A stretch of DNA of 64,000 nucleotides from an uncultured Bacteroides sp. (GTDB lineage: Bacteria; Bacteroidota; Bacteroidia; Bacteroidales; Bacteroidaceae). The DNA is taken from assembly GCF_947632445.1 (NCBI RefSeq), contig NZ_CANRPM010000011.1:1593-65592 (forward strand). The letters run 5' to 3'. The translations under genes and the position numbers were made by a program. The notes below the pieces were generated by a model, which was not told the origin of the DNA, did not search any database, and saw only the letters and a list, made by a program, of their open reading frames with translations. Of this stretch, positions 1-64,000 are shown piece by piece. Positions within the stretch are counted from its first letter, which is position 1. Each line of letters begins with the position of its first letter.

Positions 1-1621
1 ATTCTTGAAATAACGGTTGGCTGTCTGTGCAGGAACCGGATTCTGACCGAAGTTTATGTCGTAGTGATTGAAACGTTCGTCATGACGGTTATTGTAACTT
101 CCTGACAGGTCTATTTCTATTAAATCAGGGGTATTGGGTATTGTGAACCCTTGCCATAGATTGGCACCGGCAGAAAGAGAGTGCCCTTTACGGCGGTTCA
201 TGTTGAGATTTCGATTGATCAGACTGGTCAACGCCCCGTTGGTGTTACCGCTGTAGATGTTTTGGATGAAGTCAGTGGATATATCGTTGAACGCATCGCT
301 GAAGGTGGCATCCACGTTCTCGTTATAATTATTCCAGTTTTTGTAATTGAAGAAGGGTTCAGTGCTAAGGGCATACCCTTTCTGTGCCTTGTATTGAATC
401 TTGTGTTTGGTGTTAGTTGAAACTGATTTGCTTTCCAAACGATTGAACTGATAGTCGTAAGTATTGCCTGTAACGAGGTAATTGGTGCGTGTCACGTCAG
501 TGCCGTCCGTTTCTCGACTACTTTCGGCATTTACGTTCCCGTTGAACTCCCAACGGCTGCCAATGGGCTTTATACTGTAGTCGAATCCACCTGATATGGT
601 TTTCTGTACACCGGTAGGCATGGTTTCAGGTGTCCATGTGGTTGTCTGTCCTGGTTTGCGGCTGTCGTTGAGGTTGTTTGTGCTGAAATAGGCTGAATAT
701 TGTCCTGTAGGTGTAAAGGCCATAGCAAAGAGGCGTCCCAAGTAGCGGTCTTCGCTGCCATATCCTCCCTCCACGTTCAGAGCGGTTCCTATCATGTATT
801 CCTTTTTTAGCTTTACGTCCATTACATACTGGGTATCATCTAAATCGGTTCCCGCTAACTCACCAGCTATTCCTCGTTTGTTGTATAACTCAATGTCTTT
901 CACGGCATAAGCACCCAAATTCTGTAGCAGCAGTTGTTTGTTGCCGTCGAAGAAATGTCTGCCGTTCAGTAACAATTCTTCGACAAACCTGCCATTGACA
1001 TAGATGGTGCCATCTTGTTTCAATTCTACACCAGGAAGCTGTTGTACAAGTACATCAAGCATGCTCCCTTCGGCCAGGTTGAATGCGTCGGCGTTGTAAA
1101 CCAATGTGTCGCCCTTGTTATAGAATTTGACTTTAGATGCCTTTACAACCACCTCGTCCAGTATTTCAGACGTTTCCGTAAGGTAGATGGGATCCAACTC
1201 GTAATTGAATATTCGTTTGCCGATTTTACTTATGTCCACATTTATCGAAGTAGTCTTATAGCCGATGCAACTAACAGAAAAAATGTATTTTCTCCCTCTT
1301 GGAACCTCTACGGTAAATCCTCCTGTGAATAATTTCTGATTGTCTTCTCCAGACACATAATGTTCATACATATATTCTCCGGCTGAAGTGCCAGTGACAA
1401 AACTGCTGTCCACAGCGTTCAAGACTTTGATTGTGGCAGAAGCGACCGGTTGATGGAGACCGGAAGCTTCCAGTATCTTTCCTTTTATTCTGATATTATC
1501 AGCAAATCCCGTTATAGAGATTGTTGACAAAACAAATAGAACGACTAATGGACGTTGTAGTATTTGAACAGAGAACAAGTGTTTTATCCGATTTTTTTTT
1601 CAAAGTTTCTTTTGTTTCCAT
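1..1621 (-). CDS. Outer-membrane beta-barrel / TonB-dependent-receptor-like protein with N-terminal carboxypeptidase-regulatory-like domain; runs off the window; upstream ATG out of frame at an A9 tract
   Basis: Own translation (absent from ORF track): frame open from ~1599 to base 1, reading ...VVLFVLSTISITGFA DNIRIKGKILE...LDEVVVKASKVKFYNKGDTLVYNADAFNLAEGSMLDVLVQQLPGVELKQDGTIYVNGRFVEELLLNGRHFF, a typical Bacteroidetes plug-domain signature. ATG at 1621 is one base out of frame across T9 at 1592-1600. Confidence 0.8.
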
Positions 1622-1894
1622 TGTTTTTAATTGAATTAAAAAAGAAGCAATTCAGCCTTTATAAAAGGCTATTGGTTCGTTAAACGTTAAACAAGAAAGA
1701 AGAATGGGTGTCCTCTTCTTTTCTTTTATGATGCAAAGATGTGCTTAATAGATTAATTACTGGTATAAAAAATGAGCAAACAATGTAGAAAATTTATTCA
1801 TAGATGTCAAATGACGTATTATTCTACCTTGTTTGATTGATTTTTAGAAGTAGACGGTGCTCGTGACCCTTCAATAGACGATGTTCTTAATCGA

Positions 1895-1945
1895 CCATGA
1901 AGGGTATTAATGACCTTTGATGATGGGTATTCAATGCCGTTGGTT
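1895..1945. repeat. Degenerate ~22-23 bp periodic palindromic repeat (GGTATTNAATNCC type)
   Basis: agggtattaatgacc (1901) and tgggtattcaatgcc (~1924); same core as the units at 16230-16272. Confidence 0.45.
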
Positions 1946-1999
1946 TCATGCTATGATAATACTCTCATTAACCTAAATTGATTGTCAGAAAGTACCGGC

Positions 2000-3253
2000 T
2001 TATAAAAGAGTTCCCTTTGTATCTTTAAGGAAATCAACGATGTTAATGATTGATATGCCATCCTCATTTACATAAGATGGAACCAAACCTCCGACTATGA
2101 TAATTTTAGGGAATCCATCTTTGATATAACGAAGGGAATTGGTTTCTTGATCAATTTTCTCTTGAGTAGGCATGTCAAATGCCGATTGGACATATAGACG
2201 TTTGTTACCTCTATTGCAGATAAAGTCCACTTCCAACGATTTTCGTTTTTTCTTTCCATCATCTGTTTCTCGTACTTCTACTTGCCCTACATCAACAGAA
2301 TATCCTCTGATACGCAGTTCATTGTATATGATATTTTCCATGAGGTGCCCGCCGTCAATCTGCCTGTAATTCAAACGGGCATTGCGCAATCCTATATCTT
2401 CAAAATAATATTTGGATGGTGTATTGATATAGCGTTTTCCCTTAATATCATACCGGACGGCTCTTTCCAACATAAACGCATCCTGTAGCATACCAAGATA
2501 GCTCTGTATAGTTGTATCTGAAATACTGTGACCTTTTACCGATTTAAATGTGTTTTCAAGGTTGGTCGGATTGGTTAAGCATCCGATATTGGAGGCTATG
2601 ATATCTATAAGCTCACTTAGATCATCATCATTTCTAATAGCATAACGTTCTTTTATATCATGGATATAAGTGCCTTGAAACAACGATTTCAGATATTTTT
2701 CCTTTTCCTCCTTTTTCGCAAAGGATACAATCTGTGGCATTCCACCATAAATCATGTAATCTTGCAATGCCGAAAGGTCGTTTTCATGCAGCCCAGCCTT
2801 AAGAAACTCGGAGAAGCTCAAGGGATGTACTCTGATTTCATACCCACGTCCACGAAATTCTGTTATTACATCACTTGATAACAAACGACTGTTACTACCG
2901 GTCACGTATACATCTGCATTTTTCACTTTCAGATAGCTGTTAAGCACATCCTCAAACTCTGGAACCATTTGGATTTCATCCAATAAAATATAGTACATTC
3001 CATCATCCGTCATACAGCTGTCAATATGATCCAATAGTGCATCCGGTTCCCTGATTCGTTTAGAACGGCGGTCTTCCAGATCAACTTGAATGATATGCTT
3101 TTCATCCACACCATTTTCAAGTAACGATTGCTTGAACAACTCAAACAGAAGGTAAGATTTGCCACAACGACGTATACCGGTAATGATTTTAATCATTCCG
3201 TTGTGCATTACGCTTCTCAGTTCCTGTAAGTATCTATCTCTTGGTATAATCAT
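2000..3253 (-). CDS. AAA_14 / DUF4143-type ATP-binding protein (COG1373-like)
   Basis: Walker A ITGIRRCGKS, Walker B ILLDEIQ, VTGSNS, C-terminal EVDFI nuclease-like motif; 417 aa. Confidence 0.9.
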   Translation of the reverse strand: MIIPRDRYLQELRSVMHNGMIKIITGIRRCGKSYLLFELFKQSLLENGVDEKHIIQVDLEDRRSKRIREPDALLDHIDSCMTDDGMYYILLDEIQMVPEFEDVLNSYLKVKNADVYVTGSNSRLLSSDVITEFRGRGYEIRVHPLSFSEFLKAGLHENDLSALQDYMIYGGMPQIVSFAKKEEKEKYLKSLFQGTYIHDIKERYAIRNDDDLSELIDIIASNIGCLTNPTNLENTFKSVKGHSISDTTIQSYLGMLQDAFMLERAVRYDIKGKRYINTPSKYYFEDIGLRNARLNYRQIDGGHLMENIIYNELRIRGYSVDVGQVEVRETDDGKKKRKSLEVDFICNRGNKRLYVQSAFDMPTQEKIDQETNSLRYIKDGFPKIIIVGGLVPSYVNEDGISIINIVDFLKDTKGTLL

Positions 3254-3257
3254 ATTG

Positions 3258-3265
3258 CAAAAGTA
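3258..3265 (-). promoter_or_regulatory. Bacteroidetes sigma-A -7 element (TACTTTTG) upstream of the AAA ATPase
   Basis: Matches TAnnTTTG just upstream of ATG 3253. Confidence 0.55.
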
Positions 3266-3340
3266 ATGAAAACTATCAGTAATCCATTATTCTATTGGAG
3301 AAAAATGGGAAAAGTACCATATTTCTCCAATAGCTTACTC

Positions 3341-3531
3341 TCAACTGGCAAGTGCAAAAATAGCGATTTGTCTGAAGAAAACATTTTTAGGAGAGTCGAA
3401 ATAGAGTTTTTATCTCGGCTGAGTGTTGACTGACTGCACTCCGCTATGGAGGCGATTTCTTTTCCCGGAGTCTTTCTTTGCAGTAAGGCGAAAATTTGCG
3501 ACCTTTGTTGCGAGATTAATCGGTAATACAT
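3341..3531 (-). mobile_element. IS30-family relic: N-terminal HTH plus terminal-repeat-like end, catalytic core missing
   Basis: MYYRLISQQRSQIFALLQRKTPGKEIASIAECSQSTLSR (3531-3412) resembles the IS30 transposase N-terminal HTH; TCAACTGGCAAGTGCAA (3341-3357) resembles IS30 terminal IRs. Confidence 0.65.
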
Positions 3532-3677
3532 AATGCAACACAAAATTAGTTAATCTCATGGAGATTTCGGCCCATGTTTTTTTATGAAACAGGGTAGAAA
3601 AATTAGTCATAATGATTGCTTTTTTCAGCATATTTCATTATTTTTGCCGAAAGCAACAATTAAATTTGTTTAATACG

Positions 3678-6600
3678 ATGAAGAAAATCGGTAACCTTGT
3701 ATCGCTTATAGTGTGGTTCATGTTTTTCCCTTTGAATGTACGTGCACTTCAGGACGATTTAATTCTGAAACGGATGGGCGTCGAACAGGGGTTGTCAAAC
3801 AACTACGTGATGGATATTGCGCAGGACAACCGGGGCTGTATATGGATAGCGACGGAGTCCGGGCTTAATAAGTTCGACGGGCGTGAATTTACGGTCTATA
3901 ACCGGAACAATTCGCCAATCTGCGGCAACGAGCATAACGTGTTGCTTTCCGTGCCGCAAGACAACACTATCTGGATAGGAACGCAACGCGACGGCATCAG
4001 CATTCTGGATGTGGGGCAACGGACGTTCGAGACGTTGGACGTACATAACGGACTGATTACAAACGATGTGACCGACCTGAAAATGGCGGCGGACGGGGGC
4101 ATTTGGATTACCCACTTTCATTTGGGTATCGACCATTACAACCGGAAGACGAAGAAGGTGGAAAGCTATAACACGTCCAATGTCAAGGGATTTTCGGGGC
4201 GCAACTGGACTTCGTATGACGACGGGAAAGGCCATCTCTACGTGGGACATGCGGAAGACGGTCTCAGTATCATCGACTTGAAGGCGCGTACTTGCGAGAA
4301 TTTCCGCCATGCACCTGACGATCCCAAGAGCATCCCGAGCAATACGGTTCATGCCATCCTGATAGACCGCTCGGAGCGGATATGGATCGGCACGGGGAAC
4401 GGTCTGTCGCTGTTCAATCCCGTCACGAAAGAGTTTACGACCTTCCGCAGCCAGCCCGACAATCCCCATTCTCTTTTATCCAATCAGGTATATGACATCC
4501 GCCAGACGCGCGATGGAAACATCTGGGTTTGTACCAACATGGGCGGGGTCAGCATCCTCGATTTGCGCCAGAATTCCTTTATCCGTCCCGATCAGGTGCA
4601 ATTCCGCAACATCGCGGTGACCAACGGCATTCACGGGCTGTCTTCACCCAATGCCCGCTGTCTGTTTGAAGATTCTTTCGGAAACATCTGGATAGGCAAT
4701 TACCGGGGCGGGGTGGATGTCATCTGCCGTTTGCAGCCTCAGTTCAAAACACTGCCTTATCAGATGAGACGCTATGGCGCATACGCCAACAAACAGGTGT
4801 GGGGCATCAATGTCGATACGGGCGGACGCCTATGGTTGGGTGGAGAGAATGAGGTGGCGATATTCGTCAAGGGGAGGATGAAAGAGGTGCTAAATCCGCA
4901 AGCAGTGAAGAATACGCATGTGAATGTCATCTATACCGACCGCTCCGGCGATCTCTGGATGGGCATGTATCTGGATGGGGTGATGATATACCGCCACAGG
5001 ACGGGACAGATGGAACGGCTCAGTGACGCATATCCCAACCTCGATGTCCGATGTTTCTACGAAGACGAGGACGGCAAGATGTGGATCGGTACGGAGAGCG
5101 GCATATATAGCTATGAGAGCGGGCGGTTTGCTTGCGAAGACAGCATCAATAATCAGCTGGCCGACAATATGATTCACAGCATTCTGCGTGACAAACAGGG
5201 GAAGCTCTGGATTGGCACCTTCGGCAAAGGCATTCAGATATTGAACAGTCATAACAACTTGGTTTATAGTCTGACTACCGACAATGGGATGGCTTCGAAT
5301 GCCATTTCCCACTTGTCCATGAGCAGCCGCGACGAAATCTGGGCAGCCACGAGGAATGGCCTTGTCTTCTTCGAGCGGACGGACAACCCGATGGGGTTCC
5401 GTATATTTACGGAGAAAGACGGCATAGAGAACGGCTATGTCAGAGCCATACAGGAGGATGAGAGGGGCAATATCTGGTTCAGTACAAACGACGGCATTTC
5501 GTGCTATGAGAAGGCGTCGGGTGTGTTCAAAAACTATAATTACCATGAAGGAGTTCCTCGCGGCGATTTTATGGACGGCTCGGTATGTCGGACGGACGAC
5601 GGCACGATTTATTTTGGCTCGCAGAATGGCGTGTGCTATTTCCGTCCCGCCACGCTTGATTACAGTGAGAAGGTGGCTCCGGTGGTCTTTACGGAGTTTC
5701 GGACTTTGACAGGCGACTTGCGGCCGGAGTATGCCGAGAAGATGGTGCCCATCATAAAGAATAAGATCAGGCTTTCTTACCGGAACAATAATCTGAGAAT
5801 TGGCTTCAATGTGACCGATTTCTCGCAGGCGGGTCAGGTGGAGTATATCTATCAAATGGAAGGATTGAATAATTCCTGGTACAATACGCATGGCGAAAAC
5901 CAGGTGATATTCAGGAACCTGCCGCACGGAAACTATACGTTCAAGGTGAATGCCCGGATGAGAAATCAAAGCTGGACGAACGACAACATCGCTTCACTGA
6001 CGTTGATAATCGATCCGCCTCTGTGGCTGACGTGGTATGCCAAACTGTTCTATGTGATTGTGGCATGTCTGCTGCTCTACTATATGTTGCGTTTCTACAA
6101 GCATAAACTTGAGTTGGAGAATAAGCTGAACTTGGAGCACCAACAGTTGAAGAATGGGGAAAAGCTTAACGCGGAAAGGCTTCATTTCTATACCAGCATT
6201 ACGCACGAACTGCGTACACCGCTTACGCTCATTGCCGGGCCTTTGGAGGATCTTTTGAGGGATAAGTCGTTATCGCAGAAACATCTGGAACGCATCGGCA
6301 TCATACACAGCAATGCCAACAGGCTGTTGGCACTGATTAACCAGATACTGGAATTCCGAAAGGCAGAGACACTGAATCGGAAGCTGCTGATAGAGAAAGC
6401 CAATCTCGGTAGGTTGGTAAGGGAAATCGGTTTGGGCTTCAAGGAACTGAACCAGAACAGCCGGGTCAATATTGAGGTGAAGATTGAAACGGAAGAGACG
6501 GAACTCTGTTTCGACCCTGAAATAATCACGATTATTCTTAATAATCTGGTGTCCAATGCCATGAAATATACACCGGAGGGATTTATAACTTTGTCTCTCG

Positions 6601-7754
6601 GCAAACGGGAGGAAGACGGACAGCGATATACCGAAATCAAGGTGAAAGATACAGGATTCGGCATTGACTCGGAGTCAATCCCTCACATTTTCGACAGTTA
6701 TTATCAGGCGGACGGCGAGCATCAGGCTTCGGGTACGGGCATAGGGCTGGCTTTGGTGAAAGCGCTGGCCGATTTGCATGAAGCAACGATCAGTGTGGAA
6801 AGCGAACTGAACGAGGGCAGCTGCTTTACTCTCAGCCTGTTGACAGACAATACCTATCCTCATGCCCGACATAAGCAGGTGGCGGCAAGCGGCGACAAAC
6901 CGGCTGTAGCCGAGACAGTTGCCAGGGAGGTGTCGGCCGAGGGAGAGGATGCACGTCCCGTTCTGCTGGTGGTGGAAGATAACAATGATATTTGTGATTA
7001 TATCCGAAGCTCATTCGAAGACATGTATGAGGTGCTTACTGCTTCCAACGGAAAAGACGGGTGGGACATCGCCAAAGTTCGCATCCCGAGTGTCATTGTC
7101 AGTGACATTATGATGCCCATCATGGACGGCATTGCTTTCTGCAAACGTGTGAAGCAGGATATGCGTACCAGTCATATTCCGGTAATATTACTGACGGCCA
7201 AAGATAGTATTCAGGATCGGGAAGAAGGGTATGCCGCTGGAGCCGATTCGTTTATAGCCAAGCCTTTCAGTGCCAGCCTGTTGACTCGGAGAATAGAAAA
7301 TCTGCTGGCAGGCAGAAGGAAGTTGGCGGTACTGATTGCGGCAAAGACAGTATCGTCGGTAGGTTCGTCCACTGAAGAGGCTTTAAAGGATCTGGGTGAG
7401 GGAGATCGCACATTGAACAAGCTCGACCGCGAGTTCTTGGATAAGGTAGCCTGTATTATCGGAGATAATCTCAGTATGGAAAAGATTGATGTAGGTTTTA
7501 TTGCCGACAAGATGTGTATGAGCCATTCTACGCTTTATCGGAAAATCAAGTATCTGACGGATATGTCGGTCAATGAATTTGTACGGAAAGTGAAGTTGAA
7601 GAAGAGTGTAGATCTCTTGTTGGACGGTGAGTACAGCATCGCTGAAATTTCAGATTTGGCCGGTTTCAGCAGTGTGGCTTATTTCAGGCAGTGCTTTAAG
7701 GATGAATATGGCATGGCTCCTTCGGAATACCTTAAGCAGAAAGGCGGGGGTTGA
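3678..7754 (+). CDS. Hybrid two-component system sensor kinase / response regulator / AraC
   Basis: Signal peptide, Reg_prop repeats (GLSNN..DIAQD..G.IWIAT), Y_Y_Y domain, TM, H-box THELRTPLT, GTGIGL, receiver SDIMMP, AraC HTH. Likely start 3678 (TATTTTTG at 3639-3646), not 3612. Confidence 0.95.
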   Translation: MKKIGNLVSLIVWFMFFPLNVRALQDDLILKRMGVEQGLSNNYVMDIAQDNRGCIWIATESGLNKFDGREFTVYNRNNSPICGNEHNVLLSVPQDNTIWIGTQRDGISILDVGQRTFETLDVHNGLITNDVTDLKMAADGGIWITHFHLGIDHYNRKTKKVESYNTSNVKGFSGRNWTSYDDGKGHLYVGHAEDGLSIIDLKARTCENFRHAPDDPKSIPSNTVHAILIDRSERIWIGTGNGLSLFNPVTKEFTTFRSQPDNPHSLLSNQVYDIRQTRDGNIWVCTNMGGVSILDLRQNSFIRPDQVQFRNIAVTNGIHGLSSPNARCLFEDSFGNIWIGNYRGGVDVICRLQPQFKTLPYQMRRYGAYANKQVWGINVDTGGRLWLGGENEVAIFVKGRMKEVLNPQAVKNTHVNVIYTDRSGDLWMGMYLDGVMIYRHRTGQMERLSDAYPNLDVRCFYEDEDGKMWIGTESGIYSYESGRFACEDSINNQLADNMIHSILRDKQGKLWIGTFGKGIQILNSHNNLVYSLTTDNGMASNAISHLSMSSRDEIWAATRNGLVFFERTDNPMGFRIFTEKDGIENGYVRAIQEDERGNIWFSTNDGISCYEKASGVFKNYNYHEGVPRGDFMDGSVCRTDDGTIYFGSQNGVCYFRPATLDYSEKVAPVVFTEFRTLTGDLRPEYAEKMVPIIKNKIRLSYRNNNLRIGFNVTDFSQAGQVEYIYQMEGLNNSWYNTHGENQVIFRNLPHGNYTFKVNARMRNQSWTNDNIASLTLIIDPPLWLTWYAKLFYVIVACLLLYYMLRFYKHKLELENKLNLEHQQLKNGEKLNAERLHFYTSITHELRTPLTLIAGPLEDLLRDKSLSQKHLERIGIIHSNANRLLALINQILEFRKAETLNRKLLIEKANLGRLVREIGLGFKELNQNSRVNIEVKIETEETELCFDPEIITIILNNLVSNAMKYTPEGFITLSLGKREEDGQRYTEIKVKDTGFGIDSESIPHIFDSYYQADGEHQASGTGIGLALVKALADLHEATISVESELNEGSCFTLSLLTDNTYPHARHKQVAASGDKPAVAETVAREVSAEGEDARPVLLVVEDNNDICDYIRSSFEDMYEVLTASNGKDGWDIAKVRIPSVIVSDIMMPIMDGIAFCKRVKQDMRTSHIPVILLTAKDSIQDREEGYAAGADSFIAKPFSASLLTRRIENLLAGRRKLAVLIAAKTVSSVGSSTEEALKDLGEGDRTLNKLDREFLDKVACIIGDNLSMEKIDVGFIADKMCMSHSTLYRKIKYLTDMSVNEFVRKVKLKKSVDLLLDGEYSIAEISDLAGFSSVAYFRQCFKDEYGMAPSEYLKQKGGG

Positions 7755-7764
7755 TTATGAATCG

Positions 7765-7838
7765 TTCAGGCACGGATGATACGGATTTTCGCGGATATAT
7801 GTTTTTCTCCGTGACGCTCCGTGTAATCCGTGCCTGAA
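7765..7838. repeat. REP-like palindrome between convergent genes
   Basis: TTCAGGCACGGAT ... ATCCGTGCCTGAA terminal IR with internal CGGAT/ATCCG sub-repeats. Confidence 0.75.
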
Positions 7839-7852
7839 GGTTATGTTGGAAA

Positions 7853-10162
7853 TCAGAACAAATCCCCCGTACTGATTTCATCCTTCCAATAGTGGTCTTT
7901 GGGGAACGGTTGTTCGCTCCAAGCTCGTTTGCTGGTCCAGTCCTGGGGTGCATCGGTCCAGAATGGATGGCCGGCCGGCAGTCCTAAAGGCAGGAAAGCC
8001 AGGGAAGTCATGTACAGGCTGCCATTGTTGGTGTACCAGTCTGCAATGTTGGGCTGACGTCCGCTGAACCCGATGGTCAGATAACCTCCTTCGTTGAAAT
8101 TGTTGCCACTGGCAAACATGCGTTTCATAACGGCTGTGAGGGCGCAGCGTACCTGGGCGTTGGTCACGCCGGCAGGCAGTTCCTGATACCAGGCCATCAG
8201 GGCGAGGGGTTGCATCGTAGCCATGCGGTATGGAATGGATCGCCCGAAGACAGGGAAGGTTCCTTCGGGTGAGATGAAGCGTTCCAGTATCAGGCTGTAT
8301 TTTTGTGCACGGCGCAAGGCACGGTCATAATACTTGGAATAATGTAGGCGTGTATAAGCCTTAACATCTTTCATCGCCTGAAGAGTTTCAAGATACATGG
8401 GATGGAACACGTAGCTGCTGTAGTAGTCGAAAGCAAAGCTTGGGCCGTCGGCATACCAGCCGTCTCCGGTGTACCATTCTTCTACCTTGCGGATGGCGGA
8501 GTTGATGCGGTAGGCATCGTAAGATGCTCCGGCTTTGGCCAGGAAACTTTCGATAGTCGATGAGAAGAGCAACCAGTTGGTGTAAGGCGGGTCGATACGG
8601 CGTAACAGGGTGAACTCTTCGATGTAGCGTTGCTTGGTGGTCTCGTCCAAAGGTTTCCACAGCTGGTCGAACGCACGGAGAAAACTCTCGGCAATATAGG
8701 CTGCGTCTACTAAGGGCTGTCCTTCCTTACGCCACAGCAGGTAGTCGGGACTTTGCGGATCTACGGCGTTGGCATAGCTTTTCAACGCCCATTCGCGTAA
8801 TTGCTTGCGCATGGTTCCTTCCGCCGTGTTGTCGTCGGGGAGTGTAAGCCAGGGAGCAATGCCTGCCATCAGGCGGCCGAAAGCTTCCATATAGGTTACC
8901 TTTTTGTCGCGGCCGTCCCATGTGGGACTTACTTCTACAATCATGTTCTTTTGAAGTTCTCCCTTAGCCATATTGCTCAAGATTGGGGCGGCCATCTTGT
9001 AGGCAAGGTCACACCAGTAAGCACGATCTTGGGTTTCGGGAGCTTCCAAGTAGCGTACATACTCACAGGCAGCCAACAGGAATGCACCTACACCGAAATT
9101 GGCGGTGGAGTTGGCATCGACTACCTGGCCGGGGATGGCTTTTTCGCCGATGGGTTGTACGTAGCCCACAGAGCCGTTTTTCTGAAGGGCGGTTTTCGAC
9201 AGGTAGTTCCATGCTTTGTTGACAGTGGGCAGGAATTCGGCTTCGTCCAGATAGCCGTTGTTGATACCCCACAGAATGCCATAAGTAAAGAATGCAGTAC
9301 CGCTTGTTTCAGGGCCGGGAGCATGTTCGGGATCCATCATACTGCGGGTCCAATAGCCTTCGGGTTGCTGAATGGCGGCTACTGCTTTAGCTAATTTCTG
9401 GAATTTCTCCACGAAAAAAGCGCGGTGTTTGTAGTCAGCCGGCAGGTCTTTCAACACTTTGGCCAGTCCCGCCAGTACCCATCCGTCACCGCGGGCCCAG
9501 AAGTCTTTCTTTCCGTTGACACTCTTGTGCTTGGGATAGACGTATTTGGCATCGCGGTAATAGAGATTTTCCTCTTTGTCGAACATAATCTGGTCGGAAT
9601 AGGTGATGTATTCGTACAATTTGTCCAGATAGAGCGGATTGTGGGTAATCTTATACAATTTCGTCATGACGGGCATTACCATGTACAGGCCGTCGCTCCA
9701 CCACCAATAGTCGTTTTGCGGAGTACTCATCTGATATTCCATGACTTCGCGGGCGCGCTTGATTTTATAATCTTCGGGAGCTAAGTTGTAAAGGTCGGCA
9801 TAGGTCTGGAAACAAATCTGATAGTCGCCGAACAGAACGTACTCGTCCGATTCTCCGTATGAATATTTCCACTGGGAACGGTCGTTGCTTTTGGCTCCTT
9901 TCCATTCGTTGTGTTTGGCCCACGCTTCGGAATAGGCACGGTAGGTTTCGTTGCCTGTCAGGAAGTAGGCTTCCATGTTGCCGGTGTGATAGGCTGCATT
10001 GTCCCAGAAGGAACGTACTTCCGGCTTGTTTTCAGCTTGCCAGTGTTGGTTCACTGTGTCAATGATTTTTCGAACCTGTTCGGCCTCGGAAGTCTTGGCA
10101 AATGTTGCAGCCGGTAGTAGTCCGATGAAACAGGCTGCAAACGTTTTAAGAATTTTATCCAT
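7853..10162 (-). CDS. Bimodular GH88/GH105-type unsaturated uronyl hydrolase fused to a DUF2264-type domain
   Basis: N-half: WWWSDGLYM, FWARGDGW, ETSGTAFF, FGVGAFLLA (GH105/88). C-half: YMEAFGRLMAGIAPWL, QPLVDAAY, YTNWLLF, GRSIPYR, SLYMTS (DUF2264-like). Signal peptide present. Confidence 0.85.
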   Translation of the reverse strand: MDKILKTFAACFIGLLPAATFAKTSEAEQVRKIIDTVNQHWQAENKPEVRSFWDNAAYHTGNMEAYFLTGNETYRAYSEAWAKHNEWKGAKSNDRSQWKYSYGESDEYVLFGDYQICFQTYADLYNLAPEDYKIKRAREVMEYQMSTPQNDYWWWSDGLYMVMPVMTKLYKITHNPLYLDKLYEYITYSDQIMFDKEENLYYRDAKYVYPKHKSVNGKKDFWARGDGWVLAGLAKVLKDLPADYKHRAFFVEKFQKLAKAVAAIQQPEGYWTRSMMDPEHAPGPETSGTAFFTYGILWGINNGYLDEAEFLPTVNKAWNYLSKTALQKNGSVGYVQPIGEKAIPGQVVDANSTANFGVGAFLLAACEYVRYLEAPETQDRAYWCDLAYKMAAPILSNMAKGELQKNMIVEVSPTWDGRDKKVTYMEAFGRLMAGIAPWLTLPDDNTAEGTMRKQLREWALKSYANAVDPQSPDYLLWRKEGQPLVDAAYIAESFLRAFDQLWKPLDETTKQRYIEEFTLLRRIDPPYTNWLLFSSTIESFLAKAGASYDAYRINSAIRKVEEWYTGDGWYADGPSFAFDYYSSYVFHPMYLETLQAMKDVKAYTRLHYSKYYDRALRRAQKYSLILERFISPEGTFPVFGRSIPYRMATMQPLALMAWYQELPAGVTNAQVRCALTAVMKRMFASGNNFNEGGYLTIGFSGRQPNIADWYTNNGSLYMTSLAFLPLGLPAGHPFWTDAPQDWTSKRAWSEQPFPKDHYWKDEISTGDLF

Positions 10163-10178
10163 AAGTTTTGTATGTTAG

Positions 10179-11465
10179 TTATTGTTTGGTATTGATTTCG
10201 AGTACATATACGGAAGTCGGCTCGGAAACGATTGGTTTCTCACCGTCGCCCTGATGGGTTTCTTGTACGAAAACGTTGAGTTGTCGATTTTGTTTCCACA
10301 ATTCCGTATCGAGACTGGGTTCCCATGCGTCAACACTGAAGTCAGTAAGATCGGTCACTTGCCATTCTCCGTTTTTGAGATCAGGGGTATAGGCCATAGA
10401 TACCTTGCTTTCACGTTCAGCATCGCGGAAGAGAAAGAAAGCATGTCCTTTGTCTACAGCAATACGGGGGCGGGAAATGGGAATCATTTTGGTGCCTCCT
10501 CCTTTCAGCGAAAAAGCTTGTGTGCGATTCATGATGGAACGGTTGTGCCAGCCGGTGTCGTCATGCCAAACCAGACGATATTGGGGAATGGTACTGTCGG
10601 CATCACGCCAATAGGTGACAATGTAGGGATGGCCTTCCGTGTCGGCACTCATACTGGTTTGGTTGATAAGCTCACTGTTTTGAGGTATGCGGCAGGCATA
10701 TTCGGCATTGGCTTCGCGTATGGGCAGGCTATAGGTTTCGCCGTTTGATTTTTGCCATGTTTTCCCACCGTCTGATGAGCAGGCGTAGCACAAGTCATGG
10801 TTGGTTTCTACCATCCATGTTTCCCGCCATACCCACGAAAGATGGATGACGTCTTTGGCATCTACGTATAGTTGCCAGTAGGCATTGCGCTGTCCCTCGC
10901 CATCAATGAGAATGTCTTGGACACGCTGCCATTTCCGTTGCTTCAGATGATAGCGGTTCAGTACGAGGTTTCCTCTTCCAGATGCTCCTGAACGATAGAC
11001 AAAAAGCAGGTCTCCATTGGATAGGCGGTAAAATTCTGGATAGGTGACATCTGCTTCGTCTTTCCCCGTCATCGGTTCTTTTTCTCCTAAGACAAGGGAT
11101 TCGGGAGCGGTACTGCGGCAGTAGTTCAGCAGCTGTCCATGATGATCGAAGGCTACATGCAAGTAGCCTTCACCGTCTACCATTAGGCTGATGACATTGT
11201 GGGCATCGGTTATATTACCTTTGTATTGTGATCGCCGAAGTTCCCATTGTTCGGAACCCAATTTACGTTTGCCGATGACCATATAGCCATCGGCATCGTA
11301 ATAGGCCGTATATTGATTTTGCTTGAAGGTGACAAGCGAACTGTTGCGGAATACGGTTGTGTTGACTGAGGTGGAACTATAACCTTTTCCTATCTGAACT
11401 AAATGTTGAGCCGATGCAGACAGGCTGCTTATAAGGAATGTAAATAATAAGATGGCGTATTTCAT
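10179..11465 (-). CDS. BNR_4 beta-propeller, likely Rha-alpha-1,4-GlcA lyase/rhamnosidase (GH145/PL42-like)
   Basis: Signal peptide; SVNTTVFRNSSL, DAHNVISLMVDGEGYLHVAFDHH, YPEF, YRSGASGRG, RNAYWQ, NHDLCYA motifs. Confidence 0.7.
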   Translation of the reverse strand: MKYAILLFTFLISSLSASAQHLVQIGKGYSSTSVNTTVFRNSSLVTFKQNQYTAYYDADGYMVIGKRKLGSEQWELRRSQYKGNITDAHNVISLMVDGEGYLHVAFDHHGQLLNYCRSTAPESLVLGEKEPMTGKDEADVTYPEFYRLSNGDLLFVYRSGASGRGNLVLNRYHLKQRKWQRVQDILIDGEGQRNAYWQLYVDAKDVIHLSWVWRETWMVETNHDLCYACSSDGGKTWQKSNGETYSLPIREANAEYACRIPQNSELINQTSMSADTEGHPYIVTYWRDADSTIPQYRLVWHDDTGWHNRSIMNRTQAFSLKGGGTKMIPISRPRIAVDKGHAFFLFRDAERESKVSMAYTPDLKNGEWQVTDLTDFSVDAWEPSLDTELWKQNRQLNVFVQETHQGDGEKPIVSEPTSVYVLEINTKQ

Positions 11466-11603
11466 GATAAATTGTAGATTATTGTTTGTGCAATATTCGC
11501 AAAATTATTTAATACCCGCAACGTGTGAAGGAGTAATTTCGATCCCGACAGGTCAGATTGACGGATTTATATATCTGAATGATTAATTTTTCGATGCCTT
11601 TCT

Positions 11604-12695
11604 TTAGTAAATCAGTCGGAATTCTGCCCATACCGGCAGATGATCGCTGATGCCTCCTTCATATAGGGGGCCGATATAAGTACGGAAAGGCCGGACTCCG
11701 CCGAATTTTTTATCCGGGACTAATAGGAACGGCAGGCGGGCTACTTCAGCCTGTGCTTCACCGGTAGTAAGCGGAGCATCGGACTTTAGCAGATTGCCTG
11801 ATACAATGAGGTGGTCAAGCAATCCCCATTCTCCCTGATATTTGTAACTTCCATAGTTTTTCTCCTTTTGGGCCTTGCGGGCTAATAAATGGTATAACCG
11901 ATCGTTACGAGGCGTACTGTCGGGAACGGGAGCTTCTGCCTGCATGATTTTCTTGATGGACTGATTGGTGGGATAGTCATTGAAGTCTCCCATAATCAGC
12001 AGCTGCGGATATTGGCGAAGGCCGATGATACTGTCTGCTGTCTGTTTCAGCCGGTGGGCAGCCTTTAGCCGATAAGGTTCACTCTCTTTCGCGCCACCTG
12101 AACGGGATGGAAAGTGAGCAATCAGTATGTCTAAGGTGTCACCGTTCAATAACATTCCGCTTACGTGCAAAATATCGCGTGTAGGCCGGTCGAATGGCCG
12201 AGATTTGTCGATGGCGATGCTGTGGCTGGCTAACAATTTGAACAAGCCGCGTTGGTAGAGCAAGGCTACATCAATGCCCCGTTCGTCTTTAGAATGGGTC
12301 ATCACATAACGGTATCCGGCCTCACGTAATACGGAATAGCGTGTCAGGTCGTATAATACACGGTCATTCTCTACTTCGCAGAGGGCCACTAATGCTGGAG
12401 GGGTCCATCCGCCTACGGCAATAAGAGCACGGCCGATATCGTCCAGTTTTTTCTTGTATTTCGAATAGTTCCAATGACGGACAGACTCAGGCAGGAATTC
12501 GTAGTCGTTTTTTAGTGAGTCATGGTATGTGTCAAAAAGGTTTTCTACATTGTAACTGACAATGCGAAAAGTCAAAGTATCATTCGTTTGTGCTCTGCAT
12601 AACAGATGGTAACTTGAGAAAACAAAGACACAGAAAGAATAAAATGCGAAACGCGTTTTCGTATTCTTCCTGTGCCTTTGTAAAAAGAGTGTCAT
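11604..12695 (-). CDS. Endonuclease/exonuclease/phosphatase family protein
   Basis: SYNVENLFD, LCEVEN, GIDVALLY, HFPSR, MGDFND, SDHLPV. True start may lie a few codons downstream. Confidence 0.88.
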   Translation of the reverse strand: MTLFLQRHRKNTKTRFAFYSFCVFVFSSYHLLCRAQTNDTLTFRIVSYNVENLFDTYHDSLKNDYEFLPESVRHWNYSKYKKKLDDIGRALIAVGGWTPPALVALCEVENDRVLYDLTRYSVLREAGYRYVMTHSKDERGIDVALLYQRGLFKLLASHSIAIDKSRPFDRPTRDILHVSGMLLNGDTLDILIAHFPSRSGGAKESEPYRLKAAHRLKQTADSIIGLRQYPQLLIMGDFNDYPTNQSIKKIMQAEAPVPDSTPRNDRLYHLLARKAQKEKNYGSYKYQGEWGLLDHLIVSGNLLKSDAPLTTGEAQAEVARLPFLLVPDKKFGGVRPFRTYIGPLYEGGISDHLPVWAEFRLIY

Positions 12696-12706
12696 CTGTC
12701 CCGTAA

Positions 12707-14164
12707 TTATTTTGTAGGAATGTTCTTCAGAATATCCAACAGATGATCCCAGAATTTCTGAACCGTCGGTATCAGCATACGCTCATCCGGTGAATGCACT
12801 CCTTGCAGAGTAGGGCCAAACGAAATCATGTCGAGCGACGGGTATTTGTCGAGGAACAGGCCGCATTCCAATCCTGCATGAATGGCTTTTACCTTGGCAT
12901 CGACTCCAAACAGGCGTTTATAGGAGGCAGTGGCCACTTCTAATATTTCGGAATGTGGATTGGGTTTCCAGCCCGGATAACCGTCGCCATAAGTAACAGT
13001 TGCGCCAGCCATTTCGAATACGGTGCGTACCATGTTGGCAATGTCCTGTTTCGACGAGGCAGTGGAACTGCGCTGACTGGTCTCGATGCGGATAATATGG
13101 TTGGGTTTCATTTTGACGGAAGCCAGATTGGTAGATGTTTCTACCAAACCGGGAATATCCTGGCTCATGGCGAATACACCGTGAGGACAGGCGTAGAGCG
13201 CCTGTAAGAGTCGGCGTGCGGTGTCGCGGTCGATTGCTTTTGCATGGAAATGGGCTGACTCCATGATTAATTGCAGGTCAGGATCGACGACGCTGTATTC
13301 ACTTTGAACTTCAGCAGCAAATATATTCAGATCGGTTCGTAAATTATGCTTGTCCTTTTCAGGTATGGCAATGGTCGCATGCGCTTCTCGGGCTATGGCA
13401 TTGCGTAAATTGCCTCCATCAATGTTACATAAATACAGGTCGTACTTTTGAGAGGCGAGACTTAGGAAGCGGGTCAGAATTTTGTTGGCATTGCCTAACC
13501 CCAAGTGAATGTCTCCTCCTGAATGTCCGCCTTTCAAGCCTTTTACTTGGATTTTACAGCAAAAGTATTCGGCTGGAACATCTATTTCGTGGTAATTGAA
13601 TTCGGCAACGGAATCTACTCCTCCTGCACAGCCGATGAACAGTTCGCCTTCATCTTCCGAGTCGAGGTTCAGTAAGATTTCTCCTGTCATAAATCCCTCT
13701 TTCAGGGCGAATGCACCTGTCAAGCCTGTTTCTTCGTCTACAGTGAACAAGCATTCCAGTGGGCCGTGTTCAATCGTTTCGTTGGTCAGGATGGCTAACT
13801 CGGTAGCTACGCCGATGCCGTTGTCTGCACCCAGTGTTGTGCCTTTGGCCTTTAGCCATTCTCCGTTCACTTCGGTTTGGATGGGATCTGTCATGAAATC
13901 GTGCTTCACATCATTATTCTTTTCACAAACCATATCCACGTGCGATTGCAGGACTACGGTTTTACGGTTTTCCATGCCCGGTGTGGCCGGTTTTCTGATT
14001 AATACATTGCCGGCTTCGTCCGATAAAGTTTCCAAATGATGCTTTTGGCCGAAACTTTTCAGGTAGGCTATTATTTTTTCTTCATGTTTGGAAGGACGCG
14101 GTACTTGGCAGATTTCCTCAAAATAACGGAACACTTCTGCCGGTTTTAGATTTCTCTTTTCCAT
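12707..14164 (-). CDS. pepD: Aminoacyl-histidine dipeptidase (M20)
   Basis: LQSHVDMV, TTLGADNGIG, DEETG, LNLDSE, GGHSG, IHAGLECG, HSPDER. Confidence 0.95.
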   Translation of the reverse strand: MEKRNLKPAEVFRYFEEICQVPRPSKHEEKIIAYLKSFGQKHHLETLSDEAGNVLIRKPATPGMENRKTVVLQSHVDMVCEKNNDVKHDFMTDPIQTEVNGEWLKAKGTTLGADNGIGVATELAILTNETIEHGPLECLFTVDEETGLTGAFALKEGFMTGEILLNLDSEDEGELFIGCAGGVDSVAEFNYHEIDVPAEYFCCKIQVKGLKGGHSGGDIHLGLGNANKILTRFLSLASQKYDLYLCNIDGGNLRNAIAREAHATIAIPEKDKHNLRTDLNIFAAEVQSEYSVVDPDLQLIMESAHFHAKAIDRDTARRLLQALYACPHGVFAMSQDIPGLVETSTNLASVKMKPNHIIRIETSQRSSTASSKQDIANMVRTVFEMAGATVTYGDGYPGWKPNPHSEILEVATASYKRLFGVDAKVKAIHAGLECGLFLDKYPSLDMISFGPTLQGVHSPDERMLIPTVQKFWDHLLDILKNIPTK

Positions 14165-14327
14165 ATTTCTTTTGTTTTGGTTTTGCCTTGTGACAATTTG
14201 TTTTTCATTTCTCTTAAAGGCTGTTGCATGAACGATACATTGCTAAATATGGTTAAATAGTGAATGGTTTGGCCGCCCCATCTTCTTTTTTTAGAAGAAA
14301 AAGGGCGGCTTAGTCCTTGCAAAGCCC

Positions 14328-14335
14328 TATATTTG
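14328..14335 (+). promoter_or_regulatory. Sigma-A -7 element TATATTTG
   Basis: Exact TAnnTTTG upstream of the small ORF/ompH pair. Confidence 0.55.
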
Positions 14336-14349
14336 CATCCACAAAATTA

Positions 14350-14541
14350 ATGGAAATGCTCGAGACTGGGTTGATAACTTTGTTAATAGTTGCTATTTGT
14401 GTGCTTCTGTTGGGGGTAAAGGTCTTTTTTGTAAAAGGAGGACAGTTCCCTAACGGACATGTAAGCAGTAATGAGGCGCTTCGTAAGAAAGGTATCGGAT
14501 GTGTCCAGTCGCAAGACAGAGCGGCACGGAAAAAGCTCTGA
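14350..14541 (+). CDS. Small membrane-anchored hypothetical protein
   Basis: Hydrophobic LITLLIVAICVLLLGV then FPNGHVSSN..LRKKGIGCVQSQD; co-oriented upstream of ompH. Confidence 0.6.
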   Translation: MEMLETGLITLLIVAICVLLLGVKVFFVKGGQFPNGHVSSNEALRKKGIGCVQSQDRAARKKL

Positions 14542-14590
14542 GTGAAAGTATGAACTAATTAATTCTAAAAATATGATTGTATCCAAAATT

Positions 14591-15190
14591 ATGAAGAAAT
14601 TGATTTACTGCCTGAACGCCCTGGCTGCTTGGGCCATCGTTGTTTTGTTTTCCCAATGTGCCGGCAATACAAACAATCTATCGGCTGAAGCTCCTGCCCA
14701 AGCCGGCTTGTCAGGCATGAAGATTGCTTATGTAGAGATAGACACATTGTTGGCCAAATACAATTTCTGCATCGACCTGAATGAAGCAATGGTGAAGAAG
14801 AGCGAGAATGTACGTCTGACTCTCAACCAGAAAGCTGCTGACTTGGAAAAGCAGAAACAGGAATTCCAGACCAAATATCAGAATAATGCCTATCTTTCAC
14901 AGGAGAGAGCCCAGCAGGAATATAATCGCATTGCCAAGTTAGAGCAAGATTTGCAGGCTTTGAGCAATAAATTGCAGTCGGAACTGATGAGCGAGAATGA
15001 AAAGAATAGTTTGCAGCTGCGTGACTCTATCAATTCTTTTTTGAAGGAATATAACAAGGCGAAGGGTTACAGCATGATTATCAGCAATACCGGTTTTGAT
15101 AACCTGCTGTATGCGGACAGCATTTACAATATTACGCAGGAAATTCTGGAAGGGTTGAATGCACGTTATTCTTCGCCGGCCAAGAAATAA
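14591..15190 (+). CDS. ompH: OmpH/Skp family periplasmic chaperone
   Basis: KIAYVEIDTLL, long coiled coil, LLYADSIYNITQEILEGLN; lipoprotein-like signal. Confidence 0.88.
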   Translation: MKKLIYCLNALAAWAIVVLFSQCAGNTNNLSAEAPAQAGLSGMKIAYVEIDTLLAKYNFCIDLNEAMVKKSENVRLTLNQKAADLEKQKQEFQTKYQNNAYLSQERAQQEYNRIAKLEQDLQALSNKLQSELMSENEKNSLQLRDSINSFLKEYNKAKGYSMIISNTGFDNLLYADSIYNITQEILEGLNARYSSPAKK

Positions 15191-15219
15191 GGAAATTGGG
15201 CGATGTGTAAGCGGTAAGG

Positions 15220-15249
15220 AGGGCGGTTAAAAACTTGAGCCGCCCTTTT
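15220..15249 (+). terminator. Intrinsic terminator after ompH
   Basis: AGGGCGG ... CCGCCCT followed by TTT. Confidence 0.6.
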
Positions 15250-15310
15250 CCTAAAACACACTGAATGAGGAGCAGTTTTGTAGTCTTTTGTAATAAAAAC
15301 ATCTGTAATA

Positions 15311-16123
15311 ATGAAAAAAGAGTTCTTTTTGGCAGGTATGCTGCTGTGTTTTGTGGTGTTGTCCGTACAGGCGGCACGGGTGGATACGGTAATGGTCAGA
15401 AGCCGTTCCATGAACAAGGAAGTTCAAGTTGTTTATGTGGTGCCCGATAAGGTGGCGCAGGCATGTCCTGTAGTCTATTTGTTGCATGGTTACGGTGGAA
15501 ATGCCAAGACGTGGATCGGCATCAAACCGCAGCTACCTTCCATAGCCGACGAAAAAGGAATTATATTTGCTTGTCCTGACGGGAAGAACAGTTGGTATTG
15601 GGACAGTCCGGTAAACCCTTCATACCGTTATGAGACATTTGTATCTTCTGAATTAATCGCTTATACGGATAGTCATTACAAGACGATTGCCGCTCCCCGG
15701 GGACGTGCGATTACCGGACTGAGCATGGGAGGTCACGGTGCCTTGTGGAATGCTTTCCGTCATAAAGATGTGTTTGGAGCCGCCGGCAGTACGAGTGGAG
15801 GAGTGGATATTCGTCCTTTTCCGTTGAATTGGCAGATGAATAAACAGTTAGGAGAGTATGCCGCCAACAGGAACCGTTGGGATGAACATACGGTGATTAA
15901 TCAGATTGATAAAATCGGGAACGGAGATATAGCTATTATTGTCGACTGCGGCGAGAGTGATTTCTTTCTCGAGGTAAATAAAGAACTCCATCAACGTTTA
16001 TTGGGGCGAGGCATTGAGCACGATTTTATCACGAGGCCTGGAACGCACAATAATACTTATTGGAATAATTCCATCGACTACCAGATTTTGTTCTTCGAAA
16101 AGTTCTTCGGAAAACAGGAATAA
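15311..16123 (+). CDS. Secreted putative esterase (alpha/beta hydrolase)
   Basis: VVYLLHGYGG, nucleophile GLSMGG, DCGESD, PGTHN. Confidence 0.88.
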   Translation: MKKEFFLAGMLLCFVVLSVQAARVDTVMVRSRSMNKEVQVVYVVPDKVAQACPVVYLLHGYGGNAKTWIGIKPQLPSIADEKGIIFACPDGKNSWYWDSPVNPSYRYETFVSSELIAYTDSHYKTIAAPRGRAITGLSMGGHGALWNAFRHKDVFGAAGSTSGGVDIRPFPLNWQMNKQLGEYAANRNRWDEHTVINQIDKIGNGDIAIIVDCGESDFFLEVNKELHQRLLGRGIEHDFITRPGTHNNTYWNNSIDYQILFFEKFFGKQE

Positions 16124-16169
16124 AAACATCGGCTTAGATTGATTAGGAATATCGACTCTTATCGGGTAC

Positions 16170-16272
16170 GGAGTATCAATTCAACCCCTTTCAGAACACC
16201 TCTTGACGGGGGTCACGGACACCCGTTAAGAAAGGTATTGAATACCCTTTGAGAAAAGTATTCAATACCCTC
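16170..16272. repeat. Degenerate ~22-bp periodic array between convergent genes
   Basis: gggggtcacggacacccgttaa / gaaaggtattgaataccctttg / agaaaagtattcaataccctcg. Confidence 0.55.
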
Positions 16273-16284
16273 GGACATTGATGG

Positions 16285-18879
16285 TCAGTTTTTGAACAGA
16301 AGTCCGTCTTTGGCGGCATTTATATCCACGATGATGGGGCGGCTGCGGTCGACTTCCTGTGCCAGTAGCTTCTTCGAGAGATCGTTGAGCAGATAGTGCT
16401 GGATGGCACGCTTGATGGGGCGGGCACCGAACTCAGGGTCGAAGCCGGCTTTTGCCATGAAGCTGATGGCAGGGTCGGTCAGTTGCAGTGACACTCCGTT
16501 TCCTTCGAGCATGTGGCGGATGCCGTTGATTTGTAACGTTACAATCTGACGGATTTCGGACTCGGTCAGCGGCAGGAACATGATGGTTTCGTCAATACGG
16601 TTGAGGAACTCAGGCCGTATGGTCTTCTTCAGCATGTTCATCACTTCGCGCTTGGTTTCTTCCACAATCTGTTCTTTGTTGCGGTCGTCCAGTCTCTCCA
16701 TCTGGCTTTGGATGTAGGAGCTGCCCATGTTGGAGGTCATAATGATGATGGTGTTCTTGAAATTCACCGTCCGGCCCTTGTTATCGGTCAGACACCCGTC
16801 ATCGAGTACCTGTAACAGGATGTTGAACACATCGGGATGGGCCTTCTCGATTTCATCGAATAGAACCACGGAGTAGGGTTTCCGCCGGACAGCTTCGGTC
16901 AGCTGACCGCCTTCATCGTAGCCGACGTATCCGGGAGGCGCTCCGACCAGACGGGAGACGCTGTGCTTCTCCTGATACTCGCTCATGTCGATACGGGTCA
17001 TCATAGTCTCGTCGTCAAACAGAAATCCGGCCAAAGCCTTGGCCAGTTCGGTCTTTCCGACACCGGTCGTACCGAGGAAGAGGAAGGAGCCGATGGGTCG
17101 TTTGGGGTCTTGCAATCCGGCACGGCTGCGGCGTACAGCATCGGAGACGGCTTCGATGGCTTCGTCCTGACCGATGACGCTCTTGTGGAGTTCTTCTTCC
17201 AAATGGAGGAGTTTCTCTTTCTCGCTCTGCAACATCTTGCTGACAGGTATGCCAGTCCAGCGCGACACGACGTCGGCAATGTCTTCGGCATCGACTTCTT
17301 CCTTAATCATGGCGTTGTCGCTCTGCATTTGATGCAGCTTCTGCTGGGTCTCTTCGATTGCCCTATTCAGGGCCTGAAGCTTGCCGTAACGGATTTCGGC
17401 TACCTTGCCGTAGTCGCCTTCGCGTTCGGCCTTCTCGGCTTCGAACTTCAGGTTTTCAATTTCGACCTTGTTCTGCTGTATCCGGTTGACCAGTGCCTTT
17501 TCGCTCTGCCACTTGGCCTTGTAGGAGCTTTCCTGTTCCTTCAGTTCGGCCAGTTCCTTGCCGATTTGTTCCAGCTTGGTCTGGTCGTCCTCCCGCTTGA
17601 TGGCTTCGCGTTCGATTTCGAGCTGCTTGATTTTGCGTGAAATCTCATCCAGCTCTTCGGGCACGGAGTCGACTTCCATACGCAGCTTGGCGGCGGCTTC
17701 ATCCATCAGGTCGATGGCCTTGTCGGGAAGGAAACGGTCGGTGATGTACCGGTCGCTCAGCTCTACGGCGGCGATGATGGCATCGTCTTTGATGCGGACG
17801 TGGTGATGGTTTTCATAACGTTCCTTTAATCCACGCAGGATGGAGATGGTGCTCAGCGTATCCGGCTCGTTGACCATGACGGTTTGGAAACGACGTTCGA
17901 GGGCTTTGTCCTTTTCGAAGTACTTCTGGTATTCGTCGAGCGTCGTGGCACCGATGCTACGTACTTCGCCCCGCGCCAGTGCAGGTTTCAGGATGTTGGC
18001 TGCATCCATGGCTCCTTCACCCTTACCGGCACCTACCAGGGTATGGATTTCGTCGATGAAGAGGATGATGCTACTTTCGGACTGCTTCACTTCGTTGATG
18101 ACGGCCTTCAGACGTTCCTCGAATTCTCCTTTGTATTTGGCACCGGCTACCAAGGCACCCATGTCGAGCGAGTACAGTTGTTTGTTTTTCAAGTTCTCCG
18201 GAACATCGCCTCGAAGGATACGTTGTGCCAGTCCTTCTACAATGGCTGTCTTGCCGGTACCCGGTTCGCCAATCAGGATAGGGTTGTTCTTGGTACGACG
18301 GCTCAATATTTGCAGAACCCGTCGGATTTCTTCGTCACGGCCGATGACCGGGTCGAGCTTGCCGTTTCGGGCGGCATCTATCAGGTTGATGGCATACTTC
18401 TCCAGTGACTGGTAGGTGTCTTCGCTCGACTGTGAGGTGACCTTCGACCCCTGACGCAACTCACTAATGGCTGTCCGCAGTTCTTTCTCGTTCATACCGG
18501 CATCTTTCAGGATGCTCGATGCGGTGCTCTTGACGGTAAGCAGGGCCAGCAGGATAGGTTCCAGGGAAACGAACTCGTCGTTCAGTTCCTTGGAGTAGTC
18601 CATGGCTTTCTGCAACACTTCATTGGTTTCATGGCTCAAATAGGGTTCTCCGCCCGAAACCTTGGGCAGCGATTCGATTTGTTTGTCCAGAACCAGCTCT
18701 ATTTGCCGGGCATTCATACCCAGTTTCTGGAAGATGAAATTGGTGATGTTTTCGCCCACTTTCATAACTCCCTGCAACAGGTGCACCGGCTCGATGGCTT
18801 GCTGTCCTCGTTGTTGTACCAGATTTACAGCCATTTGTACGGCCTCCTGCGCTTTGATGGTAAAGTTGTTAAAATTCAT
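16285..18879 (-). CDS. clpB: ATP-dependent chaperone ClpB
   Basis: Two AAA modules ([14 protein letters not shown]; [17 protein letters not shown]), middle coiled coil, 864 aa. Confidence 0.97.
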
Positions 18880-19199
18880 ATCATTTCTCCTTTCTTTAGT
18901 CTTGGTTAGGTTTTACGTCGATTGGCTTGCAAAACTCTTGCCATTCGTGTCGGGTGGACAAAATGGCTTATGGTTGTTGATTTTATCTGACAAAATGTAA
19001 TTCATACGGCCTTTATGTCTTGTTTCTTCTTTATTTGTGTTGCCTTATGCACGTGTAATACCTATTTGTTGTTCTCTTGTCGTCAAAATACCTAAATTAG
19101 GTGATTGTAGCATCCGCACCGATACGCTATCTTTGTAGCATCAGATTTGAATGAATTAGTTAGTCATAATTACGTAACCACTTTTATTAAGGTAAACAA

Positions 19200-19236
19200 A
19201 TTCCCGCTCTCCGATGCGATATCGTGGAGCGGGAAT
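19200..19236. terminator. Bidirectional terminator hairpin downstream of the LuxR gene
   Basis: ATTCCCGCTC ... GAGCGGGAAT with T-rich tails on both strands. Confidence 0.65.
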
Positions 19237-19261
19237 ATTCTTTTATGATGGATGGAAATCC

Positions 19262-19888
19262 TTAAAGTTTCTCTTTGATTTCGCTCAGCTCTACCAGCTT
19301 GTTGACGATGGCATAGATGGTGAGGCCGGCAGGCGAGTGAATTTGCAGCTTGCGGGCGATGTTGCGGCGGTGGGTAATGACGGTGTGGATGCTTAGGAAG
19401 AGCTTTTCGGCAATGGCCTTGTTTGTCATGCCCTTCACGACGCAGGTCACGATTTCCTTCTCGCGCTGGCTCAGCGTGTCCGATTCGCTGTCCTTTTCCT
19501 CCTCTTGTTCTTCGTCGCTGCGGAGTAGGCCGCTCAGTTTGGTGGTGATGATGTCGAGGTCGTCGCAGATGGAAAAGCGCTCGTCGTACTCCTCCAGTAC
19601 GTTTTTGTTCGTGACCGACGAGATGAGAGCAATATACTTCACACCCGCCAGGCGGGGATGTTCGGTCTTGAAAGCGGTCAGATTGAACCACCTGTCGAAC
19701 GAGGGGTTGATGATAATCATGTCCGGTTGGTGCAGGTGGGCGTAGTGATCCAGCGCCTCGATGGAGTTCACTTCGATGGGATGAATGTCGAGATTGGGGA
19801 TGCGTTTCAATGCGACTGATACTCCGCTTCGGATGATGACGGACGTTTCGGCCACGACTATTTTCAATGGCTGGCTATTGGTGCTCAT
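19262..19888 (-). CDS. LuxR/NarL-family regulator with degenerate receiver domain
   Basis: C-terminal LSQREKEIVTCVVKGMTNKAIAEKLFLSIHTVITHRRNIARKL. Confidence 0.92.
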   Translation of the reverse strand: MSTNSQPLKIVVAETSVIIRSGVSVALKRIPNLDIHPIEVNSIEALDHYAHLHQPDMIIINPSFDRWFNLTAFKTEHPRLAGVKYIALISSVTNKNVLEEYDERFSICDDLDIITTKLSGLLRSDEEQEEEKDSESDTLSQREKEIVTCVVKGMTNKAIAEKLFLSIHTVITHRRNIARKLQIHSPAGLTIYAIVNKLVELSEIKEKL

Positions 19889-20582
19889 CTTTCAGTCCCC
19901 TTTCCATCTGTGCCACAGCGGGCACAAACATGTAGTCTTCCACCTGACAGTGCGATGCCAGGTCCTGTTCGCAGTTGAAGATGTCGAACAGGACGGCGTT
20001 CAGCAGGTTATTGTTCCCCTTTTCGGGGTAATACTTGATGATGATGTTTTTCAATTCCGTCAGTTTGCGGTCTATCTGGTTGTGGTGACTGGCGAAGGTG
20101 GCAATGTTGTACGTCGGGGACAGGCATCCTCGCAACAGTCCATCCACGTAGGTGAAGACGGATTGGTTTTCGTACTCCATGTGGCGGCGTACTTCCTTGG
20201 CGTATTCGTCGAAGAACTTCAGGATGAGGAAGGCCACATCGTTGGTGCCAGAGCAGTCGATGGCCTCTATCAGTTTGCGTCGGATGGCGGGCAGATTGAA
20301 GTCGAGGAAGTACGTATGTGCCCGCTTCAGATAGTCCATCAGGGCGGTGAGCGAGAAGTCATCCTCCTCGCCGCTGTACGTGTAGGACTCGTGGCTGATG
20401 AAGTTGGCTACGGCTAAGAAGGTCTTATAGTCCACTCCCTGCGCCTGGCAGACGTCTTTTACCGACCCGTCGCCGAAGCCGAGCGACAAGCCGAAGCGGC
20501 TCATCACCATCAATAGAGAATAATTGTCGCAGATGAGGTCGCTCATCTTGTCCGTAATGCGGTATTTATGCGGTTCGTTCAT
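19875..20582 (-). CDS. Hemerythrin-like / RIC (ScdA/YtfE-like) domain protein
   Basis: ScdA_N-like MSDLICDNYSLLMVMSRFGLSLGFG..V..VC; His motifs AHTYF, HMEYE, HHNQI, HCQVED; overlaps LuxR start. Confidence 0.85.
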   Translation of the reverse strand: MNEPHKYRITDKMSDLICDNYSLLMVMSRFGLSLGFGDGSVKDVCQAQGVDYKTFLAVANFISHESYTYSGEEDDFSLTALMDYLKRAHTYFLDFNLPAIRRKLIEAIDCSGTNDVAFLILKFFDEYAKEVRRHMEYENQSVFTYVDGLLRGCLSPTYNIATFASHHNQIDRKLTELKNIIIKYYPEKGNNNLLNAVLFDIFNCEQDLASHCQVEDYMFVPAVAQMERGLKDEHQ

Positions 20583-20708
20583 AGGCGTAAATGCTTGTTC
20601 TGTTATAATGATTGTCTCCTGGCGGGCATTCGTTTTTTATTCGGCCGCAAATTAACGATTTTTTTGCGGACGGCGCAATCCCCATTTGTAGGTATTTCGC
20701 GGTTGTAA

Positions 20709-20774
20709 GGAAAGCAGTGCTTTCGTCCTCTCAAAACGATGCTTTCACCCTCGGAAAACTGTGTTTTCTTTCCT
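20709..20774. repeat. Three 22-bp degenerate tandem units
   Basis: ggaaagcagtgctttcgtcctc / tcaaaacgatgctttcaccctc / ggaaaactgtgttttctttcct. Confidence 0.65.
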
Positions 20775-20782
20775 TCTTCATG

Positions 20783-20801
20783 TAACTAAACCTTTTAGTT
20801 A
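20783..20801. promoter_or_regulatory. Palindromic operator TAACTAAA-N3-TTTAGTTA (probable BlaI autoregulatory site)
   Basis: Perfect 8-bp inverted repeat immediately before the BlaI-like ORF. Confidence 0.65.
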
Positions 20802-20803
20802 TT

Positions 20804-21166
20804 ATTAAAGGATTGACCGCAAAAGAAGAAGAAATCATGGGCTTTTTCTGGGAAAAAGGTCCGCTGTTCGTGAAGGAGATACAGGCTTTCTACGACGAAC
20901 TGAAGCCGCATTTCAATACTTTGTCCACTATTGTGCGCGGACTGGAAGAGAAAGACTACCTGTCGCACAAGGCTTATGGCAACACCTATCAGTATTATGT
21001 CACGGTGAGCCGCGAGGACTTCAGTCGCCGCACCCTGCGGAGCGTTATCAGCAAGTACTTCAATAACTCCTATTTGGGAGCCGTTTCTTCGCTGGTGAAG
21101 GAGGAAGACATTTCGTTGAAAGAACTCAAGGAACTGATACAGAATGTCGGGGAGGGACGGTTATGA
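20804..21166 (+). CDS. BlaI/MecI/CopY-family repressor; non-ATG start (ATT 20804 or TTG 20813)
   Basis: (K)GLTAKEEEIMGFFW...HFNTLSTIVRGLEEK..LSH...NTYQYY...YFNNSYLGAVSSLV..ISLKELKELI. Confidence 0.85.
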   Translation: MKGLTAKEEEIMGFFWEKGPLFVKEIQAFYDELKPHFNTLSTIVRGLEEKDYLSHKAYGNTYQYYVTVSREDFSRRTLRSVISKYFNNSYLGAVSSLVKEEDISLKELKELIQNVGEGRL

Positions 21167-21354
21167 AGAGGCATATTCTCTTAATGGTATGGCTGCTGTG
21201 CGGCTTGGTACTGTCTTCTTGGGGGCAGTTCAAACAGATTGAGTCCTTTATTATATTGAAATCCGAAATAGAAATTACATTTGAGAACGGAGGTACGTCA
21301 GTATCTCCGTTTCTTGTTCGGGATGAAACCAGCGGATGTCGGCATCGCGCTTGA
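21163..21354 (+). pseudogene. Truncated signal-peptide gene coupled to BlaI
   Basis: ATG overlaps the BlaI stop; MKRHILLMVWLLCGLVLSSWGQ signal peptide, then runs into the miaA 3' end antisense. Confidence 0.45.
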
Positions 21355-22168
21355 ACCAAGTCATTTGCTTGCGGGAGTAGATGCGAGAGTTCTGCTTGAT
21401 TTTCTCCACGGCGAAGTCCAGTGTCCACTCACCGTCCAGGTAGTTGAAGAGTTCCTTGTAGCCCACGGTGTTCAGTGAGTTGCAGTCTTTGTGCGGATAG
21501 ACGCGGCGGGCTTCTTCCAGCAGACCATCGGCCATCATCTGGTCCACCCGCCGGTTGATGCGGTTGTTGAGTTCCTCACGGTCGCGGGTCAGACCCACTT
21601 TGATGATGTGGAAGGGGCGTGGCTTAGTTTGTCGGGTGCGGAAGGATGTGTAGGTTTTGCCCGTCATGTAGCATATTTCGAGGGCATGGATGACGCGCTT
21701 GGGGTTCTTCAGGTCGACTATCTGGTAGTATTCGGGATCGAGCAGGCGGAGTTCGGCGCACAAGCGGTCAAGGCCTTCCTCTTCGTAGCGTCGGATCATC
21801 AGCGATCGCGTCTCGCTGTCTACAGTGGGAATGTCGTCGATGCCTTTGCACACAGCATCCACGTACATCATGGAGCCGCCGGTCAGGATGACGACTTTTT
21901 TTTCCTTGAACAGCTGCTCAAGAAGTTTTATGACCTCTGCTTCGTATCGGGCGGCGCTGTAGTAATCGGTCAGACCCAGCATACCCACCATGTAGTGCTT
22001 CACCCGCCGAAGCTGTTCTTCGGTTGGGGCGGCCGTACCTATCTTCAGGTCGGCATACAGTTGGCGTGAGTCGGCCGACACGATGCACGTATCGAATGCT
22101 TCTGCCAGCCGCAGGCTCAGTTCCGTCTTGCCTACACCGGTGGGGCCTATGAGTACAAGGAGAGTCAT
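21275..22168 (-). CDS. miaA: tRNA dimethylallyltransferase
   Basis: [48 protein letters not shown]. Confidence 0.97.
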
Positions 22169-22198
22169 TATAATGGATTATCCAGTTTCCCATTGGAT

Positions 22199-22762
22199 TT
22201 AGTATCTGTCTTCGTCGTAAAGATTGCCGTTGCTGTCGTCGTCGAAACCTTCAAAACCGTCTTTGTCGAAGTCATCCATATCGAAGTCTTCGTCGCCGTA
22301 GAAGTTTTCGTCGAGGTCGAGGGTTGCATTGTTCTTGGCTTCAAATTCTGCGAAATCTACCATTTGTTTGGGAGCATCGCCTTTCTTCTTGGTACATTTG
22401 GCACCCTTCATGTTTTTGCCGGTGATGATTTCGGTAAGCTCGATGAAGAAGCAGCGTTCGGTCATATAGTCGAATACGTAGAGCAACTTCTGTTTTTCGT
22501 CTTCTACCAATTCGTCAATGCGGGTATTTTTCATCACCCAGTTGTCTGTTTCAGAGCTGTCGTCCATTTCTTCCAAGGTCACTTCTTTTTCCTTTTCCCA
22601 GTCTTCGTCGCAGATGAAGAACGATGTCATCTGGTCATCCGTATATCCGACAGATTGAAGAATTATTTCGTGGAAGTCGTAGAAAGTGGATTCCGGGTCG
22701 ATCTGTATCTCTCTGACAAAATCATCCGATTCGTCAGAGATAAGGGTAAATCTATAAATCAT
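22199..22762 (-). CDS. Plasmid pRiA4b ORF-3-like protein
   Basis: FVREIQIDPESTFYDFHEII, LLYVFDYMTER, acidic C-tail; sits between lpxA and miaA. Confidence 0.8.
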   Translation of the reverse strand: MIYRFTLISDESDDFVREIQIDPESTFYDFHEIILQSVGYTDDQMTSFFICDEDWEKEKEVTLEEMDDSSETDNWVMKNTRIDELVEDEKQKLLYVFDYMTERCFFIELTEIITGKNMKGAKCTKKKGDAPKQMVDFAEFEAKNNATLDLDENFYGDEDFDMDDFDKDGFEGFDDDSNGNLYDEDRY

Positions 22763-22795
22763 AGTTTGAATTTGTTGGTTACTTTGTTATCTTTC

Positions 22796-23572
22796 TTATT
22801 TCCCTCCGGGGATAATACCCCGTTCGGAACTACGTATGAAGTCAACGATGTAGCGTATTTCAGGTGTCATCTCCATCTCTGCCTCTATTTTGTTAAGGGC
22901 TTCGGTCGTGTTCAGGCCGCTCTGGTAGACAAGGCGATAGGCATTGTGGATGGCTTCGATGATTTCGTTGGAGAAGCCTCGGCGGCGCAGGCCTACGATG
23001 TTAATGCCTGCATAGCAGGTGGGTTCTCGTCCGGCAATGATATAGGGCGGGACGTCCTTGCTGAAGCGGCATCCTCCCTGAATCATACCATAACCGCCTA
23101 CGCGGCAGAACTGGTGCATCAGCACGCCTCCGCTGATAATGGAGTTGTCGTCAATTACGATTTCTCCTGCCATTTTCGTCGAATTGCCGATGATGCATCC
23201 GTTGCCTATTTGGGCATCGTGGGCTACGTGTACGCCTTCCATCAGCAGGTTATGATTGCCCACGATGGTACGTCCTTTGGCAGCCGTACCACGATTGATG
23301 GTCACGTTTTCGCGGATGGTGTTGTTGTCGCCAATCTCGGCGGTTGTCTCTTCGCCTCTGAACTTCAGATCCTGGGGGATGGCACCGATGACGGCACCGG
23401 GGAAGATTGTGTTGCCGTTTCCGATACGGCTGCCATACAGAATGCTGGCGTGAGCCATTATCTTATTGTTGTCACCGATGACTACATTCTTGTCAATGAA
23501 GACAAAGGGAGCGATTTCCACATTCTCGCCGATCTTCGCTTCGGGATGGATGTATGCTAAGGGACTAATCAT
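22796..23572 (-). CDS. lpxA: UDP-N-acetylglucosamine acyltransferase
   Basis: Hexapeptide repeats, PQDLKF, IRENVTINRGT, HVAHD, MHQFCRVG. Confidence 0.97.
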   Translation of the reverse strand: MISPLAYIHPEAKIGENVEIAPFVFIDKNVVIGDNNKIMAHASILYGSRIGNGNTIFPGAVIGAIPQDLKFRGEETTAEIGDNNTIRENVTINRGTAAKGRTIVGNHNLLMEGVHVAHDAQIGNGCIIGNSTKMAGEIVIDDNSIISGGVLMHQFCRVGGYGMIQGGCRFSKDVPPYIIAGREPTCYAGINIVGLRRRGFSNEIIEAIHNAYRLVYQSGLNTTEALNKIEAEMEMTPEIRYIVDFIRSSERGIIPGGK

Positions 23573-23645
23573 ACTATGAATTGAAAAATTAAAAATGGAT
23601 AATGGTTTCGTTTATTTTTCATTCTCCATTTTCCATTGAATTTAT

Positions 23646-25031
23646 TTATTTGTTCTTTACTATCTGTGCCATGAATTCAGCTTCACACACCACCTTTTCG
23701 CCTACAAAGATGTAGCCTTTCATGGTGGAGATGCTGCGGCGAATGGGGGAGACCAGCTCCACGCGGAATATCAGTGTGTCGCCGGGTACCACCTTCTGGC
23801 GGAACTTCACGCCGTCTATCTTTAGAAAGTAGGTGGAATAGCGTTCGGGCTCATCGACGGAGTTCAGCGCCAGCAGGCCGCCTGTCTGTGCCATTGCTTC
23901 GATTTGGAGTACACCTGGCATGACCGGTTCATGCGGGAAGTGGCCGACGAAGAAAGGTTCGTTGGCTGTAACGTTCTTCACGCCTACGATGTAGTTAGCG
24001 CCTATTTCGATCACCTTGTCTACCAGCTGCATGGGGTAGCGGTGGGGCAGGAGCTCACGGATGCGGTTCACGTCCATGATAGGCGGACGGTTGCAATCGT
24101 ACGTCGGAGCCTGTATTTCGTGCAGACGGATTTCTTTGCGCATCTGGCGGGCGAACTTATTGTTGATGGTGTGGCCCGGGCGGGTAGCGATGATGCGTCC
24201 CTTGATGGGCTTACCGATCAGGGCCATATCGCCGATGACGTCTAGTAGCTTGTGGCGTGCACATTCGTTGGGCCATACCAATGGTTTGTGGTTGATGTAT
24301 CCCAGTTGCTTGGCATCCATGTGGGGCACGCCCATCACATCAGCCAGCTTGTCGAAGTTTTCTTGCGACATCTCGCGTTCGTAGATGACGATGGCATTGT
24401 CCAAATCGCCTCCCTTGATGAGGCCTGCCTGGAGCAGATGCTCAATCTCCCGCACAAAGACGAAGGTGCGGCTGGCAGCCACTTCGTCCTTGAACTTGCC
24501 CATATCTTCCAGCGTGGCAAACTGGTTGGGCAGGATAGTCGAGTCGTAAGATATCAGTACGTTCAGGCTGAAGCTCTCGTCGGGCAGCAGGATGATGGAC
24601 GAACCGGTCTTTTCGTCACGGAATTCCGTTTTCGACTTGATGATATAGAAATCTTTTACAGCGTTCTGTTCTTCAATGCCTACACGTTCTATTTCGTTTA
24701 CATAATATTGGGCGCTTCCGTCCAGAATAGGGAATTCGGGGCCGTTCACTTGTATCAGGCAATTATCTATGCCCAAAGCATAGAGGGCTGCCATGCCATG
24801 TTCTATGGTGCTGACCTTCACATTGTTCTTGGCCAGTACAGTGCCGCGTGTCGTCTCGACTACGTTTTCAGCCACTGCGTCGATGACGGGCTGTCCTTCA
24901 AGGTCGGTCCGCTGGATTTTATATCCATGATTTTCGGGAGCCGGGTTGAAGGTTACGGTCAGGTGAAGACCTGTGTGAAGGCCTTTTCCACTGAGCGAAA
25001 AGCTGTCTTTCAGAGTCTTTTGTTTCAACAT
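23646..25031 (-). CDS. lpxC-fabZ: Bifunctional LpxC/FabZ
   Basis: [26 protein letters not shown], then [28 protein letters not shown]. Confidence 0.97.
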
Positions 25032-25034
25032 GGA

Positions 25035-26075
25035 TTATTTCTTTAATTGTTGTTTCAGTTCGTTCAATTCTTTACGGAGTGCATCCAGCTCGAAATACAT
25101 GTCAGGCAGCTTGCGGAAAATGGCCTGTGACTTGAAGTAAGATATTTCTTTCATGGGCGGCGTACCCATCAGACGCTGGTTGCTCTTAGTGCTGCTGGGT
25201 ACACCCGACTGGGCGCCAAGCGTTACCTTGTCGCCGATACGGATATGGCCGGAAATACCTACCTGTCCACCGAACATGCACCATTCGCCCACCTTGGTCG
25301 AACCGGCGACACCAACTTGTGCGGCCATCACCGTGTGCGAACCTATCTCGTCGTTGTGGGCTATCTGGATGAGGTTGTCCAGCTTCACGCCGCTGTGTAC
25401 GATGGTGGCTCCCATAGTGGCACGGTCTACGCATGTATTGGCACCTATCTCTACGTTATCTTCGAGAATCGTGATGCCGATTTGTGGAATTTTTTCGTAA
25501 CCTTCGGACGTGGGGGCAAATCCGAAGCCGTCGGCGCCGATGACGCATCCGGCATGCAGAATGCAGGAGTTGCCCACGCGACAGTCGTGGTAGACGGTTG
25601 CGCCCGGATAGAGAATACAATGGCTGCCCACACGGGCTCCGGCACATACGGTGGCGTGCGGATGCAGGGCCGTATCGTCGCCGATTTCCACCCCATCGCC
25701 AACGTAGGCAAAGGGGGCTATGTAGACGTTTTCTCCCACCTTGGCTGTGGGGGCTACATAGGCCAGCGGGTCGATTCCTTTCAGCTGGGGTTTACTCTGT
25801 TCGTAGAGCGTAAGCAGCTTGGCAAGGCTCTCATAGGCATTCTCCACCTTGATGAGAGTGGCTTTTATTTCATGTTCGGGCTCAAAATCCTTATTCACCA
25901 AAATGATGCTGGCCTTCGATTTATAAATGTAATGAGTGTATTTCGGATTGGACAGGAAAGACAATGCGCCGGGGATTCCTTCTTCTATTTTGGCGAAAGT
26001 ATGTACGGTCGCATTTTCATTCCCCACGATTTCTCCTTGTATATAGGCAGCTATTTGTTTGGCTGAAAATTCCAT
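25035..26075 (-). CDS. lpxD: UDP-3-O-acylglucosamine N-acyltransferase
   Basis: [25 protein letters not shown]-type [19 protein letters not shown]. Confidence 0.97.
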
Positions 26076-26160
26076 GTTCGTTTCTTGCTAAATGGTTTTC
26101 AAAACACAAATAACGGACTTTTTTTTTATATTTCCTTGTCATTGGGTGAATATTTTATAC

Positions 26161-27390
26161 CTATGTATGTAACCTTAGGTAACAAAGGTAGTATTTTTTT
26201 ACCTTCTTCGAGAGCAGATGGATGTTGAGCATATCCGATGCTTCGGAGATGTTCTTCGTGGTTCCGTCCTTGTAAAGGATGTCGATGCTGTCGTCGGCAG
26301 GGTTGTACATGTTCTTCTCGATACTGGGGACGGAGACGAACCAGGCGGCTTCGGCAGGCGTCACATTCAGCGCGGTGGCTATTTCTGCCACTAATTCCTG
26401 CTTGCGTTTCTCGGTGGCCGGCTTGGTGGAGATTTCTACCTTGAACAGGCGGCGGTTCACCATGCCCGTGCTCAGTGTGGAGAGCACCTTGTCGGGATGG
26501 TCGCTCCATACCTTGAGAGCTGTCCAGATGTCGTTGTCGTCCAAACGGATGAAGTTTTCCAGACAGGCCGGGTCGTTGTAGAAGCGGCTGCGGTCTACAT
26601 CGTTATAGAGGAAGAAGCGCAGGGCGGGCGAGGCAAAGAGGTTTTCGCCTGCGGCAGCCAGCTCCTTGGCACGTAGCAGGGCGGCGATAAGCATCCGCTC
26701 GTAGGCTACGGAAACCTTGTGCAGATACACTTGCCAGTACATCAGACGGCGGGCCATGAGGAAGTTCTCGATGGAATAGATGCCTTTTTCCTCGACGACA
26801 AGGTGGTCGTCCTTCACGTCGAGCATCTTGATGATGCGTGCCGAGCCGATGTTTCCCTCGGTGACGCCCGTGTAGAAGCTGTCACGCCGCAGGTAGTCCA
26901 GACGATCCATGTCCAGCTGTCCGCTGACCAGCTGGTGAAGGAAGCGCTTGGGATACTCGTCTTTGAATATCTGAATGGCCAGTGTGAGTTGTCCGTTCAT
27001 CTCGCGGTTGATGCGCTCCATCAGCAGCAGGGAGATGTCTTCGTGGGAGACGCCGCGCACGATGGTATCTTCCAGCACGTGCGAGAAAGGACCGTGCCCG
27101 ATGTCGTGCATCAGAATGGCCGCTTTGACGGCTTCGGCCTCGCTGTCGAAGATGAAGTTTCCCTTGGCCGTCAGGTGCTGGATGGCTTCAGTCATCAGGT
27201 AGAAAGCGCCGAGCGAGTGCTGGAAGCGCGTATGTTGGGCGCCCGGATAAACCACAGACGACAAGCCCAACTGGCGGATGCGCGTCAGACGTTGCAGCAG
27301 GGGATGGCGCACAAGATCGTAGAGCAGCCCCTTGGGAATATTGATAAATCCGAAGACAGGGTCGTTGATGATTTTACGTTCGTAACTCAT
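26161..27390 (-). CDS. HD-domain phosphohydrolase
   Basis: DPVFG, RLTRIRQLG, HTRFQHSLG, HDIGHGPFSH, DMDRLDYLRRDS, MYWQVYLHK. Confidence 0.93.
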   Translation of the reverse strand: MSYERKIINDPVFGFINIPKGLLYDLVRHPLLQRLTRIRQLGLSSVVYPGAQHTRFQHSLGAFYLMTEAIQHLTAKGNFIFDSEAEAVKAAILMHDIGHGPFSHVLEDTIVRGVSHEDISLLLMERINREMNGQLTLAIQIFKDEYPKRFLHQLVSGQLDMDRLDYLRRDSFYTGVTEGNIGSARIIKMLDVKDDHLVVEEKGIYSIENFLMARRLMYWQVYLHKVSVAYERMLIAALLRAKELAAAGENLFASPALRFFLYNDVDRSRFYNDPACLENFIRLDDNDIWTALKVWSDHPDKVLSTLSTGMVNRRLFKVEISTKPATEKRKQELVAEIATALNVTPAEAAWFVSVPSIEKNMYNPADDSIDILYKDGTTKNISEASDMLNIHLLSKKVKKYYLCYLRLHT

Positions 27391-27468
27391 GGATTCTGTT
27401 ATTAGGGTAGGGATGTGATGAGACGGTGGGCCGATGGGGCCCGTTCATCGTTTTTGTACTCCCGGTTC

Positions 27469-27580
27469 AAAGCCTTTGAACTGTCAGTTCACTCCGTTTG
27501 AACCGTCAGTTTAAAGGCTTTATACTCTCAGTTTATCACGCTTAAACTGAGAGTTTATTTTTATTAAACTGAAATAAACT
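27469..27580. repeat. Five 22-bp degenerate tandem units, each with an AACTG/CAGTT palindrome
   Basis: Cores tttgaactgtcagttc (27475), tttgaaccgtcagttt (27497), tttatactctcagttt (27519), cttaaactgagagttt (27541), attaaactgaaa (27563). Confidence 0.75.
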
Positions 27581-27593
27581 GTTTGCCGGCTGA

Positions 27594-28073
27594 TTACCAA
27601 TAAGTTTCCTCGACGTAGCTATCGAACTCCGGTTCGGATTTAAGTCCCGCCCAACGGAAGACGTTGGCTATGGCCTGTTGCTCCTTGGGCGTGATAAGCC
27701 GTTCGCCCTTCCGGCTTTGGAAGTAATAGCTTCGGCAGGAGAAGCAGGCCATGATACGGCGCCTGATGTCCGCCTCCAGCCGGTGGGGGATTTCGTCGAA
27801 CAATTTCGTCATGCCTTGTGCAAAGCGCACGGGCATGCTGTCGCGGTAGTATTCGCATCCGTCCTGAGCATGGGCAATGCAGGCAGGGTGCACGATGCGG
27901 ATGGGGTTTGGCTTGTCCGAAGTTTCCGTTACCGGCAGACGGCGGTAGGCAATGGCACGCAGGCAGTGCGGGGCACGGGGACAAGCCTCGTCGGCAGCAG
28001 GGCAGCAGATATAGTCTTTGGGCATGTTGTCCGTCTTTCCTGAGACGGTGGCAACTTTGTTTTCGTGGTTCAT
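27594..28073 (-). CDS. Cys-rich hypothetical protein (DUF6078-like)
   Basis: CCPAADEACPRAPHCLR, GCEYYRD..PVRFAQGM, YFQSRKGERLITPKEQ..I..VFR..G....PEFD.Y. Confidence 0.7.
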   Translation of the reverse strand: MNHENKVATVSGKTDNMPKDYICCPAADEACPRAPHCLRAIAYRRLPVTETSDKPNPIRIVHPACIAHAQDGCEYYRDSMPVRFAQGMTKLFDEIPHRLEADIRRRIMACFSCRSYYFQSRKGERLITPKEQQAIANVFRWAGLKSEPEFDSYVEETYW

Positions 28074-28284
28074 GGTTGAATGTCTTTATTAGTTTACGCC
28101 CAAAGGTAGGGGATTTTAAGGAGATAAACAAGGAAGAGCGGGGAAGAGTGTGGAAGAAACCGGTGCATCTATCCGTAAATTCCGTCATTTTTTCCGTAAT
28201 CCATATACATGCCGGAGGCGTCTGCCGCTGTATCTTTGCATCAAAAACTCGAAAGCTTTTTCGCCATGAAGACCTGCTTGTTGG

Positions 28285-28482
28285 TTGCTGTCTTCCTGTC
28301 ACGGACTTTGGATGGCAGCGGCTTGCGCGTCGGACTTCGGATTGGATAGCGGTCTCACCGTGACCGGACAGCCCGTTCCGTATACCCACCTCAGCAAGAT
28401 CGACAACATGTCGGAAAGTGAATCGAAAGCCGCTTTAGGTGAGGAAGATGTCACCGTGACCCTCGCTTTGGGCGATGAATAG
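28285..28482 (+). pseudogene. Possible C-terminal remnant of a cyclophilin-like-fold protein
   Basis: YTHLSKIDNMSESESKAALGEEDVTVTLAL resembles the C-terminus of such proteins; follows a TATCTTTG promoter (28231-28238). Weak. Confidence 0.3.
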
Positions 28483-28485
28483 TGT

Positions 28486-29595
28486 ATGAACTATAATGAT
28501 AAGATAGAAGACATGAACAGAAAGAAAACCATCCCCTGCCTGCTGGCAGCCCTCTTGCTGACAGGCCTCACCGCCCCAAGTGCGGCAAACGGGACAGATA
28601 AGTATAACCCTTTAAACCAGCATGATATGGAAAAATTGGAACTAACGAATGAATGGGACAAAGTGTTCCCGCAGAGCGACAAAGTAAATCATAGTAAAGT
28701 GACCTTCCACAACCGCTACGGCGTTACGCTTGCGGCCGATCTCTACGTGCCGAAGAACGTTACGGGCAAGTTGGCAGCCATTGCTGTAAGCGGACCGTTC
28801 GGCGCTGTCAAGGAGCAGTCGTCCGGTCTCTATGCACAGACGCTGGCCGAACGCGGCTTCCTGACCATAGCTTTCGACCCTTCTTTTACAGGCGAGAGCG
28901 GAGGCCAGCCCCGCTACGTGGCTTCACCTGACATCAATACGGAAGACTTCTGTGCAGCAGTGGACTATCTGTCTACCCGCGAAGACGTGGATCCCAAACG
29001 CATCGGCATTCTCGGCATCTGCGGTTGGGGAGGCATGGCGCTGAACGCCGCTGCCATCGACACACGCATCAAGGCCACAGTCACCTCGACGATGTACGAC
29101 ATGAGCCGCGTGAATGCCAACGGTTACTTCGACTCAATGGATGCCGACCAGCGTTACGAACTCCGCTGTCAGCTCAACGTCCAACGTACAGTCGATTACC
29201 GCAACGGCTCTTATGAACGGGCCGGCGGTGTGGTAGATCCGCTGCCTGCCGACGCTCCCCAATTCGTAAAAGACTATTATGCCTACTACAAGACGCCGCG
29301 CGGTTACCACACGCGTTCGCTCAACTCGAACGACGGATGGAACAAGACATCTGCGTTGTCTTTCCTTAACATGCCCATCCTGACCTATAGCAACGAGATA
29401 CGCAGTGCCGTCCTGATGATTCACGGCGAGAAAGCCCATTCGTGCTACTTCAGCCGGGATGCGTTCCAGAAGCTGACGGGCGACAACAAGGAACTGCTTA
29501 TCATCCCCGGCGCCAATCATACCGACCTGTATGACAACCTGAAAGTGATTCCTTTCGACAAGATTGAAAGTTTCTTCAAGAAATATCTGAAGTAA
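28486..29595 (+). CDS. Secreted alpha/beta hydrolase (COG1073-like)
   Basis: VTFHNRYGVTLAADLY, GPFGAVKEQSSGLYA, GICGWGG, IHGEKAHS, GANHTDLYD. Confidence 0.9.
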   Translation: MNYNDKIEDMNRKKTIPCLLAALLLTGLTAPSAANGTDKYNPLNQHDMEKLELTNEWDKVFPQSDKVNHSKVTFHNRYGVTLAADLYVPKNVTGKLAAIAVSGPFGAVKEQSSGLYAQTLAERGFLTIAFDPSFTGESGGQPRYVASPDINTEDFCAAVDYLSTREDVDPKRIGILGICGWGGMALNAAAIDTRIKATVTSTMYDMSRVNANGYFDSMDADQRYELRCQLNVQRTVDYRNGSYERAGGVVDPLPADAPQFVKDYYAYYKTPRGYHTRSLNSNDGWNKTSALSFLNMPILTYSNEIRSAVLMIHGEKAHSCYFSRDAFQKLTGDNKELLIIPGANHTDLYDNLKVIPFDKIESFFKKYLK

Positions 29596-29642
29596 GCGGG
29601 GAAACTATTCGGGCGTGGATGACGCGGATTTCATGTTATAGC

Positions 29643-29702
29643 AGACAAATTGACAAAGCTGCAAGTTTAAAGATTTCTTTTTGTGGCTTTGTCAATTCGT
29701 CT
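29643..29702. terminator. Long inverted repeat between convergent genes
   Basis: AGACAAATTGACAAAGC ... GCTTTGTCAATTCGTCT (17 bp, one mismatch). Confidence 0.6.
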
Positions 29703-29715
29703 GTTTTTCCACTCC

Positions 29716-31491
29716 TTAATTGATGCAATCTATCACATCTTCAGCTTTTGCGATATTTAATATTTGGAACACACCGATGGTATTGTCCATGTGCGATGAC
29801 TGCAAAGGCTGTATATACATGTTTCTCAAATGATAACAGTCATCAAATTCTGTTTTGTCATATTTTATGGTATGACAGTCGGATGCCAAAAAGAAATTTA
29901 TCTGTTGATTTATGTCCTGTCCATCCATCCGTGCATATCCAATGAAAGGACGGGACTTCTGAATTAATGGTTCAAACAGTTCGGAAAATGATTCTGGCGT
30001 TGATAGATCAATGATAAAGGGATTGTTCTTATCCCAAGTTAGTTTTTTATAATTATTGAAGAATGACTCATCCATATATTGGGTAATGATATCGTCGAGT
30101 TCTTTAATATCATCACGGTGTTGCCATTCATCCATAATATCACTCAATATATCCTGCAGTTCGAATGTATCTACTTTGCTTTTGTCTATCAAAGTTTCGC
30201 TTTTCGACGACTCATCCCAGACCTTACCTTTCAATGCTATGTTGGCATTCTTTAATGCTATTTCGGCCGATTCTACTTGAGAGCATATTTCCTGATAGTT
30301 TTCTAACTCTCCGAATAGTTTACGAAGCCGGGTATAATCTTTATCCAGTTGTTCTTTAAGACTGGTTATATCTTTCTTTTGAGGATCGGATTGAGGCATA
30401 GTGTGTGGTTGTCTTTTGAATTTAGGCCAAAAAGACAATAGACATCCATTTTTTCTTTTCTTATTTGTATCAGAAGGGTGGGTGGTGTTCGATAACGTTT
30501 TCTGCTCGATGTATTCACGCATTGCATTATATGCTTCATCTGTTCGCAGATACTGTTCGTATCTTTCGGTTTCCTGTATCAACTCCTCGAAATGATCATT
30601 CCTCTTTTTTGTAAAAGGAACGTTAAGATAAACTTTTAATATTTCTTCGATACTTGCCCCTTGCATTTGTTCGCCATACCGTCGCAGGTTAATCACGGCT
30701 TCTTTTAATTCCTTCTGCCAGCAGTCTGGTTGTTCTTCCAAAGGCTTCTTATAGTCGTAAAGTGTATTGAAATAGTCATTGGATTTATCTTTCAAATGGC
30801 GTTGGTCGTTAAGATTACTTTCTATAGCTGTTTTCTTCAGTTTCAACTTTAGATACTCGCAAATATCCACTGCCTGATATTGTCGTTCGGCATAGCCTAC
30901 TGAGGTTATCTTATCCCTAAATGCACCTGATATCTTATAGTTGGAGTCCGCAGAACTCATTAAGCAGAATAGGCGTGAAAGCATGCGGGCTAATCGGTGG
31001 GAATTCATGTTGGTCGCCTTGTCCTCGAAATCTTGATTGTTTAGGTAAAGGATATTTGTTTGGATATGATCACTTTCCTGCATCTCCAATAATTGCTTTG
31101 CCACTGTGCATTCCGGCCTTATAGTGACATCGTCATACTTGTCTAAATCGTAAGCCAATGCTACAATAACAACTCGGATACTGGTTTGTTTCAGACCGTT
31201 GGTTCTTTCCAGTGCTTGATAAACCGTGATTATACTATCCGCATCCTCTTCAGAAAGTAACTCAGATAACATAAAAATGTTTAAGGAACTATTATTCTCG
31301 GATTTGTAGCGGTGCTGGGCAATCAAGTTTGATAAGTCGTCTTTCAATCTCGTTTGGTCAGAGAAATGGTCGGAGTCGATATTCCAACTTGATGACAGAG
31401 TTTCTCCTGCCGGATGAAACTTTTCGATTTCATCCAGCAGGGATTTAACAGATTCCTTTATTCCAAGAATAATGAAATTTGATGAAGCCAT
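29716..31491 (-). CDS. Hypothetical protein; probable inactive paralogue of the upstream tubulin-like protein
   Basis: 591 aa; co-linear strand motifs with the 919-aa protein (IDSD vs IDTD, ILYLNN vs AYIINN, TSVGYAE vs ASMGSAE) but no glycine loops. Manual alignment only. Confidence 0.6.
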   Translation of the reverse strand: MASSNFIILGIKESVKSLLDEIEKFHPAGETLSSSWNIDSDHFSDQTRLKDDLSNLIAQHRYKSENNSSLNIFMLSELLSEEDADSIITVYQALERTNGLKQTSIRVVIVALAYDLDKYDDVTIRPECTVAKQLLEMQESDHIQTNILYLNNQDFEDKATNMNSHRLARMLSRLFCLMSSADSNYKISGAFRDKITSVGYAERQYQAVDICEYLKLKLKKTAIESNLNDQRHLKDKSNDYFNTLYDYKKPLEEQPDCWQKELKEAVINLRRYGEQMQGASIEEILKVYLNVPFTKKRNDHFEELIQETERYEQYLRTDEAYNAMREYIEQKTLSNTTHPSDTNKKRKNGCLLSFWPKFKRQPHTMPQSDPQKKDITSLKEQLDKDYTRLRKLFGELENYQEICSQVESAEIALKNANIALKGKVWDESSKSETLIDKSKVDTFELQDILSDIMDEWQHRDDIKELDDIITQYMDESFFNNYKKLTWDKNNPFIIDLSTPESFSELFEPLIQKSRPFIGYARMDGQDINQQINFFLASDCHTIKYDKTEFDDCYHLRNMYIQPLQSSHMDNTIGVFQILNIAKAEDVIDCIN

Positions 31492-31510
31492 AACCCATAG
31501 ATCTTAAAAA

Positions 31511-34270
31511 TTACAATCCGTCGGCTACCAAATTGATTTCATCCATAACCAACTCTATCAAGGCTTGGTAGTGTAGTCTGTCTTCCAGGTGTCTTTTTTC
31601 TTCGTCAGGCAACTGTGAATAGTCGTTTTGATAGTTGTCGGAGTTCACTTCGTTCAATACCTCTTTTACATGTTCCAATCCTTTTCTTTTAGTTATCAAG
31701 TCTATCTCTCTCTTGACATCCTGATATAATTCCATGTTGACATAGTTTAAGTATGCCACTTCGCGTGTATCTCCAATGTCAAGACGGTAATGGTTGATGG
31801 GATTTCCTCTCTGACGAGACCTAATCCAATATTGTTGGCTTCCGTCATCGTAATGAATCAAACCGAAAATGAAGCCCTTCACCCAAAATTCTATTTTATT
31901 AGGTCCAACATCGGGCGGTGTGGGCATTAAATTAAACTTTTCACTTCTCATACGTAAGTTCCATTGTTCATCAATGTATCCGGCCAATGAGGTTTGAATG
32001 TATTCACGCTGATAGATTGTCGTGTTACCCACTGCATATATGGGAGCGCAACAACTCATAATCAGGATTAAAATTCTATTCTTTTCTTCTGTTGAAATGT
32101 AAGTAGGTTCGTGGCCGCTTTCAACAAACAAATTGGCCAATTTCGTTTCTTTAAAAATGTTTCTGTTGGCATCTGCACATCCAACCAAAATAAATTTGAC
32201 CAACGGTAGCGGCTGATTTACATACCCTTGTGTGTTTATTTTCCAAAGAGGGGATGCCATTACTTTTACCTTTTCGATGTAACTATTTGCTTTTTCAGGT
32301 GTTTGTTCGTAAACTTTCTGAAGATACTCATTGATGGTTACGGCAAAGGCTGCGCGTACTTCTTGGGTTTCGTTTGCCCAACGGCGCATTACTTCAAATA
32401 ATTCTAGATTATTCAAGCCAATCAGACTTTTTATATCTTGGTGTTTCAAAAAATCCAAAATGTCCTGTGCAGTGGCTTCACGTGTGCGATTTACTTCTTC
32501 GCCATGAATGTAGACTTGGAAATTTAAATCACGTTGTGCATCCCTTTGTATTTTCAAATTGGCAGAATCCATGTCTTTTGCAACTTGCTGGAGTGTGTTT
32601 TCAAGTGCATTTATTTTATTTTGCCACACCCCTATGCTTTGTCTTAAGTGGGCATACACTTGAATAGCATAGCTTCGGCGTATTGATTCTCGAATAGCTT
32701 CCACGTGCATACGGATTTCTTCGCTTAAGGCTTCTGCCGCATCCTTGTCTATGGGACTGAATAGTGCGGGTAATCCGCTATTTTTTATTGCATTGACCGC
32801 TTCGTTCCAAGGCTGATGATTATTCACTCTCTCGTCAAATTGTTTCTTCTCATTGTCCATTTCCTCTTCACAGGTTTGTATGGCAGTTAACAAGCTTGAC
32901 AAGAAATCGGCAATATCTCCTACGCCATTTTGTGTGTTAATGTTATTGGTAATGTATTTATCTAACTCCTTGTCAACTGTGCATATCTTGTTGTCATACG
33001 TTTTTCTAATAGTAGACTCGGTTGCAGCCTTTATGTAATTGTCAATCTGATTTTGGTCACTGTCTTTACTTAGATCAATGGGAGAGAATGGGCAAATAGG
33101 ATCCAAGAGGCTGTCTATGAGCATGTCCGCATTGTGTTCTTGTACAGCCACATTGGGGTCTGACATCCATGTCAAAGCATTTTGTAAGCCGTTATTATTT
33201 TTCTTGCAAAGTTCATCGCATGCGCTCTTTATCATGGAATATCCGATGTAATCGCCCACTGCCTGAGAATCGTATATTAGTTCTGCACTACCCATAGACG
33301 CCGTCCATGCTTTTTTATTGAGTACTTCGAAAGCTTTCATATGCTTTGCCACATTGTCCATTGGCGATGTGATACCTTGTCCCAATTGGTTGCTGGGCAA
33401 AAACATGCTTCGGCCTATCGAATCGGTTAATTCATTGATACTTTGAAAGCAGACGCCTTTTTCGTTCGTGTTATTGATGATATAGGCATATCTAATATTG
33501 GGGTCCAATGTATTAATCCTGTCGAACCCGAAATCTAAAGGATTTTGATTATCGGCCGGTAAATGGAACAGGTAGTCCAGTTCCTGTAAGAAACCGAATG
33601 CGTTGTTATGTACATTGAACGACGGTACGCCAGGAGCCATTCTGCGAAAGACGTCGGGCATCACAATCCACGGATAGATACGGTAATTAGTACCTAATGC
33701 CTGAGCCGCATTTGACACCAACATCAGGATATCAAGCATCATACCACTTCCTGTTCCACCGGCTGTACTGCCTACTACATTGATAATGGTAGGCCATTCG
33801 TTCCCATTGCTGTCATAGTCATATTGAAAACGATAATCAACAGGTAGAGGTGCGGCAATATTGCTTATCTTTTGTTGGACTTGATTTTGGATATGTTTGG
33901 CGTTGAATCGTGCGATGAATCGACCATTAGAACGTACCTGCCCTGCTCCATCAGCTGATATGGTTTTCAGCGAGTCTGTATTAACCGAGGGAATCCACGA
34001 ATACAAATTACGATTGTTTGTGTAGACTTGCAGAGCCATAGGTACGGAACAAACCAACAACTCATTATGATCTAATGCTACCTTGCCATGCTTTGCCGAA
34101 ATTATAAATTTGTTCTTCGCCTGCCCATCGGTATCAATAGCTAAGAAGCCTATCATCTTGGGGATTTCTCCATAGGTATCCAAAAAACATTGTTTGGTGC
34201 GGAGAATTGCCATTACACCGGTGCCACCTAATCCGATGTAGAGTGTCTTTGTAATTTTTGTTGTTGCCAT
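31511..34270 (-). CDS. Tubulin/FtsZ-like GTPase with long helical C-terminal extension (Tubulin_2 type)
   Basis: KTLYIGLGGTG, FLAIDTD, GAGQVRSNGR, tubulin signature VGSTAGGTGSG, NAF..L.EL; 919 aa. Confidence 0.88.
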   Translation of the reverse strand: MATTKITKTLYIGLGGTGVMAILRTKQCFLDTYGEIPKMIGFLAIDTDGQAKNKFIISAKHGKVALDHNELLVCSVPMALQVYTNNRNLYSWIPSVNTDSLKTISADGAGQVRSNGRFIARFNAKHIQNQVQQKISNIAAPLPVDYRFQYDYDSNGNEWPTIINVVGSTAGGTGSGMMLDILMLVSNAAQALGTNYRIYPWIVMPDVFRRMAPGVPSFNVHNNAFGFLQELDYLFHLPADNQNPLDFGFDRINTLDPNIRYAYIINNTNEKGVCFQSINELTDSIGRSMFLPSNQLGQGITSPMDNVAKHMKAFEVLNKKAWTASMGSAELIYDSQAVGDYIGYSMIKSACDELCKKNNNGLQNALTWMSDPNVAVQEHNADMLIDSLLDPICPFSPIDLSKDSDQNQIDNYIKAATESTIRKTYDNKICTVDKELDKYITNNINTQNGVGDIADFLSSLLTAIQTCEEEMDNEKKQFDERVNNHQPWNEAVNAIKNSGLPALFSPIDKDAAEALSEEIRMHVEAIRESIRRSYAIQVYAHLRQSIGVWQNKINALENTLQQVAKDMDSANLKIQRDAQRDLNFQVYIHGEEVNRTREATAQDILDFLKHQDIKSLIGLNNLELFEVMRRWANETQEVRAAFAVTINEYLQKVYEQTPEKANSYIEKVKVMASPLWKINTQGYVNQPLPLVKFILVGCADANRNIFKETKLANLFVESGHEPTYISTEEKNRILILIMSCCAPIYAVGNTTIYQREYIQTSLAGYIDEQWNLRMRSEKFNLMPTPPDVGPNKIEFWVKGFIFGLIHYDDGSQQYWIRSRQRGNPINHYRLDIGDTREVAYLNYVNMELYQDVKREIDLITKRKGLEHVKEVLNEVNSDNYQNDYSQLPDEEKRHLEDRLHYQALIELVMDEINLVADGL

Positions 34271-34289
34271 AATGATACGGATTAATAAT

Positions 34290-35195
34290 TTATTGTAATA
34301 GGATTGTCAATTTGTTTCCATCTCTCTGTTGAATGTTTATCCTGGTGTAGATATTTGCCGACGTAGGGGAAATTTGATAGGCGGAACTATTGTATCGAAC
34401 GATTATCTTCTTTCCATTCGCCTTGGGTATGAGCGTAATGGGGGATGTGAAATTTAGGTCGTTCTTGTAAAGTACCTTTCCAATCCAAATGCGGTTCCAG
34501 ATGGATTGCTTTTTTATATGTTGTCCTAATATTACTTTTCTGCAACCTCCCATGCGCAGTGTTGTTATTGGATTATGGGGAATAATAAGATTCTTTACTA
34601 CAGTATGACGGAATGTTGGATAGACTATTCTTCTCAAAAATACAAACCAAATGAGAATACTACAAAGAATAATGGCATATAAAATGAGTACCGTCTTTTT
34701 TAATGGATTCATCCGTTTGGTAAATGTAAACTGCCATTTGAAAATCTTTGTTTCGTTTCCGTTACTTATCTCAGTATCGTTTATTCGGTCAAGGTTATGG
34801 CTTGTGATAGTCAGATAACCACCTTTTGTTCCTTCCTTAGCTTGTGGAATGCAACGCATTTTCAATATATTTTCCGTATAGTCGCTTTTTATATCAAAGT
34901 GTGGATATTGTAATTTCATACCGTCAATATAGATTTCAAACAACTGCATATCAAGTGGCTGATCTTTTTCGTCGGTGAAATATAGGGTGGCATGACTGCT
35001 TGCCTCCTTGGCTTCCTTGTTGAATTGATATCGGATAGTTCTCTCGATAAAAGTTGTATCAGCATCTGTCCACCAAAATGAACTTGTATAGACTGACTTT
35101 CCCAATGGGGTAGATGGTACCGTTTCTTGGAAAGAACAGGAAAATACAAGACTAAGTAATAGTGCTACGCTTGTTAAACTGATGAAGTTTTTCAT
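34290..35195 (-). CDS. Lipoprotein-signal protein with an additional internal TM helix
   Basis: MKNF...LLLSLVFS-C lipobox; TM VLILYAIILCSILIWFVFL followed by RR; basic beta-rich C-terminal domain. Confidence 0.75.
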   Translation of the reverse strand: MKNFISLTSVALLLSLVFSCSFQETVPSTPLGKSVYTSSFWWTDADTTFIERTIRYQFNKEAKEASSHATLYFTDEKDQPLDMQLFEIYIDGMKLQYPHFDIKSDYTENILKMRCIPQAKEGTKGGYLTITSHNLDRINDTEISNGNETKIFKWQFTFTKRMNPLKKTVLILYAIILCSILIWFVFLRRIVYPTFRHTVVKNLIIPHNPITTLRMGGCRKVILGQHIKKQSIWNRIWIGKVLYKNDLNFTSPITLIPKANGKKIIVRYNSSAYQISPTSANIYTRINIQQRDGNKLTILLQ

Positions 35196-36238
35196 TCGAT
35201 AGATATTTTGAGAGTTCTTTCTTTTTTGTTAATGCAATGTATGGTGAGTTGTTCCGGGGTTATGAATGTGTATGGGCTTCCCCCTTCGTAATTAACCCTT
35301 AGATGAAGATCGAATTGTTCGGGAATATTCTGTGTATTCTTCAAACATAAAGAGAAGTGTATCTTTTCTTGATAGATGTCCATTGGAGCTGCCTGTAAAG
35401 TACAATATGGATTTTCTTCCAGATTTAAGTTAATCTTACCTTTAATATCCCGATAACTGCCAGACAGGGGAATGGTTAGATCCTTGTCGTCTCGCAAGTT
35501 ATAGGCTACTTGAGTCGGCATATTGCATATTTGGATAGATACATTGGCATCGGGTACTACCCAAAAGTTGGTTTGTTTGTCTATTGCTTTGCGGATATAA
35601 GGGACATCTGCAGCAGGATGTACTAAAATATAGAAACCATAAGAATATTGACCGGGATTTTGTGACTTTCGGTTCCAATCATTCAGTTCGGCCTGTAAGT
35701 CGCCAACTTCGTTGACGCCGTCGGTAAAGAGGAATAAGTAATTCACATATCCGTCCCGACACATGTCGTGATATTTGCGGATAGCATCCACAAGGTTCGT
35801 TTTATTGTCACCTACCGGTTTATAATGGAAGTTAGTAATGAAGTCTTTTAGTTGTGATTTCCCTTCAGGAGTGGCTTTTACACATACTGGGTCAAGAGTA
35901 CGCGTATAAAACGGTATGAGTATGATTTCGTTCATCGCATCATCTTCTATGTTTTCAATACTTTCTATCAACTTATATTTCAAAGATCTCCAGAGTCCAT
36001 TACCTGAAGATATAAAGGGAAGCGGGGAGTTATCCAAGTCTTTTTCTCCTTGTCTCTGGGGTAACAGTGATCCGCTTACATCCCAAAGAAAAATTCTGCG
36101 TTCGTTCAGTTGGGTATAAGCTACAGTGGGCATCAAAAAGACGAAAAAGAAGAATAACAGGATGGAGAAAGAATGTGATGTGTTGAAACATTCTCTTTCT
36201 TGAGATCCTTTAAGATGATGATATACGCGGTTTGTCAT
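35192..36238 (-). CDS. Exported von Willebrand factor A domain protein
   Basis: Hydrophobic signal; MIDAS elements IFLWDVSGS, KTN, LFLFTDG; beta-rich C-terminal domain; stop overlaps next start. Confidence 0.85.
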   Translation of the reverse strand: MTNRVYHHLKGSQERECFNTSHSFSILLFFFFVFLMPTVAYTQLNERRIFLWDVSGSLLPQRQGEKDLDNSPLPFISSGNGLWRSLKYKLIESIENIEDDAMNEIILIPFYTRTLDPVCVKATPEGKSQLKDFITNFHYKPVGDNKTNLVDAIRKYHDMCRDGYVNYLFLFTDGVNEVGDLQAELNDWNRKSQNPGQYSYGFYILVHPAADVPYIRKAIDKQTNFWVVPDANVSIQICNMPTQVAYNLRDDKDLTIPLSGSYRDIKGKINLNLEENPYCTLQAAPMDIYQEKIHFSLCLKNTQNIPEQFDLHLRVNYEGGSPYTFITPEQLTIHCINKKERTLKISIE

Positions 36239-36312
36239 GGCATCATTTATATGTCAATCAGCAGACTCCCCACACTGAATTATGTTATGGAATATTTCAG
36301 GTTGCCATATAC

Positions 36313-36530
36313 AAAAAAGCGCGGGAATCTGTACTTGTTACTCGTCCCACGTATCAAGGCCTTCGCATTGCCCACTCAGTCAAAACGAGCAACGCAGAAG
36401 CCCACGCAGATATGTATAACAACTTCCTGCACATCTTCTATAAAGTACAGGAAGGGTATAAACATATCCCGCAGACATCTACTGTTGCTTTGTTTTAGAC
36501 TGAGTTCAAAGTTTGCGAAGTTTTGATACG
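36313..36530 (-). ncRNA. Structured 5' leader (long nested hairpin with poly-U tail) upstream of the vWA/tubulin operon
   Basis: Nested IRs: CGTATCAA..CTTCGCA / TTGCGAAG..TTGATACG; ACTCAGTC..AAAAC.AGCAAC / GTTGCT..GTTTTAGACTGAGT; GATATGT / ACATATC; CTTCCTG / CAGGAAG; tail TCCCGCGCTTTTTTGTAT on minus strand. Confidence 0.6.
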
Positions 36531-36575
36531 TCAAAAACAAAACGTAAAGTAAACGTCTTTTTTATATATGTTTGT

Positions 36576-36636
36576 TTCCATACATTCGCAACTATAGTTG
36601 AGAACTTGTATGGAACGCAGTGACAAATGTATGGAA
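36576..36636. promoter_or_regulatory. 40-bp palindrome plus third half-site TGTATGGAA
   Basis: TTCCATACA-TTCGCAACT-AT-AGTTGAGAA-CT-TGTATGGAA (36576-36615); TGTATGGAA again at 36628-36636. Confidence 0.45.
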
Positions 36637-36788
36637 TAATTTTCTAATAGTAATGAGTTTTATAAAAAATGTAGATGCCTTTTTCAGATTTTTCCTTTTT
36701 ATGTGTCTATATTTGTATTTCTTTTGACTGGATAAGGGATTTTTTCAGGAACTATTGATGTGAACGGAAAACGTGTTTATATAAAAAT

Positions 36789-36874
36789 GGCACGCAGATA
36801 GCGCAAATGAATCAGATGACCGCAGATTAAATATATCTGTGCAAATTTTGTTCCATCTGTGTTATCTGTGTGCC
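36789..36874. repeat. REP-like palindrome of the same family as 7765-7838
   Basis: GGCACGCAGATA ... TATCTGTGTGCC with internal CAGAT/ATCTG repeats. Confidence 0.65.
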
Positions 36875-36909
36875 AATATCTTTTTCTCAGCACATAACCC
36901 ATCTGTGGG

Positions 36910-37734
36910 CTACAGAATAGCTTTCAGCTGCCCGGCCATCTGTGTCTGCACTTCCTGTGCGGCCTTGCGGCTGGCGGCGGCGAAGCTTTCCGTCTTATCC
37001 ACGTAGATGATACCTCGGCTGGAGTTGACAATGAGGCCGCACTCCTTTGTCATGCCATACTTGCAGACTTCTTCCAGCGAGCCACCCTGTGCACCTACGC
37101 CCGGTACGAGCAGGAAGTGGTTGGGTACAATCTTACGGATGTCCTCGAACATGCGGCCTTGTGTGGCACCCACTACGTACATCATGTTCTCGTCGTTGGC
37201 CCATTCCTGTGATTTGCGGAGTACTTTCTCGAAGAGGCGTTCGCCATCTTTATCTTCTGTCAGCTGGAAGTCATGCGAACCCTTGTTGCTGTTCAGTGCC
37301 AGCAGGATGACCCACTTGCCTTCGTAGGTGAGGAACGGTGTTACGCTGTCTTCACCCATGTAGGGAGCCACAGTCACGGAGTCGATGTTCAGTTCCTCGA
37401 AGAAGGTGCGGGCATACATAGCCGACGTGTTGCCAATATCGCCGCGCTTGGCGTCGGCAATGATAAATTGGTCGGGATAGTTCTGTTTGATGTAGTTCAC
37501 CGTCTTCTCGAAGGCCATCCATCCCTTCACGCCCATGCTCTCGTAGAAAGCCAGGTTGGGCTTGTAGGCGATACATAGGTCCTGCGTTGCGTCGATGATA
37601 GCCTTATTGAAAGCGAAGATAGGATCTTCTTCTTTCAGTAGATGTTCGGGAATTTTCTTGATGTCCGTATCGAGTCCTACGCAGAGGAACGATTGTTTGC
37701 GCTTGATGTTTTCAAAGAGTTGTTGCTTGTTCAT
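36910..37734 (-). CDS. pyrF: Orotidine-5'-phosphate decarboxylase
   Basis: [55 protein letters not shown]. Confidence 0.97.
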
Positions 37735-37755
37735 ATCTTCTGTTTTTAAATGGTG

Positions 37756-38868
37756 TTACAATTCGCTTTCCTTTAGCCGTTCTGCATTCTCGGCCACGAT
37801 GAGGTGGTCGATGCAATCCTGTATGTCGCCGTCCATGAAGGCAGCCAGGTTGTAGACGGTATAGTTGATGCGGTGGTCGGTGATGCGTCCTTGCGGATAG
37901 TTGTAGGTACGTATCTTGGCCGAACGGTCGCCTGTGGAGACCATCGTCTTGCGTTTGGAGGCGATGTCGTCGATATACTTCTGATGCTCCTTGTCGTAGA
38001 TGAAGGTGCGCAGGCGCGAGAGGGCACGCTCCTTGTTCTTGGGCTGGTCGCGTGTCTCGGTACACTCGATGAGAATTTCTTCTACTACGCCTGTTAACGG
38101 GTTCTTCCAGTTGTAGCGCAGGCGCACGCCCGACTCTACTTTGTTCACGTTCTGACCGCCTGCACCGCCGCTTCGGAAAGTATCCCATTTGATTTCGCCT
38201 TCATTGATCACCACGTCGAACTCCTCGGCTTCGGGCAGTACGGCTACCGAGGCGGCCGAGGTATGCACACGGCCTTGTGTTTCCGTAGTAGGTACTCGCT
38301 GGACGCGGTGCACGCCCGACTCATATTTCAGCGTGCCATACACATTCTCGCCCGTAACGAAGCAGATGATTTCCTTGAAGCCGCCGACGGCCCCTTCGTT
38401 GGCGCTGGATACTTCGAGCTTCCAGCCCTTGATGTCACAATATTTGGAGTACATGCGGAAGAGGTCGCCGGCAAAGAGGGCCGCTTCGTCGCCGCCCGTG
38501 CCGCCACGTATCTCGAGGATGGCGTTGCGGCTGTCCTGCGGGTCGGCCGGAACAAGCAGCAATTTGATGTGCTCCTCCAGTTCGGGCAGGCGGACTTGGC
38601 AGGTGTCGAGTTCCTCGCGGGCCATATCGCGCATCTCGGCATCGCTTTCGTTGGCGATGATGTCCTTGGCCTCGTCAATCCCGTTCAGCACCTGTATGTA
38701 TTCCTTGCGGGTATTCATCAGATCGCTCAGTTCCTTGTATTCTTTCGTGAGCTTGACGTACCGCTTCTGGTCGGCAATGACTGCCGGATCGGTAATCAAT
38801 GTCGACACTTCCTCAAAGCGGGCCACAAGGCTGTCTAACTTTTCCAGTATAGTGTTGTTTTCTGCCAT
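37756..38868 (-). CDS. prfA: Peptide chain release factor 1
   Basis: GGDEAALF, YESGVHRVQRVPTTE, GGAGGQNVNK, RTYNYPQGR; PxT specificity motif. Confidence 0.97.
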   Translation of the reverse strand: MAENNTILEKLDSLVARFEEVSTLITDPAVIADQKRYVKLTKEYKELSDLMNTRKEYIQVLNGIDEAKDIIANESDAEMRDMAREELDTCQVRLPELEEHIKLLLVPADPQDSRNAILEIRGGTGGDEAALFAGDLFRMYSKYCDIKGWKLEVSSANEGAVGGFKEIICFVTGENVYGTLKYESGVHRVQRVPTTETQGRVHTSAASVAVLPEAEEFDVVINEGEIKWDTFRSGGAGGQNVNKVESGVRLRYNWKNPLTGVVEEILIECTETRDQPKNKERALSRLRTFIYDKEHQKYIDDIASKRKTMVSTGDRSAKIRTYNYPQGRITDHRINYTVYNLAAFMDGDIQDCIDHLIVAENAERLKESEL

Positions 38869-39072
38869 TTATTTCGTATTACTTTCAGATAAATCTTCGT
38901 TATAGACTTCTTTCAACAGCTTGCGTGCTGAAACTTCAAGAGTTCCTCCGGCATAATTCCCTTCCACAACGTTTTCGTTGCGTAAAGCCTTTTCACGCAG
39001 GAGTATGTAGCGTGAGCGCTTCAGTCCTTCGCGCAACTTTTGCCTGAATTCGGTTCTTTCATTCTCTGACAT
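38869..39072 (-). CDS. Small hypothetical protein abutting prfA
   Basis: 67 aa, good ATG context, stop directly adjacent to the prfA ATG. Confidence 0.6.
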   Translation of the reverse strand: MSENERTEFRQKLREGLKRSRYILLREKALRNENVVEGNYAGGTLEVSARKLLKEVYNEDLSESNTK

Positions 39073-39158
39073 ATTGTTTCACTTTTAAATAGGTATTCGG
39101 CACCATTACATCCGCCTATTATATACAGAGTCTTTTCCGTCATAATCAGTTTTAATGT

Positions 39159-39437
39159 TTACCACAGCCTCCCTTCCAGCCACCACGCCAGCAATGCAGC
39201 CAGCAGGAAAAAGCCGGCAACAAGCCAGCTCCACGTCCGGCGCGAGAAGCGGTTCTTCACCCGCTGCTCCTCGTTGCTGAAATACTGACTACCTATGTAG
39301 GATCCGATGAGAGCCGGCAACAGGTAGCAAACGTACTTCAGGAATGGAATATCCCACTGGTAAGCCGCAAAGAGGATAACTCCACAGACGGCCAGCATGC
39401 CGATGCCTGTCAGGCAACCTTGATGTTCTCGTTTCAT
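39159..39437 (-). CDS. Small three-TM membrane protein
   Basis: Likely start MKREHQGCL at 39437; three hydrophobic segments. Confidence 0.6.
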   Translation of the reverse strand: MKREHQGCLTGIGMLAVCGVILFAAYQWDIPFLKYVCYLLPALIGSYIGSQYFSNEEQRVKNRFSRRTWSWLVAGFFLLAALLAWWLEGRLW

Positions 39438-39575
39438 AAACAACTTCTTGTTACTTTCTTTATTCCTTTTTCTTCCGGCGGGTGGTATTGCTCCGGTAAT
39501 ATTGTCTCCAAGCCAGTGCACACACGACAATCAGAACGATGACTACATAGCCCATAGCACACAAGTCCGTTTCGA

Positions 39576-40745
39576 TCAGTACTTGAACTCCCCGAACTCC
39601 GAGCGGATAATCAGCTCGCGCTTGTCGCTCTCTTCGATGTGGCCGATGACCTGTGCGTCGATGTTGAACGACTTGGAGATGGCGATGACCTCTTCGGCAT
39701 GTTCGGGTGAGAGGTAGACTTCCAGACGGTGTCCCATGTTGAATACTTTGTACATTTCGGCCCAGTCCGTGTCGCTTTGTTCCTTGATAGTACGGAACAA
39801 GGGAGGTACGGGGAAAAGGTTGTCCTTAATGACGCGGCAGTTATCTCCCACGAAATGCAACACTTTGGTCTGTGCGCCGCCCGAACAATGCACCATACCA
39901 TGAATTTCGGGGCGCAGGGCGTCGAGCAGCTTCTTGACAACCGGAGCGTAGGTACGGGTAGGCGAGAGGACGAGCTTGCCTGCATCCAGCGGACTGCCCT
40001 CTACGGCATCAGTCAGTTTCAGCTTGCCGCTGTACACCAGTTCGTCGGGCACGGCCTTGTCGTAGCTTTCGGGATATTTCTTGGCCAGATACTTGGCAAA
40101 TACATCGTGGCGGGCCGAAGTCAGTCCGTTGCTGCCCATGCCGCCATTGTATTCCTTCTCGTATGTGGCTTGTCCGTAACTGGCGAGGCCCACGATGACA
40201 TCTCCCGGACGGATGTTGGCGTTGTTGATGATGTCGCTTCGCTTCATGCGGCAGGTCACGGTAGAGTCGACGATGATGGTGCGCACCAGGTCGCCCACGT
40301 CAGCCGTTTCGCCGCCCGTAGCATATACACCCACACCCATTTCACGCAATTCGGCTAGCAGTTCGTCCGTACCGTTGATGATGGCGGAGATGACCTCGCC
40401 CGGCACAAGCAGCTTATTGCGTCCGATGGTAGAAGATACCAGAATGTTGTCAGTGGCTCCCACGCAGAGCAAGTCATCAATGTTCATAATGAGCGCATCC
40501 TGCGCAATGCCTTTCCACACCGAGAGGTCGCCTGTTTCTTTCCAGTACAGGTAAGCCAAGCTCGATTTGGTGCCTGCACCGTCAGCGTGCATGATGTTGC
40601 AATACTCAGGGTCGCCGCCCAGGATGTCGGGGATAACTTTGCAGAAGGCTTGCGGGAAGATACCTTTATCAATGTTCTTGATAGCGTTATGAACGTCTTC
40701 TTTCGATGCGCTTACGCCGCGCATCATGTATCGTTGATTGCTCAT
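39576..40745 (-). CDS. purM: Phosphoribosylformylglycinamidine cyclo-ligase
   Basis: RGVSASKEDVH, HADGAGTK, GGETADVGD, SNGLTSARH, HCSGG, FNMGHR; start MSNQRY at 40745. Confidence 0.95.
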   Translation of the reverse strand: MSNQRYMMRGVSASKEDVHNAIKNIDKGIFPQAFCKVIPDILGGDPEYCNIMHADGAGTKSSLAYLYWKETGDLSVWKGIAQDALIMNIDDLLCVGATDNILVSSTIGRNKLLVPGEVISAIINGTDELLAELREMGVGVYATGGETADVGDLVRTIIVDSTVTCRMKRSDIINNANIRPGDVIVGLASYGQATYEKEYNGGMGSNGLTSARHDVFAKYLAKKYPESYDKAVPDELVYSGKLKLTDAVEGSPLDAGKLVLSPTRTYAPVVKKLLDALRPEIHGMVHCSGGAQTKVLHFVGDNCRVIKDNLFPVPPLFRTIKEQSDTDWAEMYKVFNMGHRLEVYLSPEHAEEVIAISKSFNIDAQVIGHIEESDKRELIIRSEFGEFKY

Positions 40746-40862
40746 GAGTAGATAAGTTTTTGTTCTATTGAATATGCAAAAGTAGCAATTATTCAGCAGA
40801 TAGCCTACTCTAATGGAAGGCATTTTCTTGATATTCTGCCTGCTGCTCCCTGTCGCATGGGA

Positions 40863-40962
40863 GATGAAGCCGTTTTCTTGCGGTAAAAACAATCGTTTTC
40901 TTGTACAAAAACGGCCGTTCCCGCAGATGGAAACGACCGTTTTTAATGTAGGAAACGCCGGC
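40863..40962. repeat. Four to five 22-bp degenerate tandem units
   Basis: aaaaacaatcgttttcttgtac / aaaaacggccgttcccgcagat / ggaaacgaccgtttttaatgta / ggaaacgcc. Confidence 0.65.
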
Positions 40963-40980
40963 TGGCGTTATAGGATGTGC

Positions 40981-41565
40981 TTAGAACTGCACCTGCGGTG
41001 CTTGCTCGGCACCCTCGGCCGCTTCGAAGTAGGCGTGCTTATCGAAGCCGAACAGGCCGGCAAGGATGTTCTTGGGGAAACGGCGGATGGCGGTATTGTA
41101 GGCTTTGGCTGCGTCGTTGAAGTTCTTGCGGGCCACGTTGATGCGGTTTTCCGTGCCTTCGAGCTGGGCTTGTAACTCCAAGAAGTTCTGGTTAGCTTTC
41201 AGGTCAGGGTAGTTTTCAGTGATGGCCAGCAACTTGCCTAAGGCGGTGGCTAACTGTCCCTGTGCCTTTTGATATTCGGCAAGCTTTTCTTGTGTCAGAT
41301 CCGTAGGGCTTACTTTGATTTGAGTGGCCTGGCTGCGGGCGGCGATAACGCCCTCCAGCGTCTCCTTTTCGTGGGCAGCATAGCCCTTGACGGTGTTTAC
41401 CAAGTTGGGGATAAGGTCGGCTCGGCGCTGGTATTGCGTTTCCACGTTGGCCCATTGGTTGCTGACGTTCTCGTCCATGCTGACGAGATTGTTGTAGCCG
41501 CTGGTGGCCCAGATAGCGATGACGGCCACTACGGCCACAATGACGATGATAGTTACTTTTTTCAT
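40981..41565 (-). CDS. lemA: LemA family protein
   Basis: N-terminal TM, QYQRRADLIPNLV, ENYPDLKANQNF, ENRINVAR. Confidence 0.93.
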   Translation of the reverse strand: MKKVTIIVIVAVVAVIAIWATSGYNNLVSMDENVSNQWANVETQYQRRADLIPNLVNTVKGYAAHEKETLEGVIAARSQATQIKVSPTDLTQEKLAEYQKAQGQLATALGKLLAITENYPDLKANQNFLELQAQLEGTENRINVARKNFNDAAKAYNTAIRRFPKNILAGLFGFDKHAYFEAAEGAEQAPQVQF

Positions 41566-41618
41566 GTTCCTTTTGTTGTTATTTGGGGTTGATAATTGTT
41601 TTATGGGTGAGGCAAGGA

Positions 41619-42521
41619 TTAAAAGCGGGAGCCTGCTCCGCCTCCTCCGCCCATGCCGCCGCCGAAGCTGCCTCCATTAAAGCCTCCTCCTCCGCCAAAG
41701 CTTCCTCCGCCGAAGATGACGGGGCCTCCTCCGCGTCCGCGATAGTTCTCGTCGTAGGACTGCTGGCGGCGTACCACCTGATGTCCACAATTTCGGCAGG
41801 TGTAGGTTACGTCTTCCGTTCTGATGCCATTACGGCGTGCCACGAGGTAGCTGGAACTGCGTTGCAGCTTGTGCTTGCCGCATTTAGGACACTTGGAGGC
41901 ATGGCGCATGGCCAGTATGCCCAATATGCCGCCCACTGCCAGTATGCCAAGGAGAGCCAAGAAGATACTGCCCACGCTGTCGTCTTCGCTGTTGGCTGGC
42001 GCGTCGTTTCCCATCGAACCGTCTAAGTTGGCGCAGGTGGCGCGGATGCCGGCCACCATGCCTTCGCTCCATCGGTTGTTCTTCAGATAGGGTATCATGT
42101 AGCGTGTCTGGATGCGCTTGCAGATAGCGTCGGGCAAGAGACCTTCCAATCCATAGCCGGTATAGAACTGGATGCACCGCTGGTCGGTGACGAGCAGGAT
42201 GACCAGGCCGTTGTCCTTCCCTTTCTGTCCCACACCCCATGAGTTGAGCAGTTGGTGGCAGAAGTCGAAGCAGTCTGCTTCGCCAATGGTGGGTACTACG
42301 GCCACTACGGTTTGAATACCTGTCTGCTGTTCCAAAGCGTAAAGCATGCGGTCGATGCTGTCGCAGGCTGCCATATCGAGTATGTTTTCGGGGTCACATA
42401 CATAGCGGGTTTTGTCTAACAGGTGTACTTTCGGCAAATTTTCAGGGGTATAAACAGCTTGTGCCCATGTAGTTAAACTCAGCAGGTGACAGAACAGAAT
42501 AGAAAGTATAATTTGTTTCAT
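41619..42521 (-). CDS. TPM-domain membrane protein with Cys cluster and Gly-rich tail
   Basis: WGVGQKGKDNGLVIL, TGYGLEGLLPDA, TM, CPKC...CRNC, GGGMGGGGGAGSRF. Confidence 0.9.
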   Translation of the reverse strand: MKQIILSILFCHLLSLTTWAQAVYTPENLPKVHLLDKTRYVCDPENILDMAACDSIDRMLYALEQQTGIQTVVAVVPTIGEADCFDFCHQLLNSWGVGQKGKDNGLVILLVTDQRCIQFYTGYGLEGLLPDAICKRIQTRYMIPYLKNNRWSEGMVAGIRATCANLDGSMGNDAPANSEDDSVGSIFLALLGILAVGGILGILAMRHASKCPKCGKHKLQRSSSYLVARRNGIRTEDVTYTCRNCGHQVVRRQQSYDENYRGRGGGPVIFGGGSFGGGGGFNGGSFGGGMGGGGGAGSRF

Positions 42522-42545
42522 GAAGATGTGTGTGTATTCGTTCTT

Positions 42546-43514
42546 TTAGTGAATATATGTTCCAACAAACTCGCTGACTTTGCGGGTATAGGCTTCTGGG
42601 TTTTCTTTGTAAGCTGCGGCATGTTCGGCTCCGGGCACAATCCAAAGTTCTTTTGGGGTTGGTTTGGCTTCGTACAATGGATATACCATCCACGTGGGTA
42701 CGAAGGTATCGGCATCTCCATGAATGAAGAGCATGGGCAGGGTGCATTTCTTTACTTGCTTCAATGGAGACGCTTCTTGAAAACTCCAACCGTATTCCAT
42801 GTGACACAGCATACTGGCTATATAGAGTAGCGGGAAAGAGGGTAGTCCATACTGATTTTTTAGTTCGCCTTTAAATTCGTCCCAGGCACTGGTATAACCG
42901 CAATCTTCTACGAAGCATTTGATAAAGGGTTGTTGGTATATTCCCTGTTGAACTTCGCCCGACACACACATTGTTGTGGCTGCTCCCATTGAAATGCCAT
43001 GTACTACCATCTCTGTGTTGCCTCCAAAAAGATGGTTGGCTTCTTCTGTCCAGCGAAGTACGTCGAATCGGTCTTTCCAACCCATTTGTACTTCAGTACC
43101 ACCACTTAGTCCGTGCCCATAGAGGTCAGGCAATAAGATGTTGTATCCCAATTGCCGATTGTATAGATAGCCTATCATCATCATTCGGATGGAATTGTCT
43201 GTATATCCGTGTACAATGACTGCCGTATGGGTAGTTGAATCGGCTGCCGGTACATAAAGGGCATGTAGAGGAATACCTTCATCATTTTCGATATAGAGTT
43301 CGTGCAGAGCTTCAGCTGTTTGTAGACTGTCTATCCAATGCCCCACTTCAGGATAAGTTTGCCGTATATATTCCAACGAACTTTCAATGTTACGACTGCG
43401 GCTGACCAGCTCTTTAGGTTTCAAGGCATGTCCTACCATGTAGTATCCGGCACATAATAGCAGAGTCGCTAAGGCTATGACAGCTATCAGGCTGTATTTG
43501 ATGGTTTTTCTCAT
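42546..43514 (-). CDS. Membrane-anchored alpha/beta hydrolase
   Basis: VIVHGY, HGISMGA, EDCGY, IHGDADTFVP, GAEH. Confidence 0.9.
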   Translation of the reverse strand: MRKTIKYSLIAVIALATLLLCAGYYMVGHALKPKELVSRSRNIESSLEYIRQTYPEVGHWIDSLQTAEALHELYIENDEGIPLHALYVPAADSTTHTAVIVHGYTDNSIRMMMIGYLYNRQLGYNILLPDLYGHGLSGGTEVQMGWKDRFDVLRWTEEANHLFGGNTEMVVHGISMGAATTMCVSGEVQQGIYQQPFIKCFVEDCGYTSAWDEFKGELKNQYGLPSFPLLYIASMLCHMEYGWSFQEASPLKQVKKCTLPMLFIHGDADTFVPTWMVYPLYEAKPTPKELWIVPGAEHAAAYKENPEAYTRKVSEFVGTYIH

Positions 43515-43525
43515 TCTTTATTCTG

Positions 43526-44272
43526 CTATTTATTCCATATTTCCCATGATGCAAAAGCTTGGAGCAGGAGCATTTCCAATCCGTTTTTTACGGTGGCTTC
43601 CTGTTCTATGCCTTTCTTCATAAAAAGCGTTTCGCTGGGATTGTACAATAGGTCGTAGAGCAGATGTCTCGATGTCAGTTGGTTATAAGGAATGTCAGGA
43701 CAAAAATCCACGTTGGGATACATGCCTAACGGAGTCGTATTCACGATGACAGTATATTCCTGCATAATTTCGGGTGTCAGTTCTCCGTAGGTTAATATAT
43801 CATTCCTTTTTTTACTGCGTGATACGAAAGTAGATTGAATACCCAGATTGGCCAATCCGTGAAACACAGCTTTGGAAGCTCCTCCTGTTCCTAAAATAAG
43901 AGCTTTTGTGTGATGGGGTAGTAATAAAGGTTTGATGGAACGTGTAAACCCGATAATATCAGAATTGTAGCCTACCAGTTTCACTTTCCCTTTAGCTTGA
44001 GGGATTATTTTAATGACGTTTACGGCGCCTATTTTGGCTGTATCCTTATCTAACTCATCCAAGTAAGGGATGACTTGTTCTTTGTAAGGGATGGTGACGT
44101 TGAGACCACGAAGATTTGGATTTTCTTCGATAACTTCCATGACGTCTTCGATACGTGGTATTTCGAAGTTCACATATTCAGCATTAATATTCTCAGACTG
44201 AAATTTTTCGTTGAAGTATCCGATGGAGAATGAATGTTTCAGCGGATAACCGATTAAACCGTATTTGTCCAT
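43526..44272 (-). CDS. aroE: Shikimate dehydrogenase
   Basis: GYPLKHSFS, NVTIPYK, IGAVN, YNSD, GTGGAS, NGLEMLLLQA. Confidence 0.93.
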   Translation of the reverse strand: MDKYGLIGYPLKHSFSIGYFNEKFQSENINAEYVNFEIPRIEDVMEVIEENPNLRGLNVTIPYKEQVIPYLDELDKDTAKIGAVNVIKIIPQAKGKVKLVGYNSDIIGFTRSIKPLLLPHHTKALILGTGGASKAVFHGLANLGIQSTFVSRSKKRNDILTYGELTPEIMQEYTVIVNTTPLGMYPNVDFCPDIPYNQLTSRHLLYDLLYNPSETLFMKKGIEQEATVKNGLEMLLLQAFASWEIWNK

Positions 44273-44287
44273 AATTGAAAGATAGAT

Positions 44288-45025
44288 CTATTTGGTTGCT
44301 ACATAAAGGGTACAGATACCGAAAGTTAATCGCTGGAAACGTACCCGGTTGAAACCAGCGTTGAGTATAGCCTGCTGCATCACCTCTCCCTGTGGAAAAG
44401 CGCGAATGCTTTCTGGCAGATAGGTGTAGGCACTGGTGTCCTTGGATAGCAGTTTGCCGATGAGCGGCATTACTGCTTTAGAGTAAAGGATGAATAGTTG
44501 CTTCATAGGGAAGTAGTCGGGTATAGATAACTCAAGGATAATCAGATGTCCGTTGGGGCGAAGTACGCGACACATTTCGCCGAGTGCAATATCCGTATGT
44601 TCGAAGTTGCGTACACCGAAAGCTACAGTCACTGCGTCGAACGTAGCATCGGCAAAAGACAGAGCGGTGCAATCTTCACGGACGAAAGATATTTTGTCCG
44701 TTAGACCTGCCTGCTGTACTTTTTCACGGCCCACTTCCATCATGCCTTCCGAAATGTCGGCACCGATAAGCGACTGCGGTTGCAGTTCGCGGCAAGCCAG
44801 AATGGCGAAGTCACCGGTACCGGTAGCTATGTCTAATATTTGTTGGGGATGATAAGGACGGAGTGTATGGATTGCTTTTCTACGCCAACTGCGGTCAATA
44901 CCCATTGAGAGGGTATGGTTCAATTGGTCATAGGTCGGGGCGATGCGGTTGAACATGCGCTCTACCTGGACAGCTTTTGTATCTTCTTTGCCGTATGGTT
45001 TGATATATTCCTGAGGATAATCCAT
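44288..45025 (-). CDS. menG: Demethylmenaquinone/ubiquinone methyltransferase (MenG/UbiE)
   Basis: [33 protein letters not shown]; start MDYPQE at 45025. Confidence 0.93.
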
Positions 45026-45250
45026 AAAAATAGGTATATTCTTGCACAAAGTTAAGAAAATAAGTAGTTCAGTGTGTAACTTGTGGCAAAATTCCCAATA
45101 GATTGTTATCTTCTATTTCGATTGCTACTATTCATTTTAATGGACAGTAGTGATGAATGATAAGTGGAAAATGTTTAAAATCACTCTTGGAGAACTGTTT
45201 TTTGTGCGAAGTAGTCCAGTATGCTGGAACTATACGATATAAGAAAAACC

Positions 45251-45309
45251 AAAAAAAGCAAGGACTGTATCACGAAGAAGAATATTCTTCGATTGTGATA
45301 CAGTTCTTT
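45251..45309 (-). terminator. Intrinsic terminator after the DHODH-like gene
   Basis: GGACTGTATCAC / GTGATACAGTTC stem with U7 tail on minus strand. Confidence 0.65.
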
Positions 45310-45331
45310 GCCGTTATATTTTCGGAATCGC

Positions 45332-46312
45332 TTATTCGTGCGAAGCAAAATATTTCAGGAATTGTGTGCGTTCAAAGGTATTCACACCCTTTACGTCGCA
45401 TACGTTCATTTTACCCTTGAACTGGGCGATGCTTCCCATGCCCTTGCTTGCCATCCAGTTAGCCACAAATTTGTTGTATTCGTTGATGACGGCAGATGAT
45501 TCTTTGTAAAGAACACTGCATATTTCTACGGCGGAAGCTCCTGCCAGAATGGCTTTTACAATGCCTTCAGCCGAGTGAATGCCGCCTGAAATAGCATAAT
45601 CTATCTTGCTGACAGCCGCCGAGGCAATGCCTGTCCAGCGAAGTGAGTTGGAGAGGTCGGCCTCATTGCTGAATACGTCACCTGCAATCTGCGTCATATT
45701 GTCGATATTGATGTCCGGCTGATAGAAGCGGTTGAACAGTACGACGGCCGCAGCTCCGTTGGCATAAAGCTGGTCAATGAGAGCCACAGGGTTGGTCAGG
45801 TTGTTGCCCAGTTTCATGATGACGGGGATTTTGACCGTTTTCTTGATGTGACGAAGGATGTCGATGTGGCGTTGCTCAAAGCTGCCATAGGTGTATTGTA
45901 CATCCGTTTGCAAAGCTAAAATATTGATTTCCAGCGCATCGGCTCCGGATTCTTCAATCTGCTTGGCGAAGTCGGCCCATACGTCATCTTTATAGCAGTT
46001 GATACTGGCGATAACGGGGATGTCGCACACCTTCTTGCTTTCACGTATCAGGTTGAGATATTCGCCTAATTTGTGGTGGAGGATATAGACGGATAGTTTG
46101 TCTGCTGCTTCGGGTGACATGGAAGGATCGTCGTGCTGATAGACTTCCATCATGATCTGCTCTTCGAAGAGAGACTTCAGTACGATAGCTCCTGCTCCTG
46201 CTTCGCAGAGTCTTTGATTTTTGGCTGCACTGTCTGTCAGACCTGAACTGCTGACGATAATGGGATTTCTTAAGGAAAGCCCGGCAAAAGTTGTTTGTAA
46301 CGTTGTTGCCAT
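45332..46312 (-). CDS. Dihydroorotate dehydrogenase-like protein
   Basis: LRNPIIVSSS, GAIVLKSLFEEQ, PVIASIN, LFNRFYQPD, SGGIH; lacks the canonical catalytic NxSCPN. Confidence 0.88.
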   Translation of the reverse strand: MATTLQTTFAGLSLRNPIIVSSSGLTDSAAKNQRLCEAGAGAIVLKSLFEEQIMMEVYQHDDPSMSPEAADKLSVYILHHKLGEYLNLIRESKKVCDIPVIASINCYKDDVWADFAKQIEESGADALEINILALQTDVQYTYGSFEQRHIDILRHIKKTVKIPVIMKLGNNLTNPVALIDQLYANGAAAVVLFNRFYQPDINIDNMTQIAGDVFSNEADLSNSLRWTGIASAAVSKIDYAISGGIHSAEGIVKAILAGASAVEICSVLYKESSAVINEYNKFVANWMASKGMGSIAQFKGKMNVCDVKGVNTFERTQFLKYFASHE

Positions 46313-46330
46313 GATGTTTTATTTTTTAAA

Positions 46331-46996
46331 TTAATAAATTCGTTCTCCGAAAATGCTGCTTCCTACACGTACCAGTGTGCTCCCTTCAGTAATGGCTTCG
46401 TGGTAGTCGTGTGACATGCCCATTGAAAGTTCGCGGAAAGTTTCTTCATCGGCAAACCATGTAGACTTTACTTCACGGAAGAAGTCGCTTAAAGATCGGA
46501 ATTCCTTCTTGATTTGTTCGGTATTGTCCGTGTTGGTGGCCATGCCCATAAGTCCGCATAGGCGGATGTACTGAAACTGACGCCATTGGCCTTCGGCCAG
46601 CATCTGGCGACATTCGTCGAAGCTGAAGCCGAATTTGGTCTCTTCGCAGGCGATGTGTAATTGTAGCAGGCAATTCACCCTGCGGCCCGCTTTGGCAGCC
46701 TGCCTGTCCACTTCGGTCAGGAGTTTGAAAGAGTCGATGCTGTGGATGAGCGAAACATAAGGTACGATGTATTTCACCTTGTTGGTCTGTAGGTGACCGA
46801 TGAAGTGCCATTCGATATCTTTTGGAAGACTTTCATGCTTGGCAGTCATTTCCTGTACCTTACTTTCGCCGAAGATACGTTGTCCTGCCCGGTAAGCTTT
46901 TTCGATGGCCTCGTTCGGGTGAAACTTCGATACGGCTACCAACCGTACCCCTTCGGGCAGTTCGTTCCGTATTTCTTTGATGCGTTCTCCAATCAT
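46331..46996 (-). CDS. yggS: YggS-family PLP homeostasis protein
   Basis: LVAVSKFH, FGESKVQE, WHFIGHLQTNK, LSMGMSHDY, GSTLVRVGSSIFG. Confidence 0.95.
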   Translation of the reverse strand: MIGERIKEIRNELPEGVRLVAVSKFHPNEAIEKAYRAGQRIFGESKVQEMTAKHESLPKDIEWHFIGHLQTNKVKYIVPYVSLIHSIDSFKLLTEVDRQAAKAGRRVNCLLQLHIACEETKFGFSFDECRQMLAEGQWRQFQYIRLCGLMGMATNTDNTEQIKKEFRSLSDFFREVKSTWFADEETFRELSMGMSHDYHEAITEGSTLVRVGSSIFGERIY

Positions 46997-47011
46997 CTCT
47001 TTTTCGTATCT

Positions 47012-47476
47012 TTACACTTCCGGCTTATTGTCGGGCTCGACACTGTAAGGATATACATCCATGATAGGTGTTTCGGTTACAGAGGCTATCTGATAGTCGG
47101 CCATGGTGCCTTTCATCCCTTCATCCAGTTTCTTTACGGCATCACGCAAATCGGCAGCTTGTACCAATACTTGAGTAGATGTTTTTTTCTCCGCACCGCT
47201 CTTTTCATCGAGTGTGATAAAAAGAAGTTTGCACTTGAACCAGCGGTCGGCAGCTTCTTCGTCGCAGGGGAAAAGTTCGCTATAGTTGGCACGTTTGATG
47301 TCGGCTACCGTGAATTCCCCGCTGATGAAAGGAGTAATCTCTTCGATGATGCGTGCTTCGGCTTCGGTAAAGCTGAGTGCATCTACCAGATAAGGCTCCG
47401 TAACCTTCTTGTTCATGCCGTTTTCCATTGTTTTTTCATATCGAACTTTACATTCGAACCATGTATGCATTGCCAT
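47012..47476 (-). CDS. DUF4494-like protein
   Basis: WFECKVRYEK...KKVTEPYLVDALSFTEAEARI, duplicated fold. Confidence 0.8.
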   Translation of the reverse strand: MAMHTWFECKVRYEKTMENGMNKKVTEPYLVDALSFTEAEARIIEEITPFISGEFTVADIKRANYSELFPCDEEAADRWFKCKLLFITLDEKSGAEKKTSTQVLVQAADLRDAVKKLDEGMKGTMADYQIASVTETPIMDVYPYSVEPDNKPEV

Positions 47477-47578
47477 AATTTTCAGTCTTTTAGTTTTCTA
47501 TTGATAAGAATATGTCTATTAATTCCCCACAAAGATAAAACTTTTCAAACAAAGAATACAAGAGAAGGTTTAAGATTT

Positions 47579-47758
47579 ACGCACATTCGGATGCGAAATG
47601 CTTGCAAAACTCATCCATCATACAGAAAATGTCCATAACTTTGTCCTCGGTAATCATCGTTTCTATTCTTGTAAGCTGTTGTAAGTCACCTGTAAAGATG
47701 CAAGATATTTGCGGGTTAACAACTTTTATGAGACTTTTCTTATTCCGAATGGGTGCGT
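47579..47758 (-). mobile_element. Miniature IS982-family derivative (terminal IRs plus first ~22 transposase codons)
   Basis: ACGCACATTCGGAT (47579) and ATTCCGAATGGGTGCGT (47742-47758) form an IR; minus strand from 47657 reads MITEDKVMDIFCMMDEFCKHF, the Bacteroides IS982 transposase N-terminus. Confidence 0.7.
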
Positions 47759-47854
47759 TAATTAATCATAAATGCTACATTTGCGACATTAATAGAGCTT
47801 TGTTAAAAAGTTGTGCTGATTAAGAGTAGATACATAAATGTTAATTAAAGTAAT

Positions 47855-48418
47855 ATGAAAACAAAGAGTTTATTTGGAATAATGATATTATTCCTGCTTA
47901 CATTCACCTTTATCGGTTGTAATAAAGAGGAAGAGAAATTTTCTAAAGAAATAATACAACAAACTCTATTTGACATGAAAGGTACTTATCATGGCACTGT
48001 TCATGTTGTGAGTTCAAATGGTTACGACAAGACATTACAAAATGCATTAGCAGTTTCGCGTGACTCTCTGAAGTTTAATATGCCATTACAGCCGTTATCG
48101 GAGTTGATTTCAGACGAAACTCTTTCAGAACGTTTGCGTGATATAAGCGAAGTGACTGTTGTAGCCGGATATGACATTACACAGCTTGATTATAGTGTTG
48201 TTAATTTCGGGTTATATCCCAAAGATGTCACTATATTAGGTGGATTGGGCGCACCTCCTACAGTCAGAATCGTATTTGCTAAAAACTATGGCGGTGATGC
48301 CGAACCCAAAAGAAACTCTATAATCTTCAATATGTCCCCTACGGAATTATGGATGGGTGACAATAAATATGAAAATTTGCCTAAGATAACATATCATTTC
48401 GAAGGTGTATATGAATAG
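47855..48418 (+). CDS. Lipoprotein (DUF4840-like)
   Basis: Lipobox FTFIG-C; MKGTYHG; TACATTTG promoter element upstream. Confidence 0.75.
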   Translation: MKTKSLFGIMILFLLTFTFIGCNKEEEKFSKEIIQQTLFDMKGTYHGTVHVVSSNGYDKTLQNALAVSRDSLKFNMPLQPLSELISDETLSERLRDISEVTVVAGYDITQLDYSVVNFGLYPKDVTILGGLGAPPTVRIVFAKNYGGDAEPKRNSIIFNMSPTELWMGDNKYENLPKITYHFEGVYE

Positions 48419-48464
48419 TGCGAACAATAAGTAAATGCTTATAGTTTATATAATCCTGCTCATC

Positions 48465-48532
48465 TGTCATGCTGAACAGCGTGAAGCATCTCTGTTATGA
48501 GAAAGAGATCCTTCACTTCGTTCAGGATGACA
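48465..48532. repeat. REP palindrome (GTCATNCTGA..GAAG.ATC / GATC.TTC..TCAGGATGAC family)
   Basis: TGTCATGCTGAAC...GTGAAGCATCTC / GAGATCCTTCAC...GTTCAGGATGACA between convergent genes. Confidence 0.75.
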
Positions 48533-48553
48533 TTACATAATGATTATGCCTTT

Positions 48554-50074
48554 TCATTTTGGCACACTCCCATCATCCGACGCTTTCACCCAGTACCCGT
48601 TGCCGTACCGCGTATGCACCCTTCTTCCCATCTGCGCCAGCAGGTGACTGAACGCCGTGCACGAACAGCCCCTTAACGCTGCCGGGTTCTTCTTCTTCAA
48701 GGCGGCGTAGATGTCTGCCGCAGACATCAGATGCGCACCCTCCTCACTTGCTTCGGCAAACTCGAAGCAGCTGCCAATGAGTTCCTCGGCGGGCTTCACG
48801 CGGTAGAACGGACGGTTCGCCGCCTGGATTTCCGCCTCCTCCGCCTTGCTGAACCAGCAGCGTCCGCCGTTATTCAGCTCGTGCAGGAGCTGGGCGTACA
48901 GTTGGGCATGGTCGAGGGGAGTCGTACAGTCGATGGCCCGCTCCACTTCCACACAGATAAAACGTCGGCTGCCCGACAGGTCGGTCAGCAGGTCACGGCG
49001 GTTGCTCGTGCCGATGAACGAGGCGATTCTTGGCAAAGCCTCCGCCGAACGGCGGTAGGCACGGCGCACGCGCAGGTCTTCCATCTGCATCAGGTTCTTC
49101 AGCTGCGGCAGGCGGGAGGCAGGCAGGCGGTCGAACTCGTCGAGGTTGATCAAACCGTAGGACGCCAACTTGTTTTCCGCCGATGAGGCGTTGGTCAGGT
49201 CGAAGCTCTCGGTGAAATAGTCGCGCAACTCTTGGGGGAGCAGCATCCGGCAGAAGGTGGACTTGCCCAATCCCTGCGTGGTGCTGATGAGGAGCGGGGC
49301 CACACTGTTGGCACGACGGCCCCGGTCGCCCGTGCCTGTCCACTGGGCGGTGACGGCCAGCATCCAGCGGTGGAAGGAACGTATCCAAACCCCGTTGCCG
49401 GAGACCCGCTTTGCCAGGTCTTCCACCCGGTCCTTGCCGTCCCATTCAGGCAGGTGCTTGAAGTACAGGTCGAACGGATGGTAAGCCCTTACGTGGTCGG
49501 ATTCCACGTATCGCTTCACGTCCCTGTCCCAGCAATCCACTCCGTCCTCCATAGCACCGAGGGCGATGCCGTTCAGGACACGGCTATCCACGGGCGTATA
49601 AAGAAGGCGGTGCGAATCGTCCGCAGCCTCCGTGTCGAGGCGGGCGCACTCCGTGCGCTCCGTCAGCAGGTTGTAGCGGAAGGCGTAGTGCAGCTTCAGG
49701 TAGCGGGTCAGGCGCTGCATGATCCGGCGTTGCCTGGAGTCCTTCCGGTCGACGGCCTCTTCAGCTTGCTCCTTGTCTTTGTCTTTCAACGTATCCGTCT
49801 CCGGTTCGGCCTCTTCCTGCTCTATCCATTCCGTCACCTCGTTCCGCCCGTTCAGGCTGAAGATGCGCTTGTCGGGGCGGGGTGTCTGGGGCGTCCAGGT
49901 CAGTTGGACGGTGAACTCGCCGTCGCCCGTGACGAGGAAGACTTCGCCGCCCGGCAGGCGGCCGCAGTATTCGTTGAGGTTCGACAGAAGTTCCCTGTAG
50001 GAGTTGGCGGGAGCCGGCAGGGGCGCTTCCCGGCGGGAAGTGAACAGATCTCTTAGCTGGTAAATCAGGTTCAT
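48554..50074 (-). CDS. VirE/VapE-like P-loop ATPase with winged-helix-like C-terminus
   Basis: YAFRYNLLT, YHPF..YF..LP.WDG.DR, RWML, Walker A QGLGKSTFC, Walker B LINLDEFD, RRAY, SFIGTSN, TDLSGSRRF. Confidence 0.88.
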   Translation of the reverse strand: MNLIYQLRDLFTSRREAPLPAPANSYRELLSNLNEYCGRLPGGEVFLVTGDGEFTVQLTWTPQTPRPDKRIFSLNGRNEVTEWIEQEEAEPETDTLKDKDKEQAEEAVDRKDSRQRRIMQRLTRYLKLHYAFRYNLLTERTECARLDTEAADDSHRLLYTPVDSRVLNGIALGAMEDGVDCWDRDVKRYVESDHVRAYHPFDLYFKHLPEWDGKDRVEDLAKRVSGNGVWIRSFHRWMLAVTAQWTGTGDRGRRANSVAPLLISTTQGLGKSTFCRMLLPQELRDYFTESFDLTNASSAENKLASYGLINLDEFDRLPASRLPQLKNLMQMEDLRVRRAYRRSAEALPRIASFIGTSNRRDLLTDLSGSRRFICVEVERAIDCTTPLDHAQLYAQLLHELNNGGRCWFSKAEEAEIQAANRPFYRVKPAEELIGSCFEFAEASEEGAHLMSAADIYAALKKKNPAALRGCSCTAFSHLLAQMGRRVHTRYGNGYWVKASDDGSVPK

Positions 50075-50564
50075 AAGCGGATGCGGTTGGTTCTTATTTT
50101 TTCCTGTAAAGATACAACATTTTAAGGCCTTTGTCAAGTCCTCCGGCTGCGTCCGGGGCTGCCTTTAGCGTCTTTTATATCTTTCACCGGAAACAGGGGA
50201 TGTGCCCCGGTGAAGTTTCACCGGAACGGGCTGACTGTAAGCGGGTTGCGGTGAAAGCAGGAAACAAGCCGTTCGGGGCATCGCACACAAATGTTCTGCG
50301 GTATTCCCATTCTCCGTGAAAGAACTTTCACGCCTTCACCCCATCTTTCACACTATCTCGCTCGTTGACAGGCGTTTGCCGGCCCGTGAAACCGTGAAGG
50401 CGGAAAACGGGAAACTTTTTTTCTTGCCGCCTTGCCCGCCTTGCCCGCCTGCTTCAGCGGAATCATGTGATGCGGAAGGTCGTATTTTCTGAAGGGAAAC
50501 ATAGAGTTCCGGGCAAAAGCGGGACAGTTTCGGGAGGGAACCGGGCCGCCTTTTTCCGGGTTCC

Positions 50565-50665
50565 CATGCAGTGCTTCATGAGAAGGTAACGAAGCACTTC
50601 GTCAGGGTGCCATGCAATGCTTTGTCCGAGTGTCAGGAAGTGCTTTGTCGGCAGGCATGAAAGCA
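50565..50665. repeat. Degenerate ~23-bp periodic array upstream of virE
   Basis: Cores agtgcttc (50570), agcacttc (50593), aatgcttt (50616), agtgcttt (50639). Confidence 0.55.
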
Positions 50666-50985
50666 CGTCGTTGGCGTGCGCCTGCCGGCTTCTTCACGGA
50701 CAGAACATGGTGAAATATTGTTAGTTTGATGCGTAATGTTGACAGCTACAGAAGTTTGCCATTTCAAAATGGCTACGACATTGTTTTAACAGGAGCTTAT
50801 CCCGGACTCACATTAAATAATATTTCGATAAAATATGATAGCGTTTACTTTGATATATCAAAAGATGTGCATATTTTTGTGCATAATTGTGAATTGTGTA
50901 ACAAACAAAACACTGTAAATAATTTTAAAGAGGAAAAAGAAAGAGATATTGACATATTAAAATAAGGCGTTAGCATTTATTCTGT

Positions 50986-51135
50986 GATTCTGAAACTTCG
51001 ACACTTTCAAAAAATCACTCTACGGAATAAAGTTGATGCTCACGTGTTATACACGTGGGCTTTATTCCATATATTGAGTGATAGGTAGTCGAAGACCTCA
51101 GAATCAGTATCGGAAATAGTCCACGTTTTTTGTAT
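50986..51135 (+). ncRNA. Structured 5' leader upstream of the type III R-M operon
   Basis: Nested IRs GATTCTGA..CTTCGAC / GTCGAAG..TCAGAATC; ATCACTC / GAGTGAT; GGAATAAAG / CTTTATTCC; CTCACGTGT-TAT-ACACGTGGG; tail GTCCACGTTTTTTGTAT. Confidence 0.6.
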
Positions 51136-51179
51136 CTGTACTTATCGGGATAAATGCTATCGCGCAATAAATCCCGACC

Positions 51180-53783
51180 ATGAACACTAATCCATTCCAA
51201 ATTCTTACGCCGCAGGAGCGATGGCGACCGGAAAACGCCGACAGTGCCACAGCCCCACTTGTAGAGAAAATCCGTGTGGCGGTTGCCGAATGGCGCAAAG
51301 CGGGTTATCCGCACACGAGCGAAACATCGTTGGCATTGCTTCGCTTTTGGTTCGACACGCCGCATCCCGATAATTTCCGATTCTTTTTCTCGCAGCGGGA
51401 AGCCATTGAGAGCATCATCTATCTTTACGAGGCTGCCGAAGCCCGCGACAAATACCAACTGATTGCACAATTCGATTCGAGCGGCGAACTTACGCCCGAT
51501 GCCTTTGATGAGAACTGGACGCGGTATGTAGTGAAAATGGCGACGGGTGCGGGAAAGACGAAAGTCGCCGCGTTGGTTATCGTATGGTCTTATTTCCATA
51601 AGTTGTACGAACCCGACAGCATCCTGTCAAAAAATTTCCTGTTTATCGCTCCGAATATCATTGTCTTTAATCGGCTGCTCAAAGATTTCGAGGGTCTGCG
51701 AATGTTCTTTGACGAACCGTTCCTGCCCGACGATGACTATTGCGACCGCTATTGGCGTAGCGATTTTCAGCCGACACTTCATTTGCAGGACGATGTTCAT
51801 GGCATATCCGAATCGGGCAACATATTTCTAACGAATATACACCGCGTCTATGTGTCAGACCCTGCAAGGTTGTCGGTCGAGGAAACCTTTTTAGGCATCA
51901 AGCCAAAACCCGACGCAGATACCGCCAGCGGAATAGATTTGGGCAAGTTGCTCCGCAGCGGTCAGATAAAGGATTTAGTTGTCGTGAATGATGAGGCGCA
52001 CCACATCCACGATGAGGACTTGCAATGGCACAAGTGTATCAGCGACATACACAACCGCCTCAAATTGAGATACGGCAACGGGCTTTCTTTGCAGGCGGAT
52101 TTCACGGCAACCCCGAAACATGCCAATGGCGCAATCTTCGTGCAGACGATATGCGACTATCCGCTGGTCGAGGCTATTCGGCAGCAGGTTGTCAAGTCAC
52201 CGACCCTGCCCGATGAGGCTTCACGCCTGAAATTGGAGACACAGGATAGTGTCGAATTTGTGGAGCGTTATCGCAGTTTTATCGAGCTGGGTGTGGTGGA
52301 GTGGAAAAAGCAATACGACGCCCTCAACGGCGTAAAGAAACCCGTGCTGTTCATAATGACGACCAACACAAGGGAGGCGGATGCCGTAGCCGATTTCCTG
52401 CAACGCGAATATACTTTCCTCAACAATGCCGTACTGACGATTCACACCAACAAGAACGGCGATGTGGTCGATTCGGGCAAAAGGGATAAAGAGGAATTGA
52501 TGATGCTCCGCACGGCTGCCGATGAGATAGACAGGGACACTTCACGATACAAGGTCATCGTTTCGGTGTTGATGCTCCGCGAGGGCTGGGATGTGCGGAA
52601 TGTTACGACGATTGTCGGTTTGCGACCGTTCAAGGCGAAATCGAATATCCTGCCCGAACAGACCATAGGGCGCGGTCTGCGCAAGATGTTCGACCTCAAC
52701 ACGCCCGAAGAATTGGTGGTTATCGGCACACGGGAGTTTTTGGAGTTTGTAGAAACACTCAAAGATGAGGGTGTAGAGTTTGAATATGCACCTATGGGCG
52801 CAGATACACAGGTAAAGGGTAATATCAGCGTGTCGATCGATAAAGATAAAGATGCCGATGCACTCGATATTCGGATTCCGCAGATGCGCCCAAAGATAAT
52901 CCGTGAACAAAAGAACCTCGCAGAGTTGAACGTCGCAGATTTTGAGAGCGAACAGGCTCCGTTTAGGCACTATTCCGACGATGAGATAAAAGAGATTGTA
53001 TATCGAGATATAGAGGGCAAAATCACGCATACGACAATTTTCAGCCATAGCCATACTCCCGACTATCGCAATGTACTGACGGCTATTACGCATTCGATTC
53101 TGCGCGAAGCCCGCCTGCTGAACGGACACCATATTCTCTATCCGAAAGTCGAAAGTTTCATTAAGTATCGGCTATGGGGCAGGGAGGTCGTTTTGTCTGA
53201 TCCGCAGACGCTCCGCAATCTGTCTGAGGCAACGGCTATCCGCATTGTTTACGAAACATTCAAAAAGGCTATCTCCCGTCTCACTATCGTAGAACGTACA
53301 GATATGACAAATCGCGGCTATGCCTCTGTTGCAAAGAGCCGTCCGATTGTCGTCAAGCACCAACCCTATATAGCCGCGCCAAAAAAATCGCTCTTTGACA
53401 AGGTTATCGGGGACAGCGAATACGAATTGCAGTTTGCGGCGGCAATGGAAAAATGGGGAGATGTGGTAGCCTATGCAAAGAATACGGAAACAGGTGTGGG
53501 TTTCAGCATCGAATATCAGAACTCGGAGGGGCGGATAGCTGCCTACTACACCGATTTTTTAGTCCGATGCAGCAACGGTCGATGCTATGCCGTCGAACTG
53601 AAAGGCGTTGAGGATGAAGATGTCCGATTGAAGCGGGAACGGTTGCGACAATGGTGTGTAGATGTAAATAGGGTACAAGAGCAGCAATGGTCGTCGCTCT
53701 ATATTCTGCAAAAAGAATGGGATAAGTACCGCGACAAACTGCGGACTTTTGCCGATGTCGTAGAACTGTTTGAAGTAAAATAA
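51180..53783 (+). CDS. res: Type III restriction endonuclease Res subunit
   Basis: KMATGAGKT, NDEAHH, TATP, MLREGWD, QTIGRGLR, C-terminal PD-(D/E)xK YYTDFLV...VELKG. Confidence 0.9.
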   Translation: MNTNPFQILTPQERWRPENADSATAPLVEKIRVAVAEWRKAGYPHTSETSLALLRFWFDTPHPDNFRFFFSQREAIESIIYLYEAAEARDKYQLIAQFDSSGELTPDAFDENWTRYVVKMATGAGKTKVAALVIVWSYFHKLYEPDSILSKNFLFIAPNIIVFNRLLKDFEGLRMFFDEPFLPDDDYCDRYWRSDFQPTLHLQDDVHGISESGNIFLTNIHRVYVSDPARLSVEETFLGIKPKPDADTASGIDLGKLLRSGQIKDLVVVNDEAHHIHDEDLQWHKCISDIHNRLKLRYGNGLSLQADFTATPKHANGAIFVQTICDYPLVEAIRQQVVKSPTLPDEASRLKLETQDSVEFVERYRSFIELGVVEWKKQYDALNGVKKPVLFIMTTNTREADAVADFLQREYTFLNNAVLTIHTNKNGDVVDSGKRDKEELMMLRTAADEIDRDTSRYKVIVSVLMLREGWDVRNVTTIVGLRPFKAKSNILPEQTIGRGLRKMFDLNTPEELVVIGTREFLEFVETLKDEGVEFEYAPMGADTQVKGNISVSIDKDKDADALDIRIPQMRPKIIREQKNLAELNVADFESEQAPFRHYSDDEIKEIVYRDIEGKITHTTIFSHSHTPDYRNVLTAITHSILREARLLNGHHILYPKVESFIKYRLWGREVVLSDPQTLRNLSEATAIRIVYETFKKAISRLTIVERTDMTNRGYASVAKSRPIVVKHQPYIAAPKKSLFDKVIGDSEYELQFAAAMEKWGDVVAYAKNTETGVGFSIEYQNSEGRIAAYYTDFLVRCSNGRCYAVELKGVEDEDVRLKRERLRQWCVDVNRVQEQQWSSLYILQKEWDKYRDKLRTFADVVELFEVK

Positions 53784-53812
53784 TTTATGTAAGATTAAAC
53801 GATTATACCATT

Positions 53813-55861
53813 ATGGCTGATATTAGAAAAAACGAGATGATAGAACTTATCCGACAGGGTAAGAAGTTGGACAAGTCGATGATATACGACCTTTTTGCGG
53901 GGGACGATGAGGAAGTGTTCCTGTTTTGGAATGGACGCAACGAGCAGGTGACGAATGTTGCGCTGCCGTTTCACAGCATCGAACAAATCGACGAACCGCG
54001 AGCCGAACACAATGCGGAACTTGCGATATTCGATACCCGGGGACGCCAACTCAAAGGCTGGACGAACAAACTGATATGGGGCGACAACAAATTGGTCGTC
54101 TCCTCGTTGCTGAACGGTCCGATGCGCCGTGCGATAGAGGCTGTCGGCGGAATGAAACTGGTTTATATCGACCCGCCGTTTGCCGTCGGATCGGACTTCG
54201 GCTTCGATATTGCCATAGGCAATGACAGCGTAACCAAGAAACAGAGCGTTATCGAAGAAATTGCCTATCGGGACACGTGGGGACGGGGTATTTCCTCTTA
54301 CTTGTCAATGATGTACGAGCGCTTGCGCCTGATTCACGACTTGTTAGCAGATGACGGCTCAATCTATGTGCATTGTGACTGGCGGGTTTCAAGTGTTTTG
54401 CGGTTAATGTTGGATGATGTCTTCGGAAAAGGTAATTTTAGAAATGAAATAGTATGGTGCTACACAGGCCCTCAAAGGTCAAGAAATTGTTTCCCTAAAA
54501 AGCACGATTCTATACTATTTTACTCAAAATCCATAGAATCAATATTTAATCCTCAACGGGTTAAGCATAAATCGGGACTCCATGGAGTCGGAGGATTCGG
54601 ATTTAAGGGTTCAGATACAGCAAATACAGTACTGAAGGAATTAGAAGAGAAAGGGAAATTATTAGAAGATTGGTGGCCTGATATTTCAACAGTTGGTCGT
54701 CTAATAAATGAATTTGAGGGTTATCCAACACAAAAACCTGAAGCCCTGTTAGAGCGCATTATCAAGGCATCGAGCAACGAGGGCGATTTGGTCGGCGATT
54801 TCTTTTGCGGAAGCGGCACAACTGCTGCCGTCGCCGAAAAACTCAACCGCAAATGGATTGCTTGCGACTTGGGACGTTTTGCCATACATACTACTCGCAA
54901 ACGACTTATCGGCGTACAGCGCGAACGCTGCAAGGCGGGTCAGGACTATCGCGCATTCGAGGTGCTGAACCTCGGCAAATACGAACGGCAGTTCTTTATG
55001 GATGATATGTGTAGGTCTATTGGAAATATCCGTAATGAAGAGCAATATATCAATCTGATTCTCGAAGCCTACAAGGCGAAACGCATCGACAACACACCCC
55101 TGTTGCATGGCGTGAAGGGCGACCGCTTCGTGCATATCGGTGCGTTGGATATGCCCGTAACGCAAACCCGCCTTGACGACCTGTTCGAGGAATGCCGCAA
55201 GCAAATGGTGACGGCGGTCGATGTGCTCGGCTTCGAGTTCGAAATGGGACTTACCCCGCAATATATCCAGAAATTAAAGGAGCAGGGTGTCGATTTCAGG
55301 CTGAAATATATCCCGCGCGATGTGTTCGACCGTCGGGCCGTAGAACGGAACCAGGTGCATTTTTACGATGTCGCCTATCTCAATGCACAATGCAAGGTCG
55401 TCGGTCGCCGGCTGACCGTAAGCCTGTCGGATTTCGTTTCCAACTACACGCAGGACGATTTGGACGACGTCGAGGTCAAGGCAGGGAAGTCGCGTATCGT
55501 TATCGACGGCGGCATGATTATCAAAAAAGAAGTCAGCAAAGAGGGCATCTTGAGCGAACAGATATTGACGGAGAATTGGCACGACTGGGTCGATTACTGG
55601 GCTATCGACTACAACTACGAGGACAAGCGCGAAATTATCTGCACTACGGACAAGGAGACGGGCGAGGTACATGAGAAGTGGACGGGCAACTACATCTTTG
55701 AGAACGAATGGCAGAGTTTCCGCACGAAGCAGTCGCCGACGCTCGAACTGACCGCTCCGTCGCACCAGTACGACCGTCCGGGCCGTTATAAAATCATGGT
55801 GAAAGTCGTGGATATTCTCGGCATTGATACCAGCAAAGTGATAGAAATCGTAATACCGTAA
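53813..55861 (+). CDS. mod: Type III modification methyltransferase (beta class) with long C-terminal extension
   Basis: LIWGDN, VYIDPPF, GSIYVHCD, YPTQKPEALLERII, DFFCGSGTT. Confidence 0.92.
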   Translation: MADIRKNEMIELIRQGKKLDKSMIYDLFAGDDEEVFLFWNGRNEQVTNVALPFHSIEQIDEPRAEHNAELAIFDTRGRQLKGWTNKLIWGDNKLVVSSLLNGPMRRAIEAVGGMKLVYIDPPFAVGSDFGFDIAIGNDSVTKKQSVIEEIAYRDTWGRGISSYLSMMYERLRLIHDLLADDGSIYVHCDWRVSSVLRLMLDDVFGKGNFRNEIVWCYTGPQRSRNCFPKKHDSILFYSKSIESIFNPQRVKHKSGLHGVGGFGFKGSDTANTVLKELEEKGKLLEDWWPDISTVGRLINEFEGYPTQKPEALLERIIKASSNEGDLVGDFFCGSGTTAAVAEKLNRKWIACDLGRFAIHTTRKRLIGVQRERCKAGQDYRAFEVLNLGKYERQFFMDDMCRSIGNIRNEEQYINLILEAYKAKRIDNTPLLHGVKGDRFVHIGALDMPVTQTRLDDLFEECRKQMVTAVDVLGFEFEMGLTPQYIQKLKEQGVDFRLKYIPRDVFDRRAVERNQVHFYDVAYLNAQCKVVGRRLTVSLSDFVSNYTQDDLDDVEVKAGKSRIVIDGGMIIKKEVSKEGILSEQILTENWHDWVDYWAIDYNYEDKREIICTTDKETGEVHEKWTGNYIFENEWQSFRTKQSPTLELTAPSHQYDRPGRYKIMVKVVDILGIDTSKVIEIVIP

Positions 55862-55998
55862 AGCAATGAACAAACAGGAAGAGAAAATGTGGGTGATAGT
55901 GACGGATTGTACTGTTCGTGGGATTATATCAACCGTTTATGGATAATATCTAAAATGTTTTTAGTATATTTGCTGTATAATAACAAAACCTGTTTATT

Positions 55999-56280
55999 AT
56001 GATAAGAAATGCCTGGACAGATGAGGAAATGATTTCAACTAATGGGATTTGTCTTTCTCCTTTGTATGACAAAGCCTTTGATAAGGGTTATATTGGCATA
56101 CGGCCGGATGATTATACGGTAATAATATCAAAAGAGTTGAAAAATTATAAAAAACACCTTTCTTATCAAAATTGCTTTGCGCCAATTGAAGATAAGCCAA
56201 TTATGCTTCCAAACAAACATAACCCCAACCCTGAATTTTTAGCATATCATATTGAGCACATATTTGTAAAACATAATTAG
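55999..56280 (+). pseudogene. HNH endonuclease with large in-frame internal deletion
   Basis: N-terminal MIRNAWTDEE fused directly to the C-terminal NGICLSPLYDKAFDKGYI...LPNKHNPNPEFLAYHIEHIF; TATATTTG promoter retained. Confidence 0.7.
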
Positions 56281-56440
56281 TTAATAATCATTTGCGCCAA
56301 ATAAGGGTTGTTGCGATGATAAGTTGTTATTAGCGATGCAGATAAACAATGGTCTTGTCAAGATTGTTGAGAAGGCAGAAGATAGGGTTATGTTATACCA
56401 TAATTGATTCTTAATTTAATTAGTCGCAATGGAGTAGCGT

Positions 56441-57622
56441 ATGAATGAAGATAGAAAAACAATAACCGATTTTGACGAGTATATCCGCCAGGGAGAGCCG
56501 GAGAAAAGGGAAAAGGCGTATATCTGGCAGACTGCCATAGGTCTGCAGGCTGTTGATGGGCTTACGACTTCTGATTACCTCAATGAAACAGCCAAAAGGC
56601 ACATTGAGGGAGAAATCGACATTGATGAAGTTCGTGAACTCATAAAGACTTATTACCGGTCAAAGTCCAACCGGGAGCCTGATGATGATGAGAAACGAGA
56701 GGCTGACGGGGTATCAGCGAATATATCCAAAATCCTGTCAAATCGTACACTGGATTTCAGTACCCAGGGATACATTGCGCTACATCGCCGAATCTTTGCC
56801 GGCATATTCAAGCATGCAGGCAGAGTTCGTGACTACAATATCACGAAAAAAGAGTGGGTGCTGGAGAATGAAACGGTAAACTATCTGAATTGGGAGGATT
56901 TGCGCAGGGCATTGGACTATGACATTGAACAGGAGCGCAATTTCAGCTATAAAGGCATTACCGCCGATGCCATGATTTCCCACATTACCCGTTTCGTATC
57001 GGGTCTTTGGCAGATTCATGCGTTTGGGGAAGGAAATACCCGCACGACGGCGGTATTCACGATTCAGTATCTCCGCTCCATTGGATTCGACATCACCAAC
57101 GATATGTTTGCAAAACACTCGTGGTACTTTCGAAATGCACTGGTGCGCGCAAACTACAAGAACGCTTTGAAAGGCATAGACTATACTCCTATTTATTTGG
57201 AGCGATTCTTCCGCAATCTGCTGTTGGGTGAAAAATGGGATTTGCGCAATCGTTATCTGCATATAAACCCGACGGAAGAATGGAAAGTTCAACCGAATCT
57301 TGCTGACAGGACAAGTGCAGGACAAGCGCAGGACAAGTGCGCGGCAATTGATGATACACTGCAGGACAAGCTGCATACAAACAACCCGAATATTGAAAAA
57401 TTGGTGCGAATGCTTGGTGAACAGCAAATGTCTGTAAAACAGATAATGGAAGCACTTGGATTGAAAGGGCGCGATAACTTCCTTAATCTCTACTTGAAGC
57501 CATCCATATCTAAAGGCTATGTACGTTTGCTGTACCCTGACTCACCGCGCCATTCACGCCAGAAATATCTTCTGACAGTCAAAGGGCTGGCACTTTATCT
57601 GGAAATAATTGGCAAACAATAA
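56441..57622 (+). CDS. Fic-family protein with VbhA-like N-terminal antitoxin domain and C-terminal HTH
   Basis: WQTAIGLQAVDGL N-domain; Fic motif HAFGEGNTRT; C-terminal LGLKGRDNF...P.SPRHSRQKY. Confidence 0.9.
   Translation: MNEDRKTITDFDEYIRQGEPEKREKAYIWQTAIGLQAVDGLTTSDYLNETAKRHIEGEIDIDEVRELIKTYYRSKSNREPDDDEKREADGVSANISKILSNRTLDFSTQGYIALHRRIFAGIFKHAGRVRDYNITKKEWVLENETVNYLNWEDLRRALDYDIEQERNFSYKGITADAMISHITRFVSGLWQIHAFGEGNTRTTAVFTIQYLRSIGFDITNDMFAKHSWYFRNALVRANYKNALKGIDYTPIYLERFFRNLLLGEKWDLRNRYLHINPTEEWKVQPNLADRTSAGQAQDKCAAIDDTLQDKLHTNNPNIEKLVRMLGEQQMSVKQIMEALGLKGRDNFLNLYLKPSISKGYVRLLYPDSPRHSRQKYLLTVKGLALYLEIIGKQ
57307..57339 (+). repeat. Three tandem 11-bp units CAGGACAAG(T/C)G inside the Fic gene
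   Basis: Units at 57307, 57318, 57329; a fourth copy at 57362. Confidence 0.85.
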
Positions 57623-57724
57623 TATCATTAATCATGAGGAAGCAAGATACGTTTCAAAATGGCTACTGTTGATGATGGCTTTGCCAACTTTGTACCGATA
57701 ATCACGCAAAGTATTCGCACAATA

Positions 57725-57907
57725 TCGAGAACCTTTTTGACAGGGGCATACATCTTGTACACGGGCTGAGGGCAAACATGAAGAACAGGCTCATGTCCAT
57801 GTGGAGAAATCATGCTAAGGAAGAGGTGCATCATAGAGTGTATCGACGACCTGCTGAAGAACAAGGCCGACATCGTACATTCAAGGCACAGATTAATACA
57901 CAATTTC
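57725..57907 (+). mobile_element. IS982-family transposase C-terminal remnant, frameshifted
   Basis: ENLFDRGIHLVHGLRANMKNRLMSMW then, in another frame, MLRKRCIIECIDDLLKNKADIVHSRHRLIHNF. Confidence 0.8.
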
Positions 57908-57986
57908 GGCCTGATATGCAAAAGGGAGGATATATCTAATAATGCCTTGCTATGTATTAAATGTGACGGGGTTAGCTCTCCTTGTT

Positions 57987-58877
57987 CTATTGATCTGTCT
58001 TATTGGATAGCTTTTCAAGGAAGCAGACCATAAGGAAGCCTACTACCATCAATGCGATTGCTTCGCCAATGTAGGCATTGGGCAGGATGTTGGTTTCGAT
58101 AGGCATGCCATGTGTGTTGTCGGCTATTTCTTTCCATGGCCATACTTTGTTGAGTGAACCCAGCATGAAGCCCGTCAGGATGGCTAAGGTGATGTTACGG
58201 AAATGCTTCAAGGCAAACGATAACAAACGCGAGAAACTGATGATGCCAATGACTGCACCTGCTGCAAAGATAGCCAATGTCGTGATATTGAGTGTTTTTA
58301 CCGCTTCCATGATATAGAAATATTTACCTAACAATACAAGAATGAAACTCCCTGAAATACCCGGAAGAATCATGGCACAGATAGCGACAGCACCACATAG
58401 GAAGATGAACAGCGGATGGGTCGACGTCTCTGCGGGAGTAGCAACGGTTATGTAGTAAGCTATCATGGCACCGATGATAAATCCGATAACTGTTTTCCAA
58501 TTCCACCTCTTGATGTCTTTTCCTACAAACCAGGTAGAAGCCAGTACCAGGCCGAAGAAAAATGCCCAAACCAATATGGGGTGGGTAGTGAGTAGCCAAG
58601 TTATGGCTTTTGCGAGCGAAAAGATACTGATGCCAATTCCAAACCAAAGTGAGAGTAGAAAATTCCCATTGATTTTCTTCCAAAACGATTCCCATTTTCC
58701 CGTGAGAAACAGGCGGATGCTTTCCATGTTAATGCTCTTGATCGTTTCTATCAGTTCATCGTAGATGCCTACAATGAAGGCAATGGTACCGCCCGAAACA
58801 CCGGGTACGACATCGGCGGCTCCCATGCCCATGCCTTTCAGTGCGATAAGTGCGTAGTCTTTCAGTTTTCTTTTCAT
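57987..58877 (-). CDS. DUF368-family integral membrane protein
   Basis: KGMGMGAADVVPGVSGGTIAFIVGIY, AMILPGISGS, GSLNKVWPWK. Confidence 0.9.
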   Translation of the reverse strand: MKRKLKDYALIALKGMGMGAADVVPGVSGGTIAFIVGIYDELIETIKSINMESIRLFLTGKWESFWKKINGNFLLSLWFGIGISIFSLAKAITWLLTTHPILVWAFFFGLVLASTWFVGKDIKRWNWKTVIGFIIGAMIAYYITVATPAETSTHPLFIFLCGAVAICAMILPGISGSFILVLLGKYFYIMEAVKTLNITTLAIFAAGAVIGIISFSRLLSFALKHFRNITLAILTGFMLGSLNKVWPWKEIADNTHGMPIETNILPNAYIGEAIALMVVGFLMVCFLEKLSNKTDQ

Positions 58878-58917
58878 AATGCTCGTACTCTCTTTTTTAT
58901 AGAGTTTTTTATATAGC

Positions 58918-60357
58918 TTATTCTTTTCGCCGCCGGATCGGTTCTGTCAGGTAGGCTTTCATTACCTGTATAGTCTCTCTATCAGACATTTTCTTGACTA
59001 ATGTTTGCAGATTTTCCATGTATTTTTCGCTCATCGGACTTTCTGTCTGTTGGTTGTAGTGTCGGGCTTTCTTTGTTTCGCCGGACAGAATACAAGACAC
59101 GGTAAGTCGCTGGTACAGATTAGGATAATCGGGTTTACATTGTTCGATATGCTCCAAGGCGCTGACAGAATAGCTGTACATGTCTGCTTCGCTGCTATAA
59201 GCGGCTATTTCAGACCATGTATCGGCCGTATTGTCATCACTGCCTATTTCTTCCCACATGTCAATGGCTTTTTGTTTTTCTCCCCGTTGTGCATAAATCA
59301 GTCCTCCCAACAGATGGGCGTCTACATTGAGATAATCAATGTCAATGGCTTTGTGGCAGTAATCGAGTGCCTGCCCTTCATATTTCTCATTACCCAGTTT
59401 ATAAATGCAGATGGCCATGCCGGCGTAGAGTGATGAACGTGTAATCGGGTCTTTTAAATCCTTCTCATGTTTCCAAGCGATATACAATTCGTTATAAGCC
59501 TTCTCCCATTCTTCTTTTTCCAGCTTGATTTGTCCTAACATGGAGTTCAGGTATGCAGGGGCAATGCTATGTAATTTGACAGCCTCTTTATAGCATCTGA
59601 CGGCCTCTTCGTCGTTGCCAAGCTCCAGAAAGCAGTAGCCTTTAATGGCGTAGGCTTCGCCTAATTCGTCGTTGGCCAGCAGGGCATAGTCACAAGCGTC
59701 AATGGCTTTCCCGAATTCCTGCATGCCCATGTGGCAGCGTGCTACCGCCATCCAGTATTGCGGGTGATAGGGGTCGTTGTCTATCAGCTTATTATAGTAG
59801 GTCAGAGCTTTCGCATAATTTTTCCGGTCGAGCTGACTGTCTGCCATAATACAGCAGTATTCTGTATCTTCTTTGTCCCATCGCCAATGTGAAAGCCTTT
59901 CCATTGCCCGATCGTAGTGGTTAGATTCCAAATACATATAGGCCACATCTATAATGTTCTCCTTGCTGTATTTGTCTTCCAACATGTCCAGTTGCAGCTC
60001 GGCGTCTTCCATGCGTCCTTCCTCAACCAGTAGTCTGGCACGCAGGATGATGACATCTGAGCGTTCTTCAGTAATTTTCCGGGCTGTCTGTTTGGCCCTT
60101 TCCAGCTCGGACAAACTCAGATACAGGTAGCTGTGTTCTATTAACAACGAGGTGTTGCCGGGGTGGAGTCTCAGCCCATACGCGATGACTTCGGCTGCGT
60201 CGTCGAACTTGCTGTTGCGTTCGTACCATTCGGAAATATCGGCCAAATCTTCTGCATCCATGTAGATGGAGATGTGCTGGTCGCGTGCCGTTTCGTAGTT
60301 TTCCACCAGTTCGGCTAATGCCTTGTCTTTGCCCGACAACAGGTTCTTGTTACTCAT
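58918..60357 (-). CDS. Tetratricopeptide repeat protein
   Basis: YMDAEDLADISEWY N-terminus and multiple TPR-like helical pairs. Confidence 0.85.
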   Translation of the reverse strand: MSNKNLLSGKDKALAELVENYETARDQHISIYMDAEDLADISEWYERNSKFDDAAEVIAYGLRLHPGNTSLLIEHSYLYLSLSELERAKQTARKITEERSDVIILRARLLVEEGRMEDAELQLDMLEDKYSKENIIDVAYMYLESNHYDRAMERLSHWRWDKEDTEYCCIMADSQLDRKNYAKALTYYNKLIDNDPYHPQYWMAVARCHMGMQEFGKAIDACDYALLANDELGEAYAIKGYCFLELGNDEEAVRCYKEAVKLHSIAPAYLNSMLGQIKLEKEEWEKAYNELYIAWKHEKDLKDPITRSSLYAGMAICIYKLGNEKYEGQALDYCHKAIDIDYLNVDAHLLGGLIYAQRGEKQKAIDMWEEIGSDDNTADTWSEIAAYSSEADMYSYSVSALEHIEQCKPDYPNLYQRLTVSCILSGETKKARHYNQQTESPMSEKYMENLQTLVKKMSDRETIQVMKAYLTEPIRRRKE

Positions 60358-60381
60358 CGTATGGGGTTGTGTATCTGTTTT

Positions 60382-62121
60382 TTATTTGTTTATTTTGCCC
60401 CAGGTGTCTTTCAGCCCCACCGTGCGGTTGAAGATCATCTTTTCTGCAGTAGAGTCCTTATCGACATTGAAGTAGCCGATGCGTTGGAATTGGAGATAAG
60501 TGAGAGGCTTCATGCCGGCAGCAAACTTCTCGACATAGCAACACGGCAGTACTTTCAGCGAATCGGGGTTGATAATCTCCTTCATGGCTGTCAGGGCATC
60601 GCAATTCTTGGCTTCGCGGATGGCTGCCAATTCGTCACGAGGATTTTCCACTTTCCAAAGGCGGTCGTACAGACGTACTTTGGCCTCCAGGCAGTGGGCG
60701 CAGCTTACCCAATGTAGGGTACCTTTCACTTTGCGGTTGGCGCCTGGCATGCCGCTCTTTGAGTCGGGGTCGTATTCGCAGTAGACTTCCACCACTTCGC
60801 CTGCCTCGTTCTTCTTGCAACCGGTACACTTCACGATGTAGGCATTCTTCAGGCGTACTTCCTGACCGGGTGTCATGCGGAAATATTTCTTCGGAGCATC
60901 CTCCATGAAGTCTTCGCGCTCCATCCACAGCTCGCGGCTGAATTCGATAGTGTGGCTGCCTTCTTCAGGACGTTCAGGGTTGTTGATGGCTTCCAGTTCC
61001 TCCACCTGTCCTTCGGGGTAGTTGGTGATAATCAGCTTCACCGGGTTCAGCACGGCCGAAATACGGGTGGCACGTTCGTTCAGGTCCTCGCGAACGGCGC
61101 TTTCCAGCAGGGCGAACTCGTTGAGAGCATCGTAGGTGGTGTAGCCAATCTTGTCGATGAACTTATGAATGGACTCTGGCGAATAGCCGCGACGGCGGAA
61201 TCCGCAGATGGTCGGCATACGGGGATCGTCCCAGCCGTTGACCAAACCTTCCTTGACAAGCGTCAGCAGGTTACGTTTGCTCATCAGCGTGTAGCTCAGG
61301 TTCAGCTTATTGAACTCGTATTGGCGCGGGCGGTTGTCGTCCAAATCCTTATTCCCTTTCAGCCAATCGACGAAAAGATCATAGAGTGGACGGTGTACCA
61401 CAAACTCCAATGTACAAAGTGAGTGGGTTACGCCTTCGAAGAAGTCGCTTTGTCCGTGGGCGAAGTCATACATAGGATAGGCTTTCCATTTTGTGCCCGT
61501 GCGGTGGTGCGGATGTTTTACCACCCGGTAGATGATGGGATCACGGAAGTGCATGTTGGGGTTAGCCATGTCTATCTTGGCACGCAGCACCATCGCGCCT
61601 TCTTCTATCTCGCCACTGTTCATCTTTTGGAATAGCTCCAGATTCTCTTCAATAGGGCGATTGCGGTAGGGACTTTCCGTACCCGGCTGGGTCGGCGTGC
61701 CTTTTTGTGCCGCAATCTCTTCGGACGACTGCTCGTCGATGTATGCTTTGCCTTCCTTGATGAGGCGGATGGCGAAGTCCCAAAGTTGTTGGAAATAGTC
61801 CGATGCATAATATTCGTTGCCCCACTGGTAGCCCAGCCACTGGATATCCTCCTTAATGGCTTCTACGTATTCCACGTCTTCCTTCGTGGGGTTGGTATCG
61901 TCAAAACGCAGGTTGCATACGCCTCCGTGAGCGGCTGCAATGCCGAAATCAAGGCAGATGGCCTTGGCATGTCCGATATGCAGGTATCCGTTAGGCTCCG
62001 GCGGGAAGCGTGTCTGCACTCTACCTCCATTTTTACCGTTGCTCAAGTCGTTTTCTACAATTTGTTCAATGAAGTTCAAGCTTTTCTTTTCGCTTGTTTC
62101 TTCGTTTTTCAGTTCTGCCAT
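60382..62121 (-). CDS. glnS: Glutamine--tRNA ligase
   Basis: TRFPPEPNGYLHIGHAK, RFDDTNP, YPMYD, MSKR, FQRIGYF. Confidence 0.97.
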   Translation of the reverse strand: MAELKNEETSEKKSLNFIEQIVENDLSNGKNGGRVQTRFPPEPNGYLHIGHAKAICLDFGIAAAHGGVCNLRFDDTNPTKEDVEYVEAIKEDIQWLGYQWGNEYYASDYFQQLWDFAIRLIKEGKAYIDEQSSEEIAAQKGTPTQPGTESPYRNRPIEENLELFQKMNSGEIEEGAMVLRAKIDMANPNMHFRDPIIYRVVKHPHHRTGTKWKAYPMYDFAHGQSDFFEGVTHSLCTLEFVVHRPLYDLFVDWLKGNKDLDDNRPRQYEFNKLNLSYTLMSKRNLLTLVKEGLVNGWDDPRMPTICGFRRRGYSPESIHKFIDKIGYTTYDALNEFALLESAVREDLNERATRISAVLNPVKLIITNYPEGQVEELEAINNPERPEEGSHTIEFSRELWMEREDFMEDAPKKYFRMTPGQEVRLKNAYIVKCTGCKKNEAGEVVEVYCEYDPDSKSGMPGANRKVKGTLHWVSCAHCLEAKVRLYDRLWKVENPRDELAAIREAKNCDALTAMKEIINPDSLKVLPCCYVEKFAAGMKPLTYLQFQRIGYFNVDKDSTAEKMIFNRTVGLKDTWGKINK

Positions 62122-62350
62122 ACGTCTTTCATTACATGGTTCTTATTTATGGCTGCAAAAATAAGACTATTTTTTGTAAATCGTCCATATCCTTGGCATA
62201 TATCCGTTTTTTGAGAAAGCATTGTAATGGCAGAGGAAGAATTTATATGCTTTTCGGTTATCCGCACGGCGGGATTGGAATAGGATTGGAATGTTTTCCT
62301 TTTCGTGAAGCGCCGTTTTCCGTCCCGCAAAGCATTGTTTTCTTCAGTGG

Positions 62351-64000
62351 TTATTCTCCATTCTTCCGTTTCAGGAAATCGGTAGGATTTTCGCCGAAAT
62401 ATTCTTTGTAGCATTTGGTAAAGTAGGAGGGGGAACTGAAGCCGACCTCGTATGTGATTTCAGCTACTGTCTTTTCGGTGGAGGCCAACAGTGCAGAGGC
62501 CCGTTTCAGACGTGCGATGCGCAGTAGTTCGTTGGGAGCATAGCCGCAGAGTGCCTTTGTCTTGCGATAAAGCTGTACACGGCTCAAGCCTATTTCTTCA
62601 CCCAAATCCTCGACACTAAGGTTGGAATCGGACAAACGGTCGTTGATTAGGCGATGAAGTTTCTCCATAAAACCTTTATCCAGTTCGGCCACGGGCGCTT
62701 TTTGCGAGGGTATCTTTACGCCGTCCGAGAAGAAATCTTGTAGATGATGACGGTTTTCGATGAGGTTGCGCAGGCGGACGGTAAGCAGTTGGGCACTGAA
62801 AGGTTTGGATATGTAGGAATCTGCTCCGCACTCGTAGCCCTTTATCTTCTGCTCGTCTACGGCATAGGCCGTGAGCATCATCACGGGGATGTGCGATGTC
62901 TGCAATTCCGACTTCAAGCGGCGGCAGCAATCCATGCCGTCCATAACCGGCATCATCACGTCGCAGATAATGGCATCGGGTACGTACTTCATTGCTTGTT
63001 GAATGCCTTCTTGTCCGTTGGCGGCTTCGATGACGTTGTATTTTTCCTGAAGAACGGAGCGGACATAGTCGCGTACATCCTGATTGTCGTCTATTACAAG
63101 GATGGTTTCTTTGTCTTCGGGTTTTGTTTCGTGATTGGCTACTTGTATTGTCCCCTGGTCGGCGGCCAGTACGGCGCCTTCTTTCAGATTGGCTAACACG
63201 GCGCTACGGGTAGTGTTACTCTCTAAAGTGCCACTCTGATGAGCAGGCATTTCAATATAGAAGCGGGTACTTTGCCCTGCTATGCTGTCTACGTGGATAG
63301 TACCTCCGTGCATTTCTACGAATGCTTTTACCAAAGCAAGGCCGATACCCGATCCTGCATGGTGGATGTCTATCTGGTAGAAGCTTTCGAATATGTGCTG
63401 TATCTGGTCGGCAGACATGCCTACTCCGGTATCTGTCACTTGCAAACGTATCCAACGGGCGTCTTCTTTATGGAAAAACTCAAGACTGACGTGGACGCTT
63501 CCGTTCTCAGGAGTGAACTTAAAGGCGTTGGACAAGAGGTTGTACAAGATGCGTTCTATTTTTTCCGCATCGGCGGTAATGATGCTTTCTTCGTTTTCTT
63601 TGCCTTCAGTTTCAGGAGTATCAATGTTGAAGCGGATGTGTTTTCTGTAGGCCAATGTTCGGAAAGCGTCTGTCCATTCGTGTAGCGAGGCAGCCAGGTC
63701 AAATCGAGAGAGATGCATATCCAGTTTTCCTTCTTCAAATTTGCGGAAGTCAAGTATCTGGTTGATGAGTCGTAGCAGTACAGTAACGTTCTTATGGATG
63801 ATATTCAGCAGGAATCGTTCCTGCTCGTTCAGGTTGCGGCTTTGCTGAAGTTGGTCGACGGGGTCGGCGATGAGGGTGAGCGGTGTGCGGAAGTCGTGGG
63901 AAACATTGGTAAAGAAAGCCAGTTTGGCATGCGTCGCCTCTTCCAATTGTTTCGACAGAGTGATGAGTTGGTCGCGTTGTTCCTCTAACTGCTTTTTTTG
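62351..64000 (-). CDS. Hybrid sensor kinase / receiver / AraC regulator, 5' part outside window
   Basis: SHDFRTPLT H-box, GSGIGL, receiver CDVMMP, AraC HTH GLSRVQLYRK...YFTKCYKEYFG. Confidence 0.93.
   Translation of the reverse strand, partial: QKKQLEEQRDQLITLSKQLEEATHAKLAFFTNVSHDFRTPLTLIADPVDQLQQSRNLNEQERFLLNIIHKNVTVLLRLINQILDFRKFEEGKLDMHLSRFDLAASLHEWTDAFRTLAYRKHIRFNIDTPETEGKENEESIITADAEKIERILYNLLSNAFKFTPENGSVHVSLEFFHKEDARWIRLQVTDTGVGMSADQIQHIFESFYQIDIHHAGSGIGLALVKAFVEMHGGTIHVDSIAGQSTRFYIEMPAHQSGTLESNTTRSAVLANLKEGAVLAADQGTIQVANHETKPEDKETILVIDDNQDVRDYVRSVLQEKYNVIEAANGQEGIQQAMKYVPDAIICDVMMPVMDGMDCCRRLKSELQTSHIPVMMLTAYAVDEQKIKGYECGADSYISKPFSAQLLTVRLRNLIENRHHLQDFFSDGVKIPSQKAPVAELDKGFMEKLHRLINDRLSDSNLSVEDLGEEIGLSRVQLYRKTKALCGYAPNELLRIARLKRASALLASTEKTVAEITYEVGFSSPSYFTKCYKEYFGENPTDFLKRKNGE

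Follow-up and report, generated by a model that had tools for sequence, protein, structure and literature searches.

A horizontally acquired FtsZl1-vWA module in Bacteroides with a split vWA receptor, a predicted tubulin-like GTPase and a nucleotide-dead partner

A four-gene cassette in the 64,000-nucleotide stretch of uncultured Bacteroides sp. DNA analyzed here (hereafter, the window) is almost certainly a self-contained FtsZl1 (Pfam Tubulin_2)-vWA module that was acquired horizontally and represents the Bacteroidota subtype. It comprises a periplasmic vWA receptor split over two proteins (A and B), a tubulin-like GTPase (C) and a nucleotide-dead, tubulin-like partner (D), and belongs to an already catalogued family. 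As our main reading of its function we tentatively favor, with a probability of about 0.45, an NTP-dependent stress or conflict system built on a sensor (A/B), a GTP switch (C-D) and effector logic.

The operon was originally predicted to be co-oriented, AT-rich and tightly packed, and its coordinates [Table 1], the 4-bp overlap between A and B, the 19-bp gaps on either side of C (all exact in the ORF check) and the base composition (GC of 0.37-0.43 over 30-37 kb vs about 0.50-0.55 in the flanks) all agreed with that description. BLASTN placed the breakpoints of the segment at window positions 36922 and 27382, which lie 30 bp apart in a relative locus (L102); in CP083677.1, CP084680.1 and one further assembly, nothing interrupts the run purM-prfA-pyrF-HD-lpxD-lpxC. 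The window thus carries, in place of a 30-bp spacer at the junction of pyrF and the HD-domain gene, a segment harboring a DUF6078 gene (27594-28073), an alpha/beta hydrolase gene (28486-29595) and the AT-rich cassette with its leader, which bears out the patchy acquisition that had been claimed. Both the low GC and the placement of the segment at a conserved housekeeping junction were counted in favor of our main reading. Compared to an 85%-identical diverged relative with equal gene lengths, all four genes were under purifying selection (dN/dS of 0.09, 0.14, 0.08 and 0.11 for A to D, respectively; dS>1), and the four intact ORFs were found identical or near-identical in at least 16 contigs of the lineage. 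Given these dN/dS values and a gene order kept in more than 80 loci, the four genes are considered real.

Table 1 Features of the cassette and its surroundings (window coordinates).
Feature	Residues	Position	Strand	Basis
Insertion relative to close Bacteroides genomes, 9.5 kb		27383..36921	.	BLASTN breakpoints
Strong hairpin between convergent stops of D and alpha/beta-hydrolase gene		29633..29712	.	
Gene D, nucleotide-motif-less partner, 591 aa		29716..31491	-	AlphaFold, Foldseek
D, N-terminal alpha/beta domain, predicted tubulin-like fold	1-245	30757-31491	-	
D, remainder: helical stalk, then C-terminal alpha/beta domain with weak resemblance to its counterpart in C			-	
Gene C, FtsZl1/Tubulin_2 GTPase, 919 aa		31511..34270	-	PF13809 match, AlphaFold, Foldseek
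C, tubulin-fold domain	1-355	33206-34270	-	Predicted
C, T1 loop IGLGGTG	12-18	34217-34237	-	
C, T3-like loop GAGQVRSNG			-	
C, T4 loop AGGTGSG	170-176	33743-33763	-	
C, helical/coiled-coil stalk	about 360-670		-	Predicted
C, C-terminal alpha/beta domain	671-919		-	Predicted
Gene B, lipoprotein-type bitopic protein, 301 aa		34290..35195	-	Hydropathy, homologue comparison
B, lipoprotein-type signal	Cys20		-	
B, periplasmic domain	21-165		-	Predicted
B, TM helix	168-187	34635-34694	-	Hydropathy
B, cytoplasmic tail, 114 aa	188-301	34293-34634	-	Predicted topology
Gene A, exported vWA protein, 348 aa		35192..36238	-	Motifs, hydropathy, family matches
A, N-terminal signal or anchor	1-42	36113-36238	-	
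A, vWA domain	about 46-225		-	
A, MIDAS D53-x-S55-x-S57	53-57	36068-36082	-	
A, MIDAS T147	147	35798-35800	-	
A, MIDAS T172-D173-G174	172-174	35717-35725	-	
A, C-terminal beta-rich domain, Ig-like region	226-348		-	
Structured leader RNA, 265 nt, long interrupted hairpin		36306..36570	-	Folding, covariation
Leader, U-run after terminator-like hairpin		36313-36318	-	
Leader, 3' terminator-like hairpin		36320-36351	-	
Leader, invariant block GGGCAATGCGAAGGCC		36358-36373	-	
Candidate Bacteroidetes -7 promoter box TACATTTG		36624..36631	-	Consensus TAnnTTTG

Protein C, which has 493 homologues of about 920 residues, matched PF13809 (Tubulin_2) with 150 bits (E=1e-43; cut-off, 27 bits). Its AlphaFold model (pLDDT 83.8) matched solely tubulin, FtsZ, TubZ and CetZ structures when compared to the PDB with Foldseek, the top matches being TubZ, gamma-tubulin, CetZ and FtsZ at an E-value of about 2e-4 and TM scores (by target length) of 0.35-0.51. 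Along with the intact T1 and T4 loops, these matches uphold the claim of a 919-residue protein bearing tubulin/FtsZ loops, and the predicted structure lends the same support to its long helical extension. Sequence and model point to a cytoplasmic tubulin-fold protein with predicted GTPase activity, a helical stalk of roughly 300 residues and a C-terminal globular domain. The predicted fold is that of FtsZ, TubZ, CetZ, BtubA/B and alpha/beta-tubulin (more weakly so for D), and loops T1, T3 and T4 are present in C, but C differs from these canonical polymers in its sequence identity of 10-14%, the absence of a PF00091 match and of FtsZ_C or Tubulin_C domains, an extension of roughly 560 residues and its predicted coupling to a periplasmic receptor. 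Since the T6-H7-T7 region of FtsZl1 could not be aligned (Makarova & Koonin 2010), it is uncertain whether filaments would form through the canonical interface.

Protein D is devoid of GTP motifs and of Pfam matches and, unlike most relatives, has neither a peptidase domain nor a TM segment. No significant sequence similarity to C was found; profile comparison of the N-terminal domains was not significant and did not exceed shuffled controls, and hhalign paired D499-589 with C655-753 at a probability of 44%. The top 50 PDB matches returned by Foldseek for the D model (pLDDT 82.6, pTM 0.73; one model, from a shallow alignment) were all of the tubulin superfamily, with E-values of 2e-3 to 2e-2. 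D thus appears tubulin-like by predicted fold and not by sequence, and would share the overall architecture of C minus its nucleotide-binding loops, so that the "degenerate paralogue" first proposed stands as to the modeled fold but not as to sequence relatedness. An association of an active subunit with one that is non-exchanging or inactive would be reminiscent of alpha/beta-tubulin. By jackhmmer, D was tied to the gene following C in 62 of 78 loci.

Protein A displays the hydrophobic N-terminus (residues 17-35 by hydropathy) and the DVSGS...T147...TDG motif expected of the exported, MIDAS-intact vWA protein initially described. Across 50 relatives, D53, S57, T147 and T172-D173-G174 were invariant and position 55 was Ser or Thr; the Pfam VWA profile was matched by 14 of these 50 family members (best, 3e-8), the window protein itself remaining below threshold (E=0.08). 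B, also in agreement with its earlier description, is a lipid-anchored periplasmic domain followed by one TM helix and a cytoplasmic tail; its signal peptide and Cys are kept in 32 of 35 split homologues, and in 82 of 84 examined loci it is the neighbor of C. A and B form a single ORF of 430-640 codons in at least 20 loci, the shortest fusions retaining only the TM helix and tail of B. Because the two are one polypeptide in so many relatives (a Rosetta-stone argument), A and B are likely to form one trans-membrane receptor.

Transcription probably starts from a Bacteroidetes promoter and proceeds through the 265-nt leader, whose terminator-like hairpin with its U-run stops 74 nt short of the gene A start codon (ATG). 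The candidate -7 box precedes the leader hairpin by about 55 nt and is conserved in a relative locus (L106); the same box was found 60-79 nt upstream of the leader element 69 times among 113 unique loci. The leader folds with an MFE of -114.6 kcal/mol (z=-8.3), and its RNAalifold structure of 42 pairs showed compensatory changes in 20 pairs vs 10.3+/-2.1 in shuffles (0/500), 93.4% of alignment cells being paired vs 34-43% in slid controls. The RNA was assigned to the operon strand on account of 56 G-U pairs vs 10 A-C mismatches; it had no match in Rfam. As the leader ends in a terminator-like hairpin, read-through is probably regulated. The element is not operon-specific, being also found upstream of unrelated Bacteroidales genes in at least 120 metagenome loci, including many surface-protein genes (e.g., BspA-LRR, Big_2, RHS). 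The proposal that the leader is shared with the restriction-modification operon failed, BLASTN and nhmmer --max finding no copy of the cassette upstream region at the type III R-M genes (51180-55861). At the other end, the hairpin beyond D (MFE -36.8 kcal/mol, z=-4.55) is probably a bidirectional terminator closing the operon, and no fifth gene follows D in the window. Spurious miRNA-like Rfam matches coincide with this hairpin on both strands.

Cassettes of this kind were found at more than 80 Bacteroidota loci. The genes keep the order A/B-C-D throughout the 84 that were examined, and in 78 of these C is immediately followed by a large gene. At 591 residues, the window D is the shortest form observed (vs 688-1204 in relatives), and peptidase-less D proteins also occur in about 28 of 75 non-redundant loci. 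Long D forms have intact papain Q/C/H/N residues and TM hairpins, and others carry Transglut_core, Segatella copri, B. caccae and Myroides being among the bearers of peptidase-containing forms; relatives also harbor a variable, tightly coupled fifth gene encoding a non-specific endonuclease, EEP nuclease, TerD, zincin peptidase or ion channel. These peptidases and effector-like fifth genes favor a sensor, GTP switch and effector logic, which, the window cassette having neither a recognizable effector domain nor a fifth gene, is borrowed from the relatives. On a Meiothermus plasmid, a trio of vWA, tubulin-like and large-protein genes sits between two IS701 copies, beside BREX genes, and one relative adjoins Gabija-like, CHAT and Fic genes. 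The defense-island context was nevertheless weak: PADLOC yielded no significant model match for any of the four window proteins and matched about 6 of the 126 nearest neighbors of cassettes, with no clear enrichment, and Pfam neighbors were heterogeneous and mostly metabolic.

Operons of the FtsZl1-vWA kind were predicted computationally by Makarova & Koonin (2010, Biol Direct 5:33), whose proposed function, membrane remodeling, was a prediction only. As in those operons, C begins with an FtsZ-like GTPase domain bearing loops of the GGGTG(S/T)G type and continues into a coiled coil and then a C-terminal helical domain; the neighboring gene encodes a membrane-associated vWA protein with intact MIDAS, and the cassette is distributed patchily. 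Unlike them, the cassette is devoid of P-loop GTPase, Ser/Thr kinase and OmpA-like genes, its receptor is split into two genes, and D was not recognized there as tubulin-like. Their supplement lists, in B. caccae, BACCAC_02056 (535 aa, hypothetical), BACCAC_02057 (FtsZl1) and BACCAC_02058 (1152 aa, "cysteine protease"), the last differing from the window D in its peptidase. Tubulin and vWA themes were later proposed as conflict systems (Kaur, Burroughs, Iyer & Aravind 2020, eLife 9:e52696). GAP1-N2-type systems resemble the cassette in having a pair of tubulin-domain proteins extended by C-terminal coiled coils, a TM-anchored protein whose vWA domain lies outside the cytoplasm, variable effectors on a conserved NTPase core and a proposed regulated cytoskeleton-like assembly. 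They are, however, defined by GAP1, double-OB/TRAFAC GTPase and FNIII-repeat components and occur in Firmicutes and Actinobacteria; as the window cassette has none of these genes, only the logic is similar. Ter / TerY-P clusters (vWA TerY/TerF with TerD) share the logic of a membrane-proximal stress response, and six related loci combine vWA and TerD-domain genes, but the window is devoid of TerD, TerC, kinase and phosphatase, and Ter systems have no tubulin-like GTPase. In line with the statement that these families are known only from computation, no experiments on any FtsZl1 protein were found in the literature searched.

It is somewhat unlikely that the cassette encodes a constitutive membrane-remodeling or vesicle-biogenesis cytoskeleton, in which C, with D, would polymerize on the inner membrane, tethered by A/B, and shape it or bud outer-membrane vesicles free of threat sensing or effector. 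Beyond being the function first proposed (Makarova & Koonin 2010), it would suit the membrane-anchored components, the long helical stalks, the effector-less window copy and the mainly housekeeping or metabolic neighbors, and a methanogen vWA and tubulin-like operon, which may or may not be FtsZl1, was reported to be upregulated by mechanical agitation. The patchy, horizontally transferred distribution and the insertion at a housekeeping junction nonetheless speak against it, and the intact-site peptidases, nucleases, TerD and ion channels of relatives are hard to square with a purely structural role. A surface-adhesion or export-related apparatus is improbable: the vWA protein would there act in adhesion or help to assemble an envelope structure as a chaperone, the tubulin-like pair providing cytoplasmic energy or scaffolding (cf. 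type V pili vWA tip proteins and MoxR-vWA chaperones). vWA domains often serve adhesins and chaperone systems as MIDAS-dependent protein binders, A ends in a beta-rich, Ig-like region, and the leader precedes many surface-protein genes; the cassette, however, has no pilin, usher, secretin, T9SS signal or MoxR ATPase, and A, tethered by fusion to an inner-membrane bitopic protein in relatives, would therefore face the periplasm and not the cell surface.

The tubulin/FtsZ fold and intact GTP loops of C might also suggest an accessory cell-division or cell-shape factor akin to an FtsZ/CetZ paralogue. This is very unlikely for a highly divergent family free of FtsZ_C and Tubulin_C, whose cassette is missing from close relatives with the same flanking genes and whose tubulin-like protein falls in a 90% cluster of 15 members vs 3,500-5,500 for window housekeeping proteins. 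Least credible is a decaying or inert remnant that lost its peptidase and fifth gene: the shortness of D, its want of an enzymatic domain and the absent fifth gene would fit, but the conservation of four intact ORFs across the lineage, the frequency of peptidase-less D elsewhere and, above all, strong purifying selection largely refute it.

Returning to the stress or conflict system that we favor, the proposed coupling of periplasmic sensing to a GTP-dependent polymer in the cytoplasm gains strength from the effector domains and A-B fusions of relatives. The analysis establishes the order of the genes, their motifs, fusions and selection, the insertion, and the folds and topology as predicted; the physical contacts, GTP-dependent assembly, trigger and output are inferred as follows. 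A and B would bind a periplasmic or envelope ligand in a MIDAS-dependent manner and pass the signal via the TM helix and tail of B; the tail may recruit or nucleate a C-D hetero-assembly at the inner membrane resembling an active/inactive tubulin pair, with C determining its assembly state by binding and hydrolyzing GTP. The effector placed under the control of this assembly in relatives would be a cysteine peptidase (papain-like or transglutaminase-like) within D, often accompanied by a TM hairpin, or, alternatively, the product of a translationally coupled fifth gene. As the window copy carries no recognizable effector, its output would consist of that membrane-associated assembly as such or else of an unlinked target.

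The original prediction described four tightly packed, co-oriented genes in an AT-rich stretch of the window, an observation that proved sound and an anatomy that was largely right. The four open reading frames, encoding a vWA protein (gene A), a lipoprotein-type bitopic protein (gene B), a tubulin-like GTPase (gene C) and its partner (gene D), lie on the minus strand where they had been placed, with a 4-bp overlap between A and B and gaps of 19 bp between both B and C and C and D. The GC content is 0.37-0.43 at 30-37 kb versus ~0.50-0.55 on either side. Compared to L106, a diverged relative of the cassette whose proteins are 72-85% identical to those of the window, dN/dS was 0.09 for A, 0.14 for B, 0.08 for C and 0.11 for D, with dS above 1. 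A to D are thus real genes, given these low ratios and the recurrence of the gene order in more than 80 loci of other genomes.

Features of the cassette and of its surroundings (window coordinates)
Feature	Position	Strand	Size or property
DUF6078 gene	27594-28073		same 9.5-kb insertion, normal GC
Secreted alpha/beta hydrolase gene	28486-29595		same 9.5-kb insertion, normal GC
Strong hairpin 3' of D	29633-29712		z=-4.55
Gene D	29716-31491	minus	591 aa
Gene C	31511-34270	minus	919 aa
Gene B	34290-35195	minus	301 aa
Gene A	35192-36238	minus	348 aa
Leader RNA, 265-nt interrupted hairpin	36306-36570	minus	-114.6 kcal/mol, z=-8.3
Bacteroidetes -7 box (TAnnTTTG)	36624-36631
VapE-like/DUF3874 primase-type gene	48554-50137
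Type III restriction gene Res	51180-53783
Type III gene Mod	53813-55861
Fic-domain gene	56441-57622

The product of gene C matched Pfam PF13809 (Tubulin_2) with an E-value of 1e-43 and 150.4 bits (cut-off 27) over profile positions 1-354 of 356; no match to PF00091 was found in the window protein, and only faint ones in some of its homologues. The two tubulin/FtsZ loops that had been predicted were present as GLGGTG (T1, residues 13-18) and AGGTGSG (T4, residues 170-176), and an alignment of 20 homologues showed G13, G15, G16, T17, G18, G171-G174 and G176 to be invariant, as was a T3-like GAGQVRSNG segment. Candidate T7 residues are D305-N306. Word-based searches detected 493 homologues of ~920 aa, mostly from Bacteroidales and 36-42% identical, which NCBI names 'tubulin-like domain-containing protein'. 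Sequence searches with either the single protein or a profile returned no relative of C in the PDB. When an AlphaFold model (pLDDT 83.8) was submitted to Foldseek, in contrast, the PDB hits were exclusively phage TubZ, gamma-tubulin, CetZ, FtsZ and tubulins (E ~2e-4, probability 1.0, TM by target length 0.35-0.51, ~330-370 columns). The modeled protein would consist of a tubulin-fold domain (residues 1-355) followed by ~300 residues of long helices, most evident at 406-671, and a C-terminal alpha/beta domain. Against PADLOC-DB 2.0, C yielded no significant match, the weak similarity to LeoB (E=0.0026) being confined to the coiled-coil region. By its HMM match, loops and predicted fold, C is a member of the FtsZl1 / Tubulin_2 family and a putative active GTPase.

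Gene D had been described as a degenerate paralogue of C, a proposal supported by its predicted fold and by the lack of nucleotide loops, and not by its sequence. No Pfam, NCBIfam or PADLOC match was obtained for D. BLASTP between C and D was not significant, full-length profile-profile alignment with hhalign paired only the C-terminal stretches D499-589 and C655-753, and these weakly (probability 44%), and the N-domain scores of 18-20 fell inside the range of column-shuffled controls (14.9+/-2.4, maximum 20.9). Paralogy of C and D by sequence was dropped on these grounds, and the relationship is claimed only at the level of the fold. The AlphaFold model of D, built from 18 sequences (pLDDT 82.6, pTM 0.73), displays an N-terminal alpha/beta domain, and its top 50 Foldseek hits in the PDB were all tubulins, CetZ, TubZ or BtubB (E 2e-3 to 2e-2, TM 0.26-0.36, ~280 columns). 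Its best conserved motif, S-x-G-x-A-E-x-x-Y (residues 197-205), aligns with invariant residues 325-333 of C. The GGTG and GGTGSG loops are absent from D and from the consensus of its family. Judging from the models, D is likely a nucleotide-dead, tubulin-like partner with the three-part architecture of C. Word-based searching found only two homologues of D, even with a 23-sequence profile, and exhaustive searching found 21.

As predicted, the MIDAS metal site of A is intact, an alignment of 50 family members showing D53, S57, T147 and T172-D173-G174 to be invariant and position 55 to be Ser or Thr. The window protein itself scored below threshold against Pfam VWA (13.6 bits, cut-off 23.8); matches were obtained for 14 of the 50 family members, with a best E-value of 3e-8. 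A hydrophobic signal or anchor segment is present at the start of A. B carries the expected lipoprotein-type signal ending at Cys20, a single strong transmembrane helix (168-187) and a 114-residue tail, and the signal and Cys are kept in 32 of 35 split B homologues. At 20 or more loci, a single open reading frame of 430-640 aa encodes both proteins, A running directly into B sequence from the end of B's signal-peptide position and the shortest fusions retaining only the transmembrane helix and tail of B. A and B are thus best understood as a trans-membrane receptor split in two, its vWA domain lying in the periplasm. Neither protein had a match in PADLOC-DB 2.0. Three transglutaminase-type loci (L005:2575-3381, L006:7145-7960 and L059:2083-2886; L-numbers designate related loci in other genomes) harbor an extra gene of ~270 aa, flanked by C and the A-B fusion, whose product resembles A or B.

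The conservation of the cassette was analyzed in 84 loci collected by one scan of GTDB species representatives and exact-protein look-ups, mostly from Bacteroidales (Segatella copri, B. fragilis, Muribaculaceae, Prevotella, Alistipes) with some Flavobacteriales (Myroides, Aestuariibaculum). The genes co-occur elsewhere, B adjoining C in 82 of the 84 loci. Wherever the sequence extends far enough past C (78 loci), a large gene (688-1204 aa) directly follows it, and an iterative search linked 62 of these 78 genes to D. The long D forms (1065-1204 aa) matched Pfam Peptidase_C1 at ~1e-19 in the three that were scanned, and keep the papain Gln, Cys, His and Asn-Ser-Trp residues, with one or two transmembrane segments thereafter; by a strict motif test, the papain residues are intact in long D forms at 33 or more non-redundant loci. 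Five D forms end with a transglutaminase-like core (Transglut_core), and D is devoid of an enzymatic domain in ~28 of 75 non-redundant loci, as it is in the window, where no peptidase domain was found. In 48 of the 78 loci, D is followed by a translationally coupled fifth gene of variable content, encoding TerD (six loci: L022, L023, L024, L026, L062, L080), a DA1-like zincin peptidase (four loci: L008, L016, L025, L029), a non-specific endonuclease (Endonuclease_NS; four loci: L037, L045, L082, L084), an EEP nuclease (L028, L078), an ion-transport channel (Ion_trans; L039, L041) or, at one locus, a transglutaminase; in Flavobacteriia, the fifth gene is the vWA gene itself. We regard these variable fifth genes as encoding effector-like proteins. 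In the window, a fifth gene is missing: a hairpin and then the convergent hydrolase gene follow D.

A further locus (L105) was found on megaplasmid pMESIL01 of Allomeiothermus silvanus (NC_014213.1 155604-172012). Two identical IS701-family transposase genes there enclose a trio of genes for a vWA protein, a tubulin-like protein and a third protein of 686 aa, an arrangement resembling a composite transposon. Its immediate neighbors are the BREX genes brxL and a helicase gene, together with a WYL-domain gene. The first two genes of the trio matched the A and C profiles. The 686-aa gene following the Meiothermus tubulin-like gene was considered as a D homologue and rejected, having no match to the D-family HMM.

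Patchy acquisition of the cassette, another element of the original prediction, was borne out by an empty site. By its housekeeping proteins, the host is a Bacteroides close to B. uniformis, and the DNA derives from rabbit-gut metagenomes. In three close genomes, CP083677.1 and CP084680.1 among them, purM-prfA-pyrF-HD-lpxD-lpxC are contiguous, and BLASTN breakpoints at window positions 36922 and 27382 map only 30 bp apart in the reference, such that 9.5 kb is inserted between pyrF and the HD gene. In other strains of the lineage, a SusC/SusD/fucosidase PUL lies between the DUF6078 and hydrolase genes, and this extra PUL marks the pyrF-HD junction as a variable hotspot. The cassette was present in 16 of 16 contigs with an identical PyrF. 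At 90% clustering, C gathered 15 members, versus 3,500-5,500 for PrfA and GlnS. Elsewhere, the cassette occupies unrelated genomic sites, with a GC content below that of its flanks in 57 of 72 loci. Carriage on mobile elements was considered and rejected, there being no phage matches, and plasmid matches only on three Thermaceae megaplasmids.

The suggestion of a defence-island context fared less well. About six of 126 nearest neighbors of the cassettes matched PADLOC models and a Pfam census of these neighbors was heterogeneous; as neither revealed a clear enrichment, genomic context was not used as support. One relative is located beside Gabija-like, CHAT and Fic genes. Three of the 126 neighbors matched the PADLOC candidate system PDC-S01 and are probably AAA_14/DUF4143 ATPases, a family found next to three related cassettes and also encoded in an AT-rich stretch at 2000-3253 of the window. 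The window segment 48554-57622 is a probable mobile or defence region.

The leader of the operon had been thought to be shared with the restriction-modification operon. Neither BLASTN (word size 7) nor nhmmer --max (E<=50) found a copy near 50-51 kb, by the type III R-M genes (51180-55861), and the proposal was rejected. The ~280-nt block preceding A is nonetheless 92% identical to that of L106, whose coding sequence shows dS above 1, and was also found by BLASTN before cassettes with C proteins of no more than 26-38% identity. RNAalifold analysis of 12 leader sequences yielded 42 pairs, 20 of them with compensatory changes versus 10.3+/-2.1 in shuffles (0/500), and 93.4% of alignment cells were paired compared to 34-43% in slid controls. 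An excess of G-U pairs (56) over A-C mismatches (10) assigns the RNA to the operon strand. The element contains the invariant block GGGCAATGCGAAGGCC, ends with a covarying hairpin and U-run 74 nt before the ATG of A, and has no match in Rfam 15. A search for RNA runs containing the locus found none. Scanning metagenomes with a 24-base core pattern returned at least 120 loci. The idea of a leader confined to the cassette was abandoned, since among the matches listed only two of 120 motif loci carry the cassette. A gene start follows the motif in 100 of the 120 listed loci, at a modal distance of 90-118 nt, and the genes behind it are diverse (BspA-type LRR, NusG-like, sulfatases, DUF2971, RHS and others). 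In most loci, a -7 box is found 60-79 nt upstream of the element, which looks like a portable promoter-plus-structured-leader module and would most simply act as a conditional terminator or antiterminator.

The closest known systems go back to Makarova & Koonin (2010), who defined FtsZl1, observed its linkage with vWA proteins that have an intact MIDAS and are often bound to the membrane, and suggested a role in membrane remodelling; their supplement includes a B. caccae trio with a 'cysteine protease' partner. The cassette likewise has an adjacent MIDAS-intact vWA gene. FtsZl1-vWA operons often comprise a diverged P-loop GTPase, a Ser/Thr kinase and an OmpA-like gene, whereas the cassette and its immediate flanks are devoid of these; such genes are frequent and not obligatory (Makarova & Koonin, 2010). 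Tubulin and vWA themes also occur in Firmicutes and Actinobacteria, in the GTPase-centred GAP1-N2 conflict systems, where two proteins that combine a tubulin domain with a coiled coil are found together with a TM-anchored vWA protein exposed outside the cell (Kaur et al., 2020). The pairing of two tubulin-like proteins with a TM-vWA protein is the only feature in common with the cassette. GAP1, the TRAFAC-clade GTPase(s) with N-terminal zinc ribbons and the FNIII-repeat component are absent from A-D and their neighbors, and the cassette is therefore not a GAP1-N2 member. Tubulin_2 proteins featured solely as a divergent outgroup in a 2023 phylogenetic study, and the literature searched contained neither experimental work on the FtsZl1 family nor its assignment to defence. 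For a Methanoculleus, a transcriptome study (PMC12008871) reports that mechanical agitation upregulates an operon in which a number of vWA proteins are encoded together with a protein termed 'tubulin-like (CetZ)', which may or may not belong to FtsZl1; this may hint at a response of archaeal vWA-tubulin operons to envelope stress.

The cassette is thus a further member of a catalogued, functionally unexplored kind. New here, as far as can be told, are the A-B Rosetta-stone fusion, the pseudo-tubulin nature of D at the level of its predicted fold, the intact peptidase active sites and variable effector-like fifth genes of relatives, the empty-site proof of insertion and the covarying leader RNA. 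As to function, we favor, with a probability of roughly 0.45, an envelope-sensing assembly, gated by GTP, through which relatives would drive their effectors. The main rival, constitutive membrane remodelling, falls in line with the role proposed for FtsZl1 by Makarova & Koonin (2010) and with a window cassette lacking both a fifth gene and a peptidase domain; set beside the intact papain residues and effector-like fifth genes of relatives, it strikes us as unlikely. In a broader joint reading, the Bacteroidota cassette would be an unrecognised class of envelope-triggered immune or stress switch, wherein a periplasmic MIDAS receptor controls the GTP-dependent co-assembly of the tubulin and pseudo-tubulin pair. 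The effectors gated by this assembly (cysteine peptidase, nuclease, ion channel, TerD) would be exchangeable, and signalling, instead of division or segregation, would be the task of this prokaryotic polymer of the tubulin superfamily. The leader would in addition be a new, widespread class of Bacteroidales cis-regulatory RNA whose portable promoter-plus-leader controls read-through into many accessory operons. We consider this joint reading rather doubtful.

Few branches of the tubulin/FtsZ superfamily have diverged as far as FtsZl1, of which no experimental study was found in the sixteen years since its prediction. In place of a vague 'membrane remodelling' role, the present analysis offers a testable architecture consisting of a split or fused periplasmic vWA receptor, a putative active GTPase and a nucleotide-dead partner that is tubulin-like by predicted fold only, to which relatives add peptidases with apparently intact catalytic residues and other effectors. 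Gut Bacteroidales commonly carry the module, and its presence in cultivable bacteria such as Segatella copri, B. caccae and Myroides makes genetic studies feasible. Should the proposed switch-and-effector mechanism be true, tubulin-fold proteins would acquire a role not described so far, and major gut commensals would be seen to possess a new kind of system for sensing the envelope. The portable structured leader may bear on how Bacteroidales control horizontally acquired operons in general.

Follow-up and report, generated by a model that had tools for sequence, protein, structure and literature searches.

What is the long hairpin that stands in front of a tubulin-like operon in the genome of an uncultured Bacteroides sp., and does it belong to this operon alone? 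We addressed this question for a window of 64,000 nucleotides from contig NZ_CANRPM010000011.1, the whole stretch of DNA that was analysed. A first-pass annotation had described here, on the minus strand at 36313-36530, a leader with attenuator or antisense-target architecture, consisting of a long rod and a tail able to pair with it next to a U-tract. We consider it likely that this hairpin leader acts in cis to attenuate transcription and belongs to a multi-copy leader RNA family of the Bacteroidales.

The leader unit between promoter and operon

The leader is located, as had been proposed, upstream of a run of three open reading frames (ORFs), the last of which encodes the tubulin-like protein. 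The coordinates given earlier lie within the unit; they are, however, too narrow, as the unit extends from 36631 to 36258, that is, from the promoter box to a downstream site termed D, and includes a 5' hairpin and the core. Its features are:

36624-36631, minus strand: promoter -7 box TACATTTG, with the sigma-ABfr consensus TAnnTTTG
36576-36615, minus strand: 5' leader hairpin of the window copy (-15.8 kcal/mol, z -3.0)
36311-36559, minus strand: core, about 250 nt
36541-36557, minus strand: hairpin H1 (GACGU-UUACUUU-ACGUU), 98.3% paired in 61 sequences
36530-36542, minus strand: segment 1, UUUUGUUUUUGAC, partner either of segment 2 in the 5'-domain hairpin or of segment 4 in helix P1, which extends the rod
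36341-36541, minus strand: rod of helices P1-P9 (MFE structure), its 5' half paired with its 3' half
36313-36416, minus strand: conserved 3' domain (covariance model R1, 107.1 bits, E 3.5e-27)
36400-36407, minus strand: motif GCGUGGGC within the 3' domain, 5' partner of the tail
36384-36393, minus strand: segment 3, GUUGCUCGUU, within the 3' domain
within 36313-36416, minus strand: loop region GGGCAAUGCGAAGGCC, part of the conserved 3' domain
36337-36350, minus strand: segment 4, GUGGGACGAGUAAC, within the 3' domain
36319-36326, minus strand: terminator 3' arm UCCCGCGC, within the 3' domain
36313-36318, minus strand: U-tract, U6 directly after the terminator 3' arm
36258-36278, minus strand: downstream site D, with GGGGAGUCUGC at 36261-36271 in a small hairpin (UCAGUG/UGCUGA)
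35192-36238, minus strand: first gene of the operon (348 aa, no Pfam match, DVSGS motif read from the sequence)
34290-35195, minus strand: second gene (301 aa)
31511-34270, minus strand: third gene, tubulin-like (919 aa, Pfam Tubulin_2, 1e-43)

Across loci the unit consists of four parts: a Bacteroidetes promoter box, the core of about 250 nt, a U-tract terminator and an ORF on the same strand. The octamer TAnnTTTG is the consensus for the Bacteroidetes sigma-ABfr (PMC7366714), and of 105 loci 86 have an exact match at 30-140 nt before the core; a control window gave 6. Box and core are separated by a median of 66 nt (IQR 62-70; 65 nt in the window copy), and transcription would start a few nucleotides past the box, at about 36617. 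At the other end of the unit, the next ORF is on the same strand in 86 of 95 loci, at a median of 62 nt past the U-tract; a gene on the opposite strand comes first in 2 loci. In the window, UCCCGCGC followed by U6 (36313-36326) lies between the promoter and the first same-strand ORF, the arrangement of an attenuator with an intrinsic terminator.

Conserved and mutually exclusive folds

The long minus-strand rod of the first-pass annotation was recovered as a nested rod at about 36341-36541 (z -7.84). For the minus strand at 36300-36545 the MFE is -95.1 kcal/mol (z -7.84), and none of 200 shuffled sequences was as stable, while the plus strand of the same region reaches only -74.1 kcal/mol. The strands differ because G-U pairs occur on the minus strand only, and a minus fold that is better by 21 kcal/mol indicates an RNA feature. 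The covariance model is similarly strand-specific, with 75-113 bits for the sense strand versus 22-33 bits for the antisense strand.

Homologous leaders have many compensatory changes in the rod helices, and a covariance model, as had been suggested, was built from them for the 3' domain. Across homologues the rod is 86.6% paired, as opposed to 36-45% with partners slid, and 343 cells have changed on both sides, compared with 122 +/- 14 in shuffles. Helix P1 is 94.6% paired; for P2 and P3 the values are 97.3% and 98.4%, and compensatory changes affect all 8 pairs of P2 and 5 of the 7 pairs of P3. The columns of P4 are badly aligned, and this helix is 77% paired within its own helix group. Homologues differ in how long the apical part of the rod (about 36420-36470) is and in its sequence, and metagenome contigs either skip this part or vary in it; the largest internal loop of the MFE rod measures 8/6 nt and is located near the base.

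The 3' domain is the best-conserved stretch in metagenomes and metatranscriptomes, and the covariance model R1 covers its 103 positions only. The complementarity of the tail to a motif beside the U-tract is present as described: GCGUGGGC (36400-36407) is complementary to UCCCGCGC (36319-36326), which is followed by UUUUUU (36313-36318). RNAalifold picked this pairing unprompted from the 61-sequence alignment, and it is 99.3% paired in homologues. The alternative helices B1, B2 and B3 are 99.3, 98.7 and 98.4% paired, and the changes in their free strands are all wobble-compatible. Homologues were gathered with a fixed sequence pattern, which left one strand of B1, B2, P6 and P8 unable to vary, and these four helices therefore lack two-sided covariation. 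P1 and B2 are indistinguishable by these data because segment 4 is constrained in the same way by both. T, a small hairpin that could act as a local terminator, is 86% paired and has four compensatory pairs, including U-A to C-G and G-C to A-U. The fold of the 3' domain including GCGUGGG:CCCRCGC is what the first-pass annotation had called a switchable tail.

Several of these helices cannot form at the same time. P1 and lower P2 occupy the 5' arm of T, a conserved alternative pairing that sequesters a terminator arm, and P8 occupies the 5' arm of clamp B1, which is likewise conserved across homologues. Hairpin H1 overlaps the 5' strand of P1; its pair 4-20 has changed from G-C to A-U in 8 sequences. 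The mutually exclusive helices all stay paired across homologues. When the 5' half is folded alone, the segment 1:2 hairpin appears in 61 of 61 homologues, and the 3' half alone adopts the clamp fold in 39 of 61; the predicted energies of rod plus P1 and rod plus T differ by a median of -0.1 kcal/mol, so that the antiterminated and the terminated form are nearly equal in predicted energy. The alternative pairing described earlier is thus present, but the switch has more states than that description gave it, with four segments and the small local terminator hairpin. The tail, too, pairs with the proposed motif, but it has a second partner, located past the terminator.

This downstream site, D, is found 42 nt past the U-tract and about 25 nt ahead of the start codon. 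Its GGGGAGUCUGC is complementary to the terminator loop plus 3' arm, ACAGAUUCCC, with a duplex energy of -16.2 kcal/mol in the window. The family means are -13.1 kcal/mol for a locus's own pair, -10.6 with the arm of another locus and -8.7 for shuffled sequences (p 5e-11 and 4e-24), and D covaries with the terminator loop locus by locus; the hairpin enclosing D has modest support in the family. A further long-range complement, S0, lies in the variable 5' stretch of the leader and matches GGGCUUCUGCGU or AUCGGCGUGG of the core, with a complement of at least 7 nt in 48 of 112 loci. S0 tracks the core variants (CUUCG with CCGAAG, CUUUCU with GCAGAAAGCC, UCUCU with GCAGAGACC); the window copy has no S0. 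No leader peptide emerged, as 41 of 107 loci have no ATG-initiated ORF of at least 6 codons and those of the other loci differ in frame, position and sequence.

A multi-copy family and its transcription

The leader unit is one copy of a widespread, apparently undescribed structured leader RNA of about 300 nt in gut Bacteroidales. It was counted at no fewer than 120 Bacteroidales genome loci, plus Phocaeicola plasmids, and is spread over at least six family-level groups and plasmids; cultured carriers are Phocaeicola sartorii DSM 21941, Parabacteroides distasonis and the P. dorei CL06T03C03 plasmid pBdorCL06T03-4. Carriage by phages is rare (2 of 50,697 phage records; 4 viral-contig loci among the 2.9 million contigs of IMG/VR), and a covariance-model scan of 8-kb homologous loci found no further copies inside them. 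A literature search by sequence words and topic returned no published description of the family. The comparison with Rfam that had been proposed yielded no match to the leader: a cmscan of the whole window against Rfam 15 at gathering thresholds gave 0 matches, and relaxed searches of the window region (E<=10) and of the canonical copy L072 (E<=5) gave chance-level matches to microRNAs and fungal sRNAs only.

The leader is not special to the tubulin operon but is a multi-copy family before unrelated genes. The genes downstream, like those upstream, are unrelated from locus to locus. Those downstream are accessory genes, many of them with a role in defence or a toxic product (R-M, AbiH, HerA, the tubulin-like conflict system), and they show no shared pathway and no hint of a ligand; among the 83 first downstream genes that were scanned, 3 are UpxY antiterminators. 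Tblastn of five window proteins against all 120 loci gave two unrelated prfA matches only, and the tubulin operon and pyrF/prfA were therefore rejected as fixed partners. An integrase or other conserved gene upstream was also dismissed, since clustering of 90 upstream ORFs produced no family larger than 2.

A recurrence of the same elements ahead of the restriction-modification (R-M) operon of the window had been claimed as well, and a diverged copy does precede the type III Res/Mod operon:

50872-50879, plus strand: promoter box TATTTTTG of the second copy, matching TAnnTTTG, read from the sequence
50964-51131, plus strand: second leader copy, diverged and shortened (R1 18.8 bits, E about 0.008 at 51044-51132)
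51180-53783, plus strand: Res gene of the type III R-M operon (Pfam ResIII)
53813-55861, plus strand: Mod gene of the type III R-M operon (Pfam N6_N4_Mtase)

This copy was detected by the covariance model only; a blastn search for a strong second copy in the window gave nothing beyond chance 12-nt matches, including one at 9414. Its rod folds with -61.3 kcal/mol (z -5.9) and, with helices assigned by eye, keeps P2, P3 (CUUCGAC/GUCGAAG) and P4. The long-range pairing by the U-tract is also retained, as ACGUGGGC:GUCCACGU, with the outer pair changed from G-C to A-U.

Evidence for transcription comes from homologous copies, in assembled contigs of two small metatranscriptomes, rather than from the window organism. 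In true metatranscriptomes the core reaches a depth of 2,400-7,800 versus about 460 in metagenomes of similar size. For the P. sartorii copies in mouse gut, depth is 42-72 over the leader, 20-35 past the terminator (20-30 in one copy) and 4-5 over the ORF (5 in this same copy), values from strandless assembled contigs that are a poor measure of expression; no RNA coverage was seen upstream of the unit. At two loci, L072 and L109, downstream RNA contigs start just past D. As L072 has no coverage from the core to position 1706, this downstream RNA may reflect processing or a second start and not read-through. The window sequence itself gave only partial word matches in the RNA runs, and the species carrying L009 was absent from the chicken-gut runs. 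Runs labelled "RNA?" (organism C, mouse, faeces) were DNA-like, with flat depth and 9-kb contigs, and showed only that the core is multi-copy. Taken together, strand specificity, promoter box, ORF order, exclusive helices and metatranscriptome depth support the earlier reading of an attenuator leader with an alternative pairing by the U-tract; towards the antisense-target alternative the data are neutral.

Probable attenuation and alternative explanations

With its own promoter and a switchable terminator, the leader RNA of about 300 nt probably gates transcription of unrelated accessory operons (defence, surface proteins, capsule). In the mechanism that we propose, the sigma-ABfr promoter would start a transcript of about 300 nt whose core carries four mutually complementary segments, 1 (UUUGUUCUUGAC), 2 (GUCAAGAACAAAGCAAC), 3 (GUUGCUCGUUC..GAC) and 4 (GGGACGAGUAAC), and an outer clamp, GCGUGGG/CCCRCGC, predicted to end right at the U-tract. 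In the OFF form, 1:2, 3:4 and the clamp would build the 5' hairpin and the 3' domain; the final helix of this domain is directly followed by the U-tract and would act as the terminator. The small local hairpin GYGGGA/UCCCRC offers a second possible terminator. In the ON form, 2:3 extended by 1:4 would give the long rod, tying up both 5' partners of the terminator 3' arm and letting RNA polymerase read into the downstream operon. Past read-through, the site about 40 nt beyond the U-tract could then pair with the terminator loop and 3' arm. The data show the family and its anatomy, the conservation and near-equal predicted energies of the competing forms, the promoter and gene orientation and, in one homologue, a leader more abundant than the ORF; which form would terminate and what would tip the balance we infer. 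Control would come from a factor acting in trans or from the kinetics of the polymerase (pausing, NusA, NusG-type factors) rather than from the ribosome, because there is no leader peptide and because the loops and H1 are strongly conserved in sequence. Attenuator leaders controlled by a factor or by kinetics, forming a new family, are the best reading of the data.

This arrangement resembles the trp, his and pyrBI leaders and Bacteroid-trp (RF01692), in which four segments pair either as 1:2 and 3:4 or as 2:3, 3:4 ends at a U-tract, and the whole lies between promoter and first gene. Unlike trp-type attenuators, the leader has no conserved leader peptide, is about three times longer and additionally contains a 1:4 helix, an outer clamp and another, small terminator; it occurs in many copies before unrelated genes and not before one biosynthetic operon. 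The only cmscan match to Bacteroid-trp scores 22.7 bits versus a threshold of 49 and lies outside the core. With riboswitch and T-box leaders it shares a large conserved fold, conserved loops, long-range complements of a tertiary type (S0, D) and an intrinsic terminator as expression platform, but there is no Rfam match, the regulated genes have no common pathway, and the fold is a rod and not a compact multi-helix junction.

The opsX element acts with UpxY in Bacteroides capsule operons (PMC11685472). As in the ops/JUMPStart-RfaH, opsX-UpxY and LoaP systems, the leader heads long acquired accessory operons, including capsule operons, and has hairpins near the start codon. Its conserved 5' arm contains CGGUAG, which we take to be the core of the enterobacterial ops element. 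However, ops and opsX act as short pause signals, each specific to its locus, that are read in the non-template DNA, whereas the leader is an RNA of about 250 nt found across loci and families with a terminator of its own, and most copies have no linked NusG paralogue. Among small RNAs, FopS and GibS are similarly multi-copy and conserved in Bacteroidaceae, with a sigma-ABfr promoter, a Rho-independent terminator and an occasional location on mobile elements. FopS RNAs have their seed in a single-stranded 5' part ahead of the terminator hairpin and target SusC mRNAs in trans; according to PMC11697453 they were deposited in Rfam. Identity with FopS/GibS was rejected, as the leader is a rod of about 300 nt with competing folds, fixed before an ORF, and has no match in Rfam 15. 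The Bacteroidales-1 6S RNA (RF01693) is also rod-like, abundant and about 200 nt long and occurs in the same organisms, but the leader has neither a cmscan match to it nor a central bubble and is multi-copy and cis-linked to ORFs.

Attenuator-derived sRNAs are known, and the terminated RNA of about 300 nt might itself be the product of these loci. They would then be multi-copy sRNA genes acting in trans, by a loop-loop kiss with the D hairpin of their own or paralogous mRNAs or by protein binding, with read-through being incidental. The terminated species seems abundant, D, which is about 25 nt ahead of the start codon and in many cases within the loop of a hairpin, covaries with the terminator loop, and the L072 and L109 contigs starting past D would fit duplex-guided cleavage; FopS and GibS are precedents in Bacteroides for multi-copy sRNAs that have a terminator and this type of promoter (PMC11697453). 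We nevertheless regard this as unlikely, since the fixed orientation, the short ORF distance in 86 of 95 loci and the locus-specific covariation of D point to cis coupling, and exclusive folds of near-equal energy would be needless for a trans-acting sRNA; moreover, it is compatible with an attenuator, and both may hold. Less likely still is a constitutive cassette of promoter and terminator in which the hairpin damps or insulates acquired toxic operons, or stabilises their mRNA, while sensing no signal. The accessory, often defence-related or toxic nature of the downstream genes would suit such a role, a rod alone could serve RNA stability, and a ligand or factor is not known. This leaves unexplained, however, the order-wide conservation of about 100 nt in loops and bulges, the three conserved competing folds with near-equal energies and the long-range complements S0 and D.

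Bacteroidales commonly control capsule, surface-protein and R-M genes by invertible promoters. The long inverted repeats of the leader, its many contexts, its plasmid copies and the presence in half of the loci of S0, an inverted repeat of a core motif, could therefore also suggest a DNA-level element, be it a miniature inverted-repeat mobile element (MITE), an invertible promoter segment or a recombination site. We consider this very improbable, as G-U pairs on one strand only, with an asymmetry of 21 kcal/mol and a sense/antisense gap of at least 50 bits, speak for RNA, and the helices are kept by compensatory changes, whereas recombinase sites keep their sequence. In addition, the promoter lies outside the repeats, the orientation to the gene is fixed, the unit is not flanked by any conserved gene for a recombinase or transposase, and DNA runs contained no inversion joints, the only joints being ones that skip the apical part between different homologues. 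Nor do the copies behave as a dispersed repeat, since they differ by helix-preserving changes, and the two window copies share only 18.8 bits. Just as improbable is a 6S-like rod RNA that sequesters a protein or binds polymerase and lies upstream of genes by chance. Its length of about 200-300 nt, conserved internal loops and abundance in metatranscriptomes are in keeping with such an RNA, but even at E<=10 there is no Rfam match to 6S (RF00013), 6S-Flavo or Bacteroidales-1, the last of which is already the 6S RNA of the Bacteroidales (bioRxiv 10.1101/2024.04.05.588293). The leader, moreover, has no large central bubble, and its many copies stand in fixed orientation ahead of ORFs.

Among these explanations, a cis-acting attenuation leader is thus the one that we prefer. 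A more far-reaching version, which we put forward tentatively and regard as rather doubtful, is that the leader is the cis element of an order-wide regulon, in which one trans input reads the same RNA of about 250 nt at 10-20 places per genome and switches the variable accessory genes on or off together at the level of transcription (restriction-modification, abortive infection, tubulin-like/vWA-like conflict systems, capsule loci, surface adhesins). The input could be an antiterminator dedicated to this task (an RNA-binding or NusG-type protein), an alarm molecule or the speed of the polymerase, and a kissing contact of each terminated leader with the hairpin in the 5' UTR of its own mRNA might add a second, locus-specific layer.

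Bacteroidales are dominant in the gut of mammals, where their capsule, surface-protein and anti-phage loci set phage susceptibility, immune recognition and strain competition. The known control of these loci is by invertible promoters and by locus-specific UpxY/UpxZ factors. The covariance model of the leader would provide a sequence handle to find accessory and defence operons in metagenomes. If our reading is true, RNA biologists would gain a large attenuator with many members and several states that needs no leader peptide, and a single RNA switch before many unrelated operons would represent a shared layer of post-initiation control.

An RNA rod ahead of the tubulin-like operon

The 670-nt gap between pyrF and the tubulin-like operon contains an element that, in the minus strand (36300-36545), adopts one nested rod of -95.1 kcal/mol (z-score -7.84; 0 of 200 dinucleotide-shuffled sequences were as stable). 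Read on the plus strand, the same DNA reaches only -74.1 kcal/mol, and many of the minus-strand pairs are G-U, which would turn into C-A mismatches on the other strand. This asymmetry speaks for a minus-strand RNA and against a DNA palindrome. GCGUGGGC (36400-36407) is complementary to UCCCGCGC (36319-36326), which is directly followed by U6. The first-pass annotation had described a minus-strand rod of nested helices and a complementarity between motif and tail beside a U-tract; both hold, and its observation is confirmed as a whole. The leader is set among the following features.

31511-34270, minus strand, third operon gene, Tubulin_2 (1e-43)
34290-35195, minus strand, second operon gene
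35192-36238, minus strand, first operon gene, without Pfam match, DVSGS motif
36261-36271, minus strand, site D, GGGGAGUCUGC, complementary to the terminator
36624-36631, minus strand, promoter box TACATTTG, a TAnnTTTG match
36910-37734, pyrF (OMPdecase)

In the first operon protein, FLWDVSGSL follows a hydrophobic N-terminus and matches the MIDAS-like DxSxS pattern that vWA domains typically have, and the 919-aa product of the third gene combines an N-terminal Tubulin_2 domain with a weak PADLOC LeoB match (E 0.0026). Together the two resemble a tubulin-like/vWA-like conflict system. A second long hairpin with repeated CACAGAU/AUCUGYG motifs lies just past the pyrF stop codon (36788-36875; plus strand -43.5 kcal/mol, z -8.7, versus -32.4 kcal/mol on the minus strand); bins at 36761-36842 reach a depth of 175-290 from bird and manure metagenome contigs, and the hairpin may represent a further conserved family, of RNAs or of repeats.

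Recurrence and architecture of the leader

R1, a covariance model of the 3' domain built from 112 sequences, recovered the tubulin-operon leader with 107 bits and one other candidate in the window, at 51044-51132 on the plus strand, with 18.8 bits. A shortened copy was read there by eye, 5' of a gene pair for type III restriction (ResIII) and methylation (N6_N4_Mtase).

50872-50879, plus strand, promoter box TATTTTTG
50964-51131, plus strand, second leader copy, shortened

By eye, this copy keeps rod helices P2 (UGAUUCUGA/UCAGAAUCA), P3 with both strands altered (CUUCGAC/GUCGAAG) and P4 (AUCACUC/GAGUGAU), an apical hairpin, and a long-range ACGUGGGC:GUCCACGU pairing ending at U6. Its rod fold has a z-score of -5.9. 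The earlier remark that the same elements recur before the R-M operon is borne out. About 15 nt 5' of its promoter box, AGCGTTTACTTTGATAT (50840-50856) resembles the leader-core start GGCGUUUACUUGA and could be what is left of an older copy. On either side of the R-M operon are a VapE-like/DUF3874 gene (48554-50137, minus strand) and a Fic-family gene (56441-57622), which suggests that the operon is located in a mobile or defence island.

In public metagenome contigs from bird, manure, chicken and other gut samples, 36313-36419 is common to 20-26 contigs per run, and the apical part of the rod varies or is skipped. At least 120 loci in species-representative genomes match GCGTGGGY-N4-8-GCGTTGCTCGTT, a pattern taken from the conserved stretch, and the titles among the matches listed name Prevotella, Bacteroides, Phocaeicola, Parabacteroides, Alistipes, Muribaculaceae, Paludibacteraceae and others. 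Canonical copies also occur in bins named Oribacterium, Pseudoflavonifractor, Firmicutes, Staphylococcus, Clostridiales and Eubacteriales (homologous loci L010, L013, L025, L027, L055, L115, L118); such Firmicutes-type labels on a few leader contigs are probably due to mis-binning, and the leader could mark errors of that sort. It was found on plasmids of Phocaeicola dorei and P. vulgatus and is rare in phage collections. Genomes with more than one copy among the matches listed are P. sartorii (L072, L109), RGIG5030 (L020, L114) and RGIG9696 (L050, L078). Depth over the 34-nt core unitig is 8-23-fold that of the single-copy sequence beside it, and the unitig continues into several different flanks (organism C runs X40-X43, X44 and X50; L119 6989-7028), which implies many leader copies in each Parabacteroides genome; a rough figure from contig depth, about 10-20 copies per genome, fits organism C.

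The unit has a regular layout. The Bacteroidetes -7 box (TAnnTTTG) is present as an exact match upstream of the core in 86 of 105 loci versus 6 in a control window, at a median distance of 66 nt (IQR 62-70; both among the matches listed). Between box and core is a variable 5' leader of about 58 nt, which in about half of the listed loci contains S0, a 7-12-nt complement of core motif GGGCUUCUGCGU or AUCGGCGUGG that covaries with the core variant; the window copy has a plain hairpin in its place. The core extends over about 250 nt from GGCGUUUAC through the U-tract in A2, an alignment of 61 core sequences. Among the matches listed, a same-strand ORF follows the U-tract in 86 of 95 loci, starting within 130 nt in 58 of these 86 (median 62 nt), and an opposite-strand gene comes first in only two of the 95. 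No gene conservation between the listed loci was found on either side. Domain scans of 83 of the 84 first downstream ORFs matched BspA/LRR adhesins, predicted surface lipoproteins, LytTR proteins, three UpxY antiterminators, PDC-S31/DUF2971, AbiH, HerA, a LeoA-type dynamin, methyltransferases, radical-SAM maturases and glycosyltransferases; many of the lipoproteins, as read from the sequences, carry an acidic stretch right behind the lipobox cysteine.

Competing helices and a site past the terminator

Pairing on A2 is 86.6% for the rod together with P1, its basal extension, and falls to 36-45% when the partners are slid by 1-3 columns. Alignment cells altered on both sides of a rod pair number 343 versus 122 +/- 14 in shuffles, with compensatory changes in 8 of 8 pairs of P2 and 5 of 7 pairs of P3. 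RNAalifold picked another fold of the 3' half on A2, not the rod. Its helices are

B1 (clamp), GCGUGGG : CCCRCGC, 99.3% paired
B2, GUUGCUCGUUC : GGACGAGUAAC, 98.7% paired
B3, GGGC : GCCU, 98.4% paired

All free-strand changes in these helices are transitions after which the pair is still Watson-Crick or wobble; since the search pattern kept one strand constant, two-sided covariation is impossible to see in this fold. A small local terminator, T (GYGGGA/UCCCRC), which shares sequence with P1 and the base of P2, shows compensatory changes from U-A to C-G in 10 sequences and from G-C to A-U in 8. The 5' half can form a hairpin of UUGUUCUUGAC with GUCAAGAACAA, with a cap in which GAAAn/nUUUC encloses CUUCGCA. 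Folded in isolation, the 5' half adopts its own hairpin in 61 of 61 sequences and the 3' half B1/B2 in 39 of 61. Four core segments can therefore pair either as 1:2 with 3:4, or as 2:3 with 1:4. In constrained folding, rod plus P1 and rod plus terminator differ by a median of -0.1 kcal/mol (sd 5.3), and the two-domain fold is about 7 kcal/mol weaker at equilibrium.

Conservation in the 5' arm peaks at 36470-36483 (minus strand AGCAACAGUAGAUG; consensus of the family AGCAACGGUAGAUG), where the consensus includes CGGUAG and the window copy CAGUAG. In enterobacteria, CGGUAG forms the core of the ops/JUMPStart element, to which RfaH binds; the resemblance is only a lead.

Two-thirds of the listed loci have a site D, 22-52 nt past the U-tract, whose sequence complements the loop and 3' arm of the terminator; about 20-35 nt separate it from the start codon that follows. 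Mean duplex energies were

a locus's own arm and site, -13.1 kcal/mol
arm from another locus, -10.6 kcal/mol
shuffled downstream sequence, -8.7 kcal/mol

and own pairing was stronger than with another locus's arm (p 5e-11) or shuffled sequence (p 4e-24). Matched variants include CAGCGACCC/GGGUCG, CGGAUUCC/GGAAUCCG and GAUACCC/GGGUGUC. D often lies in the loop of a 5-10-bp hairpin; this enclosure has modest support (stems of at least 5 bp in 66% of loci versus 44% with flanks shuffled).

Transcription and the proposed attenuation

The window's own sequence was not found in any RNA run searched. The conserved core reaches a depth of 2,400-7,800 in two true metatranscriptomes versus about 460 in metagenomes of similar size, sums over many contigs that are indicative only. 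P. sartorii locus L072 has an exact match in two small mouse-gut metatranscriptomes, with the following depths.

upstream of 1363, none
5' half of the core, 42-72
1706-1929, past terminator and D hairpin, 20-30
body of the UpxY-like ORF, 5

At L109, depth drops from 25-35 across its long 5' UTR to 4.4 within the ORF. This gradient matches what attenuation predicts, in contigs that are strandless and leave the 3' domain and the 66-nt spacer unassembled. RNA contigs 3' of the leader begin immediately behind the D hairpin in both P. sartorii loci (L072 1684-1706, L109 around 6495), with the 66-nt post-U-tract spacer uncovered, which hints that the downstream RNA may be a processing product or have a second 5' end at the D hairpin.

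For attenuation, as the first-pass annotation had proposed from the architecture, sequence comparison lends support: the leader is a promoter-proximal, strand-specific, conserved RNA with a predicted intrinsic terminator at the U-tract, retained mutually exclusive helices and a fixed downstream ORF. The leader would work like four-segment attenuators, by alternative pairing of four segments. The 5' hairpin (1:2) would arise first; segment 3, with the free GCAAC as toehold, could then invade this hairpin and form the rod (2:3), so that segment 1 would become available to segment 4 for closing P1. With both 5' partners of UCCCRCGC occupied in this way, polymerase would read through. If exchange were slow, or P1 weakened, e.g. 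by hairpin H1 (36541-36557) or a bound factor, segment 4 or GCGUGGG would pair with the emerging 3' arm, leading to a stop at the U-tract. No conserved leader peptide was found across the leader loci, and we therefore rejected a leader-peptide attenuator. Together with the near-equal energies and the conserved unpaired nucleotides (including the H1 loop, GGGCAA and AACGGUAGAUG), this suggests that the input is a trans-acting factor or the kinetics of elongation.

The leader also failed membership tests for 6S RNA, invertons and MITEs. Of the checks suggested earlier, covariance analysis found covariation in P2, P3 and T and yielded model R1, and Rfam 15 gave no match at gathering thresholds in the whole window and nothing meaningful at E up to 10 in the leader region. 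UpxY factors of Bacteroides act at pause sites within capsule leaders, and these pause signals, unlike our leader, are short and locus-specific (PMC11685472). The leader is undescribed in the literature searched (exact sequence words, sRNA atlases of Bacteroides and surveys of structured RNAs, most subscription journals lying outside the search). We rate it as a new attenuator family, large and multi-copy, that targets the accessory genome and not one pathway.

Follow-up and report, generated by a model that had tools for sequence, protein, structure and literature searches.

A nested hairpin in front of a type III R-M operon

What is the hairpin-forming leader that precedes a type III restriction-modification (R-M) operon in this DNA, is it the same RNA as a leader found elsewhere in the window (the whole stretch of 64,000 nt that was analyzed, to which all coordinates refer), and what might it do for the genes behind it? 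The earlier note had described four nested helices, a CGTGGGC at 51054-51060, and a tail made up of GTCCACG, T6 and GTAT. All of these motifs are present, the CGTGGGC at that position and the tail parts at 51119-51125, 51126-51131 and 51132-51135, and the hairpin is nested, with five helices rather than four. The features of this leader, el1, and of its operon are listed below.

50872..50879 (+): TATTTTTG, Bacteroides-type -7 box and putative promoter, by motif match to the consensus TAnnTTTG
~6-10 nt 3´ of the -7 box 50872..50879 (+): putative el1 transcription start, placed from the motif
50913..50922 (+): CTGTAAATAA, degenerate equivalent of the family mini-uORF, without AUG, by by-eye comparison with members
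50960-51135 (+): el1, leader hairpin in its long fold, five nested helices
50966..50980 (+): 5´ box GGCGTTAGCATTTAT, region 1 of the proposed switch and closing stem of H5, from conserved alignment columns
50985-50993 / 51098-51106 (+): helix P1, partner-swap z -26.7
50991-50995 (UGAAA) / 51005-51009 (UUUCA) (+): local hairpin Pa, with the P2 arm in its loop, z -3.1
50996-51002 / 51088-51094 (+): helix P2, partner-swap z -15.7
51014-51020 / 51076-51082 (+): helix P3, partner-swap z -23.8
about 51022-51031 / 51060-51069 (+): helix P4, partner-swap z -7 to -11
51038-51047 / 51051-51060 (+): helix P5, from the fold and wobble-preserving variation
51022..51047 (+): region 2, the 5´ strands of P4 (GGAATAAAG) and P5 (GCTCACGTGT), pairing with region 1 or region 3
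51053..51071 (+): region 3, box X ACGTGGGCTTTATTCCATA, which contains the CGTGGGC and pairs with P4/P5 or the tail
51083-51086 (AGGU) / 51095-51098 (ACCU) (+): local hairpin Pb, apex of the 3´ half-hairpin, partner-swap z -2.4
51108..51131 (+): region 4, the tail TATCGGAAATAGTCCACG (with GTCCACG) plus T6, followed by GTAT; forms H3 with region 3
51150-51163 (+): pre-start segment ATAAATGCTATCGC, 13/14 complementary to the 5´ box (50967-50980)
51145-51151 (TCGGGAT) / 51171-51177 (ATCCCGA) (+): pre-start local hairpin, ending 2 nt 5´ of the ATG
51180-53783 (+): res of the type III R-M system (Pfam ResIII; PADLOC REase_III)
53813-55861 (+): mod of the type III R-M system (Pfam N6_N4_Mtase; PADLOC MTase_III)

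The res ATG at 51180 lies 48 nt past the el1 T-run; an exact-protein look-up with this Res returned no record. The minimum free energy of el1 is -56.5 kcal/mol (z -5.1), with 0/200 shuffles equally good, and the long hairpin averages -62.9 kcal/mol across the family described below. RNAalifold yielded 30 pairs, with compensatory double changes in 22 of them. When family members were scored against this long fold (P1-P5, state A), 94% of cells were paired, compared to 71% for shuffled sequences and 35-47% when the partners were slid, and the covariation score was 0.656 compared to 0.225 and ≤0.14, respectively. These values bear out the earlier argument that structure has been kept amid sequence turnover, as in a functional RNA family. 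A brute-force search for extra covarying column pairs was drowned in G-U noise, and partner-swap tests were used instead.

A second leader in the window and the strand of the RNA

The second leader, el2, is a long-type member on the opposite strand, 15 kb from el1, and the two are the sole copies in the 64 kb.

36313..36563 (-): el2, long-type member of the family, whose apical P5 loop carries 63 inserted nt
36631-36624 (-): -7 box TACATTTG, from sequence and position
36585-36562 (-): uORF ATG TAT GGA AAC AAA CAT ATA TAA, from the sequence
36406-36400 (-): box X CGTGGGC
36325-36319 (-): tail CCCGCGC, followed by T6 at 36318-36313
36262..36271 (-): region 5 GGGGAGTCTG, pairing with the 5´ part of the tail, CAGATTCCC (36331-36323), and leaving the U-run in the loop

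Direct alignment of el1 with el2 was uninformative because the helices have turned over, and homology is therefore seen through the covariance model only. Model R1 was built from 51 other family members plus el1, with el2 excluded, and scored el2 (36563-36313, minus) at 48.8 bits (E 1.6e-7), showing that el1 and el2 are homologous and that the shared architecture proposed for el1 and the 36313-36530 leader is real. The complementary tail is likewise present in both leaders.

The minus strand of el2 folds to -94.7 kcal/mol (z -7.6) and the opposite strand to just -76.5, making the sense fold ~18 kcal/mol more stable; the weaker antisense fold means that many of the pairs are G-U on the gene-sense strand. 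In addition, the P5 U·G pair is kept in 43 of 51 members, with each change in the 5´ strand retaining pairing via wobble. The strand-specific G·U pairs and the difference between the strand folds show that the element is an RNA on the sense strand. Both islands in the window are flanked by housekeeping genes, and el1 also adjoins a VapE/D5-like primase gene. No conjugation genes were found beside el1 or el2, and no integrase adjoins either.

A leader family of Bacteroidota and their phages

The earlier note had suggested a covariance-model search for homologues in Bacteroidota, and these proved abundant. We detected ≥119 loci in the genome scan, with copies in well over a hundred representative genomes, and ≥120 loci in the metagenome scan, almost all from Bacteroidota, as well as a further 22 copies on viral contigs; the sources include gut, rumen, termite and environmental metagenomes and phage contigs. 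One copy is in Paraprevotella clara YIT 11840 (NZ_JH376583.1; L023 6143-6311), Phocaeicola oris 14-104 is another cultured carrier, and Leyella stercorea H07659 has two diverged copies in one genome. The genome and viral samples were picked by patterns containing CGTGGGCTT and the tail, and their conservation is therefore partly built in. Free of this bias are only loci L013 and L067 and a 118-copy sample for which, among the matches listed, the 5´ box and GCTCACG were the sole criteria. When viral sequences were scanned again without that bias, using the Pb motif, only two members that were already known and three chance matches inside ORFs came up.

Searches of Rfam 15 gave no match in the whole window at gathering thresholds, nothing relevant on el1 or el2 at E values up to 10, and tRNA and 5S matches only for 17 member loci. 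Bacteroid-trp (RF01692) scored 22.7 bits, under its 49-bit threshold, and outside the element. The element is thus a structured leader RNA that is very common in Bacteroidota and in the phages of this phylum but absent from Rfam 15.

The members have diverged nearly everywhere outside the boxes, and the differences are compensatory, which implies long-term selection on pairing and not recent copying. Conserved blocks (5´ box, GAAA, AGGU/ACCUC and P5) lie inside otherwise covarying helices; the family consensus of the 5´ box is AAAGCGUUAGCUUU. The conserved core claimed in the earlier note stands in the 118-copy sample for the CGTGGGC, the tail and the T-run. It does not extend to T6GTAT, since GTAT follows the T-run in 8/110 metagenomic members (among the matches listed), where ATAT, ATTT and ATGT are commoner, and its occurrence in both el1 and el2 is a coincidence. 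As side observations, L067 is a split element that contains a gene with its own 3´-half copy, the junction being at box X, and R-M alleles have been exchanged behind an identical leader.

Box X has a second partner directly before the U-run

The two halves of the element also fold on their own. The el1 5´ half (H5, 50960-51049), which includes the stem segment GGCGTTAGC, folds to -22.4 kcal/mol (z -3.3), and the 3´ half (51050-51135) to -26.9 kcal/mol (z -4.5), with its stem ending at the U-run. The family means are -19.9 kcal/mol for 5´ halves and -26.5 kcal/mol for 3´ halves, whose hairpin (H3) again ends at the U-run. State A is ~16 kcal/mol more stable than H5 plus H3 (state B).

Partner-swap tests supported the pairings of both half-hairpins. 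For H3, z was -9.9 for box X with the tail and -6.2 for P4b with the tail's 5´ part; z was -5.4 for the 5´ box with region 2 and -4.3 for P1a with P3a. The P3b:P1b pairing in H3 had no partner-specific support (partner-swap z -0.4). Box X thus has two mutually exclusive pairings, with P4a/P5a or with the tail, and both have partner-specific support. The family consensus stem NCGUGGG:(Y)CCRCGY lies directly 5´ of U5-8, and its flanking N:Y pair covaries (A-U 18, G-C 43, G-U 20, A·C 0, other non-pairs 5). In the 118-copy sample, whose selection is independent of box X, 117 copies have CGTGGG and one has CGTGAG, the perfect complement of the selected P5 strand. The wobble G kept in 117/118 copies must therefore be held by a second partner, the tail C. 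A T-run of ≥5 follows in 112 of these 118 copies.

Because its stem with region 3 ends directly at the U-run, H3 looks like an intrinsic terminator, and we regard the U-run as a putative termination site. Bacteroidota terminators are reported to be near-canonical, with a hairpin and U-tract (PMC13613805). The interior of H3, 55-79 nt, is unusually large for an intrinsic terminator.

The element lies between a promoter motif and the first ORF

In most members a TAnnTTTG motif precedes the 5´ box by 57-117 nt; of the metagenomic members, 85/110 have it within 125 nt. The median distance from the T-run to the start of the first ORF is 53 nt (metagenomic members, among the matches listed), and the element is strictly co-oriented with this ORF. 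The element therefore sits, on the sense strand, in the 5´ leader between the promoter motif and the first ORF. In a look for transcripts among sequencing runs, RNA runs matching the el2 region covered only pyrF, the el1 region was matched by DNA runs alone, and no RNA run contained the P. clara copy.

About half of the members have a mini-ORF of 1-3 codons, which by by-eye comparison takes the form GCCUAUG, 0-2 codons and a stop (for example, ...GCCTATGTAAATAAG). Its frame is constrained: a stop occurs within two codons in 27/35 and 40/44 cases, compared to 2-10 for the other frames. The mini-ORF ends 21-85 nt 5´ of region 1, so a terminating ribosome would be too far away to cover region 1; by this distance, the ribosome over region 1 or 2 that characterizes leader-peptide attenuation is not seen here. 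In el1, CTG replaces the mini-ORF AUG, and a uORF role is doubtful there because the start codon is missing. A pairing between the P5 loop and GCCUAUG was rejected since, by eye, the motif varies without matching changes in the loop.

Two further helices involve sequence 3´ of the U-run. The tail pairs with a downstream segment (region 5) in a helix that has compensatory changes and is individually significant in half of 86 members; in el2 this duplex has a predicted energy of -15.5 kcal/mol, with 0/200 shuffles equally good. The other is the long-range helix between the 5´ box and the pre-start segment, which L014 and L013 retain through compensatory changes. As a family-wide feature it was rejected (z 0.17), and it is specific to the R-M lineage, being confined to type III R-M leaders and a few others. 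This distribution is one point in keeping with the idea, from the earlier note, of a leader that gates toxic cargo. The full el1 leader folds to -76.9 kcal/mol (z -7.4), using the long-range helix and leaving the start region open, whereas positions -9 to -3 are covered in an alternative local hairpin.

Downstream genes are heterogeneous

The first downstream ORFs (77 + 90) are heterogeneous and mostly without a Pfam match, the majority being small signal-peptide or lipoprotein ORFans. They include 7 + 5 BspA-type LRR proteins, five PD-(D/E)XK nucleases and a handful of R-M genes, three of which were deliberately sampled. Defence genes are a minority downstream, and neither leader in the window has conjugation genes beside it. 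Of the proposal that the element gates toxic cargo after transfer, gating fits the anatomy, while the link to defence and conjugation is weak. A riboswitch would be expected to precede a coherent gene set pointing to one ligand, and these ORFs do not form such a set. Since they share no obvious function, no input signal can be guessed from them. The conserved blocks that are unpaired in one state are stems of the other, and may need no ligand as an explanation.

A putative two-state attenuator and its alternatives

We consider it somewhat more likely than not that the element is a cis-acting leader RNA that has its own Bacteroides-type promoter and works as a two-state transcription attenuator. 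Family membership, the two pairing sets, the strand, and the position relative to the promoter motif and ORF are observed; that the element is transcribed, that transcripts end at the U-run, which way the switch works and that a signal sets it are what we infer from the sequence. Four regions would interact: the 5´ box; the 5´ strands of P4/P5; box X (NCGUGGGCUUUAC), which supplies the 3´ strands of P5/P4; and the tail, ...GUCC(C)RCGY plus U5-8. During synthesis, local pairings would give state B, with 1:2 forming H5 (apex Pa) and 3:4 forming H3 (apex Pb). Given the terminator-like form of H3, the gene behind the leader would not be transcribed in this state and would be off. In state A, the predicted thermodynamic ground state, the halves would pair together as P1-P5, box X would be locked in P4/P5 (the 2:3 antiterminator), the tail would be free and polymerase would read through. 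In the read-through RNA the tail could then pair with region 5, and in R-M leaders the freed 5´ box could instead pair with the pre-start region. The choice is probably kinetic and would depend on the fate of H5 up to the synthesis of the tail: it may last until then, or be opened or displaced. Candidate inputs are a ribosome on the mini-ORF, an RNA-binding protein or small RNA on the 5´ box or P5, and polymerase speed. State A being ~16 kcal/mol lower, and the P5 CACG being a free toehold in H5, the antiterminator may always win and the terminator hairpin may rarely form.

Several features would also suit a stand-alone structured small RNA of ~230-260 nt that ends at the U-run and acts in trans, for example by base pairing or as a sponge or scaffold for proteins, with the downstream gene a neighbour or reached by leaky read-through. 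The element comes with a promoter motif and ends in a terminator-like structure, one genome can contain several diverged copies (as in the window and L. stercorea H07659), conserved blocks inside covarying helices are typical of protein- or RNA-binding sites, and multicopy sRNA families to which RRM proteins bind occur in Bacteroides (PMC11697453). We nevertheless find this unlikely given the strict co-orientation with the ORF and tight spacing (median 53 nt), and given that the tail:region 5 and, for R-M, 5´ box:pre-start helices exist only in read-through RNA; moreover, an unsystematic look noticed no separate promoter motif between the U-run and the ORF. About equally doubtful is a post-transcriptional 5´ UTR element with a non-terminating U-run, serving to protect or process the transcript (for example, as a 5´ protective structure or an RNase III site) or to regulate translation. 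Selection on the X:tail pairing before the U-run (the wobble G in 117/118, the N:Y covariation and z -9.9) and the T-run in 112/118 copies would be left unexplained, even if the very stable ground-state hairpin, the exposed start region of the full el1 fold with its alternative hairpin over -9 to -3, and the tail-to-downstream helix that puts the U-run in a loop are all compatible with such a role. The one known leader control in Bacteroides conjugative elements, that of tetQ, is also translational (PMC3809561).

Readings at the DNA level are harder to reconcile with these data. The G·U pairs are kept strand-specifically, the antisense fold is much worse, the element always faces the same way with respect to the promoter motif and ORF, neither window copy is part of an array or adjoins an integrase, and recombination would give no role to the U-run, alternative pairings and mini-ORF. 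An attC-like site for recombination or cassette joining that folds as ssDNA, or a portable homology for swapping, is therefore very improbable, despite the constant location at the 5´ edge of variable accessory genes, the split element L067 with its junction at box X, the R-M allele exchange behind an identical leader and the copies on viral contigs; a leader present in repeated copies should in any case recombine now and then, simply because the copies are identical in sequence. An imperfect palindrome of ~170 bp in many copies and many genomes also recalls a selfish, non-regulatory repeat spread by transposition (MITE, Correia or ERIC-like). This we regard as the least probable reading, as the copies have diverged with compensatory differences and hold a constant position 5´ of ORFs; neither terminal inverted repeats of conserved sequence nor target duplications were noticed. 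For the long hairpin we also considered and rejected retron ncRNA, bridge/omega RNAs and group II intron fragments, because the downstream proteins are not such reverse transcriptases, recombinases or nucleases.

Possible scope and significance of the leader

A bolder extension of the attenuator reading, for which we would claim a small but appreciable chance, is that of a phylum-wide portable kinetic RNA switch: a self-contained cassette in which a promoter, a start-stop mini-ORF and a two-state hairpin together let Bacteroidota and their phages put horizontally acquired or fast-evolving cargo under one global cue. If so, the cargo would comprise surface proteins, lipoproteins and R-M systems, the cue could be ribosome or translation status at the mini-ORF or a dedicated RNA-binding factor, and the accessory genome would have a common gate with no counterpart described in other phyla.

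Bacteroidota dominate the gut and, to our knowledge, little is known about the control of their strain-variable surface proteins, lipoproteins and defence genes. One leader RNA before such unrelated genes would offer a new handle on accessory-gene regulation in Bacteroidota, and a marker for accessory gene cassettes. It could also be a compact natural two-state RNA device, and thus a possible part for Bacteroides engineering, as well as a test case for co-transcriptional folding, given the competition of one long hairpin against two half-hairpins. In the R-M setting, it may represent a route besides C proteins for timing restriction-enzyme expression.

Relation to known systems

The closest anatomical parallels are the four-region trp/his attenuators, including Bacteroid-trp (RF01692), which are likewise promoter-proximal, with exclusive 1:2, 2:3 and 3:4 pairings, 3:4 directly before the U-run and 2:3 as antiterminator, and a short upstream ORF in many members. 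Here, however, two complete half-hairpins can zip into one 60-kcal/mol hairpin, equivalent to a mobile four-way junction, the ORF has 1-3 codons, lacks regulatory codons and is missing in many members, and the cargo consists of unrelated accessory genes rather than a biosynthetic operon. Riboswitch, T-box, ANTAR, LicT/RAT and PyrR leaders share with the element a structured domain whose 3´ strand is also part of an intrinsic terminator, and, as in these leaders, the conserved blocks in covarying helices could bind a trans factor; they differ in that the element has no coherent regulon and no Rfam 15 match.

The tetQ leader peptide has about three codons. Like the element, the tetQ-rteA-rteB leader of CTnDOT occurs in Bacteroides, on DNA of the accessory or mobile kind, and has a tiny ORF before alternative hairpins (compared by description only). 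In the family described here, the conserved feature is a hairpin plus U-run before the gene. Transcription of the tetQ operon is constitutive, and control is exerted at translation by attenuation (PMC3809561). The FopS/GibS sRNAs are another multicopy Bacteroides RNA family with canonical promoters; FopS RNAs measure 65-70 nt, consist of a single-stranded seed and a simple terminator, and act in trans on susC mRNAs (PMC11697453). We rejected them as relatives of the element, from which they differ in size and architecture. Integron attC sites differ in context, the window having two copies in 64 kb on opposite strands with no integrase and with housekeeping or primase flanks. Frpo/ssi ssDNA promoters, hairpins that rebuild a double-stranded promoter, belong to the leading regions of conjugative elements; no conjugation genes are near the window copies, and many members are chromosomal or phage-borne.

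Finally, the catalogue of Fremin & Bhatt 2021 contains HMP2_4078, a 109-bp palindromic Bacteroidetes motif near D5_N primase/integrase genes (PMC8040213). Compared by description only, it resembles the element in being palindromic, Bacteroidetes-specific and beside phage or primase genes; the catalogue gives no mechanism, family description or name. Among the members of our family, L014 adjoins a D5_N gene, as el1 does its VapE/D5-like primase gene.

Two leaders in the window share a predicted fold

The leader upstream of the type III R-M operon (res, mod; hereafter el1) carries, within 50985-51135, the CGTGGGC core, GTCCACG tail, T6 run and GTAT that an earlier note had placed there. The nested helices described in that note are also present, though they number five and not four.

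Sequence motifs and predicted pairings of el1 and of the second leader, el2 (window coordinates)
50872-50879, plus: el1, -7 box (TAnnTTTG motif)
50985-50993 / 51098-51106, plus: el1, predicted helix P1
50996-51002 / 51088-51094, plus: el1, predicted helix P2
51014-51020 / 51076-51082, plus: el1, predicted helix P3
about 51022-51031 / 51060-51069, plus: el1, predicted helix P4
51038-51047 / 51051-51060, plus: el1, predicted helix P5
51054-51060, plus: el1, CGTGGGC (core of box X)
51119-51125, plus: el1, GTCCACG (tail)
51126-51131, plus: el1, T6
51132-51135, plus: el1, GTAT
50967-50980 (5´ box) / 51150-51163, plus: el1, predicted long-range helix
51145-51151 / 51171-51177, plus: el1, competing local hairpin
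36631-36624, minus: el2, -7 box (TAnnTTTG motif)
36585-36562, minus: el2, mini-ORF of eight codons (ATG, six sense codons and stop)

The predicted fold of el1 has a free energy of -56.5 kcal/mol (z -5.1) and that of el2, on the minus strand, -94.7 kcal/mol (z -7.6). The complement of el2 reached just -76.5 kcal/mol, indicating that many of its pairs are G-U on the gene-sense strand. As had been claimed, both leaders allow the 3´ strand of the apical stem to pair with the tail directly ahead of the T-run. Direct sequence alignment of el1 and el2 was uninformative.

The leaders belong to a large family in Bacteroidota

A viral-contig scan with the shared motifs yielded a clear homologue of el2 upstream of a C5 DNA methyltransferase gene (L009). 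Two loci reached via Res homologues, L014 (Res 91% identical) and L013 (73%), have leaders of the el1 type whose helices have all changed through compensatory substitutions. Scanning one genome per species for the pattern gave at least 119 loci, nearly all in Bacteroidota; the matches listed include Prevotellaceae, Bacteroidaceae, Paludibacteraceae, Rikenellaceae, Tannerellaceae, Muribaculaceae, Lentimicrobiaceae, Flavobacteriales and Ferruginibacter, as well as one Ignavibacteria MAG. Three non-Bacteroidota matches (L015, L033 and L088) were rejected by the covariance model described below and are chance matches, L015 and L033 lying inside ORFs.

The covariance model (R1) was built on an alignment (A2) of 51 short-type members. 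It scored el1 at 139 bits and recovered el2, which was outside the training set, over 36563-36313 on the minus strand (48.8 bits, E 1.6e-7), in agreement with the proposal that both leaders are one RNA family; el2 has 63 nt inserted in its P5 loop. The model confirmed 89 matches in a set of 100 sources and another 39 in a set of 47, with 22 of the 24 new viral loci among them. Further homologues of the kind to be sought by such a model are numerous across Bacteroidota and viral contigs. The R1 search of the window found no copies beyond el1 and el2, and no Rfam 15 family matched the window, either leader at E values up to 10, or 17 member loci.

The long hairpin appears to be under strong selection

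Judging from A2, the single long hairpin formed by P1-P5 (state A) is under strong selection. RNAalifold predicted 30 pairs, with compensatory double changes in 22, and 94% of the paired cells are filled by pairs, versus 71% after shuffling and 35-47% with partners slid; the covariation score was 0.656, versus 0.225 and at most 0.14, respectively. The conserved structure with sequence turnover, from which an RNA family had been argued, is thus borne out. In a partner-swap test, in which each arm and its own partner are compared with partners taken from other members, z was -26.7 for P1, -23.8 for P3, -15.7 for P2 and -7 to -11 for P4. P5 is conserved in sequence, its variation being confined to the 5´ strand and absorbed by wobble pairs (U·G in 43 of the 51 members), which fixes the strand and argues for RNA.

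The genome and viral search patterns contained CGTGGGCTT and the tail. As an ascertainment control, an independent metagenomic sample was chosen by the 5´ box plus GCTCACG alone (at least 120 loci, 118 usable copies). Box X read CGTGGG in 117/118 copies and CGTGAG, the perfect partner for GCTCACG, in one; retention of CGTGGG despite this indicates that the wobble G is held by another partner, the C of the tail. The control tails (TCCCACG in 56, GTCCACG in 19, GCCTGCG in 10, TTCCACG in 8 and similar others) can all pair with CGUGGG, and 112/118 copies have a T-run of at least five. The next four letters are mostly ATAT, ATTT or ATGT. The core and complementary tail named in the earlier note are therefore kept, while GTAT, found in 8/110, makes "T6GTAT" no feature of the family.

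A second, terminator-like fold is also predicted

By its pairing potential, the element also encodes a second fold (state B). The conserved blocks left unpaired by the long hairpin are locally complementary to one another, giving hairpins Pa (GAAA...UUUC around the P2 5´ arm) and Pb (AGGU...ACCU around the P2 3´ arm), and each half of the element alone gives a complete predicted hairpin. The 5´ half-hairpin, H5, combines the 5´ box with the P4/P5 5´ strands and has Pa at its apex (family mean -19.9, el1 -22.4 kcal/mol); the 3´ half-hairpin, H3, combines box X with the tail below Pb (-26.5 and -26.9 kcal/mol, the latter with z -4.5). The full long hairpin averages -62.9 kcal/mol (el1 -58.0, over 50960-51131). 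H3 ends exactly at the U-run, with a consensus base stem NCGUGGG:(Y)CCRCGY in which N and Y covary (A-U 18, G-C 43, G-U 20, A·C 0, other non-pairs 5). Partner-swap tests supported box X with the tail (z -9.9), P4b with the 5´ part of the tail (-6.2), the 5´ box with the P4/P5 5´ strands (-5.4), P1a with P3a (-4.3), Pa (-3.1) and Pb (-2.4), but not P3b with P1b.

A promoter motif, a mini-ORF and helices past the U-run

Most members have a canonical Bacteroides -7 box (TAnnTTTG) 57-117 nt before the 5´ box, as do 85/110 metagenomic copies within 125 nt. In roughly half of members, (U)UGCCUAUG lies ~35 nt past the start of the -7 box, and its AUG opens a mini-ORF of the form GCCUAUG, 0-2 codons and a stop (examples are L027, L050 and L072), with predicted peptides such as M, MK, MA, MI and MxK. 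A stop falls within two codons in 27/35 cases in this frame, versus 6/34 and 10/35 in the others (40/44 versus 2/41 and 10/42 in the independent sample), and indels occur in threes; on these counts the mini-ORF is clearly under frame constraint. It ends 21-85 nt before the 5´ box. The counterpart in el1 is CTG-TAA.

A segment 15-45 nt past the U-run offers a further partner to the tail, whose 5´ portion, (A)GUCC(C), can pair with it, with compensatory pairs such as AAGUCC/GGACUU, GUUCC/GGAAC and CAGAUUCCC/GGGGAGUCUG. This helix is individually significant (p ≤ 0.05) in half of 86 members, strong in el2 (-15.5 kcal/mol) and weak in el1. El1 and its R-M relatives have in its place the long-range helix of the 5´ box, with compensatory changes in L014 and L013 and a partner segment 17-30 nt before the start codon. 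Family-wide this second helix is absent (z 0.17); apart from the leaders of type III R-M genes, only a few members have a strong version (such as L062, preceding an SNF2/ResIII protein, L065 and L047). In the full predicted fold of el1 (-76.9 kcal/mol, z -7.4) it leaves open the start-codon region that the competing local hairpin would cover.

A candidate four-region attenuator

We infer transcription, termination and switching of the leader from these features, and on this model it is built like an attenuator with four regions: region 1 would be the 5´ box region, region 2 the P4/P5 5´ strands, region 3 box X and region 4 the tail and U-run. Pairings 1:2 and 3:4 would give the two half-hairpins, the second resembling an intrinsic terminator; Bacteroidota terminators have been reported to be near the canonical type (PMC13613805). 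Pairing 2:3, extended by P1-P3, would give the long hairpin and free the tail. H5 could form before the 3´ half is made, so kinetics probably decides between the states. In stability the long hairpin exceeds the half-hairpins by ~16 kcal/mol, and the CACG of P5 is still free in H5 as a nucleation site. The mini-ORF suggests a link to translation, but it is too distant from region 1 for simple occlusion and el1 lacks it. The tetQ leader ORF has three codons. Very short as well, the leader ORF of the Bacteroides tetQ operon controls that operon, though at the level of translation (PMC3809561).

Other roles can be weighed against the same observations. The leader could be a trans-acting sRNA, yet some of its helices extend past the U-run, which favours a role in read-through transcripts. 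It could also act after transcription, on stability or translation, especially in the R-M lineage, but this would leave selection on the box X:tail pairing beside the U-run unexplained. Compensatory divergence argues against a selfish palindromic repeat. A DNA recombination site would fit two loci. L010, a contig from the same species, matches the window at 97-100% in the leader and flanks, while identity drops to 58-81% in the res interior (51470-53650) and mod has a different target-recognition part (54456-54755), so R-M alleles or specificities are being exchanged behind a constant leader. L067 carries a complete element (1275-1457), a 131-aa ORF and a lone 3´ half from box X to T-run (1960-2041) whose P1 and P2 arms fit the 5´ half of the first element. 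A split element therefore encloses a gene that brings its own copy of the terminator half, and the two join at GGCGTGGGCTTTTGACTTATC in box X. RNA is nevertheless favoured, because the wobble pairs are specific to one strand and the element keeps a fixed orientation relative to promoter and ORF.

Terminator/antiterminator leaders are a known kind of element. We found no paper describing this family, which may overlap with unnamed palindromic Bacteroidetes motifs in microbiome RNA candidate catalogues, such as HMP2_4078 near D5_N primase genes (PMC8040213; compared by description only). It is unusual in its symmetric design of two halves, its start-stop-like mini-ORF, its spread through a phylum and that phylum's phages, and its cargo of unrelated accessory genes.

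Downstream genes and genomic setting

In the control sample, the median distance from the T-run to the start of the first ORF is 53 nt. Among 77 first ORFs from genomes were 7 BspA-type LRR proteins, 4 ResIII (3 from loci chosen on purpose), 2 acyltransferases, 2 T9SS cargo proteins, 1 Dcm and single cases of other families; most of the 77 had no Pfam match. The 90 control-sample first ORFs included 5 BspA LRR proteins, 5 PD-(D/E)XK nucleases, 3 Fib_succ_major and singles of other families; in 57 of the 90 the N-terminus resembles a signal peptide or that of a lipoprotein. Behind the viral copies lie genes for lipoproteins and for large unknown proteins, and methyltransferase-like genes. The family therefore serves accessory genes generally, above all cell-surface ORFans. 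Defence genes are a visible minority, and the suggested link to toxic cargo is weak.

Both islands in the window are flanked by housekeeping genes. The el1 cargo is type III R-M genes, matched in PADLOC by REase_III and MTase_III; the ~10 kb island that holds them also carries an HNH fragment and genes for a VapE-like primase and a Fic protein. The el2 cargo, which includes a Tubulin_2 protein, had no match in PADLOC or NCBIfam and no defence annotation. At least 20 contigs that share the identical 348-aa protein have this operon conserved as an insertion behind pyrF, and the layout is the same in all 8 of those listed.

Genes beside the two leaders
29716-36238, minus: four-gene el2 operon (proteins of 348 aa, 301 aa, 919 aa with N-terminal PF13809 Tubulin_2, and 591 aa)
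48554-50137, minus: VapE-like primase gene, divergent from el1

Between the primase gene and the el1 -7 box lies an A+T-rich stretch of ~0.7 kb without a convincing ORF (50138-50870), 92-97% identical in L010. A 93-aa ORF in 55999-57622 matches HNH restriction endonucleases in their C-terminal part only and is likely a gene fragment; the Fic-domain protein beside it matches the PADLOC candidate PDC-S72. Finally, tRNA genes lie a few hundred bases to ~3 kb from members in 3/17 loci checked (L075, 4591-4662; L094, 2368-2441; L052, 265-435), and may mark accessory islands inserted beside tRNA genes.
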